NCBI GenBank assembly: GCA_037441705.1
Contig: JBBIRR010000018.1
Span: 10,442 to 74,441, forward strand
DNA: 64,000 nt
Direction of reading: 5' to 3'
Source of the DNA: Ignavibacteriales bacterium
GTDB taxonomy: Bacteria > Bacteroidota > Ignavibacteria > UBA10030 > UBA6906
A model generated the notes under the pieces. It did not search any database and was not told where the DNA came from. It saw nothing but the letters and a program-made list of their open reading frames with translations. The stretch's first letter is position 1. Every line of letters begins with the position of its first letter. Below, in pieces: positions 1 to 64,000 of this stretch. Position numbers and translations under genes: made by a program.

Positions 1-1680
1 ATCGTCCGGCTCAACATCATGGCAGCAACGCTGTGCGCTGGAGGGGTTTTCTTCTTCTATCACCTCGTTCATGGAATGCTGACAGGTGTCTTTGCCGGGA
101 GTTCTGTGTTACGGTTCAAAAGGAAAGAGGTTTTGCCGTCGGCGATTCGTGTGGCGAGTGCTGCTGCGTCGCTGCTTCTGGCATTTTCGGAAACGTATTG
201 GTCGCAGGCTGTGTCGGTGGAAGTGTACGCACTGCACGTCTTCTTCCTGTCGCTTGTAACGTTCGCGTTTCTCCGCGCTGTGTATCACGGCGAGTGGTTC
301 GCGGATGAGCCCGGCGCGTCCGCACGCTGGTGGTATCTGTTTGCTTTTGTTCTGGGGTTGAGTTTCACAAACCACATGACGACGATTCTGTTGGCGCCCG
401 GCTTTCTCTATCTCTACTTTGCCTCGCAGGGTGTTGGGAGAGAAGCGTGGAAACGGGTAGGACGGCTGGTGCTCCCCTTCCTTCTCGGCTTTTCTGTTTA
501 TCTCTACCTGCCGTTGCGGGCGATGCAATCTCCGCTCCTCAACTGGGGAAATCCGGTGACGCTGGAGAAGTTCTGGTGGCATTGGACGGGCAAGCAGTAT
601 CGGGTGTGGATTTTTTCCTCCACCGAAGCTGCAGGTCGTCAGCTAAAGTACTTTCTGGAATCGCTGCCCTACGAGTTTGCATACATCGGCGTGCTGCTGG
701 CAAGCCTCGGCATTGCTCTGTTGTGGCGCAGCAACAGACGTCTGGCGATAACGCTTCTGCTTCTCTTCTTTGGCTGCGTCTTCTATTCCATCAATTATGA
801 CATACACGACATTGATTCCTATTTTCTGCTTGCATACTTCTGCGTTGCCGTGGCAGCAGGTATCGGCCTCCTGTGGCTGTTCCGGTGGATCAGCGAAGAA
901 CTGGATGTGAGGGCAGCGTCGTTCACCGTCATTGCAGTAAGTTTGCTGCCATGTATCGTCCATTTCTCGCAGACAGATGAAACGAAGAACTATTTGGTCG
1001 AAGACTACACGACAAATATGTTCGCTTCGCTCCAGCCGAACGCGTTGGTGTTCTCGTTTCAATGGGATTTTTGGGTGTCTGCTTCGTACTACTATCAACA
1101 CGTCAAAGGCGTGCGGCCGGATGTTGTTGTGGTGGATAAGGAGTTGCTGCGGCGTTCGTGGTACTTCAACCAGCTGGAGCAACAGCATCCTTGGTTGATA
1201 GAAAACTCACGCGCAGAAGTTCAGGCATTCCTCGCGGAGCTCGACAAGTTCGAGCATGACAGGCCGTACAATCCTGCGGTGATTCAAGCACGGTTCGTCG
1301 AGATGATCAGGAGTTTCATGCTGAAGAACATGACAACGCGTCCTGTGTACGTGACAACGGAGATCGAACCCGAATTCACGACAGGGTTGCAGCGTGTGCC
1401 GGAAGGATTGGCGCTGCGCGTCTATGCCGATACTCTTCAGCATCAGATGCGGAATGTCGAGTTGAGGTACCGTCCATTTGAGCGGCAGGGCAGACTTGAA
1501 GATGCCGTGAGGAATCTTTACGCGACAGCGCTGAGCGCGAGAGGAATGTACGCATTACAACGAGGGGATGTTGATTCGGCAGTGAGAACATTACGCAGGG
1601 CGTTGGAGTTCAACCCGCATTCGCGGGAGGTACTGCTCTTGTTGCGGCAGGCAGAACAAATGAGGAAGCAGGGAGTGTGA
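1..1680 (+). CDS. DUF2723 / TMEM260-like multi-TM glycosyltransferase (GT-C) with C-terminal TPR; 5'-truncated by the window edge
   Basis: Frame is open from base 1. Motifs 'WSQAVSVEVYALH', 'GLSFTNHMT', 'YLYLPLRA..P.LNWGNP', many TM segments, and a TPR-like tail 'AVRTLRRALEFNP'. Confidence 0.8.
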   Translation: MVRLNIMAATLCAGGVFFFYHLVHGMLTGVFAGSSVLRFKRKEVLPSAIRVASAAASLLLAFSETYWSQAVSVEVYALHVFFLSLVTFAFLRAVYHGEWFADEPGASARWWYLFAFVLGLSFTNHMTTILLAPGFLYLYFASQGVGREAWKRVGRLVLPFLLGFSVYLYLPLRAMQSPLLNWGNPVTLEKFWWHWTGKQYRVWIFSSTEAAGRQLKYFLESLPYEFAYIGVLLASLGIALLWRSNRRLAITLLLLFFGCVFYSINYDIHDIDSYFLLAYFCVAVAAGIGLLWLFRWISEELDVRAASFTVIAVSLLPCIVHFSQTDETKNYLVEDYTTNMFASLQPNALVFSFQWDFWVSASYYYQHVKGVRPDVVVVDKELLRRSWYFNQLEQQHPWLIENSRAEVQAFLAELDKFEHDRPYNPAVIQARFVEMIRSFMLKNMTTRPVYVTTEIEPEFTTGLQRVPEGLALRVYADTLQHQMRNVELRYRPFERQGRLEDAVRNLYATALSARGMYALQRGDVDSAVRTLRRALEFNPHSREVLLLLRQAEQMRKQGV

Positions 1681-1770
1681 GTTGAAGGGCCGATATCATC
1701 ATCGTTTTCCGGCGCATCCGTTGGCTTTGCTGGGTGAATTTCCAATGAAGGAAAATTAACAGAAGGGTAC

Positions 1771-1799
1771 TTGTTGAGAGGGGACGAAGTGCTTAGATT
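1771..1799 (+). promoter_or_regulatory. Possible rrn P1 promoter
   Basis: TTGTTG-N17-TAGATT about 90 bp upstream of the stronger promoter. Confidence 0.4.
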
Positions 1800-1860
1800 A
1801 TACGTGACCTCTGACCGAGTTGCGGGGGAGCCATCCACTCAAAAAATTTTTCCTCCCTGC

Positions 1861-1889
1861 TTGACACAAATGTACCAGTTGAGTATATT
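1861..1889 (+). promoter_or_regulatory. rrn sigma70 promoter
   Basis: TTGACA(1861-1866)-N17-TATATT(1884-1889), with an A/T tract (UP-like) at about 1841-1851. Confidence 0.8.
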
Positions 1890-1925
1890 ATAAGCCCGCA
1901 AAAATGCGGCACTCGGTACGAGTGG

Positions 1926-1937
1926 TGTTCTTTGAAA
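1926..1937 (+). promoter_or_regulatory. boxA antitermination site (leader)
   Basis: TGTTCTTTGAAA; a second copy TGTTCTTTGACA lies at 4149-4160 in the ITS. Confidence 0.75.
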
Positions 1938-2063
1938 AATAGTGTGCATAGCCAAAGTCAAAACCTGGCAGAGTGAACAACCTTGGCTTAAGGACCTTGC
2001 CCTTCGAGGCAAGGCACTCAAAGCCAAGCATCAAACTCGACATTGAAAAGTTTGAATGAACTT

Positions 2064-3616
<1,553 letters not shown>

Positions 3617-3747
3617 AGTCTTCATCCCGCGCTCGCGCGGGTGAGACAACTTTGATTCTCCACCCTGCTCGGTAGCGACGTTTGTGCTGTGCACACTATT
3701 GTTTGTTCGATGTAGCCTGTGTTCTCCCCATCATCGTTGAATGACAT

Positions 3748-3821
<74 letters not shown>

Positions 3822-3906
3822 CTCCATTAGGCGGTGCGACGAAGGCTCTGCGTTTAGAAGGCATTCCTTCCATTCTTATCAATTTGGTTCGTATCGCCCG
3901 AGCTAC

Positions 3907-3979
3907 GGGGCTGTAGCTCAGCTGGGAGAGCGTCTGGTTTGCAACCAGAAGGTCAGGGGTTCGATCCCCCTCAGCTCCA
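3907..3979 (+). tRNA. tRNA-Ala(TGC)
   Basis: GGGGCTG...CAGCTCCA, G3:U70 pair, anticodon arm TCTGG-TTTGCAA-CCAGA. Confidence 0.97.
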
Positions 3980-3998
3980 CAAAACGCGTGTTGGTCAT

Positions 3999-4073
3999 GG
4001 GCTTGTAGCTCAGCTGGGAGAGCGTGGCGCCTTTGGCGCCAAGGTCAGGGGTTCGATCCCCCTCAGCTCTCCA
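3999..4073 (+). pseudogene. tRNA-Ala-derived tRNA-like gene with the anticodon arm replaced by the palindrome TGGCGCCTTTGGCGCCA
   Basis: D arm, variable loop and T arm are identical to the adjacent tRNA-Ala. The acceptor GGGCTTG/CAGCTCT has a C:C mismatch. The 17-nt anticodon arm (4025-4041) is substituted. Confidence 0.8.
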
Positions 4074-4148
4074 GCGCAACAGCGCGTTACCCGCCAAGCG
4101 GCGGACATCCACGCTCGGCGTGGATGCGGTTGGTTTCAATCAGCCGGC

Positions 4149-4160
4149 TGTTCTTTGACA
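4149..4160 (+). promoter_or_regulatory. ITS boxA
   Basis: TGTTCTTTGACA upstream of the 23S gene. Confidence 0.75.
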
Positions 4161-4354
4161 TACAGGAAGAGTATCGTTAGAAGCGATGCAAGTAGTTTTC
4201 GCCCGGCTCAGGTCGAGCGAAGAACAAACGCACCAAATCTAACATCACAAGCAACAAAGTATCCAACGTAGTAAATGTTTTTCCGTAATCTTATTGATGC
4301 ACCTGAATCCCGACGAATGTCGGGAAGGCAGGATCCGAATCAAGAAAGATTTTT

Positions 4355-7434
<3,080 letters not shown>

Positions 7435-7608
7435 AAGTTTTTGTTGATGCGGAACTGCTCTTCTCCGACATGCTCTCATCGTCATCGAGGGCCGCGCGGA
7501 TGAGGGTGCATCAATAAGCTTATGGAAGAGCACAAATAATCAACGTGATGATCGCCTGTGCGCTTCAACGCGCAGGGCGCTCGATACTCTTCCTCTGTTG
7601 TAGAAAAC

Positions 7609-7726
7609 TTCTGGTGACCATAGCGGAGGTGTTACACCCGATCCCATTCCGAACTCGGCAGTTAAGCCCTCCAGCGCCGATGGTACTGCACTGGCGACGG
7701 TGCGGGAGAGTAGGTCGTTGCCAGAG
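7609..7726 (+). rRNA. rrf: 5S rRNA
   Basis: CTGGTGACCATAGCG...CCCATTCCGAAC...GAGTAGGTCGTTGCCAG. Confidence 0.97.
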
Positions 7727-7733
7727 TTACTGT

Positions 7734-7774
7734 GAATCCCGTCTTGACGAAAGTTGAGACGGGATTCTTGTTTC
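7734..7774 (+). terminator. rrn terminator hairpin
   Basis: GAATCCCGTCTTGAC-GAAA-GTTGAGACGGGATTC followed by TTGTTTCT. Confidence 0.75.
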
Positions 7775-7895
7775 TGCCCCGCCACTCAAAACCAACACAG
7801 TCCCATCTCGTGGCTCAAGCTTCTCATTCTGCGCATCAGAGGGCATCGCTCAAAGCGCTCGATGAGGGAGTGGCGCCTGCGGCGCCATGAAATCC

Positions 7896-7960
7896 GGTCG
7901 TTGCCAGAGTTACTGTGAATCCCGCCTTCGCGAAAGTTGAGGCGGAATTCTTTTTTTGTT
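7896..7960 (+). repeat. Direct duplicate of the 5S 3' end plus terminator
   Basis: GGTCGTTGCCAGAGTTACTGTGAATCCCG is identical to 7713-7741, followed by a diverged hairpin and a T-tract. Confidence 0.85.
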
Positions 7961-7978
7961 CTCAACCCCCAAAAACAT

Positions 7979-8007
7979 CAAAGCCCGATCTCGTTTATCG
8001 GGCTTTG
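7979..8007 (-). terminator. Terminator hairpin for the 8032-8382 gene
   Basis: CAAAGCCCGAT-N7-ATCGGGCTTTG, T-rich downstream on the minus strand. Confidence 0.6.
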
Positions 8008-8031
8008 TGCCACCTGGTGTCTGACCTCGAG

Positions 8032-8382
8032 CTACTTCTGCATCATCTTCTCATGGAACGAGCGGATCTGTTCGCGCGTAAACTTCCCCACCTTTATGAG
8101 CTTGACTTGCGACAACCCCGCGGGAAGCATTGCGCGAGCGGCTGCTTCATCGTTTGCTTCGATCACCGCGTAGCCCGCATGGTCTCCATACATGCATCCC
8201 CAGTCAAACATCGCAAGCATCTTCTCCCCTTTGGCATTCACCTTATCGAGATCGCTCAGGCACGATTCGGGGGTGTGGTTTACGATGACGAGAAAGCGCT
8301 GCCCCTTCGCTGAAGCGGACGACGGACTGATTGCCGTCGCAAACGCGAGGGCGAGAACGATAGAGATGATCCGCGCAAGCAT
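8032..8382 (-). CDS. Small exported protein (GYD/DUF3303-like fold, uncertain)
   Basis: Signal peptide, SD AAAGGAGG, motifs 'HTPESC', 'WGCMYGDHAGYAVIEA', 'KFTREQIRSFH'. Confidence 0.7.
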   Translation of the reverse strand: MLARIISIVLALAFATAISPSSASAKGQRFLVIVNHTPESCLSDLDKVNAKGEKMLAMFDWGCMYGDHAGYAVIEANDEAAARAMLPAGLSQVKLIKVGKFTREQIRSFHEKMMQK

Positions 8383-8435
8383 ATTTGATCCTCCTTTCCC
8401 TCTTAATGAACAAGTTTGTTTGGAGTAACGGGAAC

Positions 8436-8484
8436 AATATACTCAAGAGACGCCCTCTCACTCAATCGCACGATGATGTGATTG
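8436..8484 (-). promoter_or_regulatory. Promoter (TTGAGT-N18-TATATT) with overlapping palindrome CAATCGCA-N6-TGTGATTG, a putative response-regulator site
   Basis: Palindrome at 8463-8484; a related motif lies at 9176-9194. Confidence 0.55.
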
Positions 8485-8500
8485 CAAGGATTCGCCCGGT

Positions 8501-9142
8501 TCAATGGCGTGACTTTTCCGAGCGGAGGGCGAGCGCGATTGCCTGTGCTTTGGAGTTAACGTGAAGCTTCTCGTAGATGTGCTTGATGTGCGATCGAACG
8601 GTATCAATGCTGATGTAGAGCTGGGCCGCGATCATCTTGTAGCTGAGACCTTCGACGAGAGCTTTGAGCACCTCTTCCTCGCGTCGCGAAAGCTGGCGGG
8701 AAAGCTGCGACGTTGGTGACGTCCCCCGAAACATCTCCAGCACCCGGCGCGCGACTTTCGGTGTCATGGGCGCGCCGCCGCGGCGAATGTCGAGAATTGC
8801 CTGTAGGATTTGCTCCGGGGGAGTCTTCTTGAGCAAATATCCCGACGCCCCTGCGCACACAGCTTCAAAGATGCGCTTGTCGTCGTCGTACACCGTGAGC
8901 ATCAGCACCTCCGCCGTGGGGAGTGCCTCCTTCAAGTGAGGAAGCGCCTCGACGCCCGACATTCCCGGCAGGCCGATATCCATCAACACCACTTCGGGCT
9001 TGCAGGTCTGAAGCTGATCCAGCAGCGCCTCCGCATCGGCAAATTCCCCCACACACACAAGGCCCTGCGCACTGTCAATCAGTTGCGTCAGACTTGTCCT
9101 GAGGGCGGCATTGTCTTCAACGATGGCAACGGGTATTTTCAT
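8501..9142 (-). CDS. NarL/LuxR-family response regulator
   Basis: REC domain (IVEDN, LMDIGLPG, GYLLK) plus LuxR HTH (LSRREEEVL...IYEKLHV). ATG at 9142. Confidence 0.95.
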   Translation of the reverse strand: MKIPVAIVEDNAALRTSLTQLIDSAQGLVCVGEFADAEALLDQLQTCKPEVVLMDIGLPGMSGVEALPHLKEALPTAEVLMLTVYDDDKRIFEAVCAGASGYLLKKTPPEQILQAILDIRRGGAPMTPKVARRVLEMFRGTSPTSQLSRQLSRREEEVLKALVEGLSYKMIAAQLYISIDTVRSHIKHIYEKLHVNSKAQAIALALRSEKSRH

Positions 9143-9149
9143 ACGCAAT

Positions 9150-9194
9150 AATATGAGAGATTGAAAAGACCGGCACAATCACATCATTATGTGA
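9150..9194 (-). promoter_or_regulatory. Putative leaderless promoter of the response regulator (TTGTGC-N17-CATATT) with palindrome TCACAT-CATT-ATGTGA
   Basis: -10 at 9150-9155, 7-8 nt from the ATG; palindrome at 9179-9194. Confidence 0.5.
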
Positions 9195-12174
9195 ACGGGG
9201 TAATCAGGTGAACGGTCGTTCCCTTTCCCGGCGCGGACGCAATCGAAAGCTGAGCGCCCAACGCAGCGGCGCGCCGATGCATATTGCGGAGGCCGTCGCC
9301 GGTCGATCGTGCGTTGGGGTCAAACCCTCTACCGTTGTCTCGCACGGTGAGGGCTACCGTCTGTGCGCGCAGCTCCAGGCGGATTTCCGCTTCTGTGCAT
9401 CCTGAGTGTCTTGCAATGTTGTTCACTGCCTCTTTGAAAATGAGGTACAGATGTCCCCGCTTTTCCATAGGGATCGTCATACCGTTGGTGTTTTCGGGGA
9501 AGGTCGCGGTGTACGCGATACCGCGATGTTCCATGGCATCGGCGACAAATGTTTTCATCCGCAACAGAATTTCATCGAGTGAGTCGTTTGCGGGATTGAT
9601 GGCCCACACGATGTCGTCGAGGCGTTCCAGCATGGCGCGGGCATTGGCGTTGATCCGCGTGAGGACCTCCGATGCGCGTGAGCCGTTGGTTGCCATCTCC
9701 TTTCGGGCCACTTCACTGGCAATGGCGATGCTGCTGAGCGTTGAGCCGACGTCATCATGCAGGTCGGCGGCGATGCGCAATCGGACTCGCTCAAACGCAA
9801 GTGCCTGCTGGAGCCGGTAGCGATGCACGAGCCAGAGGAGTGTTGCAACGACCATCGCAGCGCTCACCACAAACCATCCTTGCGCCCACAACGGTGCATC
9901 GACGGTGAAACGGAACGTTGCCGGTGCTGCACTCCAGACGCCATCACCGTTACGTGCGGCAACCTTGAATCGGTACTCTCCCGGCGGCAAGTGGGTATAG
10001 TGAACGTACCGCCGATCGGTCATCGCCGACCACGTCGAATCGAACCCTTCGAGAGTGTAGCGATACTGCACGCGTGCTTCATCGCGGAACGAGAGTCCGA
10101 CAAAATCAAACGCAATCGATTGGTGCTGATAGGGAAGTTTCTTCTGCATCGTGCGGAGCGCGGCGGTATCTTCCTGCCCCGAGACCACAACCCGCGTAAT
10201 GTACACGCTCGGCGGCACCGAAGGCGGCATATCTTCCGCAGGTTCGTATCGCGTCACGCCGTTGTAGGTGGCAAACCAGAGAAATCCGTTGACGTCTTCG
10301 TACACTGCGTTGACGCCTTCACCGGCGAGGCCATCGAACACGGTCAGTGTGCGGACTTCCGGAATCGCAGCATCGGGTGAGGAAAACGTGAGCCGATTTG
10401 CGCCGCGACTTGTGGCAAGCCACACGTCCCCTTTCCGATCTTCTACAATCCCGTTCACCCAATTGCTTGCCAGACCGTCTGCCGTCGTGTAGGATCGAAT
10501 GGAGGCAATGCGGCGATCCTGCAGGACAATTCTTATCGCTCCGCCGAAGCGTGTGCCGAACCAGAGCTGCCCATCGCGTGTCCTCCAGGCACAGCGAATC
10601 TGCTCATCCTTCAACCCGTCGGCAACGCCGATGCGTTGCTTTAGCTGCAGCGTCGGTGTGCCATGACGCTCTCGCGCAGAGACTTCGAAGCGAAGGACTC
10701 CCTTGCTGTGCAATCCCACCCACAAATCACCCGCGGCATCTCGAACAATCCCCGCGACGAGCCGCGCTCCGTACTCCCCTTCGATCGGGTAGGAAAGAAA
10801 CTTGTCATGACGATACAGGCTCACGCCTTCATCGGAGCCGAACCAGAGATTGCCCTCGTCGTCTTGATAGATGGCCCGAACGCGATTCGGTTTGTGGTTG
10901 CGTTCTGCCCAGCCTTCGCGCGGGCCATAGGAGCGAAACCGTTGGCGCTGCGGCTGAAACTTGCTGGGTCCTGCCTCCGTTCCGCACCAGAGCGTGCCCG
11001 CAGCATCAGTGAAGACGGTGAGAATGTAATTGCTCGCGAGACCATCCCGCGTCGTAAACGTCCGCATTTTTTCATTGTCAAGGCGAGCAACGCCGAATCG
11101 CGTTCCAAACCACATTGCCCCGGTTTCATCTCTCGATGCTGCTGTGGCCGCATAGTCTGGAAGCCCATACGCTCGCGTGTAGGTGACGAGGTGTTCGTTA
11201 ATCAGTTTGCTAAGACCGGTCGTGGTGCCGAACCAGAGGTTTCCCTCGCGATCGCGATAGAGCGCTCTCACGCCGCTTCCTGCAAGTCCGTTGGTCTCGT
11301 CGAGGACCGTCAGCATTCCGTCGCGCGTAAATCGGACGACACCCCTATCGTCCAGCCCGATCCACAACGTGTTGTCGGGATCGACCAGCAGCGCGCGAAT
11401 CGGCTGCTTCTGCAGGTAGCGCATCAAGCCCTCTTTCTGCCACGGCTGCTTCGTTGTTATTGTGGGAGAAAGAAGAAGACCCGAAGTAGTTCCCACCCAG
11501 AGGAGGCCGGTGCGGTCGCATGCGAGCGCCTGTACTTCGATCTTCTCAAGAACACGTTCGAGATGCCAGAGTGTGCCGGTCTGCACGACTCTCATCAAAC
11601 CGCCGGTTGTGCCGACCCATACTGTTTTGCTGCTGTCTTCGGCCAGTGTCAGCGCCTGGACTTCTGTGTCGAGCGCGACAAATCTGGAGTCATGAAAGAA
11701 AAGCACCCCGGCATCCGTGGCAACCCACAGCCGAGATCGAGAATCAATCAAGAGTTTGTTGACACGATTGGATGCTGCCGGCGGGGATTCGGGGGAAGGA
11801 AGGAAGTTTGTGAAGCGACGATCGTGATAGCGACTGATGCCGGCAAAATTCGTCGCTATCCAGAGAGCGCCGGTGCTGTCTGCGATGATATCGTTGATGA
11901 AGTCGCTGGGCAGGCCGTCTGCAGTGGTGAAGTGGGTAAACGCGGCACCGTCGTAGCGGTCCAGGCCGTCGCTTGTCGCGAACCACATCCAGCCGCCGGC
12001 ATCTTGGTGAATTGCGCGTATGCTGCTTCTCACCAGGCCGTCTTTGACCGAGTAATTACGGACGGCGAGATGTTGAGCCAGCAGGACGGGCGCTCCAAGC
12101 GTGAGGGTTATCGCTCCTACAACGCTTATCGCGGTGGAACGCGATCTGAACAAATCAAAGAACTCATCCGGCAT
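9187..12174 (-). CDS. Sensor histidine kinase with periplasmic beta-propeller (Reg_prop), Y_Y_Y, HisKA_3 and HATPase domains
   Basis: Repeated 'DG(L)xSNxI...D..GxLWxGT' blades, 'YTHLPPGEYRFKV', 'RIAADLHDDVGS', 'KEAVNNIARHS', 'DNGRGFD'. Start taken at the ATG at 12174. Confidence 0.93.
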   Translation of the reverse strand: MPDEFFDLFRSRSTAISVVGAITLTLGAPVLLAQHLAVRNYSVKDGLVRSSIRAIHQDAGGWMWFATSDGLDRYDGAAFTHFTTADGLPSDFINDIIADSTGALWIATNFAGISRYHDRRFTNFLPSPESPPAASNRVNKLLIDSRSRLWVATDAGVLFFHDSRFVALDTEVQALTLAEDSSKTVWVGTTGGLMRVVQTGTLWHLERVLEKIEVQALACDRTGLLWVGTTSGLLLSPTITTKQPWQKEGLMRYLQKQPIRALLVDPDNTLWIGLDDRGVVRFTRDGMLTVLDETNGLAGSGVRALYRDREGNLWFGTTTGLSKLINEHLVTYTRAYGLPDYAATAASRDETGAMWFGTRFGVARLDNEKMRTFTTRDGLASNYILTVFTDAAGTLWCGTEAGPSKFQPQRQRFRSYGPREGWAERNHKPNRVRAIYQDDEGNLWFGSDEGVSLYRHDKFLSYPIEGEYGARLVAGIVRDAAGDLWVGLHSKGVLRFEVSARERHGTPTLQLKQRIGVADGLKDEQIRCAWRTRDGQLWFGTRFGGAIRIVLQDRRIASIRSYTTADGLASNWVNGIVEDRKGDVWLATSRGANRLTFSSPDAAIPEVRTLTVFDGLAGEGVNAVYEDVNGFLWFATYNGVTRYEPAEDMPPSVPPSVYITRVVVSGQEDTAALRTMQKKLPYQHQSIAFDFVGLSFRDEARVQYRYTLEGFDSTWSAMTDRRYVHYTHLPPGEYRFKVAARNGDGVWSAAPATFRFTVDAPLWAQGWFVVSAAMVVATLLWLVHRYRLQQALAFERVRLRIAADLHDDVGSTLSSIAIASEVARKEMATNGSRASEVLTRINANARAMLERLDDIVWAINPANDSLDEILLRMKTFVADAMEHRGIAYTATFPENTNGMTIPMEKRGHLYLIFKEAVNNIARHSGCTEAEIRLELRAQTVALTVRDNGRGFDPNARSTGDGLRNMHRRAAALGAQLSIASAPGKGTTVHLITPFT

Positions 12175-12357
12175 TGTCGCCACGGGTAATATGGCATCTC
12201 TGCGCCGCAACCGCCGCACAAACGTGCGGCGCGCGCAGATGAATCTACGACGGGATGGGATGATTATCAAGCGTTCGGTCAGATCGGCCCCGCGCATTGC
12301 GCGAACTCCCATCAGTAGCATGAATCATTCGTGAAAGGAGTCCGCACAACGCACGAC

Positions 12358-13353
12358 TCAAGCGAGAATCGGCTCCTTCTCCGGACTGGTGGTCGTCGTT
12401 TCATCCATTTCCTCACCTGAGTGGTACGCCTTCATGACCTGCTGCAATCCTTCTCGGAATGTTGGATAGTGCGGCGCCCACCCCAGGCCTTCCTTTGCGG
12501 CTTGGTTGGATGCGCGAAGAGAGATCTGCATGAACTTCACAGCATCCTTGCCCGTAACGATCTTCGCAACACCCGACGGAATGGAACGCGGGCTCGGCGC
12601 GCCGACCATTTCAGCAATCGTCAGGAACAACTCCTTGATCGTTACAGGACGATCGTCCACAATGTTGTAGGCGCGTCCGGTGTTTGTCTCATACCGTTCC
12701 ACCGCCTGCACGACTGCCGCTGCGGCGTCGTCGAGATGAATGAGGTTCCAGACTGCATCACCCTTTCCCAGCATGGGAATGCTTCTGTTCCGTATCCCTT
12801 CGATGAGCGAGACGGTGTTCTGCGCGCCGGGACCGTAGAAGCCGCCGAACCGCAGCGTGATGGACGGCAGGCCGTCGTTCCGGACATGGCGCTCAATGAT
12901 CCGCTCCATCTCCAACGCTGATTGGAGTGTGTATGGGAGGTCGTGGCCGAGAGCAACGCTTTCATCCACCTTCGCCCCATCGTAGCGAGCGTACAGATGG
13001 ACGATACTCTCCTGCACGTACACGCGCACACGGTTTTCGAGCGCTGCGCGTATCAGGTTTTGCGTACCCTTCGTCCGCAGCAGATCGTTCATCACCCAAT
13101 CTTTCTTTCGCGGTCGCGGAGATTTGGGAATGCTTGTAGCAAGATGGAGCACAGCGTCATGGCCGGCGACATGGTGTGTCATGGCCTTTGGATCGAAGAT
13201 GTCCGCGCGCGCAATCCGCGCCCCCATCGAGCGCAGGAGTTCCTCGTTCTCTGTACTGCGGGCAAGTCCCGTTACGTCGTGACCACGCGCGATGAGCCTT
13301 CGAACCACGCGGCGGCCTAACACCCCCGTTGCCCCGGCAATGAATATGTTCAT
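12358..13353 (-). CDS. NAD-dependent epimerase/dehydratase (atypical SDR)
   Basis: GATGVLG Rossmann motif, 'LRFGGFYGPG', 'IHLDDAA', 'LGWAPHYP'. Confidence 0.9.
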   Translation of the reverse strand: MNIFIAGATGVLGRRVVRRLIARGHDVTGLARSTENEELLRSMGARIARADIFDPKAMTHHVAGHDAVLHLATSIPKSPRPRKKDWVMNDLLRTKGTQNLIRAALENRVRVYVQESIVHLYARYDGAKVDESVALGHDLPYTLQSALEMERIIERHVRNDGLPSITLRFGGFYGPGAQNTVSLIEGIRNRSIPMLGKGDAVWNLIHLDDAAAAVVQAVERYETNTGRAYNIVDDRPVTIKELFLTIAEMVGAPSPRSIPSGVAKIVTGKDAVKFMQISLRASNQAAKEGLGWAPHYPTFREGLQQVMKAYHSGEEMDETTTTSPEKEPILA

Positions 13354-13396
13354 AGTGTATCCTCGATGCGTTCAACAATGGTGGTTTCACTATGAA

Positions 13397-13423
13397 GACA
13401 AGTCGAGAGGCGAAAACGTGACA
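13397..13423 (-). promoter_or_regulatory. ECF41-type promoter for the epimerase gene
   Basis: Minus strand TGTCACG-N16-TGTC versus the ECF41 consensus TGTCACA-N16-CGTC. Confidence 0.75.
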
Positions 13424-13430
13424 ACAGCGA

Positions 13431-14282
13431 TCAACTTTTCTGGAACGCCTGCAGCTTGTTGGGATTGAGCATGACGTACATTCGGGAAACCTTGTCGCCC
13501 TCGCTGACGGTAAGGACGTATGCCGCAACGGGATGCGTGCGATCGAAAACGACAAAGCCGGGCTGACCGTTGATGGAGAGGACTTCGATGCGCGGAGAGA
13601 ATTGCGCCTTGCGGGCGGCGGTTGTCAGCAGATGCGCAACCTTTTCGGCGCCGAGGAGAGGAGTCGGAGATGCCGCCACCTTGCCGCCTCCATCGGCCGT
13701 CAGTCGGACGTCTGGAGCCAGCAACGCGATGAGCCCTGCAACATCTCCGGCTGTAATCGCGGCGACGATGCGTTCCGCGAGACGAAGATCGGATGGCGTC
13801 GGCGCCGGATAAGAGGCCTGCGCTTGCTGAATCTTGTCCTTTGCCCGCTTCAGTAATTGGCGGCTATGCTCCGTTCGTCTGTCGAGCATTTCCGCGATCT
13901 CTTCGTGTGTGTAGTCGAAGGCTTCTTTCAGCACGAAGACAGCCAGCTCAAGAGGTGAAAGCTCACGCGTCAGCACCATCATCTCGTAGGTGAGCACTGT
14001 GCGTGTTTCGCCCGTCGGATTTGCAGCGTGCTCTACAGCATCGGGGAGTGGTTCGGGAAGCCAGATGTTCGGATAGCTCAGCCGCTTCTTGTGTGCAGAT
14101 TGGAGAGAGTTGATCGCAGCGTTGACCGTGGATTTCACAAGATACCCTCGAACATTCTCAACGCGATCCTTCGGTGTTTCTTCCCAGCGCAACAATACGT
14201 CCTGCACAACATCCTCAGCCTCGGCACGACTGCCGAGCATGTTGTACGCAACCGAAACCATGAGCGGGCGGTATTCTGTCAT
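13431..14282 (-). CDS. ECF41 (SigJ-like) sigma factor with SnoaL-like C-terminal extension
   Basis: sigma r2/r4 regions plus WLPEP, DGGG and NPNKL signatures. ATG at 14282. Confidence 0.92.
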   Translation of the reverse strand: MTEYRPLMVSVAYNMLGSRAEAEDVVQDVLLRWEETPKDRVENVRGYLVKSTVNAAINSLQSAHKKRLSYPNIWLPEPLPDAVEHAANPTGETRTVLTYEMMVLTRELSPLELAVFVLKEAFDYTHEEIAEMLDRRTEHSRQLLKRAKDKIQQAQASYPAPTPSDLRLAERIVAAITAGDVAGLIALLAPDVRLTADGGGKVAASPTPLLGAEKVAHLLTTAARKAQFSPRIEVLSINGQPGFVVFDRTHPVAAYVLTVSEGDKVSRMYVMLNPNKLQAFQKS

Positions 14283-14337
14283 AGCATGATCAAAGAACAA
14301 CAGGCAAACGCTGAACTCAAAGCTACGAATCGATACG

Positions 14338-14963
14338 ATGAAGAACAAGGGACCCGCAGCCGGAGCAGACGGTGTTCGTCAGCAGCAGCCCCTGCCTGTT
14401 GTATGCGTGGTTGTCCTTCTGCAGTTGTCGCTCGCCCACGCGATCTCGCAACCGACGATCCAGAAAATTGTTCAGGCGGTGAGGGCAAGAGACGTCATTA
14501 CGGTGGATGGCATTCTCAGCGAATCCGTCTGGCACACACCTGCGCTCAATTGGACGTTCACCCCCAAGCTGAGCCTGCAAATGTGCATCCAGCCGCTGAT
14601 TTCGGTCGGAACTTACACGGCAATCAAGGAACTTACACGACCTCGGTCGTATGAGTTCACACCTACGGTAGCGGCGTTTCGACAATCAGGAAGGAGAATA
14701 ACGAGTATGTGATCGACCCCGACGGCACCGGACGACCCTTCAGCATTACCGATCCCGATTTCAACTCTAAGTCGCTTCGCGGCAGCGCAGTACTACGGTG
14801 GGAGTATCTGCCCGGCTCGACCATCTATTTCGTCGGGACGCAACTCCGCACTGACGAGTCTGACCCCGGCGCGTTCCGATTCGGACGGAACGTCTCGCAG
14901 CTTTTCCGTTCCCAGCCTGACAACCTCTTTCTCATCAAACTGAGCTTCTGGACGAACCCGTAG
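14338..14963 (+). pseudogene. Relic of a CBM9-like/DUF5916 outer-membrane protein (large internal deletion plus frameshift)
   Basis: N-terminal 'ITVDGILSESVW' joins directly to C-terminal-type 'LNWTFTPKLSLQ'. Frameshift near 14660, then 'DFNSKSLRGSAVLRWEYLPGST...IKLSFW'. Confidence 0.7.
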
Positions 14964-15002
14964 ATTTGCACCGGTCTCGTCCTCTCCCCGGGTTGCCGAT
15001 CT

Positions 15003-16043
15003 TCACAGCGTGACCTTGGATTTCCCCTGGTCGACCGCTTTGATCCATTGGATCAATCCCTTCATGTACGTCTGTTGGTCGTCGTACATGCACATGTGGC
15101 TGCCGTTCGGGCACAGGAGAAAGCTGCCGTTCCGTACTTCGTTTGCTATCCACTTCATATGTTCGGGATCCATAGTGTCATGCGTTGCGCCGATGACCAA
15201 TGTCGGAACGGTGATCATTTTCAGATCCGCTTTCCGATCCCAACGTTCGAGCTTGCCCGAGATACCGAATTCACTCGGCCCCTGCATGGTAACGTAGAGA
15301 GATTTGTTCAACTTGTTGAAGGAGCGCACCACAGGCTCGGGCCATTCTTCTAACGGCATGCGAAGAATGTGCTTCGTGTAGTAGTGGGTCATGAGCAGAT
15401 CCATGTACTGCGGGTTGTCGAAGTCGTTCTTTGCTTCGAATTCCCGTACCTGGCGAAGGATGTTGGGGTCGAACTGCTTCGCCAGCACCTCTTCTGCGTA
15501 GCGATCATAGTCCGGCGCGCTGGCCATCATGTTGGAGATGATCAACCCCTTCAACCGATCTTGATACGTGAGAGCGTACTCCATGGCAAGCAGTCCACCC
15601 CATGAGTGACCAAGGAGATAGAAATTGTCCTTCGAGAGGTTCAGCGCTTTCCGTACCTGCTCAACTTCTTCGACATAACGCTGAAGGTCCCAGAACGTCG
15701 TGTCGTTCGGATTGTCGGAGTTGCCGCATCCCAACTGGTCGTAGTAGATAAACTCGATGCCTTCTCGCGGAAGAAAATTTTCGACGCACTCAAAATACTC
15801 ATGCGTCGCACCGGGACCGCCGTTGAGCAGCAGCAGCTTGATCCGCGGATTATTCCCGAAACGCTTTGTCCACACCTTGAAAACACCCTCGGGCGTCTCG
15901 ATCGGAACAACTGTGACATTACCGTTTTGGACTCCCTCCCTTGCCGGCGCAAAGTACTCTTCCAACCGGGGCCTGTCGTGTTGTGCGCAGGAGACAAGAA
16001 GGAAGCTGAGACATACGAGGTGCAGCAGTGCGTAGCGGTTCAT
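15003..16043 (-). CDS. Proline iminopeptidase-family alpha/beta hydrolase (S33), lipoprotein
   Basis: NGGPG, YDQLGCG, GHSWGG nucleophile, lipobox LVSC. Confidence 0.9.
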   Translation of the reverse strand: MNRYALLHLVCLSFLLVSCAQHDRPRLEEYFAPAREGVQNGNVTVVPIETPEGVFKVWTKRFGNNPRIKLLLLNGGPGATHEYFECVENFLPREGIEFIYYDQLGCGNSDNPNDTTFWDLQRYVEEVEQVRKALNLSKDNFYLLGHSWGGLLAMEYALTYQDRLKGLIISNMMASAPDYDRYAEEVLAKQFDPNILRQVREFEAKNDFDNPQYMDLLMTHYYTKHILRMPLEEWPEPVVRSFNKLNKSLYVTMQGPSEFGISGKLERWDRKADLKMITVPTLVIGATHDTMDPEHMKWIANEVRNGSFLLCPNGSHMCMYDDQQTYMKGLIQWIKAVDQGKSKVTL

Positions 16044-16200
16044 AGGTCCTCCAAGGACATGCTCGTCTCGTTTACGAGGCGTAGCGGGTGAGAACATGAT
16101 ATGTGAAAGAACGGCCGCGTCAGTTTATGGATTCGCCGGCCTTTTTTCAAGTGCCGGCGTGAGGGCGCGGGTGCGTTCAGACTCCTGCCGCGTCCGGCTC

Positions 16201-16244
16201 TTGACAATGCATGGCGCGAAACCTATATTATTTAGGACTCCTAA
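16201..16244 (+). promoter_or_regulatory. sigma70 promoter with operator palindrome TTAGGA-C-TCCTAA
   Basis: TTGACA(16201)-N17-TATATT(16224); perfect inverted repeat at 16232-16244 over the predicted +1. Confidence 0.75.
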
Positions 16245-16246
16245 CT

Positions 16247-16564
16247 ATGAAGCCCTTACACCGTCTGTTTCTTTTCGTTGCGGCAATGCTGGCTCTGTTC
16301 GTGATCGCCACCGTCGGCTTCACAAAAGGAGACATCGAGCGAGACGGCGCGGCCCGGCTCTTCCGCAAGAAGTGCTTCCGCTGTCACGATGCGCGCCTGA
16401 CGATGGGGCCGATTCGTCCGGCTGCCGCCGACTCGCTCGTCGAGGCAATGCGGAGGTATGACAAGCGCTGGATCAGCGCGGAGGAAGCCAGGCTTCTTGC
16501 CCGCTACGTTAAGGAGCTCTCTTCTGTCCCTAATCCACAACATTCATCCACCAACAAGGAGTAA
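16247..16564 (+). CDS. Small monoheme c-type cytochrome
   Basis: N-terminal signal/TM segment, CFRCH, candidate distal Met. Confidence 0.75.
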   Translation: MKPLHRLFLFVAAMLALFVIATVGFTKGDIERDGAARLFRKKCFRCHDARLTMGPIRPAAADSLVEAMRRYDKRWISAEEARLLARYVKELSSVPNPQHSSTNKE

Positions 16565-16568
16565 ACCT

Positions 16569-17069
16569 ATGAAGCGCTATGCTGTGTTGCTCGCATTCGT
16601 TGTCGTGATCCTCGCCGGAGCGTTCGTTGTGCAACGCGTCGTCGCCGATGCGCCCGGCCTGAAGTATCCCGAGGGTTACCGCAGCTGGACCCATGTGAAG
16701 TCCATGCTCATTCACAGCAAAGATCATCCGCTCTACGACCCGTTCGGCGGTTTGCATCATGTGTATGTGAATGACAAAGGAGAAAAAGCGCTGAAGAACG
16801 GCGGCACCTATCCCGACGGCTCGCTGTTGGTGTTCGATCTGTACGACGTGAAAGACGACAACGGCGCGTATGTTGCCACCGACCGGAAGTTCATCGGACT
16901 GATGGTGAAGGACTCGAAGAAGTACAAAGAGACCGGCGGTTGGGGATGGGAGGTGTTCAAAGGGAATGCGAAAACCGGTGGCAACGTGAAGGACGCCAAG
17001 ACCGAATGCTTCAACTGCCACGCATCGCAGAAGGAAAGCGACTTTGTTTTCTCGAAGTACCAACAGTAG
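16569..17069 (+). CDS. Cytochrome P460/c'-beta family protein
   Basis: 'YPEGYRSW', 'HHVYVN', 'YPDGSLLVFD', 'MVKD...TGGWGW', C-terminal CFNCH, 'DFVFS'. Confidence 0.88.
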   Translation: MKRYAVLLAFVVVILAGAFVVQRVVADAPGLKYPEGYRSWTHVKSMLIHSKDHPLYDPFGGLHHVYVNDKGEKALKNGGTYPDGSLLVFDLYDVKDDNGAYVATDRKFIGLMVKDSKKYKETGGWGWEVFKGNAKTGGNVKDAKTECFNCHASQKESDFVFSKYQQ

Positions 17070-17077
17070 CGAGCGCA

Positions 17078-17106
17078 TGTAGGTCGGGATGACATCCCGA
17101 CCTACA
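17078..17106. repeat. REP-like perfect palindrome
   Basis: TGTAGGTCGGGATG-A-CATCCCGACCTACA (14-bp arms, GTAG ends). Confidence 0.7.
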
Positions 17107-17164
17107 GAGCTTTTCAACGTGCAGGATTTTCGTATCTTGCACATCCTATCAACTCTGGAGCTTT

Positions 17165-17785
17165 ATGTCGACTTCAACTTTTGATCCCGCAGCTCAAGAC
17201 AACATCGATCGCAAAATCGCCGTCGGGATCGAACGTATCTCGCAGGTACTGAAATCCCTGCTGTGGGAACACAGCAAGACGATGGGACTCAGTCCCATTC
17301 AAATTCAGTTCCTGACCACGCTCGCCTACGAGCGCGATGCGCCATGGACGATCGGCAACATTGCATCGCGGTTTCAGCTCACCCCGGCAACAGTCAGCGA
17401 CGCGTTGACGGCGTTGGAGAGCAAGGAGCTTATTGTCCGTACGCGCAGCGAGCACGACAGGCGCACCGTCTTCGTCACGCTGACGCCCGAAGGGAAACGC
17501 ACCGCTCGCACCACAGGCAAATGGTTGAACGTTGTGCAGGAGCAGATTGCCGGTTTCAGCGATGAAGAGAAAACCGTTCTCCTGAAATCTCTCATCCAAC
17601 TGATTGCCGCATTCCAGCAGGAGGGGATGATTTCGACAAAGGGGATGTGCGTCTTCTGCACGTACTTTCGCCCGAACGCCCACAGGAGTGCAACTGCGCC
17701 GCACCATTGCGCCTACATTAACAAAGCGTTCGGCGATGCCGAGCTGCGGATTGATTGCCCGGATTACGAAGAGGCAACAAAATGA
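17165..17785 (+). CDS. MarR-family regulator with C-terminal Cys/His-rich domain
   Basis: wHTH 'PATVSDAL..LE.K.LI.R..SEHDRR..V.LT..G'; tail CxxC...HHC...C. Confidence 0.9.
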   Translation: MSTSTFDPAAQDNIDRKIAVGIERISQVLKSLLWEHSKTMGLSPIQIQFLTTLAYERDAPWTIGNIASRFQLTPATVSDALTALESKELIVRTRSEHDRRTVFVTLTPEGKRTARTTGKWLNVVQEQIAGFSDEEKTVLLKSLIQLIAAFQQEGMISTKGMCVFCTYFRPNAHRSATAPHHCAYINKAFGDAELRIDCPDYEEATK

Positions 17786-17813
17786 GGCACACTCCTGCGA
17801 CGTTGCCTGATGT

Positions 17814-18323
17814 TTGAACTCGGTGAGGGATACATTCCAGCTTGAACGGTTTCTGGACCGCGGGATGTGTGCGTTGACGTTTGCAACGACCAGCCCGGCC
17901 GATGTCTATCCGTTCGACCCGAGCACGGGTCCGGGATACGTCTGGCACTGCCACATCATTGACCACGAGGACAACGAAATGATGCGTCCGTACAACGTAC
18001 TGCCGATGCCGGGCGCGCTTCGAAGAGTCGGCGGCGAAGCCGCGGCAGAGACAAAACCGGGACGCTTCTCGCTCGAGCAGAACTATCCCAACCCCTTTAA
18101 CCCCTCGACGGAAATCCGCTTCCAGATTCCGGAGGATGGCCGCGTTGTCTTGAAGCTCTACAACAGTCTCGGCCAGGAAGTCCAAACCCTCATCAACGCT
18201 CATGCACCGGCAGGTGTGCATACCGTAAAACTCGATGCAACCAACCTGGCGAGCGGCGTGTACTTCTACCGCATTCAAGTCGGCGGACAGACAGCAACAA
18301 AGAAGATGACGCTGCTTCGGTAG
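17814..18323 (+). pseudogene. C-terminal fragment of a T9SS-secreted multicopper oxidase (CotA/bilirubin-oxidase type)
   Basis: Only the last Cu motif '[16 protein letters not shown]' plus the CTD '[11 protein letters not shown]...KKMTLLR'. No signal peptide and no other Cu motifs. Confidence 0.75.
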
Positions 18324-18352
18324 TTCGGCCGAACTGCCCGGCAACGAACGAT

Positions 18353-18382
18353 GGCAGCCTCGCATTGCGGGGCTGCCTTTTT
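18353..18382 (+). terminator. Rho-independent terminator
   Basis: GGCAGCCTCGC-ATT-GCGGGGCTGCC-TTTTT. Confidence 0.8.
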
Positions 18383-18512
18383 CTTATCCGTGCGAAGATT
18401 GCGGCGGGCTTTTTCTTGTTATCAGAAAAGAGTTGATACTGAATGTGAATGGCCGACGTTTCTTGCAGGCATGGATGTTGCGTCTTTATGATTGAACGAA
18501 GGAGATCTTTTC

Positions 18513-18905
18513 ATGTTTGTCCGACATGTCCTCGCGTGGTTTCTGCTGCTCATTGCGGCCATCACCAACGGCATCATCCGTCAAGCGTTCTTCATCCCAC
18601 GCATGAGCGAGCTGCATGCGCACCAGCTTTCCACGCTTACCGGCATTATACTGTTCGGGGTCATCGTCTGGTTCCTGCATCGTACGTGGCCTCTGGCAAC
18701 TGGCGCCCAGGCATGGGCCGTCGGTTTCATCTGGCTGGCAATGACGCTCGCCTTCGAGTTTCTCTTCTTTCACTACGTAGGAGGAAAACCGTGGGATGTG
18801 TTGTTGGAGGATTACAACATCATGCATGGCCGGGTGTGGATGTTGATTCCCCTCTGGGTGACGATCGCGCCGTACATCTTCTTCCGGCTGAGGGGCAACG
18901 GGTGA
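18513..18905 (+). CDS. Conserved small membrane protein of unknown function
   Basis: Four hydrophobic segments; 'AHQLST', 'LAFEFLF.HY...W..LL.DYN...GR.W'. Confidence 0.75.
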   Translation: MFVRHVLAWFLLLIAAITNGIIRQAFFIPRMSELHAHQLSTLTGIILFGVIVWFLHRTWPLATGAQAWAVGFIWLAMTLAFEFLFFHYVGGKPWDVLLEDYNIMHGRVWMLIPLWVTIAPYIFFRLRGNG

Positions 18906-18907
18906 CC

Positions 18908-19195
18908 TTACGCTCTCTTCCGCCACTCCCACACAACAATGCTTGCTGCGATCAAGCCAAATCCAAACAGGTAGTCTTCGACCGGAATGGTTCCAAGCCG
19001 TAGTCCGGTCTGAAACGATTTTCCATACAACACAATCGGTCGCCACGTAAGGTAGCTGTTGACGATGGTCATGAATACAAACATGACTCCCATAAACAGC
19101 CAGAACCGCGGTTGTCGTAGTATGCCCGTCTTCAGGAGATGGTCAAGGCAAGCGACAAGTGCAACGGATGCCAGTGAGGCGTAGGTGTATTCCAT
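18908..19195 (-). CDS. Lycopene cyclase domain protein (CrtYd-like)
   Basis: Small hydrophobic protein with 'GLRLGTIPVEDYLFGF', translationally coupled to the upstream partner. Confidence 0.85.
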   Translation of the reverse strand: MEYTYASLASVALVACLDHLLKTGILRQPRFWLFMGVMFVFMTIVNSYLTWRPIVLYGKSFQTGLRLGTIPVEDYLFGFGLIAASIVVWEWRKRA

Positions 19196-19503
19196 CACTC
19201 TTTCCTCAGAAAATACTTCACGGATTCCCACACAAAGATAGAAACGAAACCCACGACGGGGAAGAAGAGAAATTCTTCCAGCGGCAGATGGAAAATCCAG
19301 ATGCCGATGATGTAGTGGGGATTGAACGACCAGTGGCCGCGCGCAGCCGCAATCAAATCCCACATCCAATATACGATGGAAACTCCGGCAACGGAGGCAA
19401 GCAGTGCACGGCGATTCCTCCAGAGCGAAATATTCTTGTCGCGACTCAACGCGAGCGGTATCGCCAGCGTCGCGATGAGCACGAGGAGGTACTCAGTTCT
19501 CAT
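19195..19503 (-). CDS. Lycopene cyclase domain protein (CrtYc-like)
   Basis: 'WD......GHWSFNP....G......LPLEEFLFF'. Confidence 0.85.
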   Translation of the reverse strand: MRTEYLLVLIATLAIPLALSRDKNISLWRNRRALLASVAGVSIVYWMWDLIAAARGHWSFNPHYIIGIWIFHLPLEEFLFFPVVGFVSIFVWESVKYFLRKE

Positions 19504-20320
19504 GGCGAACCTCTGTGGGCACAAGCGAACGGCGACCCATCAGCGACCATACCGCAACGCCGGCAACGATGAGCACGGCTGTTGCAGCGTGGCTTGCATA
19601 TCCGAACAGACTATCAGTGATGAGGAAAAGTCCGAATTGAAGAGAGAAGACCACGATGCTGCTGGTAAGCAACGCGCTCGTGTGGGCCGAGTTCGGAAGT
19701 CGGTCGTAGCATTCCAGCAGAAATACCGCTGCGGCTGAAAGGCCGAACCAGCTTGCGTAGTTTTGCAGCGGGATGGTACCCTCGTGCCATTGCCAGTACG
19801 ACTTGATAAAAGATGCCATCGGCTCGAGGGCGATGTCAAACGCGAGGGTGAGCGTGCCTGCCGCAAGCGCTGTAGCGATGCCGGGTGGGAAGATCGCTTG
19901 TGCAATTCTTCGCGTTATCATGATGGTGGTGTACCATGCAGCCGCGATCGCCAGCGGTACGCCCATGAGACGAAAGCCGAGAACATCAGTGTACGTGTAG
20001 GAGCCAAACGGGATGCCTGTACGCATGCCAACGTACTCCAGGGCAAACGCGGCAACGAAAATCACGACGGCAAGCAGAACGTTGCTGCGCAACGACCTGA
20101 CGCGTCCTTCTGAGATGAACACCACCGCGGCGGACAGAAAGAGAATGAGCGATGCCGTCCATGAAAATTGCTTGGGCAGCAAGTCGGCGGAAATGAAGAC
20201 GTAACCGAAAAGCAGCAATACCATCCAACCGACGAGCAAGACGCGAAACATCATCCTGCTTGTCGCCGAAGCGAATCCGTCAGCAATGCCGTGAAGGAAT
20301 TGTCCGACCGAGCTCATCAT
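19493..20320 (-). CDS. cruF: Carotenoid 1',2'-hydratase CruF (DUF422)
   Basis: 'EYVGMRTGIPFGSYTY...LG.....VP', 'DIALEP', 'YWQW....IPLQNY..WF'. Confidence 0.85.
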   Translation of the reverse strand: MMSSVGQFLHGIADGFASATSRMMFRVLLVGWMVLLLFGYVFISADLLPKQFSWTASLILFLSAAVVFISEGRVRSLRSNVLLAVVIFVAAFALEYVGMRTGIPFGSYTYTDVLGFRLMGVPLAIAAAWYTTIMITRRIAQAIFPPGIATALAAGTLTLAFDIALEPMASFIKSYWQWHEGTIPLQNYASWFGLSAAAVFLLECYDRLPNSAHTSALLTSSIVVFSLQFGLFLITDSLFGYASHAATAVLIVAGVAVWSLMGRRSLVPTEVRHEN

Positions 20321-20865
20321 TCATTCATCGTCCGTTGCAGGAGTCGATTATACAACTCTCGATTGGAGCTTTCGATAAACTCGTTCAGCATGTCATCCAT
20401 TTCTTCTTTCATTCTCGATTCGATGAATGCTTCGCCGAGCAGGGGAGCCATCCAGTGTATCGCGAAGCCGTTCTCGCGCACCAAACGTAATCGGAGTGTA
20501 ATTGAAATTCGTGTTGTCCGTTCGGCTTCAGGCTTGATCAACACTGCACAATACATATAGTTCTGATCATCGGGGGAGAGCGACTCGTACACGGTCAGCG
20601 AGTCTCCCTCGGTACGTCGAGCGATCGTAAAGTCGGTGCGCAGCGTGCCGGCGAGCGGAACCTGCTTCGCCGTCTGGTAGAGGTAGATGTTCTCGCCGAT
20701 GCTCTTGACGCGCACAACGCCGGGCATGTGGCGTTCGAACAAGCCAATGTCATCCACGAAACCGGCAAGCAGTTCGCGTTCGAGGTCGATAGTGTAGGAT
20801 GCTTCAGTGGCAACATCGACCACGAATCCGCTGTTCATGAAAATTAGCAGTGCAAGCAACTTCAT
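20317..20865 (-). CDS. Hypothetical START/SRPBCC-like protein
   Basis: SD AAGGAG before the ATG at 20865; alternating beta strands and a C-terminal helix; operon context. Confidence 0.6.
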   Translation of the reverse strand: MKLLALLIFMNSGFVVDVATEASYTIDLERELLAGFVDDIGLFERHMPGVVRVKSIGENIYLYQTAKQVPLAGTLRTDFTIARRTEGDSLTVYESLSPDDQNYMYCAVLIKPEAERTTRISITLRLRLVRENGFAIHWMAPLLGEAFIESRMKEEMDDMLNEFIESSNRELYNRLLQRTMNE

Positions 20866-20894
20866 TTCATTCTCCTTTGATCTGTACGTGAAGG

Positions 20895-22058
20895 CTACGT
20901 CGCCTGGCGTGAGAGAGGGTAGATTCGGCCTTTCCACCGTAGTCCGCCAGCAAAGAGTGCCCAGCGGACGGAATTGGCAGCAATCCCGACAACAATTGCC
21001 GTGGCAACAGGATGCAGCAGGATCGGCAAGAAGCCCAGTGAAAACCTGAGGGAGAGCATCGAGCGAGTCGCAATCAGCAAACCCACCTGGATGAGCATGA
21101 GCGCCATCCACGAATCGACTGGCGCAGAATCGATCGCTGGCCAATCGAACATTCCGCCGACAGCGAGAACAAAAGGCCCGATGGAGGTGACGACATTGAA
21201 GAGCATGACGAGCGTGATCGCGGCCAGCGAGTATCGGAATCCCGGAAACAGGTTCTTCGAGAACCCATCCCAAATCTCTCGCAGGGAGCGATACATGCGT
21301 GTCGTGACCACCTCGGCTCCATCCATCACCCGTAAACGAAAGCCGTGTTTCTTGACCAGGCGCGCTAACCAGACGTCTTCGACCAATGCATCCTTCACCG
21401 CTTTATGTCCGCCGATGGCGTCGTAGGCAGAACGTCGGAAGAGCATGAACTGTCCGTTTGCCATGGCGAGTTGCGGCTTGCGTGTGTGATGCACCAACGG
21501 GAACGGAAGCGTTGTGAACGTCACAAAGTGCAGCATCGGCATGACGACTTTCTCCCACAGCGAGCGAAGCTCGAGGTGGGGAATGAGTGACAGCAAGGCG
21601 GCGTTGGAGCGTTCGAGTGCTGCAACGGCATTCGCAATGGTGGTGGGCGAGTGCCGGGTGTCTGCGTCCGTGAAAAGCAGCAGTTCACCACGTGCGGACT
21701 CTGCGAGTTGATGACACGCAAAACATTTTCCAACCCATCCTGCTGGTAACGACTCTCCGCGTAGAACGCGAAGCTGCGGAAAACGGGATTGCCATTTCTG
21801 CAATTCCTCCCAGGTCCCGTCCTCCGAGCGGTCGTCCAGCACGATGATTTCGAACTGCGGATACGCTTGAGCAGCCAGCGAGGAAAGGCACGTACCAATG
21901 GTATTGACCTCGTTGCGGGCGGGAATGAGCACTGAGACGAACGGCATCGTTCGGGGCTTCCAGGTTTTCCGTATGCGCGGAAGGGTCAACACATTCACTG
22001 CAGCGATGAATGTCATGACCAGGAGCAGCGCCAGAACGATCTGTGCATACAGCATCAT
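20895..22058 (-). CDS. GT2 carotenoid glycosyltransferase (CruC/CrtQ-like)
   Basis: 'SVLIPARNE', 'DDRSEDGT', 'GWVGK..AC', 'FTDAD', 'ANGQ', 'VEDV.LA', 'RMY...W.GF.KN'. Confidence 0.88.
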   Translation of the reverse strand: MMLYAQIVLALLLVMTFIAAVNVLTLPRIRKTWKPRTMPFVSVLIPARNEVNTIGTCLSSLAAQAYPQFEIIVLDDRSEDGTWEELQKWQSRFPQLRVLRGESLPAGWVGKCFACHQLAESARGELLLFTDADTRHSPTTIANAVAALERSNAALLSLIPHLELRSLWEKVVMPMLHFVTFTTLPFPLVHHTRKPQLAMANGQFMLFRRSAYDAIGGHKAVKDALVEDVWLARLVKKHGFRLRVMDGAEVVTTRMYRSLREIWDGFSKNLFPGFRYSLAAITLVMLFNVVTSIGPFVLAVGGMFDWPAIDSAPVDSWMALMLIQVGLLIATRSMLSLRFSLGFLPILLHPVATAIVVGIAANSVRWALFAGGLRWKGRIYPLSRQAT

Positions 22059-22783
22059 CACTTCATCCCCCTGAAGTGATCGAAGCGGACGTTGACCGAA
22101 GCGGCGCCATGAAGCAGAGTGTCGTACTCTTCTAATCGTCCCTCGATGATGTCGCTGCGCAGGCGCTCGAGCAAGTCTGTCACCGCTGTCTCGAGTGATC
22201 GCGTCACAGCCTTGCTGTCGCATGGGGGAGTCACACTTATCGGAGCGCCGAAGATGGTGAAAGCATCGGGGCGTTGTTCGCTCAACAATTCATAGCGGTG
22301 GGCGAAAGGGAGAATCTGCACGCTCTTGCCCACCAGAGAGACGATGCGTGCAGCACCCGTGTAGAAACGGAGCGGACGCGTGTCGTTGGGCTGCATGACC
22401 CCCTGCGGATAGATCCACAGGAATCTGTTCGGACGGTCGAAGAGCTGTGCGGCATAACGGACGGAACGGTAGGCTTCGCGCGCTGAGTTACGATTCACCG
22501 AAAACACACCAAGCCATCTGAAAAACTTGTACCGTGCCATCTGCTGTTCATCCATCATCAAGTAAGGCTCGCAGTCGAAAACCTCGCGCGAGAAGAACAG
22601 TTCAATCAATCCATCCCACCAACTGCTGTGGTTCCCCACGCATAGGATTGGTTGATGACGATCAAGTTGCTGAACGAAGTGGAGATTCCTCGCGCGCACT
22701 GAAGCAAAATACTTCCTCAACAACTGCCGGTTATGGATGAGGAACAGTCTTTCGAACAGCGCCGATTTTCTTGCTTCGATCAT
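22058..22783 (-). CDS. PlsC-type acyltransferase (CruD-like carotenoid glucoside acyltransferase)
   Basis: 'NHSSWWD', 'WIYPQG', crt operon context. Confidence 0.82.
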   Translation of the reverse strand: MIEARKSALFERLFLIHNRQLLRKYFASVRARNLHFVQQLDRHQPILCVGNHSSWWDGLIELFFSREVFDCEPYLMMDEQQMARYKFFRWLGVFSVNRNSAREAYRSVRYAAQLFDRPNRFLWIYPQGVMQPNDTRPLRFYTGAARIVSLVGKSVQILPFAHRYELLSEQRPDAFTIFGAPISVTPPCDSKAVTRSLETAVTDLLERLRSDIIEGRLEEYDTLLHGAASVNVRFDHFRGMK

Positions 22784-23205
22784 CGCAAAGCCCGCTCGAT
22801 GGCATATCGCCGAAAGGTGAAGAGAGCGGTCAGCCCGATGCCGATAAACGGCGCTACCCACCACACCGGATCACAGTGAATCTCGTCGGTCAACAGTGTG
22901 CCGCCGGGCGTCGCCTCGTACTGATGGATGTGCCGCCACATGCGCATGAGCCTGCCCTCAGCAGTATCGATGAACAACGATCCGGCTTGGACACGCTCGA
23001 TGTGCGATCGCCACCGCGCCGCGAAGAGGATGAAGTCCAACTCAAGGTCAAACGTCCTGCCTTCTTCAACGACGGTCTGTTCAGTGAGAATGCGCAGGCG
23101 AGGGAAGGGCGGCGAAATCTTTACGAGGTTCCGAACATCGCTGTAGAAAGCAGCGACCTTCTCCGGATGCGTCGGCACGATGTGTTGGTAGACAAAGTGC
23201 TTCAT
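22780..23205 (-). CDS. SRPBCC family protein
   Basis: 'F......NL..ISP', 'F.D....G....WRH.H......GGTLL.D.I', 'F.FR'. Confidence 0.8.
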   Translation of the reverse strand: MKHFVYQHIVPTHPEKVAAFYSDVRNLVKISPPFPRLRILTEQTVVEEGRTFDLELDFILFAARWRSHIERVQAGSLFIDTAEGRLMRMWRHIHQYEATPGGTLLTDEIHCDPVWWVAPFIGIGLTALFTFRRYAIERALR

Positions 23206-24692
23206 GTATTCTCCCGGCGAAGAATCAAATCTGCGGCGTGTTTTCCCGAAAGCAGCACCAACGGGATTCCTCCTCCGGGATGTACACTCCCGCCGGCAAA
23301 ATACAGGTTCCCGATGCGCGACGACGTATTGCGATGGCGCACGAACGCGGACCGCCGGCTGTTGGAGGACATCCCGTACAGCGTTCCGCGCCAGGCATGG
23401 TAACGCGATTCGAAATCCGCCGGCATGATCATCTCCTCTACCTCGATCTTTTCTTCCTCGATCTGAATGCCCATGCTGCTGAGTTTATCGAGAATGATCC
23501 TTCTATACTCACGCCCCCATTCCGACCAGTTGTGACGCTGCGCCGACGATGGCGCGTCGAGCGGGGGCGCGTTCACCAGCACGAACAAATTCGAGCCACC
23601 CTCAGGTGCATGGTGCGGGTCGGTGAAAGACGTGTTGCAGACATACACGGTCGGGTCTGCCGGAATTGTGCGGTGTTCTACTAACGCATCGAACTCCGTG
23701 CGATAATCCGACGAGAAAAAGATGTTGTGATGCAGGAGCGACGGAAAGCGTTGCCGCAGGCCGAGCATCAACACCAGACCACTGAGCGAAGGATCGTACG
23801 AGGTTGCCTCTCGCCCGTTCAATCCAAGCAAGGAGCGATAGGTATAATCGACGTCGGCATTCGAAACGACCACATCCGCACGAATCTCCTCGCCCGAGGC
23901 GAGCACCACCGCACGCGCTGTCATGTGTTCGACGACGATGCGCTCAACCGGAGCGTTGGTCTGCACGACAACGCCCAGTGATTGTGCGAGCCGGAGCAGC
24001 GCCTCGGCAAGCCGATAGATGCCGCCCGCAATATACCATCCTCCAAAAGCAAGCTCGATGTAAGGAATGATGAGGAGCGTCGCCGGAGCGCGATAGGGAG
24101 ACGACCCGTTATAGGTAGCAAAGCGATTGAAGAGTTGCTGCACCCGGCGATCGTGAAAGAAGGATGAGACCGCGGTGTTGTACGTACGGAAGGGATCGAG
24201 ATGCACCAGCCGGGGAACGAGACGAAGGTTCCGAAGCACGCCTTGTAATCCGAGCGACCAGAGTGGCTGATAGAGAAACGCCTCTGCGGCAGCGTCGTAC
24301 AATCGCTTGCCATGCTGCATGAAGCGAGGAAATGCCTCGGCGTCGCCCTGATGCAACGTCGCTATTGCCGCGCGTATCCGATCGGGATGTGTTGACGCAT
24401 CGAGATGAGTCCCGTCGGGCCAGCGATAGCGGCACAGAGGCTCGACCTGCACCAACTGCAGATAGTCTTCAACGCGATGACCGACGGAGCGAAACAGTTC
24501 TTCGACGATGAACGGCATGGTGAGGAGCGACGGGCCGGTGTCGAACGTATAACCGTTGTGCTGGACGATGTTCATCTTTCCCCCCACCCGCTCGTTCTTT
24601 TCCAGTACCGTCACGCGGAAACCTGCTCGCGCAAGGCGAATTGCAGTTGCCAGTCCTCCGATGCCCGCACCGATGACAACTACCTGTTTCAT
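23202..24692 (-). CDS. crtD: CrtI-family desaturase, probably the 1-hydroxycarotenoid 3,4-desaturase (CrtD-type)
   Basis: GAGIGG FAD motif, 'FDTGPS', 'NRFATYNGSSPY.APAT', 'GGSVHPGGGIP'. Second CrtI paralogue, found alongside cruF. Confidence 0.7.
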   Translation of the reverse strand: MKQVVVIGAGIGGLATAIRLARAGFRVTVLEKNERVGGKMNIVQHNGYTFDTGPSLLTMPFIVEELFRSVGHRVEDYLQLVQVEPLCRYRWPDGTHLDASTHPDRIRAAIATLHQGDAEAFPRFMQHGKRLYDAAAEAFLYQPLWSLGLQGVLRNLRLVPRLVHLDPFRTYNTAVSSFFHDRRVQQLFNRFATYNGSSPYRAPATLLIIPYIELAFGGWYIAGGIYRLAEALLRLAQSLGVVVQTNAPVERIVVEHMTARAVVLASGEEIRADVVVSNADVDYTYRSLLGLNGREATSYDPSLSGLVLMLGLRQRFPSLLHHNIFFSSDYRTEFDALVEHRTIPADPTVYVCNTSFTDPHHAPEGGSNLFVLVNAPPLDAPSSAQRHNWSEWGREYRRIILDKLSSMGIQIEEEKIEVEEMIMPADFESRYHAWRGTLYGMSSNSRRSAFVRHRNTSSRIGNLYFAGGSVHPGGGIPLVLLSGKHAADLILRRENT

Positions 24693-25144
24693 ACAGCCTC
24701 ATCCTCTTCAACATGGATCGACTCCAGCTGATGACGTCGAATGACGAACAACAACCCATACGGTTCACCGCCGGTACGGTGATGCAGTGCGTGTGCTTGC
24801 TTCAATTCTCTGAGGAACGGCAAGCGCAGCTTCAGCCATTTTGCCCGGCGATGGATGTAGAGGTCGTGAATGAAAAAGTACACAAGCCCATACGCGCTGA
24901 TGCCAACACCGGCGGCAACTAACTCGCTCCTGTCCGGATCGCTCAAGCCATAGAGCAGGATCAAGATCGTTAGCGTTGCAAAAATCATGGGAAAGATATC
25001 ATTCCACTCGAAGATGCCGGAGCGCCGTTGGTGATGACTCTTGTGGAAGAACCATCCAATGCCGTGATAGATGTAGCGGTGGGCGAGATACGAAACCAGC
25101 TCCATGATTGCAAAAGAGATCAAAGCGATGAGTACTTCTTTCAT
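24689..25144 (-). CDS. crtZ: Beta-carotene hydroxylase
   Basis: His boxes 'HRYIYHG..W..HKSHH', 'FEWND', 'HD..IHRR', 'H.LHH'. Confidence 0.9.
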   Translation of the reverse strand: MKEVLIALISFAIMELVSYLAHRYIYHGIGWFFHKSHHQRRSGIFEWNDIFPMIFATLTILILLYGLSDPDRSELVAAGVGISAYGLVYFFIHDLYIHRRAKWLKLRLPFLRELKQAHALHHRTGGEPYGLLFVIRRHQLESIHVEEDEAV

Positions 25145-25177
25145 TGTTCTGTCCGAAACACGGTATCCGTTGATGTG

Positions 25178-27472
25178 TTAGAACTCTGCGCTGATCCCGA
25201 TGGACGGCAAAATGCCGATCGCAGCATTTTCTTCCACCTGTTCGGTGCGCGCATTGTAGCGTGGGATACCGACCGGCTTGCGATTGTAGATGTTCTGCAC
25301 GTCGAGGTATGTAACCAGCGTCCACCGATCGAAATGCCATCGGCGATCTACCCGCAGGTCCAGACTGTGATTGGGGCGCACTCGAACGCTGTTGTAGCGC
25401 GAGGGATTCTGGGTGCCGTCCGGTTCGTAAGGCGTGTACGGGCGACCCGAAGCGAAACGGAATCGGCCGCTCAACTCCCACCGTTCGTTGAAGACATAGC
25501 CCCCGCCGACGTTGACCACCCAGCGCTGATCGAAACTACCCGGCCGCTCGATGCCGTCCAGTGCAGTCGTCAATGCCTTGCCGTAACTGATGCTGACCGT
25601 GCCGTAACACGGAATCTCGGACAACTTTTTCTGAGCGAAGAGTTCTACGCCGTAGGCGCGTCCGGTTCCTGCGCTGCTCAACGGATCGAAGCCGAATGAT
25701 GCAAACCCATCCTCCGTGCCTCCAAACCCTGCGCCGGTGTTTGAGAGCACGAGGTAGGGTCTCGTCAAGCTCGCCGGGTAGTTTCGATAGCGTTTGAAGT
25801 ACGTCTCGAGCGTTACCTTGGTATCCTCGCGCACAAGCCAATCTACTCCCGCAATCCACTGCGTCGAGCGGAGATGTTCCAATCGCCGATTGATCGGATT
25901 GGCGACAAGCCAGATGTATGATGGAGCCTGAGCGTACTCACCAACACTCAGGTTGATACTCCAGCGCGGGTTTAGCCTGTAGGATGCCGCGGCACGCGGC
26001 GTGATGACAGTCTGCTTTTCAATGAGACTGAAGTACTCGATGCGCCCACCGACGGTCAGGCGCAGGTTCCCCATCACGTTGGAGAGCTGCACATATCCGG
26101 AGGCTTTCGTTGCGTTGGTATCGAACGAAGCTTGAAGCGCGATGGGATACTGGTATGTGGTCCGAAAAGAGTTCACGACGACATCCGATCGGAATTGAAT
26201 CATTTTTGCCTGTGCACCGACGGCAACCTCAAGACCTTCCTTGACCTGATATAACAAATCCCCGCGCAGCGTTGTCTCCGTTTCGCGGGAGGTATTGCGA
26301 AAGATCGGGGCGAGCAGGGAATCATCCTGACGATAGTTGAACGAGATGTCGGTACGGCTTGCGGTGAGTCGTGAATACCCGAACGGGAACAGATGTTGCC
26401 ATGAAACGCCGCCGATGTATTGCTGCTGATCGCTCGCGAGCACGCGCGAATTGTTGAACCGTTTGTCAGGCGTGTCGTTGAACAGACGGGTGTTATCGAG
26501 TGCAGCCAATCCGAGCACCGAGAGGTTGTCCTGAATTCCCAGTCGGTGTTTCGTCGAAACGAGAAAGTCCCAATACTCAGGCACAAATCCGAACCCCGCG
26601 GCTTTGAAGATGAGATCCAGATAACTCCGCCGGGCAGAAAAGAGCATCGAGCTGTTGTCGGAAATCGGTCCTTCGAGGTTCAGTCCAAATTGCGTTGCGG
26701 AGAGCGTCGCTTTACCGCCGAAATCATCGCGCGGATCGCGCAGTGAGATCGTGAGAAGGGAGGAGAGCTTGTCGCCATGCGTCACGCCGAACCCTCCCGT
26801 TGAAAATGCCGTCGCTCGCACGAAGTCGAGGTTGATGAAACTCAACGGTCCGCCCGACGCGCCTTGCGTGCCGAAATGGTTGATATTGGATAGCTCGATG
26901 TTCTCCACCACGTACAGGTTTTCCGACGGAGCCCCGCCGCGAACGATCAGGTCGTTGCGCCCCGGTTCAGCTTGGGCGACGCCGGGCAAGATCGAAATTG
27001 CTCGCACAACATCTTCGAAGCCGCCGGGCAAGCGTCGAATTTCCTCGTTGGATTGTGTGTAAATGCTCAACGGCGCCTCCGGCGCTTTCTCGAACGCCAT
27101 CGCACTCACATCAACAGCCTCGATGGGAATAACCGCTTCTTCCAGCCTCACCAAAACCTGAGCCGGTCGTGCCGCCGTCACAACGATGTCCGTCACTTCA
27201 GCGGGCACGAATCCCACGGCACTCACTCTGATTCTGGTCAGACCGAGCGGAACAGATGTAATCCGAAAGCGACCCTCGAGGTCGCTTGCGGCTCCGAGTG
27301 TTGTCCCAACAACGATGACGTTGGCGCCGATGACCGGCTGCTCGGTGATCGCATCGAGCACGCGGCCGACGATGACCCCCGTGCGCTCCTGCGCATGAAG
27401 CGCCTGAGCAGACCACAAAACAATCAGCAATGCGTACAAACGATAGAACAATGTTTTCAATCTTCTCTTCAT
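25178..27472 (-). CDS. TonB-dependent receptor
   Basis: Signal peptide, CarboxypepD-like N-domain, plug 'LIVRGG...EN', barrel ending in Phe. Confidence 0.92.
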   Translation of the reverse strand: MKRRLKTLFYRLYALLIVLWSAQALHAQERTGVIVGRVLDAITEQPVIGANVIVVGTTLGAASDLEGRFRITSVPLGLTRIRVSAVGFVPAEVTDIVVTAARPAQVLVRLEEAVIPIEAVDVSAMAFEKAPEAPLSIYTQSNEEIRRLPGGFEDVVRAISILPGVAQAEPGRNDLIVRGGAPSENLYVVENIELSNINHFGTQGASGGPLSFINLDFVRATAFSTGGFGVTHGDKLSSLLTISLRDPRDDFGGKATLSATQFGLNLEGPISDNSSMLFSARRSYLDLIFKAAGFGFVPEYWDFLVSTKHRLGIQDNLSVLGLAALDNTRLFNDTPDKRFNNSRVLASDQQQYIGGVSWQHLFPFGYSRLTASRTDISFNYRQDDSLLAPIFRNTSRETETTLRGDLLYQVKEGLEVAVGAQAKMIQFRSDVVVNSFRTTYQYPIALQASFDTNATKASGYVQLSNVMGNLRLTVGGRIEYFSLIEKQTVITPRAAASYRLNPRWSINLSVGEYAQAPSYIWLVANPINRRLEHLRSTQWIAGVDWLVREDTKVTLETYFKRYRNYPASLTRPYLVLSNTGAGFGGTEDGFASFGFDPLSSAGTGRAYGVELFAQKKLSEIPCYGTVSISYGKALTTALDGIERPGSFDQRWVVNVGGGYVFNERWELSGRFRFASGRPYTPYEPDGTQNPSRYNSVRVRPNHSLDLRVDRRWHFDRWTLVTYLDVQNIYNRKPVGIPRYNARTEQVEENAAIGILPSIGISAEF

Positions 27473-27505
27473 AGTTGTTATTCCATTTTAGTGCTGCTGG
27501 CGAAT

Positions 27506-28939
27506 TCAAGCTTTCTGTCGCTTGACCTCGCCATACCACGTCTTGAAATGTGATGCTGCTTCTGTGTGATCGACGATCGGTGCAGGATAATCCTTTCCGA
27601 TACGACAACCAACCTGTTCCTGAACGGTCGGCGGCATTTCGTGCGGTGCATGGATGTATCGGCGAGGAACGTTGCGGAGTTCCGGCACATACTGCTTGAT
27701 GTAGTTGCCCTCGGGATCGAATCGTTCCGCTTGTAAACGAGGGTTGAAAATTCTCAGCGGTCGCGGGTCCACTCCTGTACTGGCAGCCCATTGCCAGCCG
27801 CTGTTGTTCGACGCGATATCCAAATCCGTGAGATGTTCCATGAAGAATGACTCCCCTCTCTGCCAATGGATAAGGAGGTCTTTCGTGAGGAACGACGCGA
27901 CGACCATGCGGACGCGGTTGTGCATCCAGCCTTCCTGCGCTAACTGACGCATGCCTGCATCGACGAGTGGAAAGCCGGTCTCCCCACGGCACCATGCGGA
28001 GAACTGCGTGTCGCTGTCTCTCCACGGCAGATGCTCGAACTCCTGACGGAACGACTGTTGAGTCACATGAGGATAATGGGTAATGATGTAGTAGGCAAAC
28101 TCGCGCCAGATCAGTTCATTCAAGAACGCATCGATCCCCGTCCGTTGTCCGGGCGGAGATTGAGCGCGCCGCTCGTTGAGAGCGGTGAACACCTGACGGA
28201 TCGAGATGACCCCGAGCGAGAGAAACGGAGAGAGGCAGGACGTTCCATCGACGGCTGGAATATTGCGCGTCCTGTCGTACTGATCCACTTTACACTGCAG
28301 GAATTGCTGAAGCCGGCGTCGGGCGGCACGCTCTCCCGTTTCGATTGCCGTCTCGGAGAACAGGGCGCGAAGGTTCGATACCTCTGTCGTCTCGCTCAGA
28401 TCGGTCGGTGTGTTGACGCGCGACAGTTCCGGGAGTGGAGGCTGGATGTCCATGCTTCTCCGGAGCCAGGCGCGCTTGAAGGGTGTGAAGACGATGAACG
28501 GTTCACCGGCCTGCGTCATGAGGTTGGATGGTTCCAGCAGCACGCGATCCTTGACTGTGTGAAAAGCTATGCCGATCGATTGCAACGCCGAGGCGATCTT
28601 TGCGTCGCGTTCGTTCGTGATCGGATCGTGCGGTGCAACGGCAAAGACTGCAGCGGCGTTCACCTGCCGGGCAAATCGCGGTAATTGCGTTTCTGCCTCA
28701 CCGACGATCAGGAACAACCGAGAACCACGCCTGCGCAGCTCGGCATCGAGCGCTGCGATGTTGGCACGGACGAAACGGCGCCGAGGGGTGTCATCGCGGT
28801 AGCGGGCATCGGAGCGCAAGAAGAGAACGGGTATGATTTCATCCGCGTTTTGCTGCGCCGTGAAGAGTGCAAGGTTGTCCTCGACGCGGAGCGCGCGACG
28901 CATCCAGACGATCGCCCGTGTCTTGTTCGTGTTCGACAT
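27506..28939 (-). CDS. phrB: Class I CPD DNA photolyase
   Basis: 'W.R..LR..DN.AL', 'GTS.LSP.L..G', 'ELIWREF', 'WCRGETGFP.VDAGMRQL...GWMHNRVRM', 'RIFNP..Q..FDP'. Confidence 0.93.
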   Translation of the reverse strand: MSNTNKTRAIVWMRRALRVEDNLALFTAQQNADEIIPVLFLRSDARYRDDTPRRRFVRANIAALDAELRRRGSRLFLIVGEAETQLPRFARQVNAAAVFAVAPHDPITNERDAKIASALQSIGIAFHTVKDRVLLEPSNLMTQAGEPFIVFTPFKRAWLRRSMDIQPPLPELSRVNTPTDLSETTEVSNLRALFSETAIETGERAARRRLQQFLQCKVDQYDRTRNIPAVDGTSCLSPFLSLGVISIRQVFTALNERRAQSPPGQRTGIDAFLNELIWREFAYYIITHYPHVTQQSFRQEFEHLPWRDSDTQFSAWCRGETGFPLVDAGMRQLAQEGWMHNRVRMVVASFLTKDLLIHWQRGESFFMEHLTDLDIASNNSGWQWAASTGVDPRPLRIFNPRLQAERFDPEGNYIKQYVPELRNVPRRYIHAPHEMPPTVQEQVGCRIGKDYPAPIVDHTEAASHFKTWYGEVKRQKA

Positions 28940-28940
28940 C

Positions 28941-29819
28941 TCACATCCTTCTCTCGGTCAATGCATGAGCTAGGTTCGCCAGTTGATCGCGTGCAGCGGA
29001 TCGAGGGATGCGCTCTAAGGCGCGAAGTGCGGCATCCGTATAGTCTTGCACAACACGCTTTGCAGGTTCGCAATCACCCGGCTCGGATCGGGTCGCGAAC
29101 GTGATTTTGCCGTTCTTCAGATCCAGGAGTGTCGGTTTGCCCAATTCTGATTCCGTCCCGACGACGTCGAGAAGATCATCTTGAGCTTGAAATGCCATGC
29201 CGATGAAGTAGCCGAACATCTTGAGCGCATGAACAGTAGATTCTTCGGTCACGGCGTGCAGGGCGCCCATCTCGCAGGCGACACGCGTGAGGGATGCGGT
29301 TTTCTTCCGCGCAACCTGATCGGGTATTGCCTGGGGTGTTTGCTCACCATCAACATGCTGCAGATCGAGCGCCTGACCTTCGCACAACTCTCGAAACGCA
29401 ATGCTAAACGTCTGCTGGATACGTTCGCGCATCGGTACTCGAACTTTGCGGACCTGTTCGAACGCGAGGGCAATCAGGGCGTCACCGGAAAGGATCGCTG
29501 TCGGCACGTCGTACAGCGTGTGCAGTGTCGGGACCCCTCGCCTCAAGGGCGATTCGTCCATGAGGTCGTCGTGGACGAGCGACGCTGTGTGGAGCAGCTC
29601 GATAGCCACAGCAGCATCCACTGACTGTCGGGGATTGCCCCCCGCAGCAGAACACGCAAGCATGCAGAGCAGCGGGCGTATCCTTTTTCCGCCCTGAAGA
29701 ACATGGACAACGGCTTCTCGCAAGAAGGGAGTTTTCACGCTCCTGACGGACTCCGAAAGTCGCTCGTTGATGGCTGCAAGAGCGTCGAAAGATGGTTCGT
29801 TGTAGGGGAGAAGCATCAT
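28941..29819 (-). CDS. crtE: Geranylgeranyl diphosphate synthase
   Basis: GGKRIRP, DDLMD (FARM), RRG, GQALD, QDDLLD. Confidence 0.9.
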   Translation of the reverse strand: MMLLPYNEPSFDALAAINERLSESVRSVKTPFLREAVVHVLQGGKRIRPLLCMLACSAAGGNPRQSVDAAVAIELLHTASLVHDDLMDESPLRRGVPTLHTLYDVPTAILSGDALIALAFEQVRKVRVPMRERIQQTFSIAFRELCEGQALDLQHVDGEQTPQAIPDQVARKKTASLTRVACEMGALHAVTEESTVHALKMFGYFIGMAFQAQDDLLDVVGTESELGKPTLLDLKNGKITFATRSEPGDCEPAKRVVQDYTDAALRALERIPRSAARDQLANLAHALTERRM

Positions 29820-29822
29820 CGT

Positions 29823-30752
29823 TCATCCTTCTTGATGTTGGGTAGAGAATTCGGGCGCTCTCACCGGGACCGACCGCGGGGAATTTCGCTCGACAAGGGC
29901 CTGAGCAGCGAGAAGGAATTTGCTCCATGTCGGTACGAATGCACGACGGCTAAACACATCGTAGTCGTGTCGCTCGAGGTCGTCGAGAATAGCCGCGTAC
30001 GTGCGGCGCATGAGTCGGACGCAGAAGCGAGAGCCGTCGTTCGTCAAGAATGGAATGCCCGCATCCGCGCTCTGGTAGTATTTGCGCGCTCGTGCGATGT
30101 TGTGTTGCATGAGCCGCCGGAAGTTCTCATTCCTGACGTGAGCAATCAGTTCGTGTTCTGAATACGAGAATCGCTCCAGGTCTTCTTGAGGAATGTAGAT
30201 ACGCCCGCGCCGTGCATCTTCCCCGACATCGCGCATGATGTTTGTCAACTGCATGGCGATCCCTAAATCCACCGCATGCCGCAACGCTTTATGATCGGCA
30301 ACACCGAAGATGTGAGTCATGATCAGTCCAACGGTCGAGGCAACGCAGTAACAGTACTCGCGTAACTCTGCAAACGTGGCAAAGCGCTGACGGTCGAGGT
30401 CCATCTCCACGCCGCGCAGCAGATCAAGGAAATATTCCTGCGGAATATGGTAGCGCACGACCGTATCGAGCAGCGCGCGCAACCGTTTGTCCATGTGCGA
30501 TGAGCGATTGTAGAGGTAGCGAAGCTGGTCGCGCAGGGCACTCAAGTGCAGTCTGGCGTGGTGCCGTGATTGACCGCCGTCGGCCAGTTCGTCGGCATAC
30601 CGGCAGAATGCGTACACGGCGTAGGCTGCACGGCGCTTCTCGGCAGGCAGAACATGCGATGCGAAATAGAATGTGCGTGCGTACCGGCGCGTCACCGCTT
30701 TACACCGTTCGTAATTTGCGCGAAGCTCGCGCTCGTCGAGGTATCCGTTCAT
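29823..30752 (-). CDS. crtB: Phytoene synthase
   Basis: 'YAFCRYADELAD', 'YCYCVASTVG', 'LGIAMQLTNIMRDVGED...GRIYIP'. Confidence 0.95.
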   Translation of the reverse strand: MNGYLDERELRANYERCKAVTRRYARTFYFASHVLPAEKRRAAYAVYAFCRYADELADGGQSRHHARLHLSALRDQLRYLYNRSSHMDKRLRALLDTVVRYHIPQEYFLDLLRGVEMDLDRQRFATFAELREYCYCVASTVGLIMTHIFGVADHKALRHAVDLGIAMQLTNIMRDVGEDARRGRIYIPQEDLERFSYSEHELIAHVRNENFRRLMQHNIARARKYYQSADAGIPFLTNDGSRFCVRLMRRTYAAILDDLERHDYDVFSRRAFVPTWSKFLLAAQALVERNSPRSVPVRAPEFSTQHQEG

Positions 30753-32302
30753 ACGGCCTCCACCTCCAACGATACTCGAGGGTGTGTCAAATTTACGTTC
30801 CCAAAATCTTCGAGAATGCAGCGCTCGGTCGCTTCGGCCGAAAGCAGCACCCCCGGTACACCGCCACCCGGATGCGTACCCGCACCGACGAAGTACAGGC
30901 GCTCGATATCCTCGCTGCGATTATGCGGCCGGAAGATCGCGCTCTGAGACAAACGAGGCTCAAGAGCGAAGGCATTGCCGAGATATGCGTTCAGCTCCGA
31001 TTGGAAATTCAACGGCGTAAATGTTTCGAGAACTTCGATATGACGCGTCAAGTCCTTTAAGCCAAAGCGATGTTCAAGATGGTGTAGAATTTTATCTCGG
31101 AACGGTATCGTCATCCGGCCCCAGTCGACGTCGCCCCCGAGGTGAGGGACAGGCACAAGGACGTAGAGACTCTCGCACCCCGGCGGCGCCATCGAAGAAT
31201 CCGTACGGCTTGGCACGTGAAGGTACATCGAAAAATCATCGGCAAGAATTTTCCGATCGAAGATATCCTTCACCAGCCCTCGGTACCGCTTGCTCAGAAT
31301 GAGGGTATGATGGTTCAGTTGCGGGTATTGGCGACGAACGCCGATGTAGAGCAGGAAACAGCTCATCGCGACATGAAGACGGTCGATCTTCCGCTCCGTC
31401 CATGTTTTTCGGTGTCTTCGATCAATCAGATGCTTGTAGGTGAAGGGCACGTCCGCATTCGACACGACCGCGTCCGCTCTGTGAAATTCGCCGTTGGCAA
31501 CAACTCCAACGGCTCTGTCCTGCTCGATGACGATCTCGCGTACTTCGGCATTGGTGAAAATTTTTCCCCCCATTTCAACGAAGAGCCGCTCGAATGCCTG
31601 CACGAGACTGTACATGCCGCCGCGTGCATACCATACTCCGCCTTCCCGTTCAAGGTAGGGGATCATAATGTAGACCGACGGCGCCCGAAACGGAGAGCCT
31701 CCGATAAAGAGCGGATGGAACGAAAAGGCAAAGCGACTCCGTTCATCACGAAAATAGCGGGAGACGAAACGATAAACAGGAGTCATGCCGCCGAGCGAAA
31801 GTGCTCGCGGCATAAACTTCAAGAACGTCTTCCATGAATCGAACGGAGCAGAGCCTAACCCTTCGCTGATCACGGCATCATAGATGGGTTTGATGTCCTG
31901 CATGAACCGATCGTACGCCTGTGCATCGCGAGGATCGAACTTTGCAAGCTCTGCCTTGACTCTTGCAGGGTCGCCGGAATAATCGAAGCACGTTCCGTCA
32001 TGAAAGTAGATGCGATAGTACGGGTCGAGAGGAACAAAATCGACATAGTCTTCCATCCGACAGCCTGCGGATTGGAACACACGATCGATGATGAACGGCG
32101 CTGTGATGAGCGATGGTCCCATATCGAACGTGTAGCCATCCTTGACCAGTTGATAGGCGCGCCCGCCGACGCGGGAACGCTTCTCGAAGATCGCGACGTC
32201 GAATCCTTGCGCCTTAAGTCGGATCCCTTCAGCAAGACCGCCGAAGCCCGATCCGATGATGATGACGCGTGGCTGCTTATTTCTTTGTTGAAGCATTGGC
32301 AT
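30749..32302 (-). CDS. crtI: Phytoene desaturase
   Basis: GSGFGG, 'FDMGPSLIT', 'FHPLFIGG.PF', 'QSA.FRPHN', 'GAGTHPGGGVPGVL.SA'. Confidence 0.95.
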   Translation of the reverse strand: MPMLQQRNKQPRVIIIGSGFGGLAEGIRLKAQGFDVAIFEKRSRVGGRAYQLVKDGYTFDMGPSLITAPFIIDRVFQSAGCRMEDYVDFVPLDPYYRIYFHDGTCFDYSGDPARVKAELAKFDPRDAQAYDRFMQDIKPIYDAVISEGLGSAPFDSWKTFLKFMPRALSLGGMTPVYRFVSRYFRDERSRFAFSFHPLFIGGSPFRAPSVYIMIPYLEREGGVWYARGGMYSLVQAFERLFVEMGGKIFTNAEVREIVIEQDRAVGVVANGEFHRADAVVSNADVPFTYKHLIDRRHRKTWTERKIDRLHVAMSCFLLYIGVRRQYPQLNHHTLILSKRYRGLVKDIFDRKILADDFSMYLHVPSRTDSSMAPPGCESLYVLVPVPHLGGDVDWGRMTIPFRDKILHHLEHRFGLKDLTRHIEVLETFTPLNFQSELNAYLGNAFALEPRLSQSAIFRPHNRSEDIERLYFVGAGTHPGGGVPGVLLSAEATERCILEDFGNVNLTHPRVSLEVEAV

Positions 32303-33206
32303 GTTTCCTTCGTGGCCCCGGTTTGAGATGGAACTGTTCTTTCACGAACGCAATAGCATCTTGCACTCCGTCGGCTACATAGTCCGCCCGCAGTCCTACA
32401 TCGCGGAGTTGGCCGGCCCCTCGACCTCCGACAACCATAATGCCCTTGTGAGCATGGACGGCTTTTCGCAGGAGTTCGAGCTCCCGGAGTAACTGACGAC
32501 GCTGCCGCACGATCGTTACGGAAACACACACCAGCGCAGGGCGATACACCGGAAGCTGGTCGGCAATGTCCGTCAACGGAGTATTCGGACCGATGTATTG
32601 AACATCCCACCCTTCGACTTCGAGACTGTATGCAATGCAGCGCAGGCCGAGAGCATGCAGCTCCTGCGAAGGACAGGCGCATACGACGGCCTTGTGGCGC
32701 GCTGGTTTTCGATGAAGACTCGCCGTCGAGAGAATGAGCGCGTCTTCGAGAGCGCTCGACGCCGCATGTTCCTGATTCACCCTGAGCTTTCCGTTTTGCC
32801 ACAATACGCCGATCTCCGAGAACGCCGGACGAAGAATCTCGTCCGCAACCAACGGAAGCGTGAACTGGTGTTTGAAGAGGTAGAGAAGAAGTTCTACCAA
32901 CCCTTTTCGGTCGCCCTGGAGTGCCTCCTCCTTCAGCACAGCGGCGATCCGCCGATAGTCGCGCAGCGCCACGCCGATTTGCAACTGTTCCAATTGTTGC
33001 TGTGTCATCGGCGGCGGCTGTGCGCCTGCGAGTTTCAAGCCTTGCGATTCTGCAAAGCGTGCCACGTCGCTCAGGAGAAATTTTCTGTGGCCGCCGGGCG
33101 TACGGATGCAGGAAATTCTGCCGCTATCGGCCCACCGTTTGACCGTAGTTTCGGTCACCCCCAAAAGGGAGGCCACCTCGCGCGTCGGTAAGCTGGCTGG
33201 TTCCAT
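32277..33206 (-). CDS. carH: CarH/LitR-type adenosylcobalamin photoreceptor repressor
   Basis: MerR-like HTH ('RTPGGHR.F'), W-x9-EH ('WQNGKLRVNQEH') and ExHxxG ('ELHALG') B12 motifs; first gene of the crt operon. Confidence 0.85.
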   Translation of the reverse strand: MEPASLPTREVASLLGVTETTVKRWADSGRISCIRTPGGHRKFLLSDVARFAESQGLKLAGAQPPPMTQQQLEQLQIGVALRDYRRIAAVLKEEALQGDRKGLVELLLYLFKHQFTLPLVADEILRPAFSEIGVLWQNGKLRVNQEHAASSALEDALILSTASLHRKPARHKAVVCACPSQELHALGLRCIAYSLEVEGWDVQYIGPNTPLTDIADQLPVYRPALVCVSVTIVRQRRQLLRELELLRKAVHAHKGIMVVGGRGAGQLRDVGLRADYVADGVQDAIAFVKEQFHLKPGPRRKHANASTKK

Positions 33207-33247
33207 GAAAGTACGATTTATATGAAATGTTTGTTTTATACGGATTA

Positions 33248-33276
33248 AATATAAGCGGCCATATCATCAGAAGCAA
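33248..33276 (-). promoter_or_regulatory. carH-crt operon promoter
   Basis: Minus strand TTGCTT-N17-TATATT, followed by an AT-rich leader (possible operator). Confidence 0.65.
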
Positions 33277-33383
33277 GCAGGAACAGGAAAAATTTTTCGA
33301 GGGCGCACCGGGCGGGTCGGCGTGTAAGGCGGTGGAATGAACGACTGGGGCTTCGGGTCAAGTATGAGAGGGCGCTAAGCGCC

Positions 33384-33421
33384 CGCAACTCCCTCTACAT
33401 TAAGGCGTTAGAGGGGTTGCG
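33384..33421. repeat. Intergenic inverted repeat
   Basis: CGCAACTCCCTCTA-N11-TAGAGGGGTTGCG; no U-tract. Confidence 0.45.
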
Positions 33422-33471
33422 TCAGCTGAACAGGAATGCTTGTGTGGTAGGCGGTTTGCGTTAGATTCGAG

Positions 33472-34920
33472 TTAGTACCTCGTCAGGTGTGGGGCAACAC
33501 GTTCGGCCCATGCATCAATTCCGCCGACCAGGTTTTTCACCTTCGTGAACCCAAGGTCTCGAAGCAGTTCCACCGCTCGCGCGCTGCGGGTTCCGTGGTG
33601 GCAGTGCACGACGATTTCCCGCGCCGAGTCCAGCTCGTGCACGCGCTTGGGGAGGTCGTTCAGCGGAATCAGGTAGCCGTTCATGTTCACGATCTGGTAT
33701 TCATGCGGCTCACGCACATCTAACACAAACACGTCCTCTCCACGATCCATCTTTGCTTTGAGTTCTTCCGGCGTGATCTCAAACTCCCGCACGCTGCCGC
33801 CATCGGTCGGCGCGATGCCGCAGAACGCCTCATAGTCGATCAGCTCCTTGATGGTCGGATGTTCGCTGCACATGGGGCACTCCGGATTCTTGCGAAGCTT
33901 CAGCTCGCGAACCTGCATGGTGAGTGCATCGAGAAGCAACAGTCTGCCGATCAGCGGCGTGCCGATGCCGAGAATCAGCTTGATGGTTTCTGTTGCTTGA
34001 ATGGTGCCGATGATTCCCGGCAGCACACCTAGCACTCCGCCTTCTGCGCAACTGGGGACAAGTCCCGGCGGCGGCGGCTCGGCATACAAGCAGCGGTAAC
34101 ACGGACCTTCCTCTGCGTAGAACACCGACGCCTGTCCGTCAAACCGGAAGATGCTGCCGTAAATGTTCGGCTTCTTGAGCAGCACACACGCGTCGTTGAC
34201 GAGGTAGCGTGTAGGGAAATTGTCCGTGCCGTCAACGATCACGTCGTACGGCGAGAGAATCTCCAGGGCATTTACTGAAGTCAGGCGCGTCTCATACAAC
34301 TCGACATGCACATGGGGATTGATCTCGGCAATGCGTTCTTTGGCCGATTCGAGTTTCGAACGCCCGACGTTGTTGGTGCAATGGAGAATCTGCCGCTGCA
34401 GATTGGACTGATCCACGATGTCGAAGTCCACGATGCCGATGCGTCCGACCCCGGCGGCGGCGAGATACAGCGCTACCGGCGAGCCGAGTCCCCCTGCGCC
34501 GGCGAGCAGCACGCTGGCGGCTTTCAGTTTTTTCTGACCGTCAAGCCCGACCTCCGGCATGATGAGGTGTCTGCCGTAGCGGCGGAATTCTTCCCGAGAG
34601 AGCTGCACGCCGCTTTGAGGCGAAGCAATGGTTGCCTCTGCCCCGCCCGCAATCGCAGGAATGATGCTGACGACGTCCTTCTCGGAGACCGGCGTGTGTT
34701 CTTTCTTCAACGAGCGAATGTCTTCGTTGTTGACGTAGACATTCACAAACGCACGCAGCGTGCCATCATCGGCAAAGAGATGGCGCCGCAGGAGAGGATA
34801 CGTTTTCGCGAGATGGTCCAGCACCTCGCCGACGGTTGCCCCTTCGGCAGGGATTGCGTCCTGCCGCTCCGTGTACGCACGCAACGGCGTCGGAATCAGA
34901 ACTTTCGTTGCCATGGTCAT
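33472..34920 (-). CDS. moeZ: Fusion protein: MoaD/CysO ubiquitin-like sulfur carrier + MoeB/ThiF adenylyltransferase + rhodanese (MoeZ-like)
   Basis: Ubl ending IIPAIAGG (residues 92-93 = GG), 'RYGRHL', GAGGLG, 'SNLQRQ', CYRC, 'CAEGGVLG', rhodanese CHHGTRS. Confidence 0.9.
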   Translation of the reverse strand: MTMATKVLIPTPLRAYTERQDAIPAEGATVGEVLDHLAKTYPLLRRHLFADDGTLRAFVNVYVNNEDIRSLKKEHTPVSEKDVVSIIPAIAGGAEATIASPQSGVQLSREEFRRYGRHLIMPEVGLDGQKKLKAASVLLAGAGGLGSPVALYLAAAGVGRIGIVDFDIVDQSNLQRQILHCTNNVGRSKLESAKERIAEINPHVHVELYETRLTSVNALEILSPYDVIVDGTDNFPTRYLVNDACVLLKKPNIYGSIFRFDGQASVFYAEEGPCYRCLYAEPPPPGLVPSCAEGGVLGVLPGIIGTIQATETIKLILGIGTPLIGRLLLLDALTMQVRELKLRKNPECPMCSEHPTIKELIDYEAFCGIAPTDGGSVREFEITPEELKAKMDRGEDVFVLDVREPHEYQIVNMNGYLIPLNDLPKRVHELDSAREIVVHCHHGTRSARAVELLRDLGFTKVKNLVGGIDAWAERVAPHLTRY

Positions 34921-34946
34921 AAGCCTCCTTCATCGTTCACATTCTT

Positions 34947-35387
34947 CTATCCGTGCACACACTCACCTTCGGTCACCACCAACGGTTCCTCGTCGAACCC
35001 CGAGCGGTCGTCGCGCAACCGCCACGACTGAACGGCGGCGGGGATGCCGTTCTCCACCGCTGCAATGACATACGAGTACCACGGAAGCGCGTTTTCAAGG
35101 TCGAACGCGGAAGGCTTCGCGGTATGGTCAGGATGCGAGTGGTAGAACCCGAGCACCTGCACCGACTGTTGCGAGGCGAATTCCTCGGCCGTGCGGTACT
35201 CCTCGGGGTCGATAAGATACCGCCGCTCGCGGTTTTCAACGACGGCGTTGCGCACCTCATGGACATCACATACGATGCGCGCGTCCTCGCGTTCAAGCCC
35301 GAGCAGAATGCCGCAGCACTCCTCCGGGTACGTTTGCATTGCATGCACCTTCAGCTTATGCAAGGCGGTATGACTGAGCTGTAGCAT
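34947..35387 (-). CDS. mec: JAMM/MPN+ (M67) metalloprotease, Mec-like
   Basis: 'YPEECCG', 'FYHSHPDH...PS..D' JAMM motif. Confidence 0.88.
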   Translation of the reverse strand: MLQLSHTALHKLKVHAMQTYPEECCGILLGLEREDARIVCDVHEVRNAVVENRERRYLIDPEEYRTAEEFASQQSVQVLGFYHSHPDHTAKPSAFDLENALPWYSYVIAAVENGIPAAVQSWRLRDDRSGFDEEPLVVTEGECVHG

Positions 35388-36312
35388 CGTTGTTCTCCCC
35401 AAATACGTCGTGCAAGTATCGCGAACCGTGGTCTGCAAAAATCGTTACCACAACGCCGGCTCGCAGCCGTTCAGCAACGCGCAGCGAGGCAACAAACGCA
35501 GCGGCCGACGAAAGCCCGATGAGCAAGCCTTCCTGACGCGCGGTTCGCCGGGCCATTTCTTCCGCTTCTTCGGTTGACACTTCTATCGTCTCGTCGGCGA
35601 GCGTCGGGTCGAATATGCCCGGCACATCGGCAGTTGGCAAGTGCTTCAGCCCTTCCAGCCCGTGCAGCGGCGAATCCGGTTGCACGGCGATGCAGCGGAT
35701 GGAGGGATTGAATTCCTTGAGACGCCGCGCCGTGCCGACGAACGTTCCGGTGGTGCCAAGCCCGGCCACGAAATGCGTGATGCGCCCTTCAGTCTGCCTG
35801 ATGATCTCCGCGGCTGTTGTCGTGTAATGTGCCTGCCAGTTTGCCGGATTGTTGTACTGATCGGGATAAAAGTAGCGATCGGGATTTGCGTGCACGATGG
35901 CGCGCACGGTTTCCCGCGCGCCGTCCGTTCCTTCTAACGGATTCGTGTAGATAACATCCGCGCCGTACGCTGCAAGCAGACGCTTGCGTTCCTGGCCGGC
36001 GTTGGCTGGAACGGCAAGCTGCACACGGTATCCGAGTACGGCACCAAGCATGGCGTATGCGATGCCCGTGTTGCCGCTCGTGGCGTCGATGATAATCTTC
36101 TCCTTCGTCAGCTTGCCCGTCCGTTCGCCTTCCCGAATCATGTTGAGCGCAGCGCGGTCCTTCACCGACCCACCCGGGTTATACCATTCCGCCTTTGCGA
36201 AGAGTTGCACATTCGGGCGCCCCGCGCCGATCTGCCGAAGGCGCAGGAGCGGCGTGTTGCCGATAAGCTCCGCGATATCTGAACCCGTCAGGCGCTGGCT
36301 AATAGTAATCAT
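35356..36312 (-). CDS. cysM: PLP-dependent cysteine synthase (CysM type)
   Basis: 'IGNTPL', 'NPGGSVKDR', 'TSGNTG', 'GLGTTGT', 'GLEGLK'. Confidence 0.9.
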   Translation of the reverse strand: MITISQRLTGSDIAELIGNTPLLRLRQIGAGRPNVQLFAKAEWYNPGGSVKDRAALNMIREGERTGKLTKEKIIIDATSGNTGIAYAMLGAVLGYRVQLAVPANAGQERKRLLAAYGADVIYTNPLEGTDGARETVRAIVHANPDRYFYPDQYNNPANWQAHYTTTAAEIIRQTEGRITHFVAGLGTTGTFVGTARRLKEFNPSIRCIAVQPDSPLHGLEGLKHLPTADVPGIFDPTLADETIEVSTEEAEEMARRTARQEGLLIGLSSAAAFVASLRVAERLRAGVVVTIFADHGSRYLHDVFGENNDATAQSYRLA

Positions 36313-36374
36313 AAAAAATCAAAGAACAGAACTCTGTTTTTGAGACAGCAGTGTGTAAGATTGTACGGAAGAAA

Positions 36375-36407
36375 GCTGTTGATGAACGCGCGCGGTTCAA
36401 CAACAGC
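36375..36407 (-). terminator. Attenuator-like hairpin overlapping the leader-peptide Cys-Cys-stop codons
   Basis: Minus strand GCTGTTG-T-TGAAC-N7-GTTCA-T-CAACAGC followed by TTTCTT. Confidence 0.6.
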
Positions 36408-36498
36408 CGCTACAGATGCAGCGAAGCGAACGGCAGGAACGGGCGGCCTTCAGAAGAAGGCTTTCCGCGAACGAGGATGTGTGGAGTAACGCTATCAT
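36397..36498 (-). CDS. Putative Cys-rich leader peptide (33 aa)
   Basis: MIALLHTSSFAESLLLKAARSCRSLRCICSGCC*; 5 Cys in the last 12 codons, ending 84 nt upstream of cysM. Confidence 0.6.
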   Translation of the reverse strand: MIALLHTSSFAESLLLKAARSCRSLRCICSGCC

Positions 36499-36527
36499 GC
36501 AAAGAACGCTGAGACGCTCTACCACCT

Positions 36528-37871
36528 TTAACGCCGAGCGGGCGGTTTTAGTTCGGAGGCCGCGACAACCCGCGACCACCGCTGCGTGCCGGTGGAGTCG
36601 TACAACGCGAACGTCACCCGCCGGTCGGCCGCCGGCCCATCGAACCGCAGCATGCCGAAGTTGCGCGTATCGTTGACGAACGTACCGGGCACGAGAAGCG
36701 CGTTCTCCTCCGGACGACGTTCGGTTGCCACGCCGGCGGTGAGCGGCGAGGACGTGAAGTCGTAAAGAGGATAGAAGCTCGTATCCGGCAGCATGCTGAG
36801 TTCGGCAAAATGCCTGTCACCGGAAAGAAAGATCACGCCCGGAATGCTCTGTGCCTTGATCCAGCCGATCAGATCTTGGAAATCCGACGGATAGCGGCGC
36901 AGTGTTTCATAGGAATGGTGAGAGAGAAACTGATTGCCATTGACGACGACTCGAAATGTTGCCGTGCTTGCAAGCAGACTTTCCTTCAACCAGGAGAGTT
37001 GTGCGGTTCCAAACATCGTCTTCTCCGGCGTTTCGGGCATGCGATTGGGCGAACGATGGTAGCGATCATCCAACATGAAAAATTCCACGTCACCCCACTG
37101 AAAACGATAGAATACACCGGGTGTCTCTGCCGTCCCGTGAGTTTGATTGGCCCAGTAGTCCGTGAAAATCTGCAGCGCGGCCGAGCGCAACCGATATGTT
37201 CGATCGGCATCGTTGGGTCCGTAGTCATGATCGTCCCAGATGGCGTAGTGATGCGTTGAGCCGAGCAGGGGTTGAAGCTCAGCAATCGCACGATCTCGCG
37301 CCACACGCCGGCGCATTGCTGATTCCGCAAAGTAATCCACCTCGCGGTAGTACCAGTTGTCGCCGAGCCAGAGCATGAGTTCGGGTTTTTTTGCAGCTAT
37401 GGCTCGAAAGATCGCGTAACTTCCACCGTACGGCCTACCGGGTCGGTCGGCCGTTGTGTCGTTGATGTATGCGCACGACCCGAACGCAACGCTGAATGCC
37501 GGCGGCTCCGTGCGCCACTGCCAGAATGGTTGCGTCACGAATGTGAGGGGATACGGACGCGCGTGTGCCTTCCCATTCAATATCATTTCGTACTCATACC
37601 GGGTGCCGGGTTTGAGATTGGTGAGAACGACTTTCGCGATGAAGTCGGACTCTTCTGTGGCATTGACTCTCTTACTGAGCGAAGCGTTTTTCCTGTCTCC
37701 CTCAATCCAATACCGATACTGAACCGTTGCAGCCGACGTTGTTTGCACCCACAACATCGTCTCCGTCATCTCGCCGTACCCCAGCATCGGCCCTGAGCGG
37801 ACGGAAGGTTGCTGCGTGTAAACAGGCTGGATGAGAGAGACAAGGAGAACGACGGCGTAGAACAATCGCAT
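36528..37871 (-). CDS. phoD: Alkaline phosphatase D family protein
   Basis: 'FGSC', 'WLGDN.Y', 'WDDHDY', 'LDDRY.R', 'LSGDRH'. Signal peptide from the ATG at 37871. Confidence 0.9.
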   Translation of the reverse strand: MRLFYAVVLLVSLIQPVYTQQPSVRSGPMLGYGEMTETMLWVQTTSAATVQYRYWIEGDRKNASLSKRVNATEESDFIAKVVLTNLKPGTRYEYEMILNGKAHARPYPLTFVTQPFWQWRTEPPAFSVAFGSCAYINDTTADRPGRPYGGSYAIFRAIAAKKPELMLWLGDNWYYREVDYFAESAMRRRVARDRAIAELQPLLGSTHHYAIWDDHDYGPNDADRTYRLRSAALQIFTDYWANQTHGTAETPGVFYRFQWGDVEFFMLDDRYHRSPNRMPETPEKTMFGTAQLSWLKESLLASTATFRVVVNGNQFLSHHSYETLRRYPSDFQDLIGWIKAQSIPGVIFLSGDRHFAELSMLPDTSFYPLYDFTSSPLTAGVATERRPEENALLVPGTFVNDTRNFGMLRFDGPAADRRVTFALYDSTGTQRWSRVVAASELKPPARR

Positions 37872-37982
37872 TGAAGAGTCCTGACATATTTGGGTGAATG
37901 ATGACAAGAACATACGGAAGAAGGTGTTGACAGACAAGAAGGTGGGTGAGGCTGAATTGGTGAATGTGTGTGACCGAAAGTC

Positions 37983-38147
37983 GGGGCTGCACAAAAACAA
38001 ACCATTGTCATTCTGAACCCTTCGGCTTCGCTCAGGGTAAACTCAGCGAAGCGGAGTGAAGAATCCAGTAAATGGCTCGGTTCTCGATTCTTCGCCTCTG
38101 AGAAACGAGGCTCAGAATGACGTGGTGACTACTTTTTGGTCAGCCTC
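37983..38147. mobile_element. Non-autonomous MITE-like nested palindromic element
   Basis: Outer imperfect IR GGGGCTGCACAAAAA / TTTTTGGTCAGCCTC; inner IR GTCATTCTGA(38007)...TCAGAATGAC(38121); GAAGAATC/GATTCTTC; inner hairpin CCCTTCGGCTTCGCTCAGGG. Confidence 0.7.
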
Positions 38148-38306
38148 CTACAACAGTCCCCGGAAGCAAGTTTGAATAACTCGGTGTTCTCCGTGGATCA
38201 TCTTCACCAGCAACACTGCGCGTTGATTTTCGGAGTGAGATTACGTTAATTGCAGCATGAGGAGAACTCCTCGCTCGCAATCGCACACGAAAACGCTCCG
38301 TCGCGT

Positions 38307-40946
38307 ATGTCCACTCCCCTCATGAAACAGTACGCTTCCGTGAAGGCGAAGTATCCCGACACGATACTCCTCTTTCGCATGGGGGATTTCTTCGAGACGT
38401 TCGAAGAGGATGCGAAGATTACCTCGAAGGTGTTGGGCATTACGCTGACGAAGCGGGGCAACGGGGCTGCCGGTGAAGTGCCGCTTGCCGGCTTCCCCCA
38501 TCATGCACTCGAGTCCTATCTCCCCAAACTCCTCAAGGCGGGCTACCGCGTGGCTGTGTGCGAGCAGTTGGAAGACCCGAAGTTTGCCAAAGGCATCGTC
38601 AAACGCGATGTGATTGAGGTGGTGACACCCGGGGTGGCCTTTTCCGACCGAATTCTCGACAGGAAGCAGAACAACTATCTCGCCGCAGTCGCGCTTCCGT
38701 CCGCTGTCGCAACCGGCACCGACACTATCGGCTTTGCGTTTGTGGACGTGACGACGGCGGAGTTCAACGTTAGCGAGTTTCCGCTCAAACAACTCGCCGA
38801 ACAGATTGCTGTCGTTTCTCCTTCCGAGATTCTCGTGCAAAAGCGTGATCTCGCCTCGCTGCAGGAACTGCTCAAAGAACATTACAAGGGCATCTTCACG
38901 AAAATCGAAGATTGGATTTTCAATTTCGACTACTGCTACGAACAACTCGTTTCGCAATTCAACACGCAGTCGCTAAAAGGTTTTGGGGTCGAGGAAATGA
39001 AGCAAGGAGTGATTGCCGCAGGCGCGGCCATGCACTACCTGCAGGAGACGCAGAAAGCTAATCTCCCCCACATCAAATCGCTGCGCCGGCACGATGTGGC
39101 CGACTACATCATTCTCGATCCCTCAACGAAACGCAACCTCGAGATCATCTCCTCACTCTCGGGCACGAGCGAGGGCACGCTCTTCGCCATCCTTGACAAA
39201 ACCGAGACGCCGATGGGCGGACGGATGCTGAAACGCTGGATCAATCAACCGCTGAACAAAGTTGAGGCGATCCGGCAGCGGCTGGACGCGGTGGAGGAGT
39301 TAGTGCAGAAACCCGAGATCAGAGACCGAGTGTCCGAAGTGCTGTCGCGCATCGGGGACTTAGAGCGGCTGAATGCGAAAATCTGTACGGGTCGTGCGAC
39401 GCCGCGCGATGTTGTTGCATTGAAGTTTATCCTGATGGAAATCTCCAATTTGAAAACCTCAACGACGGGTCTCGCGTCCGACGCGCTCAAGGCGGTTCAT
39501 TCTCGCCTCCAACCCCTTCCTGAGATCATCTCGCTGATCGAAACCGGGCTTGAACCTGATCCGCCGCTCTCACTTGCAGATGGCGGTGTGATAAAGAAGG
39601 GATACAACGGCGAGCTGGACGACTTGCGCCGTCTTGCCCTCAGCGGTAAGAGCTGGATTGCCGAGCTGCAGAAAACCGAACGCGAACGTACCGGCATCCC
39701 GTCGCTGAAAGTCGGATTCAACAACGTGTTCGGGTACTACATCGAAGTCACCAAGACACACAAGGACAAAGTGCCCTCCCACTACATCCGCAAGCAGACG
39801 ATTGCGACGGGCGAGCGCTTTGTGACGCCGGAGTTGAAGGCGTATGAAGAAAAGATTCTCCATGCCGAGGAAAAGATCCTCGCGCTGGAGACGCAACTGT
39901 TCAATGAGTTGCGGATGAAGATCGCCGAGCATGCAACGGCCATCCAAACCAACGCGCAGATGATAGCCGCGCTGGATTGTTTCACGGCGCTTGCTCGCGT
40001 GGCGGTGGAGTACGAGTACTGCCGTCCCGACGTGAACGAGTCTACCCTTCTGCACATCACGGGCGGTCGCCATCCCGTGATCGAGCGGCTGCTGCCGCCC
40101 GGCGACAAGTATATCCCCAACGACGTGAAGCTCGATACAACGTCCGATCAGATTCTCATCATCACCGGACCCAACATGAGCGGGAAGTCCAGCTACCTGC
40201 GCATGACCGGCTTGATTGTTCTGCTCGCGCAGATCGGGAGTTTTGTACCGGCGAGCATGGCCGTTATCGGTGTGGTGGATAAGATTTACACCCGCGTCGG
40301 AGCGAGCGACAACATTGCGTCGGGGGAGAGTACGTTTCTCGTCGAGATGCACGAAGCAGCACACATCGTGAACACGGCGACGAAGCGGAGCTTGATTTTG
40401 TTGGATGAAGTCGGCCGCGGCACGAGCACGTTCGACGGCATCAGCATCGCGTGGTCGCTGACGGAATACCTGCACGAACGCGTCGGCGCACGGACACTGT
40501 TTGCAACGCATTACCACGAACTGAACGAGCTTGCCGATCTCTTTCCGCGCATCAAGAATTACAAAGTGGAGGTGCGGGAGTACGGCGACAAAGTGATCTT
40601 CCTCCACAAAGTCACGCCCGGCGTTGCCGACCATTCCTACGGCATTCAGGTCGCCCAAATGGCGGGCCTGCCGGAGGAGGTGACGGAGCGAGCGAAGAAG
40701 ATTTTGAAGAATTTAGAAGGATCGGAGCTAACGGTGCATGGAGAAGGCGGAGAGGGTTCAGGGTTCAAGGTTCAAGGTCGTGGGAAGAGGTCAAAGGGTC
40801 GCGTTGCGCCCGAGGTGCAGATGACGTTGTTCGAGATGCGCGACGACGCGCTGCGCGAAGAACTGCGCAAGATTGATGTGGAGAGGCTCACGCCTCTCGA
40901 GGCTCTCCAGAAACTTGCTGAGTTGAAGAAGTCACTGGGAACGTAA
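38307..40946 (+). CDS. mutS: DNA mismatch repair protein MutS
   Basis: 'TPLMKQY', 'FRMGDFFETF', Walker A GPNMSGKS, 'STFLVEM', 'LDEVGRGT', 'FATHYHEL', 'SYGIQVA'. Confidence 0.98.
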   Translation: MSTPLMKQYASVKAKYPDTILLFRMGDFFETFEEDAKITSKVLGITLTKRGNGAAGEVPLAGFPHHALESYLPKLLKAGYRVAVCEQLEDPKFAKGIVKRDVIEVVTPGVAFSDRILDRKQNNYLAAVALPSAVATGTDTIGFAFVDVTTAEFNVSEFPLKQLAEQIAVVSPSEILVQKRDLASLQELLKEHYKGIFTKIEDWIFNFDYCYEQLVSQFNTQSLKGFGVEEMKQGVIAAGAAMHYLQETQKANLPHIKSLRRHDVADYIILDPSTKRNLEIISSLSGTSEGTLFAILDKTETPMGGRMLKRWINQPLNKVEAIRQRLDAVEELVQKPEIRDRVSEVLSRIGDLERLNAKICTGRATPRDVVALKFILMEISNLKTSTTGLASDALKAVHSRLQPLPEIISLIETGLEPDPPLSLADGGVIKKGYNGELDDLRRLALSGKSWIAELQKTERERTGIPSLKVGFNNVFGYYIEVTKTHKDKVPSHYIRKQTIATGERFVTPELKAYEEKILHAEEKILALETQLFNELRMKIAEHATAIQTNAQMIAALDCFTALARVAVEYEYCRPDVNESTLLHITGGRHPVIERLLPPGDKYIPNDVKLDTTSDQILIITGPNMSGKSSYLRMTGLIVLLAQIGSFVPASMAVIGVVDKIYTRVGASDNIASGESTFLVEMHEAAHIVNTATKRSLILLDEVGRGTSTFDGISIAWSLTEYLHERVGARTLFATHYHELNELADLFPRIKNYKVEVREYGDKVIFLHKVTPGVADHSYGIQVAQMAGLPEEVTERAKKILKNLEGSELTVHGEGGEGSGFKVQGRGKRSKGRVAPEVQMTLFEMRDDALREELRKIDVERLTPLEALQKLAELKKSLGT

Positions 40947-41037
40947 CGGCTGCGCGTTTCGCACTGCGGAGCGTTATATTGTAGGTAAGCCTGATTTTTC
41001 GTACCATATGTGCAGCACGAACACAAATGTACGCCTC

Positions 41038-41121
41038 GCCCGGATGGCGAAATTGGCAGACGCGCTAGATTCAGGGTCTAGTGGCCGCAAGGCCGTGCAG
41101 GTTCAAGTCCTGTTCCGGGCA
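41038..41121 (+). tRNA. tRNA-Leu(CAG)
   Basis: GCCCGGA...TCCGGGCA, arm CTAGA-TTCAGGG-TCTAG, long variable arm. Confidence 0.96.
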
Positions 41122-41127
41122 CGACGA

Positions 41128-41160
41128 AAGAACGCCGTTGCTTTCTGCGCGGCGTTTTTC
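41128..41160 (+). terminator. Terminator after tRNA-Leu
   Basis: AACGCCG...CGGCGTT followed by a T-tract. Confidence 0.6.
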
Positions 41161-41214
41161 ATTGTCAGTACGTTTGCGTCAAGCTGTTGACGCGTCACTC
41201 AGCATGCAGAGAAC

Positions 41215-41970
41215 ATGAACAGATTGTTCGACCTTACAGGCAAGGTTGCCATCGTGACGGGAGCGAACACGGGGTTGGGCCAGGCGATGGCGGTTGGTCT
41301 CGCCGAAGCCGGCGCCGATGTGGTTCTTGTCGCGCGTTCCTCGCCCGATGAAACAGAGGCCGAGATTCATCGCGCGGGAAGACGAACGCTGCGCATTCTT
41401 GCCGATTTGCAAAACACCGATGCGATTCCGGTCATCGTCAGACGAACGCTGGAGGAATTCGGCAAGATTGATATTTTAGTCAACAACGCCGGCACCATCC
41501 GGCGGGCACCCGCGTTGGAGTTCTCCGAAAAGGATTGGGACGAGGTGATGAACCTGAATGCGAAGACGGTTTTCTTCCTCTCTCAGGCAGTTGCACGCGA
41601 GATGGTTCCGCACAAGAGCGGAAAAATCATCAACATCGCCTCGCTGCTGAGCTTTCAGGGAGGGATTACCGTTCCGTCGTACGCCGCAAGCAAAGGCGCA
41701 GTCGCGCAGGTAACGAAAGCACTCGCCAATGAGTGGGCAAAATATGGTTTGAACATCAACGCCATTGCGCCAGGATACATGGTGACCAATAACACCGAAC
41801 AGTTGAGGAATGATCCTGTGCGGTATAAGTCCATTTCAGAAAGGATTCCGGCGGGCCGGTGGGGCGAACCGTCCGATCTGAAGGGAGCCGTTGTATTTCT
41901 TGCATCGCAGGCTTCGGATTACGTGAATGGGCACATCCTCGTTGTAGATGGCGGCTGGTTGGGACGATGA
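41215..41970 (+). CDS. kduD: 2-dehydro-3-deoxy-D-gluconate 5-dehydrogenase
   Basis: SDR with TGANTGLG, NNAG, 'ASLLSFQGGI.VPSYAASK', 'APGYM.TNNT', 'RIPAGRWG'. Confidence 0.93.
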   Translation: MNRLFDLTGKVAIVTGANTGLGQAMAVGLAEAGADVVLVARSSPDETEAEIHRAGRRTLRILADLQNTDAIPVIVRRTLEEFGKIDILVNNAGTIRRAPALEFSEKDWDEVMNLNAKTVFFLSQAVAREMVPHKSGKIINIASLLSFQGGITVPSYAASKGAVAQVTKALANEWAKYGLNINAIAPGYMVTNNTEQLRNDPVRYKSISERIPAGRWGEPSDLKGAVVFLASQASDYVNGHILVVDGGWLGR

Positions 41971-42013
41971 CGGAGTGCTCGCATTGCGCCCTTGCACACA
42001 GGAGAAGAGAAGG

Positions 42014-43159
42014 ATGAAACGCATCTTACGCCTCAGCTGTATTCTTCTGCTCTGCAGCTGGAACCTTCGTTCGCAGACAATTCTCGTTGAGGCTTCAAAT
42101 CCGCTCCCTGTCGAAAGAAACAGTGAAACGCTCGTCATTCGCACAGCCGAGCTGGAACAACTCCTCCCGAGCGCCTCGGCGGAGCGTCTTGTGGTGAGAG
42201 ATGCCGCAACGCGAGAAGAACTCCTCTCACAGGTGATGGAGGGTGAGTTTCTCTTTCAATCGCATTTCGGTCCGAACGAGAAGAAAGAGTTCCTCATTGC
42301 TGAAGCGCCCACCAGAACGAACCCTGCATTGCTTGTGGACGGACGGTTTGTACTCCCGCGAGAGGATTATGCGTGGGAAAACGATCGCATCGCGTTCCGC
42401 ATGTACGGCCCTGCTCTCGCGGCGGAGGTCAATAACGGCATTGATGTGTGGACGAAACGAGTCAGATACCTGATTGTCGAGAAATGGTATGCATCGAGTA
42501 GAGAGAGCGGGAAGGATACCTATCACGAAGATCATGGAGAAGGAGCAGACTTCTTTACCGTGGGGCGGACATTAGGCGCCGGAGGTTCCGGAATCTGGTT
42601 CAACGGAAAACTCTACCAGTCGGGTGTGTTCTCATCGCAACGGACAATAGCCAGAGGCCCCGTGCGTGTCGTATTTGAATTGACCTACGATCGCTGGAAT
42701 GTCGAGGGGAAGATGTTCAAGGAAGTGAAACGAATTTCGCTGGACGCGGGGCAGAATGTCAATAAAATTGACGTGACGTTCACAGGCCTTTCGCGTGCCG
42801 ATACACTTACGGTTGCTTGCGGTCTTGCCAGGAGAAAGAACGCACTCTGCGAACGAAACGAGAAAGCGTGCTGGATGAGTTTGTGGGGACAGACAAATGA
42901 AGATCCCGTCAACGGATATCTCGGAACGGGAGTTGTTCTTGGCGCACAGCAGTGTACAGGGTTTGCTGAAGATGCAGGCCAGTACATGATCCTCGGGAAG
43001 GCAATTGCGGGAGAGAAGTTTACTTACTACGCAGGCGCAGGATGGACGCGCAGCGGTGATTTTACTTCAGCGGAGGATTGGAGGGGTTACCTCGATCAGG
43101 TTGCCGCTCGGCTGCAGCACCCCGTGGCCGTGGTTTTGAGAATCAAACAGGACAAATGA
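42014..43159 (+). CDS. DUF4861 family pectin-locus protein
   Basis: 'DYAWENDRIAFRMYGP', 'GIDVWTK', 'YH.DHGEGAD...VG.TLG.G', 'YYAGAGW'. Confidence 0.8.
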   Translation: MKRILRLSCILLLCSWNLRSQTILVEASNPLPVERNSETLVIRTAELEQLLPSASAERLVVRDAATREELLSQVMEGEFLFQSHFGPNEKKEFLIAEAPTRTNPALLVDGRFVLPREDYAWENDRIAFRMYGPALAAEVNNGIDVWTKRVRYLIVEKWYASSRESGKDTYHEDHGEGADFFTVGRTLGAGGSGIWFNGKLYQSGVFSSQRTIARGPVRVVFELTYDRWNVEGKMFKEVKRISLDAGQNVNKIDVTFTGLSRADTLTVACGLARRKNALCERNEKACWMSLWGQTNEDPVNGYLGTGVVLGAQQCTGFAEDAGQYMILGKAIAGEKFTYYAGAGWTRSGDFTSAEDWRGYLDQVAARLQHPVAVVLRIKQDK

Positions 43160-43192
43160 ATTTCGCTTTCTTACTTGAGTAAGGTGAAGAAG

Positions 43193-44026
43193 ATGGAAGT
43201 ACGTTACGCACCCGACGCAAAAGCCATTCGCACAATGACGAACGAGGAGTTACGGAGGCACTTCCTCATTGATACACTGTTTGTCGAAGATGCTGTTCCG
43301 ATGGTCTATTCCGACATTGACCGATCGATAACGGGTTCAGCTGTTCCGGTTCATCAACGGCTGACGCTGGTTGGCAGCAAGAAAGAAATGGCGGCCGAAT
43401 ACTTCCTCGAACGTCGAGAGATAGGCATCATCAACATCGGCGGAGAGGGGACAATCACCGTTGATGGTGTTCCGTTCGAATTGAAGCACAAAGATGGTCT
43501 GTACATCGGGCGCGGAGCTCGAGACGTGGCATTCGCGAGCGCAGCGAGTACGAATCCTGCAAAATTCTACTTTGTCAGCCTTCCCGCGCACGCTGCGTAT
43601 CCCACGACGCACGTGAAGTTCATCGAAGCTGAGCCGGTGCGCCTGGGCAGTGAGCCTGAAGCCAACAAGCGCACGATCTACAAGTACATTCACCCGCGGG
43701 GAGTAAGGAGCTGTCAGCTTGTTATGGGACTAACGGAATTAGACACAGGAAGTGTGTGGAATACGATGCCGGTCCACACTCATCAGCGCCGTTCAGAGAC
43801 CTACATGTATTTCAATCTCAAGCAGGATGCAATTGTTGTCCACCTGATGGGCGAGCCGGGCGAGACGAAACACATCATCGTTCGCAATGGACAGGCGGTT
43901 CTTTCACCAAGTTGGTCCATTCATTCTGGTGCTGCTACTTCGAATTACTCCTTCATCTGGGCAATGGGGGGCGAGAATCAGGATTTCGACGACATGGATT
44001 GGGTCCCGATGAACATGCTGGCCTGA
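43193..44026 (+). CDS. kduI: 5-dehydro-4-deoxy-D-glucuronate isomerase
   Basis: 'FLERREIGIINIGG', 'SCQLVMGLT', 'WNTMP.HTH.RR.E.Y.YF', 'SP.WSIHSG', 'MGGENQ'. Confidence 0.96.
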   Translation: MEVRYAPDAKAIRTMTNEELRRHFLIDTLFVEDAVPMVYSDIDRSITGSAVPVHQRLTLVGSKKEMAAEYFLERREIGIINIGGEGTITVDGVPFELKHKDGLYIGRGARDVAFASAASTNPAKFYFVSLPAHAAYPTTHVKFIEAEPVRLGSEPEANKRTIYKYIHPRGVRSCQLVMGLTELDTGSVWNTMPVHTHQRRSETYMYFNLKQDAIVVHLMGEPGETKHIIVRNGQAVLSPSWSIHSGAATSNYSFIWAMGGENQDFDDMDWVPMNMLA

Positions 44027-44113
44027 CCTTCCGATACACCTCGCTTCCGCATCAGACAGACTTCGCATAATTGTTGCTTGACCCCAGCCGGTGAATTTTT
44101 TTTGGCCGAGGTC

Positions 44114-44166
44114 TTGACAAGTGGCTTTTCATTTATTACATTTAATACCGATAAAGTCATCGGTTA
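44114..44166 (+). promoter_or_regulatory. PUL promoter with downstream inverted repeat (putative operator)
   Basis: TTGACA(44114)-N17-TACATT(44137); ACCGAT-N6-ATCGGT at 44147-44164. Confidence 0.65.
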
Positions 44167-44349
44167 AGTACTTACGGTCGCCCTTGCTGGCTACCAGCAT
44201 CGCCGGGTGGAGTTACCTCTCTAAGACTCTGCGAACACGCTCCTGCCCGTAAAGGTCTTTCACAGTAGAATAGCTCTTCAGGCCCCTCGGCCAAACACGA
44301 AAGTCTCATCGCTCTGAGGGGACCAGCAACTTCCTTTCTTCGGAGAGGC

Positions 44350-47280
44350 ATGATGGTATCTGCACGCAGAACAACATATCAGGTCGCACAAGCAACACAC
44401 TCCCGTGCGCTTGTGTCGAGCGTGATTCTGGCAATCTCCTGCTTCACACTCGCATCCTTCATGCATGCCCAAACAGTCGGGAAGATTTCCGGAGTCGTGA
44501 AGGACACAGAAACCGGTGAGCCGCTCATCGGCTGCAACGTTGTGGTAATGGGGACGACTCTTGGGGCCTCGACGGACACCGAGGGCGCGTACTTCATTCT
44601 CAATATCCCACCGGGCAAATACGAGTTACAGGCTTCGATGGTTGGTTACAATCGGGTTCTGCAGCGTGATGTCATCGTGAATGCCGGGCGAACGACGATT
44701 GTCAACTTCGCGCTGACAGCAACGGCTGTTGCACAGGAAGTGATTGTGGTCGAAGCCATACGTCCCGACGTTGAAAAAGAGAAGACCTCAACGAGCGCCA
44801 TCGTGCGGGCTGAAGAGGTGCAGACCATTGCCGGCATCCGCGACATCGGGGATGTTCTCACGCTGGCGGCAGATGTAACCGACGGACACTTCCGCGGCGG
44901 TCGCATCGGCGAGGAGTACTACACGTTGCAGGGCATGGGTATTGTCAATCCCCTCGACAATTCGAGCGCGTTTCTTCCCATCATGAGTGCGGTCGAGGAA
45001 GTGGAAGTGATCACGAGCGGTTTCGGTGCGCAGTACGGGAACGCGCAATCGGGCGTTGTGAATATTTCGATGAAGGAAGGCAAGCGCGACCGATGGCAAT
45101 CGCGCATTGAAACGAGGATGCGCGCGCCACGCTTCAAGCACTTCGGGCCGAGCGTGTACGACCCTTCCGCCAACCCCTATCTTGCCATGCTGCTGAACGC
45201 GGGCATCTGGCTGCGCGGCGACCCGAATGCTGAGAACCCTCAGCCGTATTACGGTTCCATGGGTTCAGGACTTGTCAATCGCTATGCGCGAGATACGCTG
45301 GTGCAGCTTGCGGTTGCGCGTGCATTGTATATGCAGTCGCGTCGTGACATTAACCGTTCCTACGGCAATGATGTTGACTTCTCGGTAGAAGCCTCTGCCG
45401 GGGGGCCGATAGAAGAAGATGTGAGAATGTTCCTCGCTCTCCGGTCAAGCACGGAGTGGCCCGCCTTTCCCACTGTCCGCCCGGACCTCGAGCGGCAGCT
45501 CTTAGGAAATGTGGTGTTCGATCTCAGCGGCACTGCGTCGCTGCGGCTAAGCGGGGGATTCACGCAAGAAGACAACAATGCGTTCCCCGGAACGAACAGC
45601 GTGTCGGGATTTCAGCGGTGGCTGTGGGATAGAGTGACGGGCATCCGCTATCAGAAGCGCACGAACACCCAGGTCGGGGCACGGCTGACGCACACACTCA
45701 GTCCCAGCACGTTCTATGAGATAAAGCTGAACGTGCTACTGACGCGCAATCGTATCGGTTCCACGCCCGTGCCGAGCGGCATTCCCGATTCCGTCGCGTA
45801 CGGCGGAGATATTGCGTGGAGTTTCATTCTTCCGGTGACCAACAATAACTCGCCCGATGGGCTAAACTATCAAATAGGATATGATGAGTTCCGCGACGAG
45901 AAGACGCGCACCTTCACCATTGATGCTGCTCTCACCAGCCAGGTGACCAAGGCCCATCTGATCAACGCCGGCGTCCAATTCAATTTCTACTCTATTGATG
46001 TATCCAACATCTTGCAGCTCCGCAGTAATGATTTCATCGAACGCTACAAGGCTCGTCCTTTTGAAGCGGCGGTCTATGTTCAGGACAAGATGGAGTTCGA
46101 AGGACTGATTGCCAACGCAGGTGTGCGCCTCGATCTGTGGAGTTCGGGACGAGATTATTTCACAAACCACTTCACGCCGTTCCTTACGCCTGATACGCTT
46201 GGCATCTTCCATCCCGAGAATGCTCCCCAGGCGAAAGCTCCGGTTATTGGGCGATTGCAGCCGCGCGTAGGGGTGTCGTTCCCGGTCTCGCTGAACACCG
46301 TGTTCCATCTGAACTACGGTGCCTTCATGCAGCGGCCGCCGTTTCAATACGTCGTATCCACGCGCGTTGCGCAGGGAACGAACCGCCCGGTTGTTATCGG
46401 CAACTCGCGCGTCGAACCCGAGGTGACCAATAGCTACGATATCGGCGTCACCCAGGGCCTGGGTGAGGGATTCACGCTGGACGTCAGCGGGTATTACAAA
46501 GACGTGAAAAACCTGATCGAGCAGGCGAACTTCGTTGATCAGCGAACAGGCCAACAGGTCAGCTCGTACTTCAACCGGGACTACGCCGACATACGCGGCT
46601 TCCGCGTTGCACTCTCGAAGCGGCGCGGTAAGCTCACCGGCTCCATCAATTATCAGTTTGGCGTTGCCACGGGGAAAAGCGCAAACGTCACCAGCGCAAC
46701 GCCGCTGTTTACGCAGGATACTGCGGGAGCGGTGATGACGGATCTCTCGAACGTACCGATTCGTGACATTACGCTCGACTTCGATCGGACGCATAACATC
46801 ATCGTCAATGCGGGCTATACCACAGACCCGGAGTGGGGACCCACCATCTTCGGCAACAGCGTGTTTGGCGACATAACGCTCTCGGTTCATTCCTTCTTCC
46901 GCAGCGGCCGGCCGTACACATCACCATCCAACGTCAAACTCATCAATGCAAAGCGGACGCCGTGGGAATACAACACCAACGTTCGGCTCACGAAACGGGT
47001 CCGCAACTTCTTCGGCGCGACGATGGTGTTGTACATGGAGGTATTCAACCTCTTCGAGAACAGGATCCTGAATTACGACTATCTGTTCGCCCGACCGACG
47101 GCGACAAACCCGAATCTGCCGCTGCAGTACTATGAGGCGTATCCCATTGACGATCCGAACAACGGCGTGCGCTACTGGTATAACAAAGGCACGCAGGGGC
47201 CGTTCGCCATCGATCAGTCGTTCCTCATTTACGACAATCAGCCGAGGTCGTTCACGGTCGGTCTTACGCTGGAGTTTTGA
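44350..47280 (+). CDS. TonB-dependent receptor (non-SusC type)
   Basis: CarboxypepD N-domain, plug 'HFRGGR..E', 'TSGFGAQYGNAQSGVVNI', barrel ending in F; no SusC signatures seen. Confidence 0.92.
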   Translation: MMVSARRTTYQVAQATHSRALVSSVILAISCFTLASFMHAQTVGKISGVVKDTETGEPLIGCNVVVMGTTLGASTDTEGAYFILNIPPGKYELQASMVGYNRVLQRDVIVNAGRTTIVNFALTATAVAQEVIVVEAIRPDVEKEKTSTSAIVRAEEVQTIAGIRDIGDVLTLAADVTDGHFRGGRIGEEYYTLQGMGIVNPLDNSSAFLPIMSAVEEVEVITSGFGAQYGNAQSGVVNISMKEGKRDRWQSRIETRMRAPRFKHFGPSVYDPSANPYLAMLLNAGIWLRGDPNAENPQPYYGSMGSGLVNRYARDTLVQLAVARALYMQSRRDINRSYGNDVDFSVEASAGGPIEEDVRMFLALRSSTEWPAFPTVRPDLERQLLGNVVFDLSGTASLRLSGGFTQEDNNAFPGTNSVSGFQRWLWDRVTGIRYQKRTNTQVGARLTHTLSPSTFYEIKLNVLLTRNRIGSTPVPSGIPDSVAYGGDIAWSFILPVTNNNSPDGLNYQIGYDEFRDEKTRTFTIDAALTSQVTKAHLINAGVQFNFYSIDVSNILQLRSNDFIERYKARPFEAAVYVQDKMEFEGLIANAGVRLDLWSSGRDYFTNHFTPFLTPDTLGIFHPENAPQAKAPVIGRLQPRVGVSFPVSLNTVFHLNYGAFMQRPPFQYVVSTRVAQGTNRPVVIGNSRVEPEVTNSYDIGVTQGLGEGFTLDVSGYYKDVKNLIEQANFVDQRTGQQVSSYFNRDYADIRGFRVALSKRRGKLTGSINYQFGVATGKSANVTSATPLFTQDTAGAVMTDLSNVPIRDITLDFDRTHNIIVNAGYTTDPEWGPTIFGNSVFGDITLSVHSFFRSGRPYTSPSNVKLINAKRTPWEYNTNVRLTKRVRNFFGATMVLYMEVFNLFENRILNYDYLFARPTATNPNLPLQYYEAYPIDDPNNGVRYWYNKGTQGPFAIDQSFLIYDNQPRSFTVGLTLEF

Positions 47281-47300
47281 CTCAACGACGAGAGACACAC

Positions 47301-49535
47301 ATGAAACGCGCTGGCCTTTTTTTTCTCCTTTGCATGCTGCCGCTTCTTGCAACCTATGCGCAGCGGGATTGGCGTGTCCACTCCCGCGGCCTGCTGCATC
47401 AGACGGTGTACAATACAGGAGAGATTGGACGGACCTACAACCCCGGCGGAACGGTTGACGAGGGCACGCCATCCATGGAATGGCCGCCGCGCTCGCGCAT
47501 GATTATTGATCGCACCGTCTATCCGGGGCAGCATAACTCCTTCGGCAGCGGGATCTGGATTGCCGGCACCAGGCAGCAGCTCAACGGCACGCGGCAGTAC
47601 ATGTTCTGCGGCGCGGTTTCGGACGCGAGCGGCAATCCTGTCACCGTTACGGGCCTGTACAGCAATCCGATCTCGATCGAGCGTGTCGAGAATTTCCCGG
47701 TGCTTGCCAACGGCAATCTCAATCCCGCATACAATCCGGATGAAGCAGAGGAGATCATCACGGCGCGCTGGCGGACTCCGCTGGGCATTACCGTCACGCG
47801 CACGAGTCGCGCGTGGAGTTTTCCGGGGTACGACAGCTTTATCATCTATGAGTATGAATTGCTGAACACGACGCCCGATACGCTCTTCGACGTTCACGTC
47901 GCGTTTGCCAATTCCTTTGCGCCTTCGATGTTCGGCTATCAGCGCAATCACGGAAACTGGACGGAAGCGCAGTTTCGCGGCCAGCCGCCGAATGGATTGG
48001 GTGATCACTTCGCCCGGTTCGATCTGCGGCGCTACTTGACGTACAATCATGATCGCGAGGGCGCGCCTGATACGGTGTACTTCGATCTGTGGTCGCAGCC
48101 GGGAGACCGGGGCGGCCTGAACTCTCCGCAGGCGGCGGGCATGATGGTGCTGCATTACGATTACAATCATCTGAGTCCCAGAAACAGAACCCGCCAGGTC
48201 TGGATTGCCCCATCGGACAGCGCGGGCATGTGGGATGAGAACGGAAAAGCCAAGCAGCCCTTCTTGCTGCGCTACGAGAACGGCAACCTTCCGCCGGAAG
48301 CAAAAACGATCTCGTGGCTCGATCCCGCGTTGCAGCGCAAGACGGGAATCTTTCAGGGCACGCAGGACTCGCTTCGCATCATCCAGCAGTTCTCCAGCGA
48401 TGTTCGCGATTGGTATTATTGGAAAGGACGAACGAAGGGCTCCGTCAATCTCTCGTGGTGGCAGCCCGTGAACCGTGCGTTAGGGTTCTATCCCTACATC
48501 CTGCCGCCCAATGAAGCTCTGCGCTTCTCTGTTGCCGAAGTGGTCGGCTATGGGCCCGGCGTGTTGAGCGACCGCGTGTACAGAGATCTTGGGGGAACGG
48601 TCCGCACGGCGGTGGATCAGGGTCTCTACTTCTCTCCGATTCCGAGTTGGTACGATACGCTGCAGTATCCCGGTGTCGGTACTGCATCCACCAAGCAGTA
48701 CATCGGCAGCCGGTACCTGCAGACGCATCCTCTGCCGTGGTACGTCACGCCGGGCGTCGTCTCGATTCGTGACGTCGCCGATCGGGCAATTCAGACGTAC
48801 ACGGGGCGTCCGTTGGTGAAGTACGATTCCGTTCAATACGAACCGAAGGACGCGCCGCCGACCGGCAGATACAACACGATTCCGATCCCGTATCCCGCGC
48901 CTGTCATTACGGTGGAAAACACGCGTGCCGCCGTCAACAAAATCACGTGGGGTCCACAGGTCGAAGCGTTCTCATCGCCGCGTTTGCAGGCGCCCTTCAA
49001 GCACTATGAAGTGCTGCGTGCGCCACACCCGCTCGGCCCGTGGTCGCTTATCGACAGCGTCAGCGTGCGCGATCCGCGCTATTTCCAGGATTCGGTGTAT
49101 GTCGTGTACGATCGGGAAAGCAACATCGGCGAGTTTGCGTACTACGCAGTGCGCTCGGTGGACTCGCTCGGCGGCAAGAGCGGCTGGACGAACGTGACGC
49201 GGCATGAAACGCAAGCGCCCGCTTCGGAAACACTCGGCAAGGTGTACGTCATTCCCAATCCGCTGGTGGTCACCAACGGCCTGCGCGGCTCCGATCCGGG
49301 CGGCGAAGTAACAGACCGCCTGCAGTTTGTGGGACTCACGAAGCGATGTACGATCAGAATCTTTTCCTACAGCGGTCAGCTGATCAACACCATCGAACAT
49401 CATCGCGACACCTACGGTCATCCGTGGTATCAGATTTCACGAAACAACCAGTTGCTTGCCTCCGGCGTGTATTATTTTGTGGTGGAAGATGAAAGCGGAG
49501 CGCGGGCAACCGGCAAGTTCGTCATCATTCATTGA
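47301..49535 (+). CDS. Secreted TBDR-partner protein with Fn3-like region and a variant T9SS-like CTD
   Basis: Signal peptide; C-terminus 'KVYVIPNP...LQFVGL...CTIRIFSYSGQLI..I.H...W...NNQLLASGVY.FVVE......GKFVIIH'. Confidence 0.75.
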   Translation: MKRAGLFFLLCMLPLLATYAQRDWRVHSRGLLHQTVYNTGEIGRTYNPGGTVDEGTPSMEWPPRSRMIIDRTVYPGQHNSFGSGIWIAGTRQQLNGTRQYMFCGAVSDASGNPVTVTGLYSNPISIERVENFPVLANGNLNPAYNPDEAEEIITARWRTPLGITVTRTSRAWSFPGYDSFIIYEYELLNTTPDTLFDVHVAFANSFAPSMFGYQRNHGNWTEAQFRGQPPNGLGDHFARFDLRRYLTYNHDREGAPDTVYFDLWSQPGDRGGLNSPQAAGMMVLHYDYNHLSPRNRTRQVWIAPSDSAGMWDENGKAKQPFLLRYENGNLPPEAKTISWLDPALQRKTGIFQGTQDSLRIIQQFSSDVRDWYYWKGRTKGSVNLSWWQPVNRALGFYPYILPPNEALRFSVAEVVGYGPGVLSDRVYRDLGGTVRTAVDQGLYFSPIPSWYDTLQYPGVGTASTKQYIGSRYLQTHPLPWYVTPGVVSIRDVADRAIQTYTGRPLVKYDSVQYEPKDAPPTGRYNTIPIPYPAPVITVENTRAAVNKITWGPQVEAFSSPRLQAPFKHYEVLRAPHPLGPWSLIDSVSVRDPRYFQDSVYVVYDRESNIGEFAYYAVRSVDSLGGKSGWTNVTRHETQAPASETLGKVYVIPNPLVVTNGLRGSDPGGEVTDRLQFVGLTKRCTIRIFSYSGQLINTIEHHRDTYGHPWYQISRNNQLLASGVYYFVVEDESGARATGKFVIIH

Positions 49536-49548
49536 ATCGGGAGAGTGT

Positions 49549-50580
49549 ATGATGAAGACGTTGTGCAGAGTTTGGGGAGTGCTGGTGCTGCTGGCATTGC
49601 TGCCGCTCTCGCTTTCTGTTGCACAAAAGGTCGGAAGCACCTCGATGCAATTTCTGCACGTGATGCCGGGCGCGCGAGCTACGGCGATGGGTGATGCCTA
49701 CAGCGTGCTTGCCTCGGGGGCCGATGCCGTGTTCTGGAATCCGAGCGGCGTCGCGCTGGTCACCGGCCATCAATTTTCTTCTACCTACATCAATTGGATT
49801 TTCGATGCACAGCAGGGCGCGCTCTCGTATGCCACATCCTTGGACGGCTTCGGCGCGATAGGAGTACAAATCCAGTATGTGGACTTTGGCGTGTTCGAGG
49901 AAACGACGAACAGCACGCCGTACATCAAAGACCCCAATGCCCCCGGCATTACGGGCAGAACGTTCCGTCCGTTCAGCTACCTCGTCGGTCTTACGTACGC
50001 AAGAAGTCTGACGGAACGTTTCTCAACCGGCATCAGCATCAAGTACGCGCGCGAGTCGCTCTTCAACGGAGAGATCGTCCGGGCGCAGGTCAGTCAAGGA
50101 GTGTTTGAGGATGTCAGGACCTGGGGGGAAGGCGTGTTGTTCGATTTCGGGATTCGCTACAACACCGGCTTTCGTTCGGTGGAGATCGCTGCCTCGGTGC
50201 AGAACTTCGGCGCCGATATCAAGTATGCAAAAGAAGCCAGTGCCGCGCCGCTGTTGTTCCGGTTCGGTATCGCGGGGAACCTCGTAGGCCCGCAGGCTCT
50301 GCTGTTCGAGCAGGACGACAACCGTGTCACGGTCGCTTTCGATCTCTTCCAACCGAATGATTACACACAGCAAGCACACGCAGGCATCGAATATGAGTTC
50401 GCGAACACCTTCGCGCTGCGCGGCGGATACAAGTTCAATTACGATTCGGAAGGGCTCACGCTCGGTGTCGGCTTCAAACACACGATCGGGCCGGTGGCGC
50501 TCTCGCTCGATTACAGTTACGGTTCCATCGGAACCTACCTTGGGAATGCGCAACGGATAAGTTTGGGAGCCGAGCTATGA
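49549..50580 (+). CDS. PorV/PorQ-family outer-membrane beta-barrel
   Basis: 'QFL....GARA.AMGDA.......DA.FWNPSG', 'G.EY......ALRGGY', 'DYSY...G.LG...RISL'. Confidence 0.85.
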   Translation: MMKTLCRVWGVLVLLALLPLSLSVAQKVGSTSMQFLHVMPGARATAMGDAYSVLASGADAVFWNPSGVALVTGHQFSSTYINWIFDAQQGALSYATSLDGFGAIGVQIQYVDFGVFEETTNSTPYIKDPNAPGITGRTFRPFSYLVGLTYARSLTERFSTGISIKYARESLFNGEIVRAQVSQGVFEDVRTWGEGVLFDFGIRYNTGFRSVEIAASVQNFGADIKYAKEASAAPLLFRFGIAGNLVGPQALLFEQDDNRVTVAFDLFQPNDYTQQAHAGIEYEFANTFALRGGYKFNYDSEGLTLGVGFKHTIGPVALSLDYSYGSIGTYLGNAQRISLGAEL

Positions 50581-52094
50581 AGATTCTCTTTTCCCGGCCT
50601 CAATCGTGGGGCGACGCCCCGCTCCGAAATCTCGCCGGTGTGCTTGTGGTTCTTCTCGCAATCAGTGTGCAGGTGCAGCACGCGTTGGCGCAGGGCTACG
50701 GCGCACCACTGACGGTTCAGGGGCTGGACAAGACGGTTACGCACTCCGCAGCGTCGAGGGCGTTGGGGGGCACAATTTTCGGTGTGTCGGCGGATGCAGG
50801 AATGATGTTCACGAACCCGGCATCGCTACACAGGCTGCGGGCGATTCAGATTTCTCTTGGTGGCGCGATGTACTCCTCGCGCGCCGAGCAGACGCAGCAT
50901 TATGCACCGTTGAAATACTACTCCAATTTCAGTCTGCTCATGGAAGGATTGACGGCGTACATCCCCGATCCCGATACGTCGCTGCCGGGAGTGAATGCCG
51001 GCGACACGGTTCAGCGGCCGTACGATACGATCGGGCCGAACTGGTCACGTTCGAAGAACCGTACGTTGCCTGTCCATGCTCTGCTTGCCGTTCCGTTCAC
51101 GGCGGGCGAGACAGAATTTGCCGCGGGTCTGGGAGTCGTCGAGTACGCCGATCTCAACTATTACTATCAGAACAACAACGTGCTCGATCCTTCGATCCTT
51201 TCGAACCGCCCCCTGCCGACGCCGCGACCGCCCAACGATTCCATCCCCACTCTCGTACGCTGGTGGCAGAACATGCACACGCGCGAAGGCTCGCTGCGCG
51301 GGTATGGTGCTGCGTTCTCCGTTTCCCTCTTCGATCGTCTCTCACTCGGTTTCAGCGGCATGATCATCAAGGGGCAAACGGATGACTTCGAACAGCAGGT
51401 CTCCCGGGGAAGGATGACATTCTACACGAATTTCTTCCGTCTTGATTCGCTGTACGGGCGTATGACACGCACAGGCACGTCGGAGTTCAGCGGGACGGAG
51501 TTCACCATCAGCGGCATGTACCGGACACCGAATGTCACGTTCGGTTTCAGCGTCAGGCCGCCGACGACCATCAGCCGCGAATACACGACGCGCCGGCTGG
51601 TTGATACCACAGGGACGACGCTCGGGCAGACGATTTCGGGCGAAGATAAGATGCGCTTACCGTGGCGCGGAACGCTCGGGATCGCCATCATGCCGAGCAC
51701 GAGTCTGCTGCTGGGACTTGAATACGAGTTCCGCTCCTTCGCCTCGGCGGTGTACACGCAGGGGAATTTCGAATCGCATCCCTGGCGTTCGGCATCGGTG
51801 TTTCACGTCGGTGTGCAGTACACATTGGCAGAGTGGTTGATGCTGCGCGCCGGCTTGCGTGAACAGGCAGAAGTTTTTGAATCGGAAGGCAATCCGCTCG
51901 TGGGCGAGCCGGTGCGTTCCTCCGTGTACACGGGTGGCCTTGGCGTGAACATCGGCGGAGTTCGTTTGAACGTCACGTATGAGTATCACCAGCTGAAGTA
52001 CCAAGATGTGTGGGGCAGCGCCGTCAGCTTCAACAGCGACGCGCGCCACTTGCTGAGCGCGGATATTTCGTACGAGATTCCGTCGCTATGGTAG
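50577..52094 (+). CDS. Second PorV/FadL-like outer-membrane beta-barrel
   Basis: 'SRALGG......DA..MF.NPA.L', amphipathic strands, 'LMLRAG'. Confidence 0.7.
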   Translation: MKILFSRPQSWGDAPLRNLAGVLVVLLAISVQVQHALAQGYGAPLTVQGLDKTVTHSAASRALGGTIFGVSADAGMMFTNPASLHRLRAIQISLGGAMYSSRAEQTQHYAPLKYYSNFSLLMEGLTAYIPDPDTSLPGVNAGDTVQRPYDTIGPNWSRSKNRTLPVHALLAVPFTAGETEFAAGLGVVEYADLNYYYQNNNVLDPSILSNRPLPTPRPPNDSIPTLVRWWQNMHTREGSLRGYGAAFSVSLFDRLSLGFSGMIIKGQTDDFEQQVSRGRMTFYTNFFRLDSLYGRMTRTGTSEFSGTEFTISGMYRTPNVTFGFSVRPPTTISREYTTRRLVDTTGTTLGQTISGEDKMRLPWRGTLGIAIMPSTSLLLGLEYEFRSFASAVYTQGNFESHPWRSASVFHVGVQYTLAEWLMLRAGLREQAEVFESEGNPLVGEPVRSSVYTGGLGVNIGGVRLNVTYEYHQLKYQDVWGSAVSFNSDARHLLSADISYEIPSLW

Positions 52095-52129
52095 TGCATC
52101 AATCGTACCATCAATAAGGGAGGTAGATC

Positions 52130-53698
52130 ATGAAAACAGGATACACGGCGGTCGCACTGCTTGCGATCGTGTTCATGTCCGCCGCCGAGCTGCATGCGCA
52201 GCGAGTCGGAGACTACCGCAGCAACGGCACCGGGGGCGGCAACTGGAGCGCACCGGCAACCTGGCAGCGCTTCAACGGAACGACATGGGTGGCGGCAACA
52301 ACACCGCCGACCGGCACGGCCCAAACCATCACCGTCAGAAGTACGGACTCGGTGTATGTTGATGTCGCAGCAACGATTTCCGACACGCTGAAGAATCAAG
52401 GCCGTCTTGGAGGCGGCACCAATCTCACCATTGCCAACGGCGGCGTCTTCCAGCACGACCAGGATGCCGGTTCGCTTCCGCGAGCCACCTGGGCTGTCGG
52501 TTCAACCCTGTTGATGACGGGAACCACATCAACGGCGCCGGATAACCGCAATCAGAATTTCCATCATGTCGAGTTCAACACTCCGGGCCTTCTTTCCAAC
52601 CTGAACATGAGCTGGGATAGCGTAACCATCGGGGGCGATATTCGTGTCGTCAACACCGGCAGTGCGCGCTGGTATATGACGACGGCGCTGGCAGGCGACT
52701 CTTCCATTTTTTCTATTATGGGTGATGTGATTGTCACGGGAGGGCAGTTCTCGACCAACGGCACCAGCAACGCGAACACGAAATTCGTCATTCATCATTA
52801 CGGTAACATCATTGTCACGGGCGGGAATCTCTCGATCAGTCGCGGATCGCAGGGCAGCGGGTCAGGCTCGACACGCTGGTATCTTCACAACGGCAACTTC
52901 TCGATGTCGAACGCCACGACGCAGAACTCCAACGCGGCCAATGCCTGGTTTGTGTTCGATAAGCCCGGCACACAAACCTTGACGTTGGGCGCGAACAACA
53001 CGCTGACGTCGCTTCCCATCGAAGTGAAACCGGGAACCCGCCTCGATATGGGGCTGAGCAAATTGCGCGGCAGCGGACTCTTCACGCTGAATCCGGGCGC
53101 GATGCTCATCACCGCACAGGAGGGCGGCGTGGATAGCGCGGTGAGCGTGACGGGAACCGTGACCATGACGGGCGCGAGTTTCATGTTCACCGGCACCGGC
53201 GTGCAGGTGACCGGCCTGACCATGCCTGCAACGGTTGATACACTCGCCATCAATCCTGCCAACAGTACCGACACCGTTCGGCTTTCGCAGCCGACAACCA
53301 TCACCGGACGGTTGCGCTTGATGCGCGGGGTGTTCGATAACAGAATTCCGTTCACGCTGGGACCGAATGCAGAGATTTCCTTCGAAGGAGGAACATTGTT
53401 GGTCACCTCGGTGGATGAAACGTCGGGCATTCCAACGTCCTTCTTTGTGGAGCAGAACTATCCGAACCCGTTCAATCCTTCCACCACCATTCGCTACGGG
53501 TTGCCTCGCGAAGCATACGTCACCGTCAGGGTCTATAATCTGCTTGGACAGGAAGTGGCGGCGCCGTTTGCAGGGCGGCAGCATGCGGGCGTGCATACCG
53601 TCGTGGTGGATGCATCGAAATTACCTTCAGGGGTGTACTTCTACCGGGTGCAGGCGGGTTCGTCCGCGCTCACCCGCAAGATGACGGTCGTGAAGTGA
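52130..53698 (+). CDS. T9SS type-A CTD protein with one copy of an unrecognised Gly/Asn/Thr-rich beta domain
   Basis: Signal peptide; domain shared with 57661-62349; '[10 protein letters not shown]...RKMTVVK'. Confidence 0.85.
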   Translation: MKTGYTAVALLAIVFMSAAELHAQRVGDYRSNGTGGGNWSAPATWQRFNGTTWVAATTPPTGTAQTITVRSTDSVYVDVAATISDTLKNQGRLGGGTNLTIANGGVFQHDQDAGSLPRATWAVGSTLLMTGTTSTAPDNRNQNFHHVEFNTPGLLSNLNMSWDSVTIGGDIRVVNTGSARWYMTTALAGDSSIFSIMGDVIVTGGQFSTNGTSNANTKFVIHHYGNIIVTGGNLSISRGSQGSGSGSTRWYLHNGNFSMSNATTQNSNAANAWFVFDKPGTQTLTLGANNTLTSLPIEVKPGTRLDMGLSKLRGSGLFTLNPGAMLITAQEGGVDSAVSVTGTVTMTGASFMFTGTGVQVTGLTMPATVDTLAINPANSTDTVRLSQPTTITGRLRLMRGVFDNRIPFTLGPNAEISFEGGTLLVTSVDETSGIPTSFFVEQNYPNPFNPSTTIRYGLPREAYVTVRVYNLLGQEVAAPFAGRQHAGVHTVVVDASKLPSGVYFYRVQAGSSALTRKMTVVK

Positions 53699-53711
53699 TC
53701 GTCGCGCGTCT

Positions 53712-54950
53712 ATGATTCGTACGTTACACATCGCTGTGCTTGCTCTCGCCGCACTCGGCTGCGGCGGGAGCGAGATGATGGTGAGAGAGAATCTGCCCTG
53801 GTCACGGCGCATTGCCGATTCGTTTGTGCTTCGGCATCCCGGCGCGGCGACCTATGATTCTCTCTCGCCGGACACGAAGTGGAACTACGAGCAAGGACTG
53901 ATGCTGATTTCGTTGCTGGAGATGTGGAAGCATTCCGGCGACACAACGTACTTCGAGTTCGTCCGAAGAAATCTCGAGCAGTACGTAGGGAAGGACGGTA
54001 CCATCAGAACGTATAAGCGGGCGGATTACAACATTGATAATATCGCTCCGGGTCGCGCGCTATTGATCGTGTATCAAGAAACAAAGGATGAGAAGTTTCG
54101 GTATGCAGCCGATACGCTGCGGCAGCAACTGCGCGAACACCCACGAACCAACGAAGGGGGCTTCTGGCACAAGAAGATTTATCCGTACCAGATGTGGTTG
54201 GATGGATTGTTCATGGCGCAGCCGTTCTACGCCATGTATGCGCGCCTGTTCAATGAGCCGGATGCGTTCGACGACATTGCCAACCAGTTTCTCTGGATTG
54301 CCGCACACACGTATGATTCGACGACGGGTCTGTATTATCATGGCTGGGATGAAAGCAGGCAGCAGCGCTGGGCCGATCCGGTGACCGGTCGTTCTCCCAA
54401 CTTCTGGGGCCGCGCCATCGGATGGTACATGATGGCGATTGTGGATGTGCTGGATTATTTTCCGCCCGAACATCCGAGACGTCAGGAGATGCTTGACGTC
54501 TTGCGCCGTCTTGCCGCTGCGCTCCTTCGATTTCGGGATGCACGGACAGGTCTCTGGTATCAGGTACTCGATCAGGGGCACCGGGCTGGAAACTACCTCG
54601 AAGCCTCGGCCTCGTGCATGTTTGCGTACGCGTTTGCGAAAGGAGCAAACAGGGGATATCTCGATGCATCCTATCTCGATGACGCTGCGCGGACGTTTCA
54701 GGGTGTCGTTGCCAATTTCGTGACCATTGACGACCGGGGGTTCATTGACCTTCACAACGTGTGTCGCAGCGCGGGGCTGGGCGGCAATCCGTATCGTGAC
54801 GGAAGCTTTGAGTATTACATCAGCGAGCCGCGCCGCACGAACGACATGAAAGGCGTTGGACCGTTTCTCCGCGCTGCCATCGAGTTGGAGAAGGCGGGTC
54901 GGACCATTCTTGCGCGAGGGCGGTCTTCATTGTCACATCAAGGAGAGTAA
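53712..54950 (+). CDS. GH105 unsaturated rhamnogalacturonyl/galacturonyl hydrolase, lipoprotein
   Basis: 'W.YE.G', 'YNIDNI', 'GGFWHKKIYPYQMWLDGLFM', 'FWGRA.GW', 'NYLE.SAS', 'YRDGS.EYY'; lipobox LGC. Confidence 0.93.
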   Translation: MIRTLHIAVLALAALGCGGSEMMVRENLPWSRRIADSFVLRHPGAATYDSLSPDTKWNYEQGLMLISLLEMWKHSGDTTYFEFVRRNLEQYVGKDGTIRTYKRADYNIDNIAPGRALLIVYQETKDEKFRYAADTLRQQLREHPRTNEGGFWHKKIYPYQMWLDGLFMAQPFYAMYARLFNEPDAFDDIANQFLWIAAHTYDSTTGLYYHGWDESRQQRWADPVTGRSPNFWGRAIGWYMMAIVDVLDYFPPEHPRRQEMLDVLRRLAAALLRFRDARTGLWYQVLDQGHRAGNYLEASASCMFAYAFAKGANRGYLDASYLDDAARTFQGVVANFVTIDDRGFIDLHNVCRSAGLGGNPYRDGSFEYYISEPRRTNDMKGVGPFLRAAIELEKAGRTILARGRSSLSHQGE

Positions 54951-56017
54951 TGAAACGCAGCTCACACATCACGCTGGAAGACATTGCCAAGCGGCTCAAG
55001 GTTTCGCGCGTGACCGTCTCGAAAGCCTTGCGCGGCCATCCCGACATTTCCGAAGAGATGACGCGGAAGATTCGCCAGCTTGCCGACGAACTTGGCTACA
55101 CCCCGAACATCATGGCGCGCAATCTCTCGTCCCGCCGGACTAACATGATCGGCCTCGTCGTGCCGAAGATTGCTCACTACTTCTTCGGGTCGGTTATCGA
55201 AGGCGTTTACAACACAACCTTCGAGAATAATTATGAGACGATCCTGACCGTCTCGCAGGAAAACGCCGAGCGAGAGAAGAAACATCTGCAAACGTTGGTG
55301 GCGATGCGTGTAGACGGCATCATCATTTCCATTACGCAGCAGACGCACGATCCCGATCTGTTCACATGGATTCGGAAGCTCGGCATTCCCCTGCTCTTCA
55401 TGGACCGGCGTCCCGAGCCTCCCTTGCCCGGCTTCAGCAGCGTGCTGGTGGATGATCGCAACGGCGTGTATCAGGCCATCGAGCAGGCAATCAAAGTCGG
55501 ATATCGCAAGATCGGTTTCATCGGCGGCGATCCCACCATCAACATCGGGATGAACCGCCTGTTAGGGTTCGAAGACGCGATGAAAGAGTATCATGTTCGC
55601 ATCAATCCCGATTGGATCGTCCATGGGGGGTACGGCAAAGACGACGGCTACGCGGGCTTCAAGCAGATGTACGAGCGCGGATCGCTGCCCGAGTTCATCT
55701 TCGCGGTAACCTACCCCGTGGCACTCGGCATCCTCGAAGCGGCGAAGGAACTGGAGGTGCAGATTCCCGAAGAGGTGGATCTGATTTGTTTCGGCGACAG
55801 CGACGTTGCACGGTTTATCTCTCCGGCGCTGAGCGTTGTGCGCCAGCCGACGCACGACCTGGGGGTTCGTGCCGTGCAGGTGTTGTTCGAAATGATGCGC
55901 AGCCGCGACGCCATGATCGAGCATCACGTCATTCTTCCGACGCAACTCGTCCTGCGAGACACATGCAGGGCGAAGATTGCGACGGGTAAGGAGATAAGCA
56001 TCAATAATCGAACATGA
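54950..56017 (+). CDS. LacI-family transcriptional regulator
   Basis: 'TLEDIAKRLKVSRVTVSKAL', 'LGY.PN..AR.L', sugar-binding domain. Confidence 0.95.
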   Translation: MKRSSHITLEDIAKRLKVSRVTVSKALRGHPDISEEMTRKIRQLADELGYTPNIMARNLSSRRTNMIGLVVPKIAHYFFGSVIEGVYNTTFENNYETILTVSQENAEREKKHLQTLVAMRVDGIIISITQQTHDPDLFTWIRKLGIPLLFMDRRPEPPLPGFSSVLVDDRNGVYQAIEQAIKVGYRKIGFIGGDPTINIGMNRLLGFEDAMKEYHVRINPDWIVHGGYGKDDGYAGFKQMYERGSLPEFIFAVTYPVALGILEAAKELEVQIPEEVDLICFGDSDVARFISPALSVVRQPTHDLGVRAVQVLFEMMRSRDAMIEHHVILPTQLVLRDTCRAKIATGKEISINNRT

Positions 56018-56080
56018 AGATTGTAAAAGCCCGGTGGACAAGCTTGTTCAAGTTCAGTCAATTTTTTTTGACTTCTTACG

Positions 56081-56090
56081 TAACCGGTTA
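56081..56090 (+). promoter_or_regulatory. LacI-type operator palindrome
   Basis: Perfect TAACCGGTTA with central CG, just upstream of the CE12 gene; TTGACT at 56068. Confidence 0.55.
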
Positions 56091-56095
56091 AGGAA

Positions 56096-57610
56096 ATGAT
56101 CTCCCGTCGTTCCATTCGGCTGGCTGCTGCGGTTGTGGGCGTCTTGCTCGCTGCAGCGGTAGGCGGCGAGCAGAAGCCCCGTGTGTTTCTCGTCGGCGAC
56201 TCGACGATGGCGGATAAGCCCACCATCGGCAATCCCGAACGAGGATGGGGGCAGGTTCTGCCCGTCTTCTTCATGCCGGAAATTCGAATCGAAAATCATG
56301 CTCGCAATGGGAGAAGCACAAAGAGTTTTCTTGACGAAGGGCGCTGGGATGTCGTGCTCGATCGTCTGCGACCGGGAGATTATGTGATGATCCAGTTCGG
56401 GCATAACGATGCGAAGCAGGATGATCCGACACGCTACGCTGCACCGAGAGGGGCGTTCAAGGAAAACCTTGTCCGCTTTGTTCGAGACGCGCGTGCACGT
56501 CACGCTCATCCCATTCTCCTCACGCCGGTGTGCAGACGACGATTCGATCGCAGCGGGACGTTCTACGACGTGCATGGAGAGTATCCGGAGGTTGTGCGTG
56601 AAGTCGGACGTGATGAGAGCGTTCCGGTGATCGATCTACACCGTAAGAGCTATGATCTCTTCAGTCGTTTGGGTGAGGAAGAGAGCAAGCATCTCTTCCT
56701 GTGGGTTTCACCCGGCCGATTTTCGGCGCTTCCGGAAGGGAAGCAGGACAACACGCACTTCAACAGTCGCGGCGCAACTGCGGTGGCCGGACTCGTAGTT
56801 GAAGGACTGCGCGAGATGCACTCCCCGCTTGCCGATCTTCTGAAGCCCGCAGAGAGCGTCACCTTTCCGGGTCTCGGAAAGCTGGTTCTGCTCGACAACT
56901 TCTATAATAACGAATCTCGATCCAATTCCTCAGGCGGCAGCGAACCGTACCATTACCTCTGGCACGATACGACGAACTCGGGTTACTCGCAGCTCGGCGC
57001 CATCATTACTGCATTGGGTGCAGATATTGACACGCTTCGCCGTCAGCCGACGGAGGAGGCGCTGCGGCGCGCAAGTATTTACATCCTTGTCGATCCCGAC
57101 ACGCCGAAAGAGACCGATCATCCGAACTTCATGAGTCCGGATGCCGCTGATGTCATCGAGGGGTGGGTGAAGGCCGGGGGCGTGCTCGTGGTTTTTGGCA
57201 ACGATGCGGGCAATGCCGAGTTTGCACACACCAACCGATTGCTTGCCCGCTTCGGCTTGAGGTTCAACGAGAACAGTCGCAACAGAGTGACCGGCACGAA
57301 CTACACGACGGGGAGCTTTGCACAATTCCCCGCTCATGTTCTGTTCAAGGATGTACGACAAATCTTTCTCAAGGAGATCAGCACATTAGCCGTCAGCTCT
57401 CCGGCTCGATCGCTGCTCACCGACGGCGGCGACGTTATCATGGCGACTGCGGAGGTCGGACGGGGACTCGTTTTCGCCGTTGGCGACCCGTGGTTGTACA
57501 ACGAGTACATGGACCATCGTCGGCTGCCGGAAGGATACGATAACGCGCGCGCGGCGGAGAATCTTTTTCGCTGGCTCCTGAGCGTCTCGGACCGAACGTA
57601 TGAAGGCTGA
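56096..57610 (+). CDS. CE12 rhamnogalacturonan/pectin acetylesterase fused to a GATase1-like (DUF4350-type) domain
   Basis: GDST, 'GWGQ', 'N.ARNGRST.SF', 'QFGHND', 'DNTH'; C-domain 'LLDNFYNNE...IYILVDPD...VGDPWLYNEY'. Confidence 0.85.
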   Translation: MISRRSIRLAAAVVGVLLAAAVGGEQKPRVFLVGDSTMADKPTIGNPERGWGQVLPVFFMPEIRIENHARNGRSTKSFLDEGRWDVVLDRLRPGDYVMIQFGHNDAKQDDPTRYAAPRGAFKENLVRFVRDARARHAHPILLTPVCRRRFDRSGTFYDVHGEYPEVVREVGRDESVPVIDLHRKSYDLFSRLGEEESKHLFLWVSPGRFSALPEGKQDNTHFNSRGATAVAGLVVEGLREMHSPLADLLKPAESVTFPGLGKLVLLDNFYNNESRSNSSGGSEPYHYLWHDTTNSGYSQLGAIITALGADIDTLRRQPTEEALRRASIYILVDPDTPKETDHPNFMSPDAADVIEGWVKAGGVLVVFGNDAGNAEFAHTNRLLARFGLRFNENSRNRVTGTNYTTGSFAQFPAHVLFKDVRQIFLKEISTLAVSSPARSLLTDGGDVIMATAEVGRGLVFAVGDPWLYNEYMDHRRLPEGYDNARAAENLFRWLLSVSDRTYEG

Positions 57611-57660
57611 GAACGTCGTTCGATTCATCTACACAAACCAACTCTTGAAAGGGTGAAGCC

Positions 57661-60600
57661 ATGAAACGTTGCATCTTCATTCTCGCATCAGTCATGCTGA
57701 TGATGGCATCGCTTGCCTCGGCACAGATTCAGAGCAACGGAACGGGGGGCGGAGATTGGAACAGCACAACAACGTGGCAGGGCGGCGTTGTGCCCTCCGC
57801 AGCCGATAGCGTCGTCATTCTGGCGACCGATTCGGTGTTTGTCCTCGCGAATTCCTCCTGTGCCGGACTGCTGGTGCAGGCAGGCGGTAAGGTTGGACTT
57901 GCAGCCAAGCTTTCCGCCACGAACATACAACTGAACGGCAAGCTGAGTGTGCATGCCGATACGTTGAACGCTACAGGCTCGGTAACGGTTGGTGGAAGCG
58001 GCGTGTACGAACATGCACGCAACGGAGGCAGGCTGCCGACCGCGACGTGGGGTTCCGGTGCAACGCTGGTGCTGACGGGAATTACCTCTACGGCCCCTGC
58101 CAACGGCAATCAGAATTTTCATCATGTCGTCTGGAACTCGCCCTCGCAAACCGCCAATCTGAATCTTGGATGGAATGGCAACGTCATCGGCGGGACGATC
58201 ACGGTATTGGCCACCGGATCGGGCCGCTGGCAACTCTGCGCGCCTGCAACGAATACTTCCGCCACCGTGACCATCATGGGCGACGTCGTTCAGTCGGGCG
58301 GGAACCTCACCACAAACGGCACAAGCAACGGCGGAACGACCATCACCATCAATCATTACGGCAACATCAACGTCACCGGCGGGAATTTTTCGATTTCGCG
58401 CGGCTCGCAGGGCGGTACCGGCACCTCGACGTGGAATCTCTTCGGCGGCAATTTCACTCTGATGAATGCGACAACGCAGAATTCGAACACCGCCGGGGCG
58501 AAGTTCGTGATGGCGGGAACGGGGCCGCAGGCAATTACGTTTGCCAACGATTCCCTCGGCAGCAGCTCCGCTGTGCCGATTCAGATTGCTGCCGGCTCGG
58601 TGACGACGCTTTCGCTTTCGAACATCAACTATGCGACGCGCGGGTTCCCCATTCAGGTACTGCCCGGGGCAACGCTCAAAATGGGAATGAGTCAATTCGG
58701 CGGCAACGGGGCGTTCACGCTCGATTCCGCGGCAACGCTCGAATCGGGCCACCCCGATGGGCTGAACGGCAACATCATCACAGCGGGGGCGACGACGCTC
58801 AGCTCTCTTGCCGCGTACGTCTATAACGGAACGGCTGCGCAAGAAACCGGCGCCCTTTTGCCTTCGAGTGTTGCCGCGCTGACGATCAACAACGCAAACG
58901 GCGTGACCTTGAGCGATACGGTTACGGTCACGCAGGCGTTGAATCTCACCGACGGCGTCGTGACGACCGGCAGTAACATTCTCGTTGTCTCGCCGCAGGC
59001 TGCGGTCACGCGCGTCGCGGGTCATGTCAACGGCTTGATGCAGAAAACGGTCGCAAGCCCGGCCGACACGGTGACGTTCGAGATCGGCAGTGCATCGGCG
59101 TTTACTCCCGTTGTTCTTGCGGGAACGTCATACACCGCGTCATTCGATGTGATCGCTGCGACGACGAACGGCGATCATCCCAACATCTCGACTTCGGGCA
59201 TTGATGCGACGAAGTCGGTGAACCGGTACTACACGCTGAGCGGAACGCCCACCGGGGCGAGTAATATCACATTCAACTTTGTGGCGGGTGATGTCGACCC
59301 GTCGGCCAATCCGTTGAACTTCACCATCAAGAAATACGAAACCAGCTGGTCCGCGCTTACGCTGGGCGCCCGCACGGCGACGAGCACGCAAGCTCTCGGC
59401 GTTAGCGACTTCAGCGACTTTGCCATTGGCGAACCGGTTCCGACACGCATCATCAGCAACGGAACCGGCGGCGGAGAGTGGAGCAGCGGAGCGACCTGGT
59501 CGGGAGGCGTCGTCCCCGGCTCGGGCGACACCGTGGTGATTGCCGGAACGGATTCGGTGTTCGTCAATACGAATGCATCCGCGGCGGTAATCGTCGTCCA
59601 GAACGGTGCGCGGCTTGCGCTCAATGCAAAACTTACGGGCGACAGTCTGTGGCTTGGGGGCAGGGCGGTTGTCAATGCCGATACGCTCAACACGTCGCGG
59701 ATGATTGTCGTCGGCGGCGGAGTGTACCAGCATGCTCGTAATGGTGGAAGAATACCCAGTGCGACATGGACAACCGGCTCGACAATCCTTCTGACCGGGA
59801 TTACGGCGAACGCACCTTCGAACGGCAATCAGAATTTCCATCACGTCGTTTGGAACTCGCCCGGCCAAACTGCCAATCTGAATCTCGGCTGGGACGGTAA
59901 CACGATCAGCGGCAACATTACGGTGCTCAGCACCGGGTCGGGCCGCTGGCAGATGTGTGCGCCCGTGGCGAACGATTCGGCTACCGTTACCATTGTGGGA
60001 GATGTCATTCAGTCGGCGGGGCAGTTTACGACCAACGGGACGAGCAACGCCAACACCCACATCATTATCAATCACTCCGGCAACATCAATGTTACCGGCG
60101 GCAACTTCTCCATCAGCAGAGGATCGCAAGGCGGTACGGGGACTTCGACGTGGAATCTGCTGAACGGCAACTTCACGATGGCCGATGCCACAACGCAGAA
60201 CTCGAATGCTGCGGGGGCGAGGTTTGTCTTCGCGCGTGTCGGGCTGCAGACGCTGACGCTTTCCAACGTGACGTTTGCGGGCGGCGGCCTGCCGATTACG
60301 GTCAACACGGGAACCTCGTTGAGCACCGGCACGAGCGTCATCCGCGGCAGCGGCGCGTTCATCCTCAATCCTCTCACGCGGTTGATCTGTGCTCACGAGG
60401 GCGGCCTGGATTCGCTGCTGCAGAATACCGGAACGCGAAGTCTCAGCAAGCAAGCGAGCTATGAGTTCAACGGGACAGTCCTTCAAAGCACGGGCGTGCT
60501 GCTGCCCGATACGCTTCTGCGTCTTGACATCAACAATCCGGCCGGCGTGCGCCTCTCGTCGGGCACAACGGTGCTCACGTCGCTTCTGCTGACCAATGGT

Positions 60601-62349
60601 GATCTGGACCTGAACGGTCAGACGGTAACACTCGGACCGACGGCGCTGCTTGTCGAGTTTCCCGGCAACATCGTGAAGGGAACCAGCGGCAGTATCACCA
60701 CCACACGAACGCTGAGCGCGCCGAGCGATACGGTTGACATTGCCGGGCTCGGCATCTCGATCGGGTCAACGGCAAATCTGGGCAGCACCGTGCTTGTGCG
60801 CGGCCATGCGGTTCAGACGGCGGGCGGCGGAAGCATTCGTCGGTACTTCGACATCACACCAACAAACAACACGGGCTTGAATGCAACGCTGCGCTTCCGC
60901 TACGACGAGTCGGAACTTCAGGGTGCCGCGGAAAGCTCGCTGCGGCTGTTCCGTTCGACCGACAACGGGGCAACCTGGCTGCTGCGGGGCGGCACCGTGG
61001 ACACTGTCGCAAATGTCGTTACGCTGAGCGGCGTGAGCGAGCTGTCGCGGTGGACTGCGGCGAGTGTCGGTGCGCCGCCGAGTGTGAGCAGCATCGCGCG
61101 CTCGACACGTGTGCCCGCTGCAGGCGATTCGCTTGTTGTGACCTGCACGATTACCGACACGGTTGGGATTGCATCGGCCAGTCTCATCTATCATGTCAAT
61201 GGAACGCAAAACGCTGTTGCGATGGTGCGCACCGGGGGCACGCCTCAAAATGGAACGTATCGCGGCGTCATTCCCGGCAGTGCGAACGCCAACGGCAACC
61301 GCATCGAGTATCAGGTTCAGGCGGTGAGCGCGGGCGGGTTGAGCACCACGACGCCGATTGCACGCGCCAACAGCTACTACGCGGGCGTCAGTCCGCTTTC
61401 GCTCACGGGCCTACGCCGAATGCACCCCGACGGCAGAATCATGGACAGTCTCTACTACGCGCGCGTCACGGGGACGGTCAACGGGCCGAATTTCCAGACA
61501 ACCAATCTCGGCTATCATTTTCAGGATGCGGTCGGCGGCATTCAACTCTTCTCCTTCGGCATCACGATTCCGCCGTTGAACGTCGGCGACTCGATCATCG
61601 TGCTGGGTCGGATCGCGCAGTTCCGCGGCCTGACGGAGATCATTCCCGACACGCAGGCAACCGACATTCAGCTTGTTGCAACCGGACGGCCTGTGGTGCC
61701 TGTGACGGTCCGGATTCCGGTTTTTGCAGCCAATCCTGAGCTGTACGAATCGCGGTTGGTGCGCATTGATACGCTTCGACGGCGTGATGCAACTCCGCCG
61801 TGGCCCGGCGCCGGCACCAGTGCCAACATTGTCATGTACCAGCATGTCATGACCGACACGATTATCATGCGCATCGACAGTGACACGGAGATTCCCGGCT
61901 CGCCCGAGCCTGCCTATCCCGTGAACGTGACGGGCGTGATTACGCAGTTCAGCTCGGCGACCAACGTGTATAATAATGGATATCAGACGCAGCCGCGCTT
62001 CCTCACCGACTTGCAAACCGTGGTTGGTGTAAGCGAAACGGACGGCGTGCCGCTCACCTTCGGTCTCGAGCAGAATTATCCCAATCCGTTCAATCCCACC
62101 ACGCAGATCAAATACTCGATAGCGAAGGAATCCTTTGTCACGTTGAAGGTGTACAACCTGCTCGGACAGCATGTTCGAACGCTCGTGAGTGAAGAGCAGG
62201 CCGCCGGGCGGATCACGGCGGTGTGGGATGGCCGGAATGCGGCGGGCAGCGCGGTTGGCAGCGGCGTGTACTTCTATCGGCTCGAAGCGCGCCCAACCGA
62301 CGGCAGTGCGCCGTTTGTGAGCGTGAGGAAGATGATGATGGTTCGGTAG
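57661..62349 (+). CDS. 1562-aa T9SS type-A CTD surface protein with two ~574-aa tandem repeats, Ig-like and OB-fold modules
   Basis: Repeats start at 57733 and 59455; OB-like 'QD..GGI......GD.I.V.G....F.GLTEI'; CTD '[10 protein letters not shown]'. Confidence 0.88.
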   Translation: MKRCIFILASVMLMMASLASAQIQSNGTGGGDWNSTTTWQGGVVPSAADSVVILATDSVFVLANSSCAGLLVQAGGKVGLAAKLSATNIQLNGKLSVHADTLNATGSVTVGGSGVYEHARNGGRLPTATWGSGATLVLTGITSTAPANGNQNFHHVVWNSPSQTANLNLGWNGNVIGGTITVLATGSGRWQLCAPATNTSATVTIMGDVVQSGGNLTTNGTSNGGTTITINHYGNINVTGGNFSISRGSQGGTGTSTWNLFGGNFTLMNATTQNSNTAGAKFVMAGTGPQAITFANDSLGSSSAVPIQIAAGSVTTLSLSNINYATRGFPIQVLPGATLKMGMSQFGGNGAFTLDSAATLESGHPDGLNGNIITAGATTLSSLAAYVYNGTAAQETGALLPSSVAALTINNANGVTLSDTVTVTQALNLTDGVVTTGSNILVVSPQAAVTRVAGHVNGLMQKTVASPADTVTFEIGSASAFTPVVLAGTSYTASFDVIAATTNGDHPNISTSGIDATKSVNRYYTLSGTPTGASNITFNFVAGDVDPSANPLNFTIKKYETSWSALTLGARTATSTQALGVSDFSDFAIGEPVPTRIISNGTGGGEWSSGATWSGGVVPGSGDTVVIAGTDSVFVNTNASAAVIVVQNGARLALNAKLTGDSLWLGGRAVVNADTLNTSRMIVVGGGVYQHARNGGRIPSATWTTGSTILLTGITANAPSNGNQNFHHVVWNSPGQTANLNLGWDGNTISGNITVLSTGSGRWQMCAPVANDSATVTIVGDVIQSAGQFTTNGTSNANTHIIINHSGNINVTGGNFSISRGSQGGTGTSTWNLLNGNFTMADATTQNSNAAGARFVFARVGLQTLTLSNVTFAGGGLPITVNTGTSLSTGTSVIRGSGAFILNPLTRLICAHEGGLDSLLQNTGTRSLSKQASYEFNGTVLQSTGVLLPDTLLRLDINNPAGVRLSSGTTVLTSLLLTNGDLDLNGQTVTLGPTALLVEFPGNIVKGTSGSITTTRTLSAPSDTVDIAGLGISIGSTANLGSTVLVRGHAVQTAGGGSIRRYFDITPTNNTGLNATLRFRYDESELQGAAESSLRLFRSTDNGATWLLRGGTVDTVANVVTLSGVSELSRWTAASVGAPPSVSSIARSTRVPAAGDSLVVTCTITDTVGIASASLIYHVNGTQNAVAMVRTGGTPQNGTYRGVIPGSANANGNRIEYQVQAVSAGGLSTTTPIARANSYYAGVSPLSLTGLRRMHPDGRIMDSLYYARVTGTVNGPNFQTTNLGYHFQDAVGGIQLFSFGITIPPLNVGDSIIVLGRIAQFRGLTEIIPDTQATDIQLVATGRPVVPVTVRIPVFAANPELYESRLVRIDTLRRRDATPPWPGAGTSANIVMYQHVMTDTIIMRIDSDTEIPGSPEPAYPVNVTGVITQFSSATNVYNNGYQTQPRFLTDLQTVVGVSETDGVPLTFGLEQNYPNPFNPTTQIKYSIAKESFVTLKVYNLLGQHVRTLVSEEQAAGRITAVWDGRNAAGSAVGSGVYFYRLEARPTDGSAPFVSVRKMMMVR

Positions 62350-62363
62350 GCGTGCAGGAACTG

Positions 62364-62390
62364 GCAGGTCGAGCCGGCTGCTCGGCCTGC
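62364..62390 (+). other. Intergenic GC hairpin without U-tract (mRNA stabiliser or pause site)
   Basis: GCAGGTCGAGC-CGGCT-GCTCGGCCTGC. Confidence 0.45.
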
Positions 62391-62443
62391 CCGGATGCGC
62401 GCTGGGGATGGAAACAGAAAGTTATGAACGAAGGAACAATCGG

Positions 62444-63982
62444 GTGAAACAACTGAAATATCTGTGGATGGTTGTCGTGCTGTTCGCGTCACCGGTGTTG
62501 GCGCAGACAACCTATTACGTGTCACCATCGGGCGACGACATGAATCCGGGAACGTTCGAGCTGCCGTTTCGCACGATCCCGCGGGCGGTAACCGCGGCCG
62601 TTGCCGGCGACACCATCTACATTCGTGGAGGCACGCATCCGTACTCCACCACCATCAGCATTTCGAAGCAGGGAACCAACACCAATCGCTTTTACCTCTT
62701 CGCCTATCCGGGCGAACGCCCGCTGTTGGATTTTTCTTCGATGCCGATTGCCGACAACCTTCGCGGCATCAATCTGAGCGGCAGATACTGGCATGTCAAA
62801 GGATTGGATATCTACAAGGCAGGTGACAACGGCATGCTGCTGCGAGGTCAATACAACATCATCGAGAACTGCGCGTTCTTCGAGAATCACGACACGGGAC
62901 TACAGCTCAGCAACGGCGCGGCGTACAACCAGATCATCAACTGCGACTCATACAACAACGCCGACCCGTCCCAGGGCAATGCCGACGGCTTTGCCGTGAA
63001 GTTGGATGTCGGCACGGGGAATTACCTCTACGGCTGTCGCGCGTGGCAGAACTCCGATGACGGATACGACGGCTACCTGCGCGGGGCGGACAACGTCACG
63101 ACCGTGCTGGAGAACTGCTGGATCTTTCGCAACGGCTATCTCAGCAACGGACAGCCGAGTGTCGGCAACGGCAACGGTATCAAAATGGGCGGCGGCGATA
63201 ATGGCAATGCCGACAGTCTCAAACACCGAATCACGATGATCCGCTGTCTCGTGTTCGATAACAGAGTGAAGGGGTTCGATCAGAACAATAACCGCGGTTC
63301 GATGACCATCCTGCACGGCTCCGCATTCCGCAACGGAACGAACTACAGTGTGAGCGGGGCGATCGCTGCCGGAGAAACGCTCCGCATCGTCAACAGTCTT
63401 GCCCTCGGCTCCGTCGGCTCGATCGCCGGCTTTGCGATTCAGCAGACGAATAGCTGGATGCCGCCGTTCATGGTCACCACCGCCGATTTTGCAAGCACAG
63501 ACACCGCGGGCGTTCGTGGGCCGCGCAACGCTGACGGCAGTCTGCCCATCCTGCCGTTCATGCGTCTCGCCCAGGGAAGCGATCTAATTGACGCCGGAAC
63601 AAACATCGGTCTGCCGTACCTCGGAAACGGTCCCGACCTTGGGTGGGCTGAGTACGAGGGACCGACGAGCGCGACCGGTGAGCCGTCTCGTCCTGCCGCG
63701 TTTCGGCTGGACCAGAATTATCCGAATCCCTTCAACCCTGCCACGCGGATTCCCTTCTCGGTTCGAAGCTCTGGTGGTTCGGCTTCGCTCACCACAGGGC
63801 TCGTCTCGTTGAAGGTGTTTGATGTGTTGGGGCGCGAGGTGGCAACGTTGGTGAATGAACGCCTTCAGCCGGGACGGTATGAAGTGACGTTCGATGCGAG
63901 CAACCTCGCGGGCGGCGTGTACTTCTGTACGCTGCAAAGCGGCGGCGTGAAAGAAACAAAACGAATGATGCTGCTGAAATGA
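62444..63982 (+). CDS. PL9 pectate lyase (PelL/PelN-like) with T9SS type-A CTD
   Basis: 'YYVSP.G.D.NPG', 'GDTIYIRGG', 'AGDNG', 'N.DTGLQ', 'NADGFAVK', 'NSDDGYD', 'GNGNG.KMGG', 'KGFDQN'. GTG start. Confidence 0.92.
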   Translation: MKQLKYLWMVVVLFASPVLAQTTYYVSPSGDDMNPGTFELPFRTIPRAVTAAVAGDTIYIRGGTHPYSTTISISKQGTNTNRFYLFAYPGERPLLDFSSMPIADNLRGINLSGRYWHVKGLDIYKAGDNGMLLRGQYNIIENCAFFENHDTGLQLSNGAAYNQIINCDSYNNADPSQGNADGFAVKLDVGTGNYLYGCRAWQNSDDGYDGYLRGADNVTTVLENCWIFRNGYLSNGQPSVGNGNGIKMGGGDNGNADSLKHRITMIRCLVFDNRVKGFDQNNNRGSMTILHGSAFRNGTNYSVSGAIAAGETLRIVNSLALGSVGSIAGFAIQQTNSWMPPFMVTTADFASTDTAGVRGPRNADGSLPILPFMRLAQGSDLIDAGTNIGLPYLGNGPDLGWAEYEGPTSATGEPSRPAAFRLDQNYPNPFNPATRIPFSVRSSGGSASLTTGLVSLKVFDVLGREVATLVNERLQPGRYEVTFDASNLAGGVYFCTLQSGGVKETKRMMLLK

Positions 63983-64000
63983 TGTCTGCCGCAGAACGAG

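Follow-up and report, generated by a model that had tools for sequence, protein, structure and literature searches.

Bacteroidia PULs use SusC/SusD. In a pectin locus of an Ignavibacteriales bacterium, by comparison, the gene of a TonB-dependent receptor (TBDR) is followed by no SusD gene, which raises the question of what stands beside this receptor at the cell surface. The window, that is, the whole stretch of DNA that was analysed, has 64,000 nt and corresponds to positions 10,442-74,441 of the forward strand of contig JBBIRR010000018.1 (assembly GCA_037441705.1). Our analysis favors, with a probability of roughly 0.55, a conserved four-gene outer-membrane module for the uptake of uronate-containing oligosaccharides, in which a 744-aa secreted protein (p744) would be anchored by the outer-membrane barrel PorVa beside the TBDR. 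Such a module has apparently not been described before and seems to take the place that SusD has in gut Bacteroides.

Gene order and pectin setting

The TBDR gene is followed by those of p744, PorVa, a second barrel (barrelB) and a secreted protein with a type-A CTD (Table 1), and the spacings calculated from the coordinates are 20, 13, -4 (an ATGA overlap) and 35 nt. The ATG of p744 lies inside an open reading frame that opens at TTG 47277. The positions and order of these genes were all as the preliminary description had placed them, and its account of tight or overlapping genes in a pectin locus agrees with these spacings and with the Pfam and NCBIfam matches of the flanking genes. The missing SusD was also confirmed, as none was found downstream of the TBDR and the single SusD_RagB match in the genome is located on another contig.

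Table 1. Features of the locus, in positions of the window
Feature	Residues	Positions	Strand	Models
SDR (KduD-like)		41215-41970	+	Pfam/NCBIfam
DUF4861/BT3233-family gene		41948-43159	+	Pfam/NCBIfam
KduI		43175-44026	+	Pfam/NCBIfam
TBDR, 976 aa: CarboxypepD_reg-like N-terminus (SusC-type extension), plug and barrel		44350-47280	+
p744 partner protein, 744 aa		47301-49535	+
p744 signal peptide	1-21	47301-47363	+
p744 galactose-mutarotase-like beta-supersandwich	~22-520	47364-48860	+
p744 FN3 domain	529-639	48885-49217	+
p744 PorZ-like variant CTD	641-744	49221-49532	+
PorVa, cognate PorV/PorQ-family 14-strand-type outer-membrane barrel, 343 aa		49549-50580	+
barrelB, divergent PorV/FadL-superfamily barrel, 505 aa		50577-52094	+
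522-aa secreted protein, ordinary type-A T9SS CTD		52130-53698	+	TIGR04183, PF18962
GH88/GH105-type unsaturated glycuronyl hydrolase		53712-54950	+	Pfam/NCBIfam
LacI regulator		54950-56017	+	Pfam/NCBIfam
GDSL/PaeY-like esterase		56096-57610	+	Pfam/NCBIfam
1562-aa type-A CTD protein		57661-62349	+	Pfam/NCBIfam
PL9-like lyase with type-A CTD		62408-63982	+	Pfam/NCBIfam

The TBDR matched Pfam CarbopepD_reg_2 (E 3.9e-18), and its best PDB match was RagA (6sli_B, residues 46-247). The NCBIfam SusC/RagA model was matched by the N-terminus only, with 51 bits, which is under the cut-off of 368, and there were partial NCBIfam matches to TonB-hemin and other TBDR models.

The variant CTD and the recurrence of the module

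An HMM of the variant CTD was built from six copies and searched against the proteins of the genome. Exactly 8 proteins scored at least 95 bits, while the next best was PorU with 40.5 bits and the ordinary type-A CTDs reached 34 bits at most, so the variant is distinct from the CTDs of type-A cargo, as had been proposed. The p744 CTD was closest to the PorZ CTD, both in structure (5m11_A; VIA-align Z 11.6, rmsd 2.4, 28% identity) and by NCBIfam, where p744 weakly matched the PorZ C-terminus model NF052228 (E 3.1e-5).

All 8 of the variant-CTD proteins are encoded near a CarboxypepD_reg-TBDR and 7 of them near a PorV-family barrel, the cassette on contig C6 having no such barrel nearby; the gene order deviates in C7 and L094. 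The cassettes of this genome accompany GH13 with CBM20, GH94 with glycoamylase and CBM9, or an ABC sugar transporter, in loci for starch, beta-glucan and further sugars. Beyond this genome, 79 related loci were compared, and the counts for the TBDR, PorVa and barrelB are based on those with enough flank. In 70/70 the TBDR was directly upstream of p744, and in 72/72 PorVa was downstream of it. A TBDR, body, CTD and barrel also occurred together in 20/20 sampled variant-CTD loci from 20 other genomes. The preliminary description had asked for a conserved, CAZyme-linked triad of TBDR, variant CTD and PorV-type barrel, and this is what was found. The gene arrangement is far beyond chance because it is repeated within this genome and was seen again in all related loci that were examined.

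These settings also bear on the direction of transport. According to the portion of PMC6434023 that concerns them, CarboxypepD_reg-TBDRs include Myxococcus Oar, which is reported to be required for secretion of the PopC protease, and the TBDR could by analogy be an exporter rather than a glycan importer, with the module secreting or assembling p744 independently of uptake. We consider this highly improbable, since genes of uronate catabolism and of secreted pectinases, with a LacI regulator, flank the module on its two sides, and since its paralogues are accompanied by an ABC sugar importer or by intracellular GH94 and GH13 enzymes, which need imported oligosaccharides. In addition, the CTD of p744 is of the T9SS type, and SprA is encoded in the genome. 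The T9SS on which the preliminary description relied is further represented by PorU, PorV, PorQ and PorZ. The canonical PorV, PorQ, PorU and PorZ are encoded elsewhere in the genome, PorVa being a separate paralogue. The GldK model gave a sub-cut-off score only, and searches of the genome with the GldL and GldM models gave no match.

Fold and conservation of p744

The Pfam search with p744 returned no family, only a weak match to CHU_C (E 0.0066). The AF2 model (pLDDT 89, pTM 0.89) was compared with known structures by VIA-align, and the body matched 9ju0 (Z 19.7), GH116 (17.3), GH15 (17.0) and GH94 (~17), while the FN3 domain gave Z 11. A SusD/TPR fold was considered for p744 and was ruled out by the model and the structure matches, which indicate a beta-supersandwich. 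In aldose epimerases the supersandwich domain is the catalytic one, and many GH and PL enzymes contain such domains. A like fold alone demonstrates no function for p744.

It is possible, though doubtful, that p744 is an enzyme, such as a new lyase, hydrolase or epimerase, which acts on oligosaccharides of pectin or uronates at the surface and would still be anchored by the barrel. Aldose 1-epimerases, which p744 matches with Z ~12, use the supersandwich as their catalytic fold, and with Z 13.3 and 11.9, respectively, p744 also resembles domains of the PL26 exo-rhamnogalacturonan lyase and of a PL15-type alginate lyase. The very high conservation of p744 can be read in the same way: homologues in Ignavibacteria-type, KSB1, Calditrichia and Rhodothermales records are 65-83% identical, about 45 positions are invariant even at 35% overall identity, and p744 has many polar and aromatic residues that never vary. 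However, the GH and PL matches align at the accessory N-terminal domain and not at the catalytic (alpha/alpha)6 or beta-helix domain, neither of which is present in the model; the preliminary description had left room for p744 being SusD-like or catalytic, and the model contains no recognisable catalytic domain. The TBDR and PorVa reach about the conservation of p744 (60-70%). In the paralogues, which belong to loci for starch, beta-glucan and other substrates, the fold is the same and a TBDR is always next to it, a pattern more in keeping with a generic transport partner than with a single enzyme activity.

The breadth of this fold was seen in the C42-type paralogue. By hhalign, p744 and this paralogue have the CTD alone in common, with no detectable similarity in the body. 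The model of the paralogue, which is only moderate (pLDDT 72.7, pTM 0.57), nevertheless has the same supersandwich and the same top PDB matches (Z 17.5 to 9ju0), and on these models the two proteins form a single structural family of TBDR partners.

The two barrels and the proposed mechanism

PorVa scored 211.8 bits against NF033709 (cut-off 90) and fell under the PorQ and PorV equivalog cut-offs of NCBIfam, and its profile matched the PDB PorV 6h3i_F (3.1e-20). The complex predicted for the p744 CTD and PorVa had an ipSAE of 0.93, compared to 0.00 for the best of 3 controls, and thereby passed; of solved pairs 116/157 attain that mark, of mismatched pairs 2/215. This pass may reflect likeness to solved PorV-substrate complexes (the PorV family of 6h3i), and the score is silent on any preference of the p744 CTD for PorVa over canonical PorV. 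The runs agreed in at least 88% of contacts, partner pLDDT was at least 77, and the predicted interface is formed by conserved CTD motifs (residues 649-654, 686-695, 713-723 and 735-744). The prediction thus supports a tether of p744 by PorVa via its CTD, which is one half of the earlier proposal that the barrels of the locus tether the neighbouring CTD proteins.

The same prediction is blind to the difference between transient and stable binding, and PorVa, rather than being a permanent anchor, might serve only the secretion of p744 as a hard-to-export cargo, in the role of a dedicated shuttle or chaperone that SprF has towards SprB. In that case p744 would be processed in the manner of other cargo, and the link to the TBDR would be co-regulation only. 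Sections of PMC5562754 ascribe to PorV a shuttle role in which it binds cargo that is still uncleaved, and sections of PMC10202324 present PorP/SprF-like barrels as transporting specific substrates. Even so, we regard this as unlikely. The CTDs nearest to that of p744 belong to PorZ and PorU, the two proteins that retain theirs, and a need for secretion alone leaves the strict adjacency of the TBDR unexplained.

The other half of the proposal, that barrelB tethers the type-A cargo, was not upheld. BarrelB was present in 68/68 related loci and the 522-aa cargo followed it in 49/64, alginate-type loci keeping barrelB though they are without the cargo. The start of barrelB overlaps the PorVa stop (ATGA) in 51/63 loci. 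The cargo CTD (TIGR04183 47.8 bits, cut-off 23; PF18962 44 bits) is of the ordinary type-A kind found on 49 contigs of the genome. The body of the cargo is repeated downstream in the 1562-aa protein, where two regions share 39-45% identity with it. BarrelB itself was related to the PorVa profile by hhalign (probability 97.2%, E 4.4e-11), with a conserved insertion of ~150 aa (about residues 100-250) that does not align to PorVa. Its best PDB matches were 9hiv_F, an 'outer membrane protein' of Bacteroidota (2e-8), and TbuX/TodX (5e-6), and its NCBIfam matches were sub-threshold: BamG with 52 bits (cut-off 250; E 5.3e-14), PorV_fam with 37.8 (cut-off 90) and Toluene_X. In these matches barrelB resembles BamG/FadL-TodX-type 14-strand barrels, but it differs in scoring below the family cut-offs, in its insertion and in being fixed in this module. 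Most likely it belongs to the same anchor/receptor assembly as PorVa.

In the uptake module that we favor, p744 would be exported by the T9SS, and its PorZ-like CTD would stay uncleaved and dock onto the PorVa encoded by the adjacent gene. Docking would hold the carbohydrate-binding-type supersandwich at the surface beside the SusC-like TBDR, where p744 could capture the pectin-derived oligosaccharides that lyases and esterases of the locus, secreted by the T9SS, release, and hand them to the TBDR, the job of SusD/SGBP lipoproteins in Bacteroidia. The preliminary description saw in p744 a putative substrate-binding lid of the TBDR. BarrelB is a co-translated, divergent member of the barrel superfamily of PorVa. 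That p744 retains its CTD, is anchored at the surface, binds glycans and cooperates with the TBDR is in each case what we infer.

Such a module is similar to SusC/SusD (RagA/RagB) in that a TBDR with a carboxypeptidase-regulatory-like N-terminal extension is followed by a secreted surface protein, the pair being placed within a substrate-specific CAZyme locus and multiplied as paralogous cassettes per glycan. It differs in that p744 is a beta-supersandwich with FN3 and CTD rather than a TPR/alpha-helical lipoprotein, has a leader of the signal-peptidase-I type, and would need the T9SS and probably a dedicated barrel instead of a lipid anchor; the TBDR also remains under the SusC/RagA cut-off. 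A second comparison is with PorZ-PorQ and PorU-PorV of P. gingivalis, which are described in parts of PMC5562754 and PMC10202324 as T9SS cargo that keeps its Ig-like CTD and sits on a PorV/PorQ-family barrel. The CTD of p744 and the family of PorVa correspond to these, but PorVa is encoded beside its own cargo and a TBDR in nutrient loci, and the body of PorZ consists of beta-propellers. SprB-SprF and PG1035-PorP, as treated in parts of PMC9143113 and PMC10202324, likewise combine a CTD subclass with a cognate neighbouring barrel gene for surface anchorage. Their CTDs are type B, in contrast to the PorZ-like, type-A related CTD of p744, their barrels are PorP/SprF rather than PorV/PorQ (NF033709), and their functional setting is that of gliding adhesins, where the present module has a TBDR in CAZyme loci.

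Both SusD and the variant CTD occur in some families of the phylum (22/22 and 17/22 genomes, respectively, in family f27), and the variant CTD is therefore not a strict replacement of SusD. In the class of the present genome, SusD was found in 10/37 genomes with at most 2 copies each, and the variant CTD in 36/37; across the phylum, the variant CTD was present in 87/151 genomes.

Gene order around the receptor

The gene order reported in the preliminary description was found as described: a TonB receptor (TBDR), a 744-aa secreted protein (p744), a PorV/PorQ-family barrel (PorVa), a second barrel (barrelB), and a 522-aa protein that carries a type IX secretion system (T9SS) C-terminal domain (CTD) of ordinary type A follow one another with spacings of 20, 13, -4 and 35 nt. 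Upstream of these five genes lie an SDR (KduD-like), a DUF4861/BT3233-family protein and KduI, and downstream lie a GH88/105-type hydrolase, LacI, a GDSL/PaeY-like esterase, a 1562-aa CTD protein and a PL9-like lyase. The reading favored here, with a probability of roughly 0.55, is that p744 is exported by the T9SS, docks on PorVa, and captures oligosaccharides that are imported by TBDR.

Features of the window and their positions
Feature	Position (nt)	Strand	Description
rRNA operon	2064-7726	+	complete
16S rRNA	2064-3610
tRNA match in spacer	3748-3821
tRNA match in spacer	3907-3979
tRNA match in spacer	3999-4071		weaker, 45.7 bits
23S rRNA	4355-7435		3081 nt
5S rRNA	7610-7726
Sensor kinase and regulator	8501-12321	-	1044-aa Reg_prop/Y_Y_Y hybrid-type sensor histidine kinase; LuxR-type response regulator
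Cytochrome P460 gene	16458-17069
Carotenoid cluster	19493-33206	-	see text
Additional CarboxypepD_reg-TBDR	25178-27472		within the carotenoid cluster
ThiS-ThiF-rhodanese and PALP genes	33472-36312	-	482-aa fusion; cysteine-synthase-type enzyme
Top promoter-like site	44114-44142		gap before TBDR
TBDR	44350-47280		976 aa, N-terminal CarboxypepD_reg domain
p744	47301-49535		744 aa, signal peptide
PorVa	49549-50580		PorV/PorQ-family barrel
barrelB	50577-52094		second barrel
522-aa protein	52130-53698	+	ordinary type-A T9SS CTD
1562-aa protein	57661-62349	+	two copies of the 522-aa body

As had been observed beforehand, no SusD gene follows TBDR, and the sole SusD_RagB match of the genome is on another contig (C34). 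The locus does not qualify as a polysaccharide utilization locus (PUL) in the sense of PULDB, which is defined by adjacent SusC-like and SusD-like genes (PMC13543919), because a SusD-like gene is absent from it. TBDR scored 51.2 bits with the SusC/RagA model TIGR04056, below the cut-off of 368.25 and over model positions 2-107 only. Several TBDR models gave partial matches to residues 205-255 and 445-790, each under its cut-off, and neither Pfam Plug nor TonB_dep_Rec was matched at E<=0.01. With pectin genes on either side of the module, an Oar-like exporter is very improbable, and TBDR is treated below as an importer. A scan of 40900-58000 gave 8 promoter hits versus 8.1 in shuffled sequences, and 21 terminator hits versus 16.3, reported as no excess in either case.

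The body of the 522-aa protein is without any Pfam family. The two copies of it within the 1562-aa protein are 39-46% identical to the 522-aa body, and many related loci carry it in tandem arrays of 2-5 genes ahead of the PL9 gene. Possibly this is an uncharacterised domain that acts on pectin or binds it.

Modeled fold of the partner protein and predicted docking of its C-terminus

The Pfam scan of p744 (E<=0.01) returned CHU_C only, with SusD_RagB and SusD-like models unmatched, and phmmer against PDB sequences gave 0 matches at E<=1. The AF2 model, built from a 46-sequence alignment, is mostly beta and has a mean pLDDT of 89 and a pTM of 0.89. When compared with 48,161 PDB representatives using VIA-align, residues ~20-520(-580) were modeled as a galactose-mutarotase-like beta-supersandwich. 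Among its matches are dextran dextrinase 9ju0 (Z 19.7, rmsd 3.2 over 263 aligned residues), GH116 (Z 17.3), the GH15 glucoamylase N-domain (17.0) and GH94 N-domains (~17), and, with lower scores, PL26 exo-rhamnogalacturonan lyase (Z 13.3) and aldose 1-epimerases (~12). Residues 529-639 correspond to an FN3 domain (Z ~11), and residues 641-744 match the PorZ CTD (5m11_A 680-776; Z 11.6, rmsd 2.4, 88 aligned, 28% identity). For this protein VIA-align was clearer than Foldseek against PDB, whose matches, to FN3 tandems and to GH94/GH116 N-domains, were all of low TM (TMq <=0.26).

A SusD/TPR fold, which the preliminary description had named as incompatible with its proposal, is absent from the AF2 model, and an alpha-helical fold of this type is rejected in favor of the mostly-beta supersandwich (Z 17-20). 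Nor does the leader show a conserved Cys for lipidation as in a lipoprotein signal: it ends A-Q-(Q)-R, and the Cys within it is unconserved in the alignment consensus. The supersandwich is shared with enzymes, which leaves room for p744 to be a surface enzyme, and the fold common to enzymes and p744 shows no function by itself. No catalytic domain was recognisable in the model, which contains no (alpha/alpha)6 or beta-helix domain and has accessory-type supersandwich matches only. A surface enzyme is considered unlikely, and p744 is read as a docked capture protein. Close homologues of p744 (65-83% identity) occur in Bacteroidota MAGs, KSB1 and Calditrichia; the source names, where given, are T9SS type A / C-terminal target domain protein or 'hypothetical'. 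Full-length relatives extend down to ~35% identity.

The C-terminus of p744 had been described as a distinct CTD variant, and this was borne out. Neither type-A CTD model (TIGR04183 or PF18962) was matched at E<=0.01. Residues 641-744 nevertheless qualify as a T9SS CTD in the general sense, an Ig-like beta-sandwich, ~80-100 residues long, at the C-terminus; the motifs (PxP, G, GxY, K) can be seen in alignments. Of the landmarks known from T9SS CTDs, the variant class retains PNP, G..V, GxY and K..I.K; an insertion follows PNP, and a '(C)TIRI(Y/F)' strand is conserved in addition. An HMM built from six such C-termini of the same genome recovered exactly 8 of its proteins at 95-198 bits, while the next best were PorU (40.5 bits) and then ordinary type-A CTDs (<=34 bits).

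To model docking, mature PorVa (residues 27-343) and p744 residues 630-744, both as alignments, were submitted to complex prediction. This pairing had been proposed in the preliminary description, and it passed, with ipSAE values of 0.93, 0.93 and 0.94, against at best 0.00 among 3 controls. The pass mark was reached by 116 of 157 solved complexes and by 2 of 215 mismatched pairs, counts that are approximate for custom alignments. Contacts agreed by >=88% between runs, and partner pLDDT was >=77. The predicted interface comprises conserved CTD motifs (649-654, 686-695, 713-723 and 735-744) and, in PorVa, the N-terminal segment 27-38 and loops. The prediction supports, but does not prove, binding of the p744 CTD to PorVa. 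Since PorV-cargo assemblies have already been solved, the pass may reflect likeness to those, and the modeled complex carries no information on whether the CTD prefers PorVa or canonical PorV.

In terms of family membership, PorVa passes the PorV/PorQ subfamily model NF033709 (211.8 bits; cut-off 90) and fails the equivalog models for PorQ (NF033711, 86.3 bits; 220) and PorV (NF033710, 82.6 bits; 250). Its profile matches the solved PorV 6h3i_F (3.1e-20). barrelB is under all family cut-offs (PorV_fam 37.8 against 90, BamG 52.1 against 250, Toluene_X 28.8 against 29.7), and phmmer against PDB sequences gave 0 matches at E<=1. By hhalign it is remotely homologous to PorVa (97.2%, E 4.4e-11), apart from ~150 residues that form an unaligned insertion. 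Among solved proteins, its best relatives are 9hiv_F (2e-8), an 'outer membrane protein' chain from Bacteroidota, and the FadL-family TbuX/TodX.

Distribution of the module and paralogous cassettes

A genome scan yielded 79 p744 loci in Ignavibacteria-type, KSB1, Calditrichia and Rhodothermales records, including the full module (L036) in the complete genome of Roseithermus sacchariphilus. Neighbours were assigned by tblastn matches (E<=1e-8) to the proteins of the window. Among loci with enough flank, TBDR was directly upstream in 70/70, PorVa downstream in 72/72, barrelB next in 68/68, and the 522-aa cargo next in 49/64. At least one pectin gene was present in 33 of the 44 loci with 9 kb on either side. 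The conserved triad of receptor, variant-CTD partner and PorV-family barrel and its linkage to CAZyme genes, both anticipated in the preliminary description, are observed. In one Stygiobacter-type record (L083:6137-20998), the four-gene module is present at ~38% identity with the 522-aa cargo absent, and is accompanied by GntR, an SDR, an Alginate_lyase+Hepar_II_III lyase, an MFS transporter and a SASA esterase. This alginate-type setting indicates that the four-gene block follows uronate-polymer loci generally.

On conservation, barrelB was rejected as a tether of the 522-aa type-A cargo: it is present in 68/68 loci and the cargo in 49/64, it is retained in the cargo-less alginate-type locus, and in 51 of 63 loci its start codon and the stop of PorVa overlap. 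barrelB most likely belongs to the PorVa/p744 assembly.

When the module proteins were searched against their own genome by tblastn, p744 recurred only in its last ~110 residues, each time flanked by a CarboxypepD_reg-TBDR and a PorV-family barrel. Variant-CTD genes were close to a TBDR in 8/8 cases and to a PorV-family barrel in 7/8, the exception being on contig C6; the gene order differs on C7. These cassettes have varied neighbours: GH13 and a CBM20 protein on C16; GH94, a glycoamylase and a CBM9 protein on C21; an ABC sugar importer on C42; and BNR-repeat proteins on C20. The C42 cassette encodes a 1078-aa partner with >4000 homologues; none of them carries a Pfam domain, and the homologues named by their sources are 'hypothetical protein'. 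Alignment of its family with the p744 family (hhalign) was confined to the CTD. Its model, of moderate quality (pLDDT 72.7, pTM 0.57), shows a p744-like supersandwich with the same top matches (9ju0, Z 17.5; 1lf6, 16.8), and its CTD matches that of PorZ (Z 11.6, 27% identity). Because the two models are alike, the TBDR partners form, on modeled structure, one family built of a supersandwich, an FN3 domain, optionally further beta domains, and a CTD like that of PorZ. Identities of CTD, barrel, TBDR and body were correlated across 7 cassettes (Mantel r 0.67-0.82, p 0.001-0.017), which fits whole-cassette duplication and is not taken as evidence of binding.

The preliminary description had named sprA and porKLMN as T9SS core genes that the genome should have; SprA was found in it, as were PorU, PorV, PorQ and PorZ. 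GldL and GldM (two models) had no match in it; the models were equally silent on control genomes, so the missing matches are not evidence of absence. GldK had a sub-threshold match only (110 bits; cut-off 350), and the ORFs around it did not resolve a porKLMN operon. The genome has 11 PorV_fam members above the cut-off: a canonical PorV (302 bits to PorV_fam) adjoining PorU and a PorQ equivalog (256 bits), both outside the module, a PorV2-like protein, seven in TBDR cassettes, and one on C46. A PorV-family barrel acting as a secretion shuttle only would be compatible with the predicted CTD contact; a shuttle role alone is judged improbable, slightly more so than a surface enzyme. The C46 barrel lies in a separate unit (L008:6327-9843, minus strand), where the gene for a 514-aa protein that combines an F510_1955-type glycosylhydrolase segment with a CTD best matching the PorU C-terminus is followed by two PorV/PorQ-family barrels, one sub-cut-off, with no TBDR in the stretch examined. 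It looks like another arrangement of a cargo with dedicated barrels.

Across the phylum, the variant CTD class was detected in 87 of 151 sampled genomes (E<=1e-12), in up to 16 copies. TBDR, body, CTD and PorV-family barrel occurred together in 20/20 loci from 20 other genomes, a sample of top-scoring matches that all resemble the C16/C42 type; in one, the barrel was placed between TBDR and partner. Within the class of the window's own genome, 36/37 sampled genomes carry the variant CTD (up to 16 copies) and 10/37 carry SusD (<=2 copies). SusD-rich families are mostly without the variant CTD (f20, SusD 10/10 versus 0/10; f15, 8/9 versus 1/9), and families with both exist (f27, SusD 22/22 and variant CTD 17/22). 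As related genomes are non-independent, this distribution counts as a pattern, not as a test.

Proposed mode of uptake and other genes of the window

The reading of p744 as a barrel-docked partner draws on known precedents. PorU:PorV and PorZ:PorQ sub-complexes exist, and PorZ requires PorQ for outer-membrane association (PMC5562754). The retained PorU and PorZ CTDs bind PorV and PorQ, and cognate PorV-like barrels have been hypothesised to shield the CTD from cleavage (PMC10202324). PorP-like barrels associate with type-B CTD proteins (PMC9143113). In the proposed mechanism, p744 would be exported by the T9SS, and its PorZ-type CTD would stay attached and dock on PorVa, so that the supersandwich is displayed beside TBDR. 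There it would capture oligosaccharides freed by secreted CTD enzymes that the locus encodes, PL9 and the esterase among them, and TBDR would import these for the GH88/105, KduI and KduD steps. The analysis, computational throughout, shows the module's architecture and conservation, the modeled folds and a predicted interface; retention of the CTD, glycan binding by p744 and its cooperation with TBDR are what we infer. The anchoring step taken alone is quite probable; a true SusD-like lid geometry of p744 on TBDR is doubtful.

The module resembles SusCD in that a TBDR is paired with a surface partner inside CAZyme loci, but differs in that p744 has neither the SusD models nor the fold and TBDR is below the SusC cut-off. 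It resembles PorZ-PorQ in the presumed retention of a CTD on a cognate barrel, but PorVa reaches the broad PorV/PorQ model only. More tentatively, at somewhat under even odds, Ignavibacteria-type Bacteroidota, Rhodothermales, Calditrichia and KSB1 may possess a T9SS-assembled counterpart of SusCD, with a supersandwich-FN3-CTD lid or partner held by a retained PorZ-type CTD on its own PorQ-like barrel, and with a second barrel in uronate modules. The second barrel would then make a three- or four-protein outer-membrane import complex. If true, this would define a new carbohydrate-capture protein family, extend the principle that a cognate barrel holds a retained CTD from PorZ-PorQ to nutrient acquisition, and give the T9SS, besides its part in enzyme and adhesin secretion, a role in assembling machines for nutrient import. 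Since SusD is the marker for finding PULs, SusD-poor lineages appear PUL-poor, and the module would provide a new genomic marker of glycan-uptake loci in these four groups.

No prior description of the TBDR/variant-CTD/barrel triad was found in the open literature searched. The 2026 glycoside-transporter review (PMC13543919) has 0 mentions of 'type IX', Ignavibacteria or Rhodothermus, and the Roseithermus transcriptome paper (PMC7409140) has 0 mentions of TonB, SusD, PorV or T9SS. The latter reports R. sacchariphilus as a pectin user, and the model is directly testable in this cultured carrier of the module; Rosettibacter / Melioribacteraceae isolates are candidate carriers for the C42-type cassettes.

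Several other features were observed in the window. The 23S match of the rRNA operon is longer than its 2925-position model, so the 23S may hold an insertion. The carotenoid cluster encodes phytoene synthase, two phytoene-desaturase-type oxidases, a polyprenyl synthetase, a carotenoid synthesis protein and GT2. Alongside these are a photolyase and a regulator of the MerR/B12-binding (CarH/LitR) type, suggesting light regulation of pigment synthesis. The ThiS-ThiF-rhodanese fusion and the adjoining PALP enzyme resemble a sulfur-carrier-protein biosynthetic pair. The Reg_prop/Y_Y_Y architecture of the sensor kinase is typical of Bacteroidota glycan sensors.
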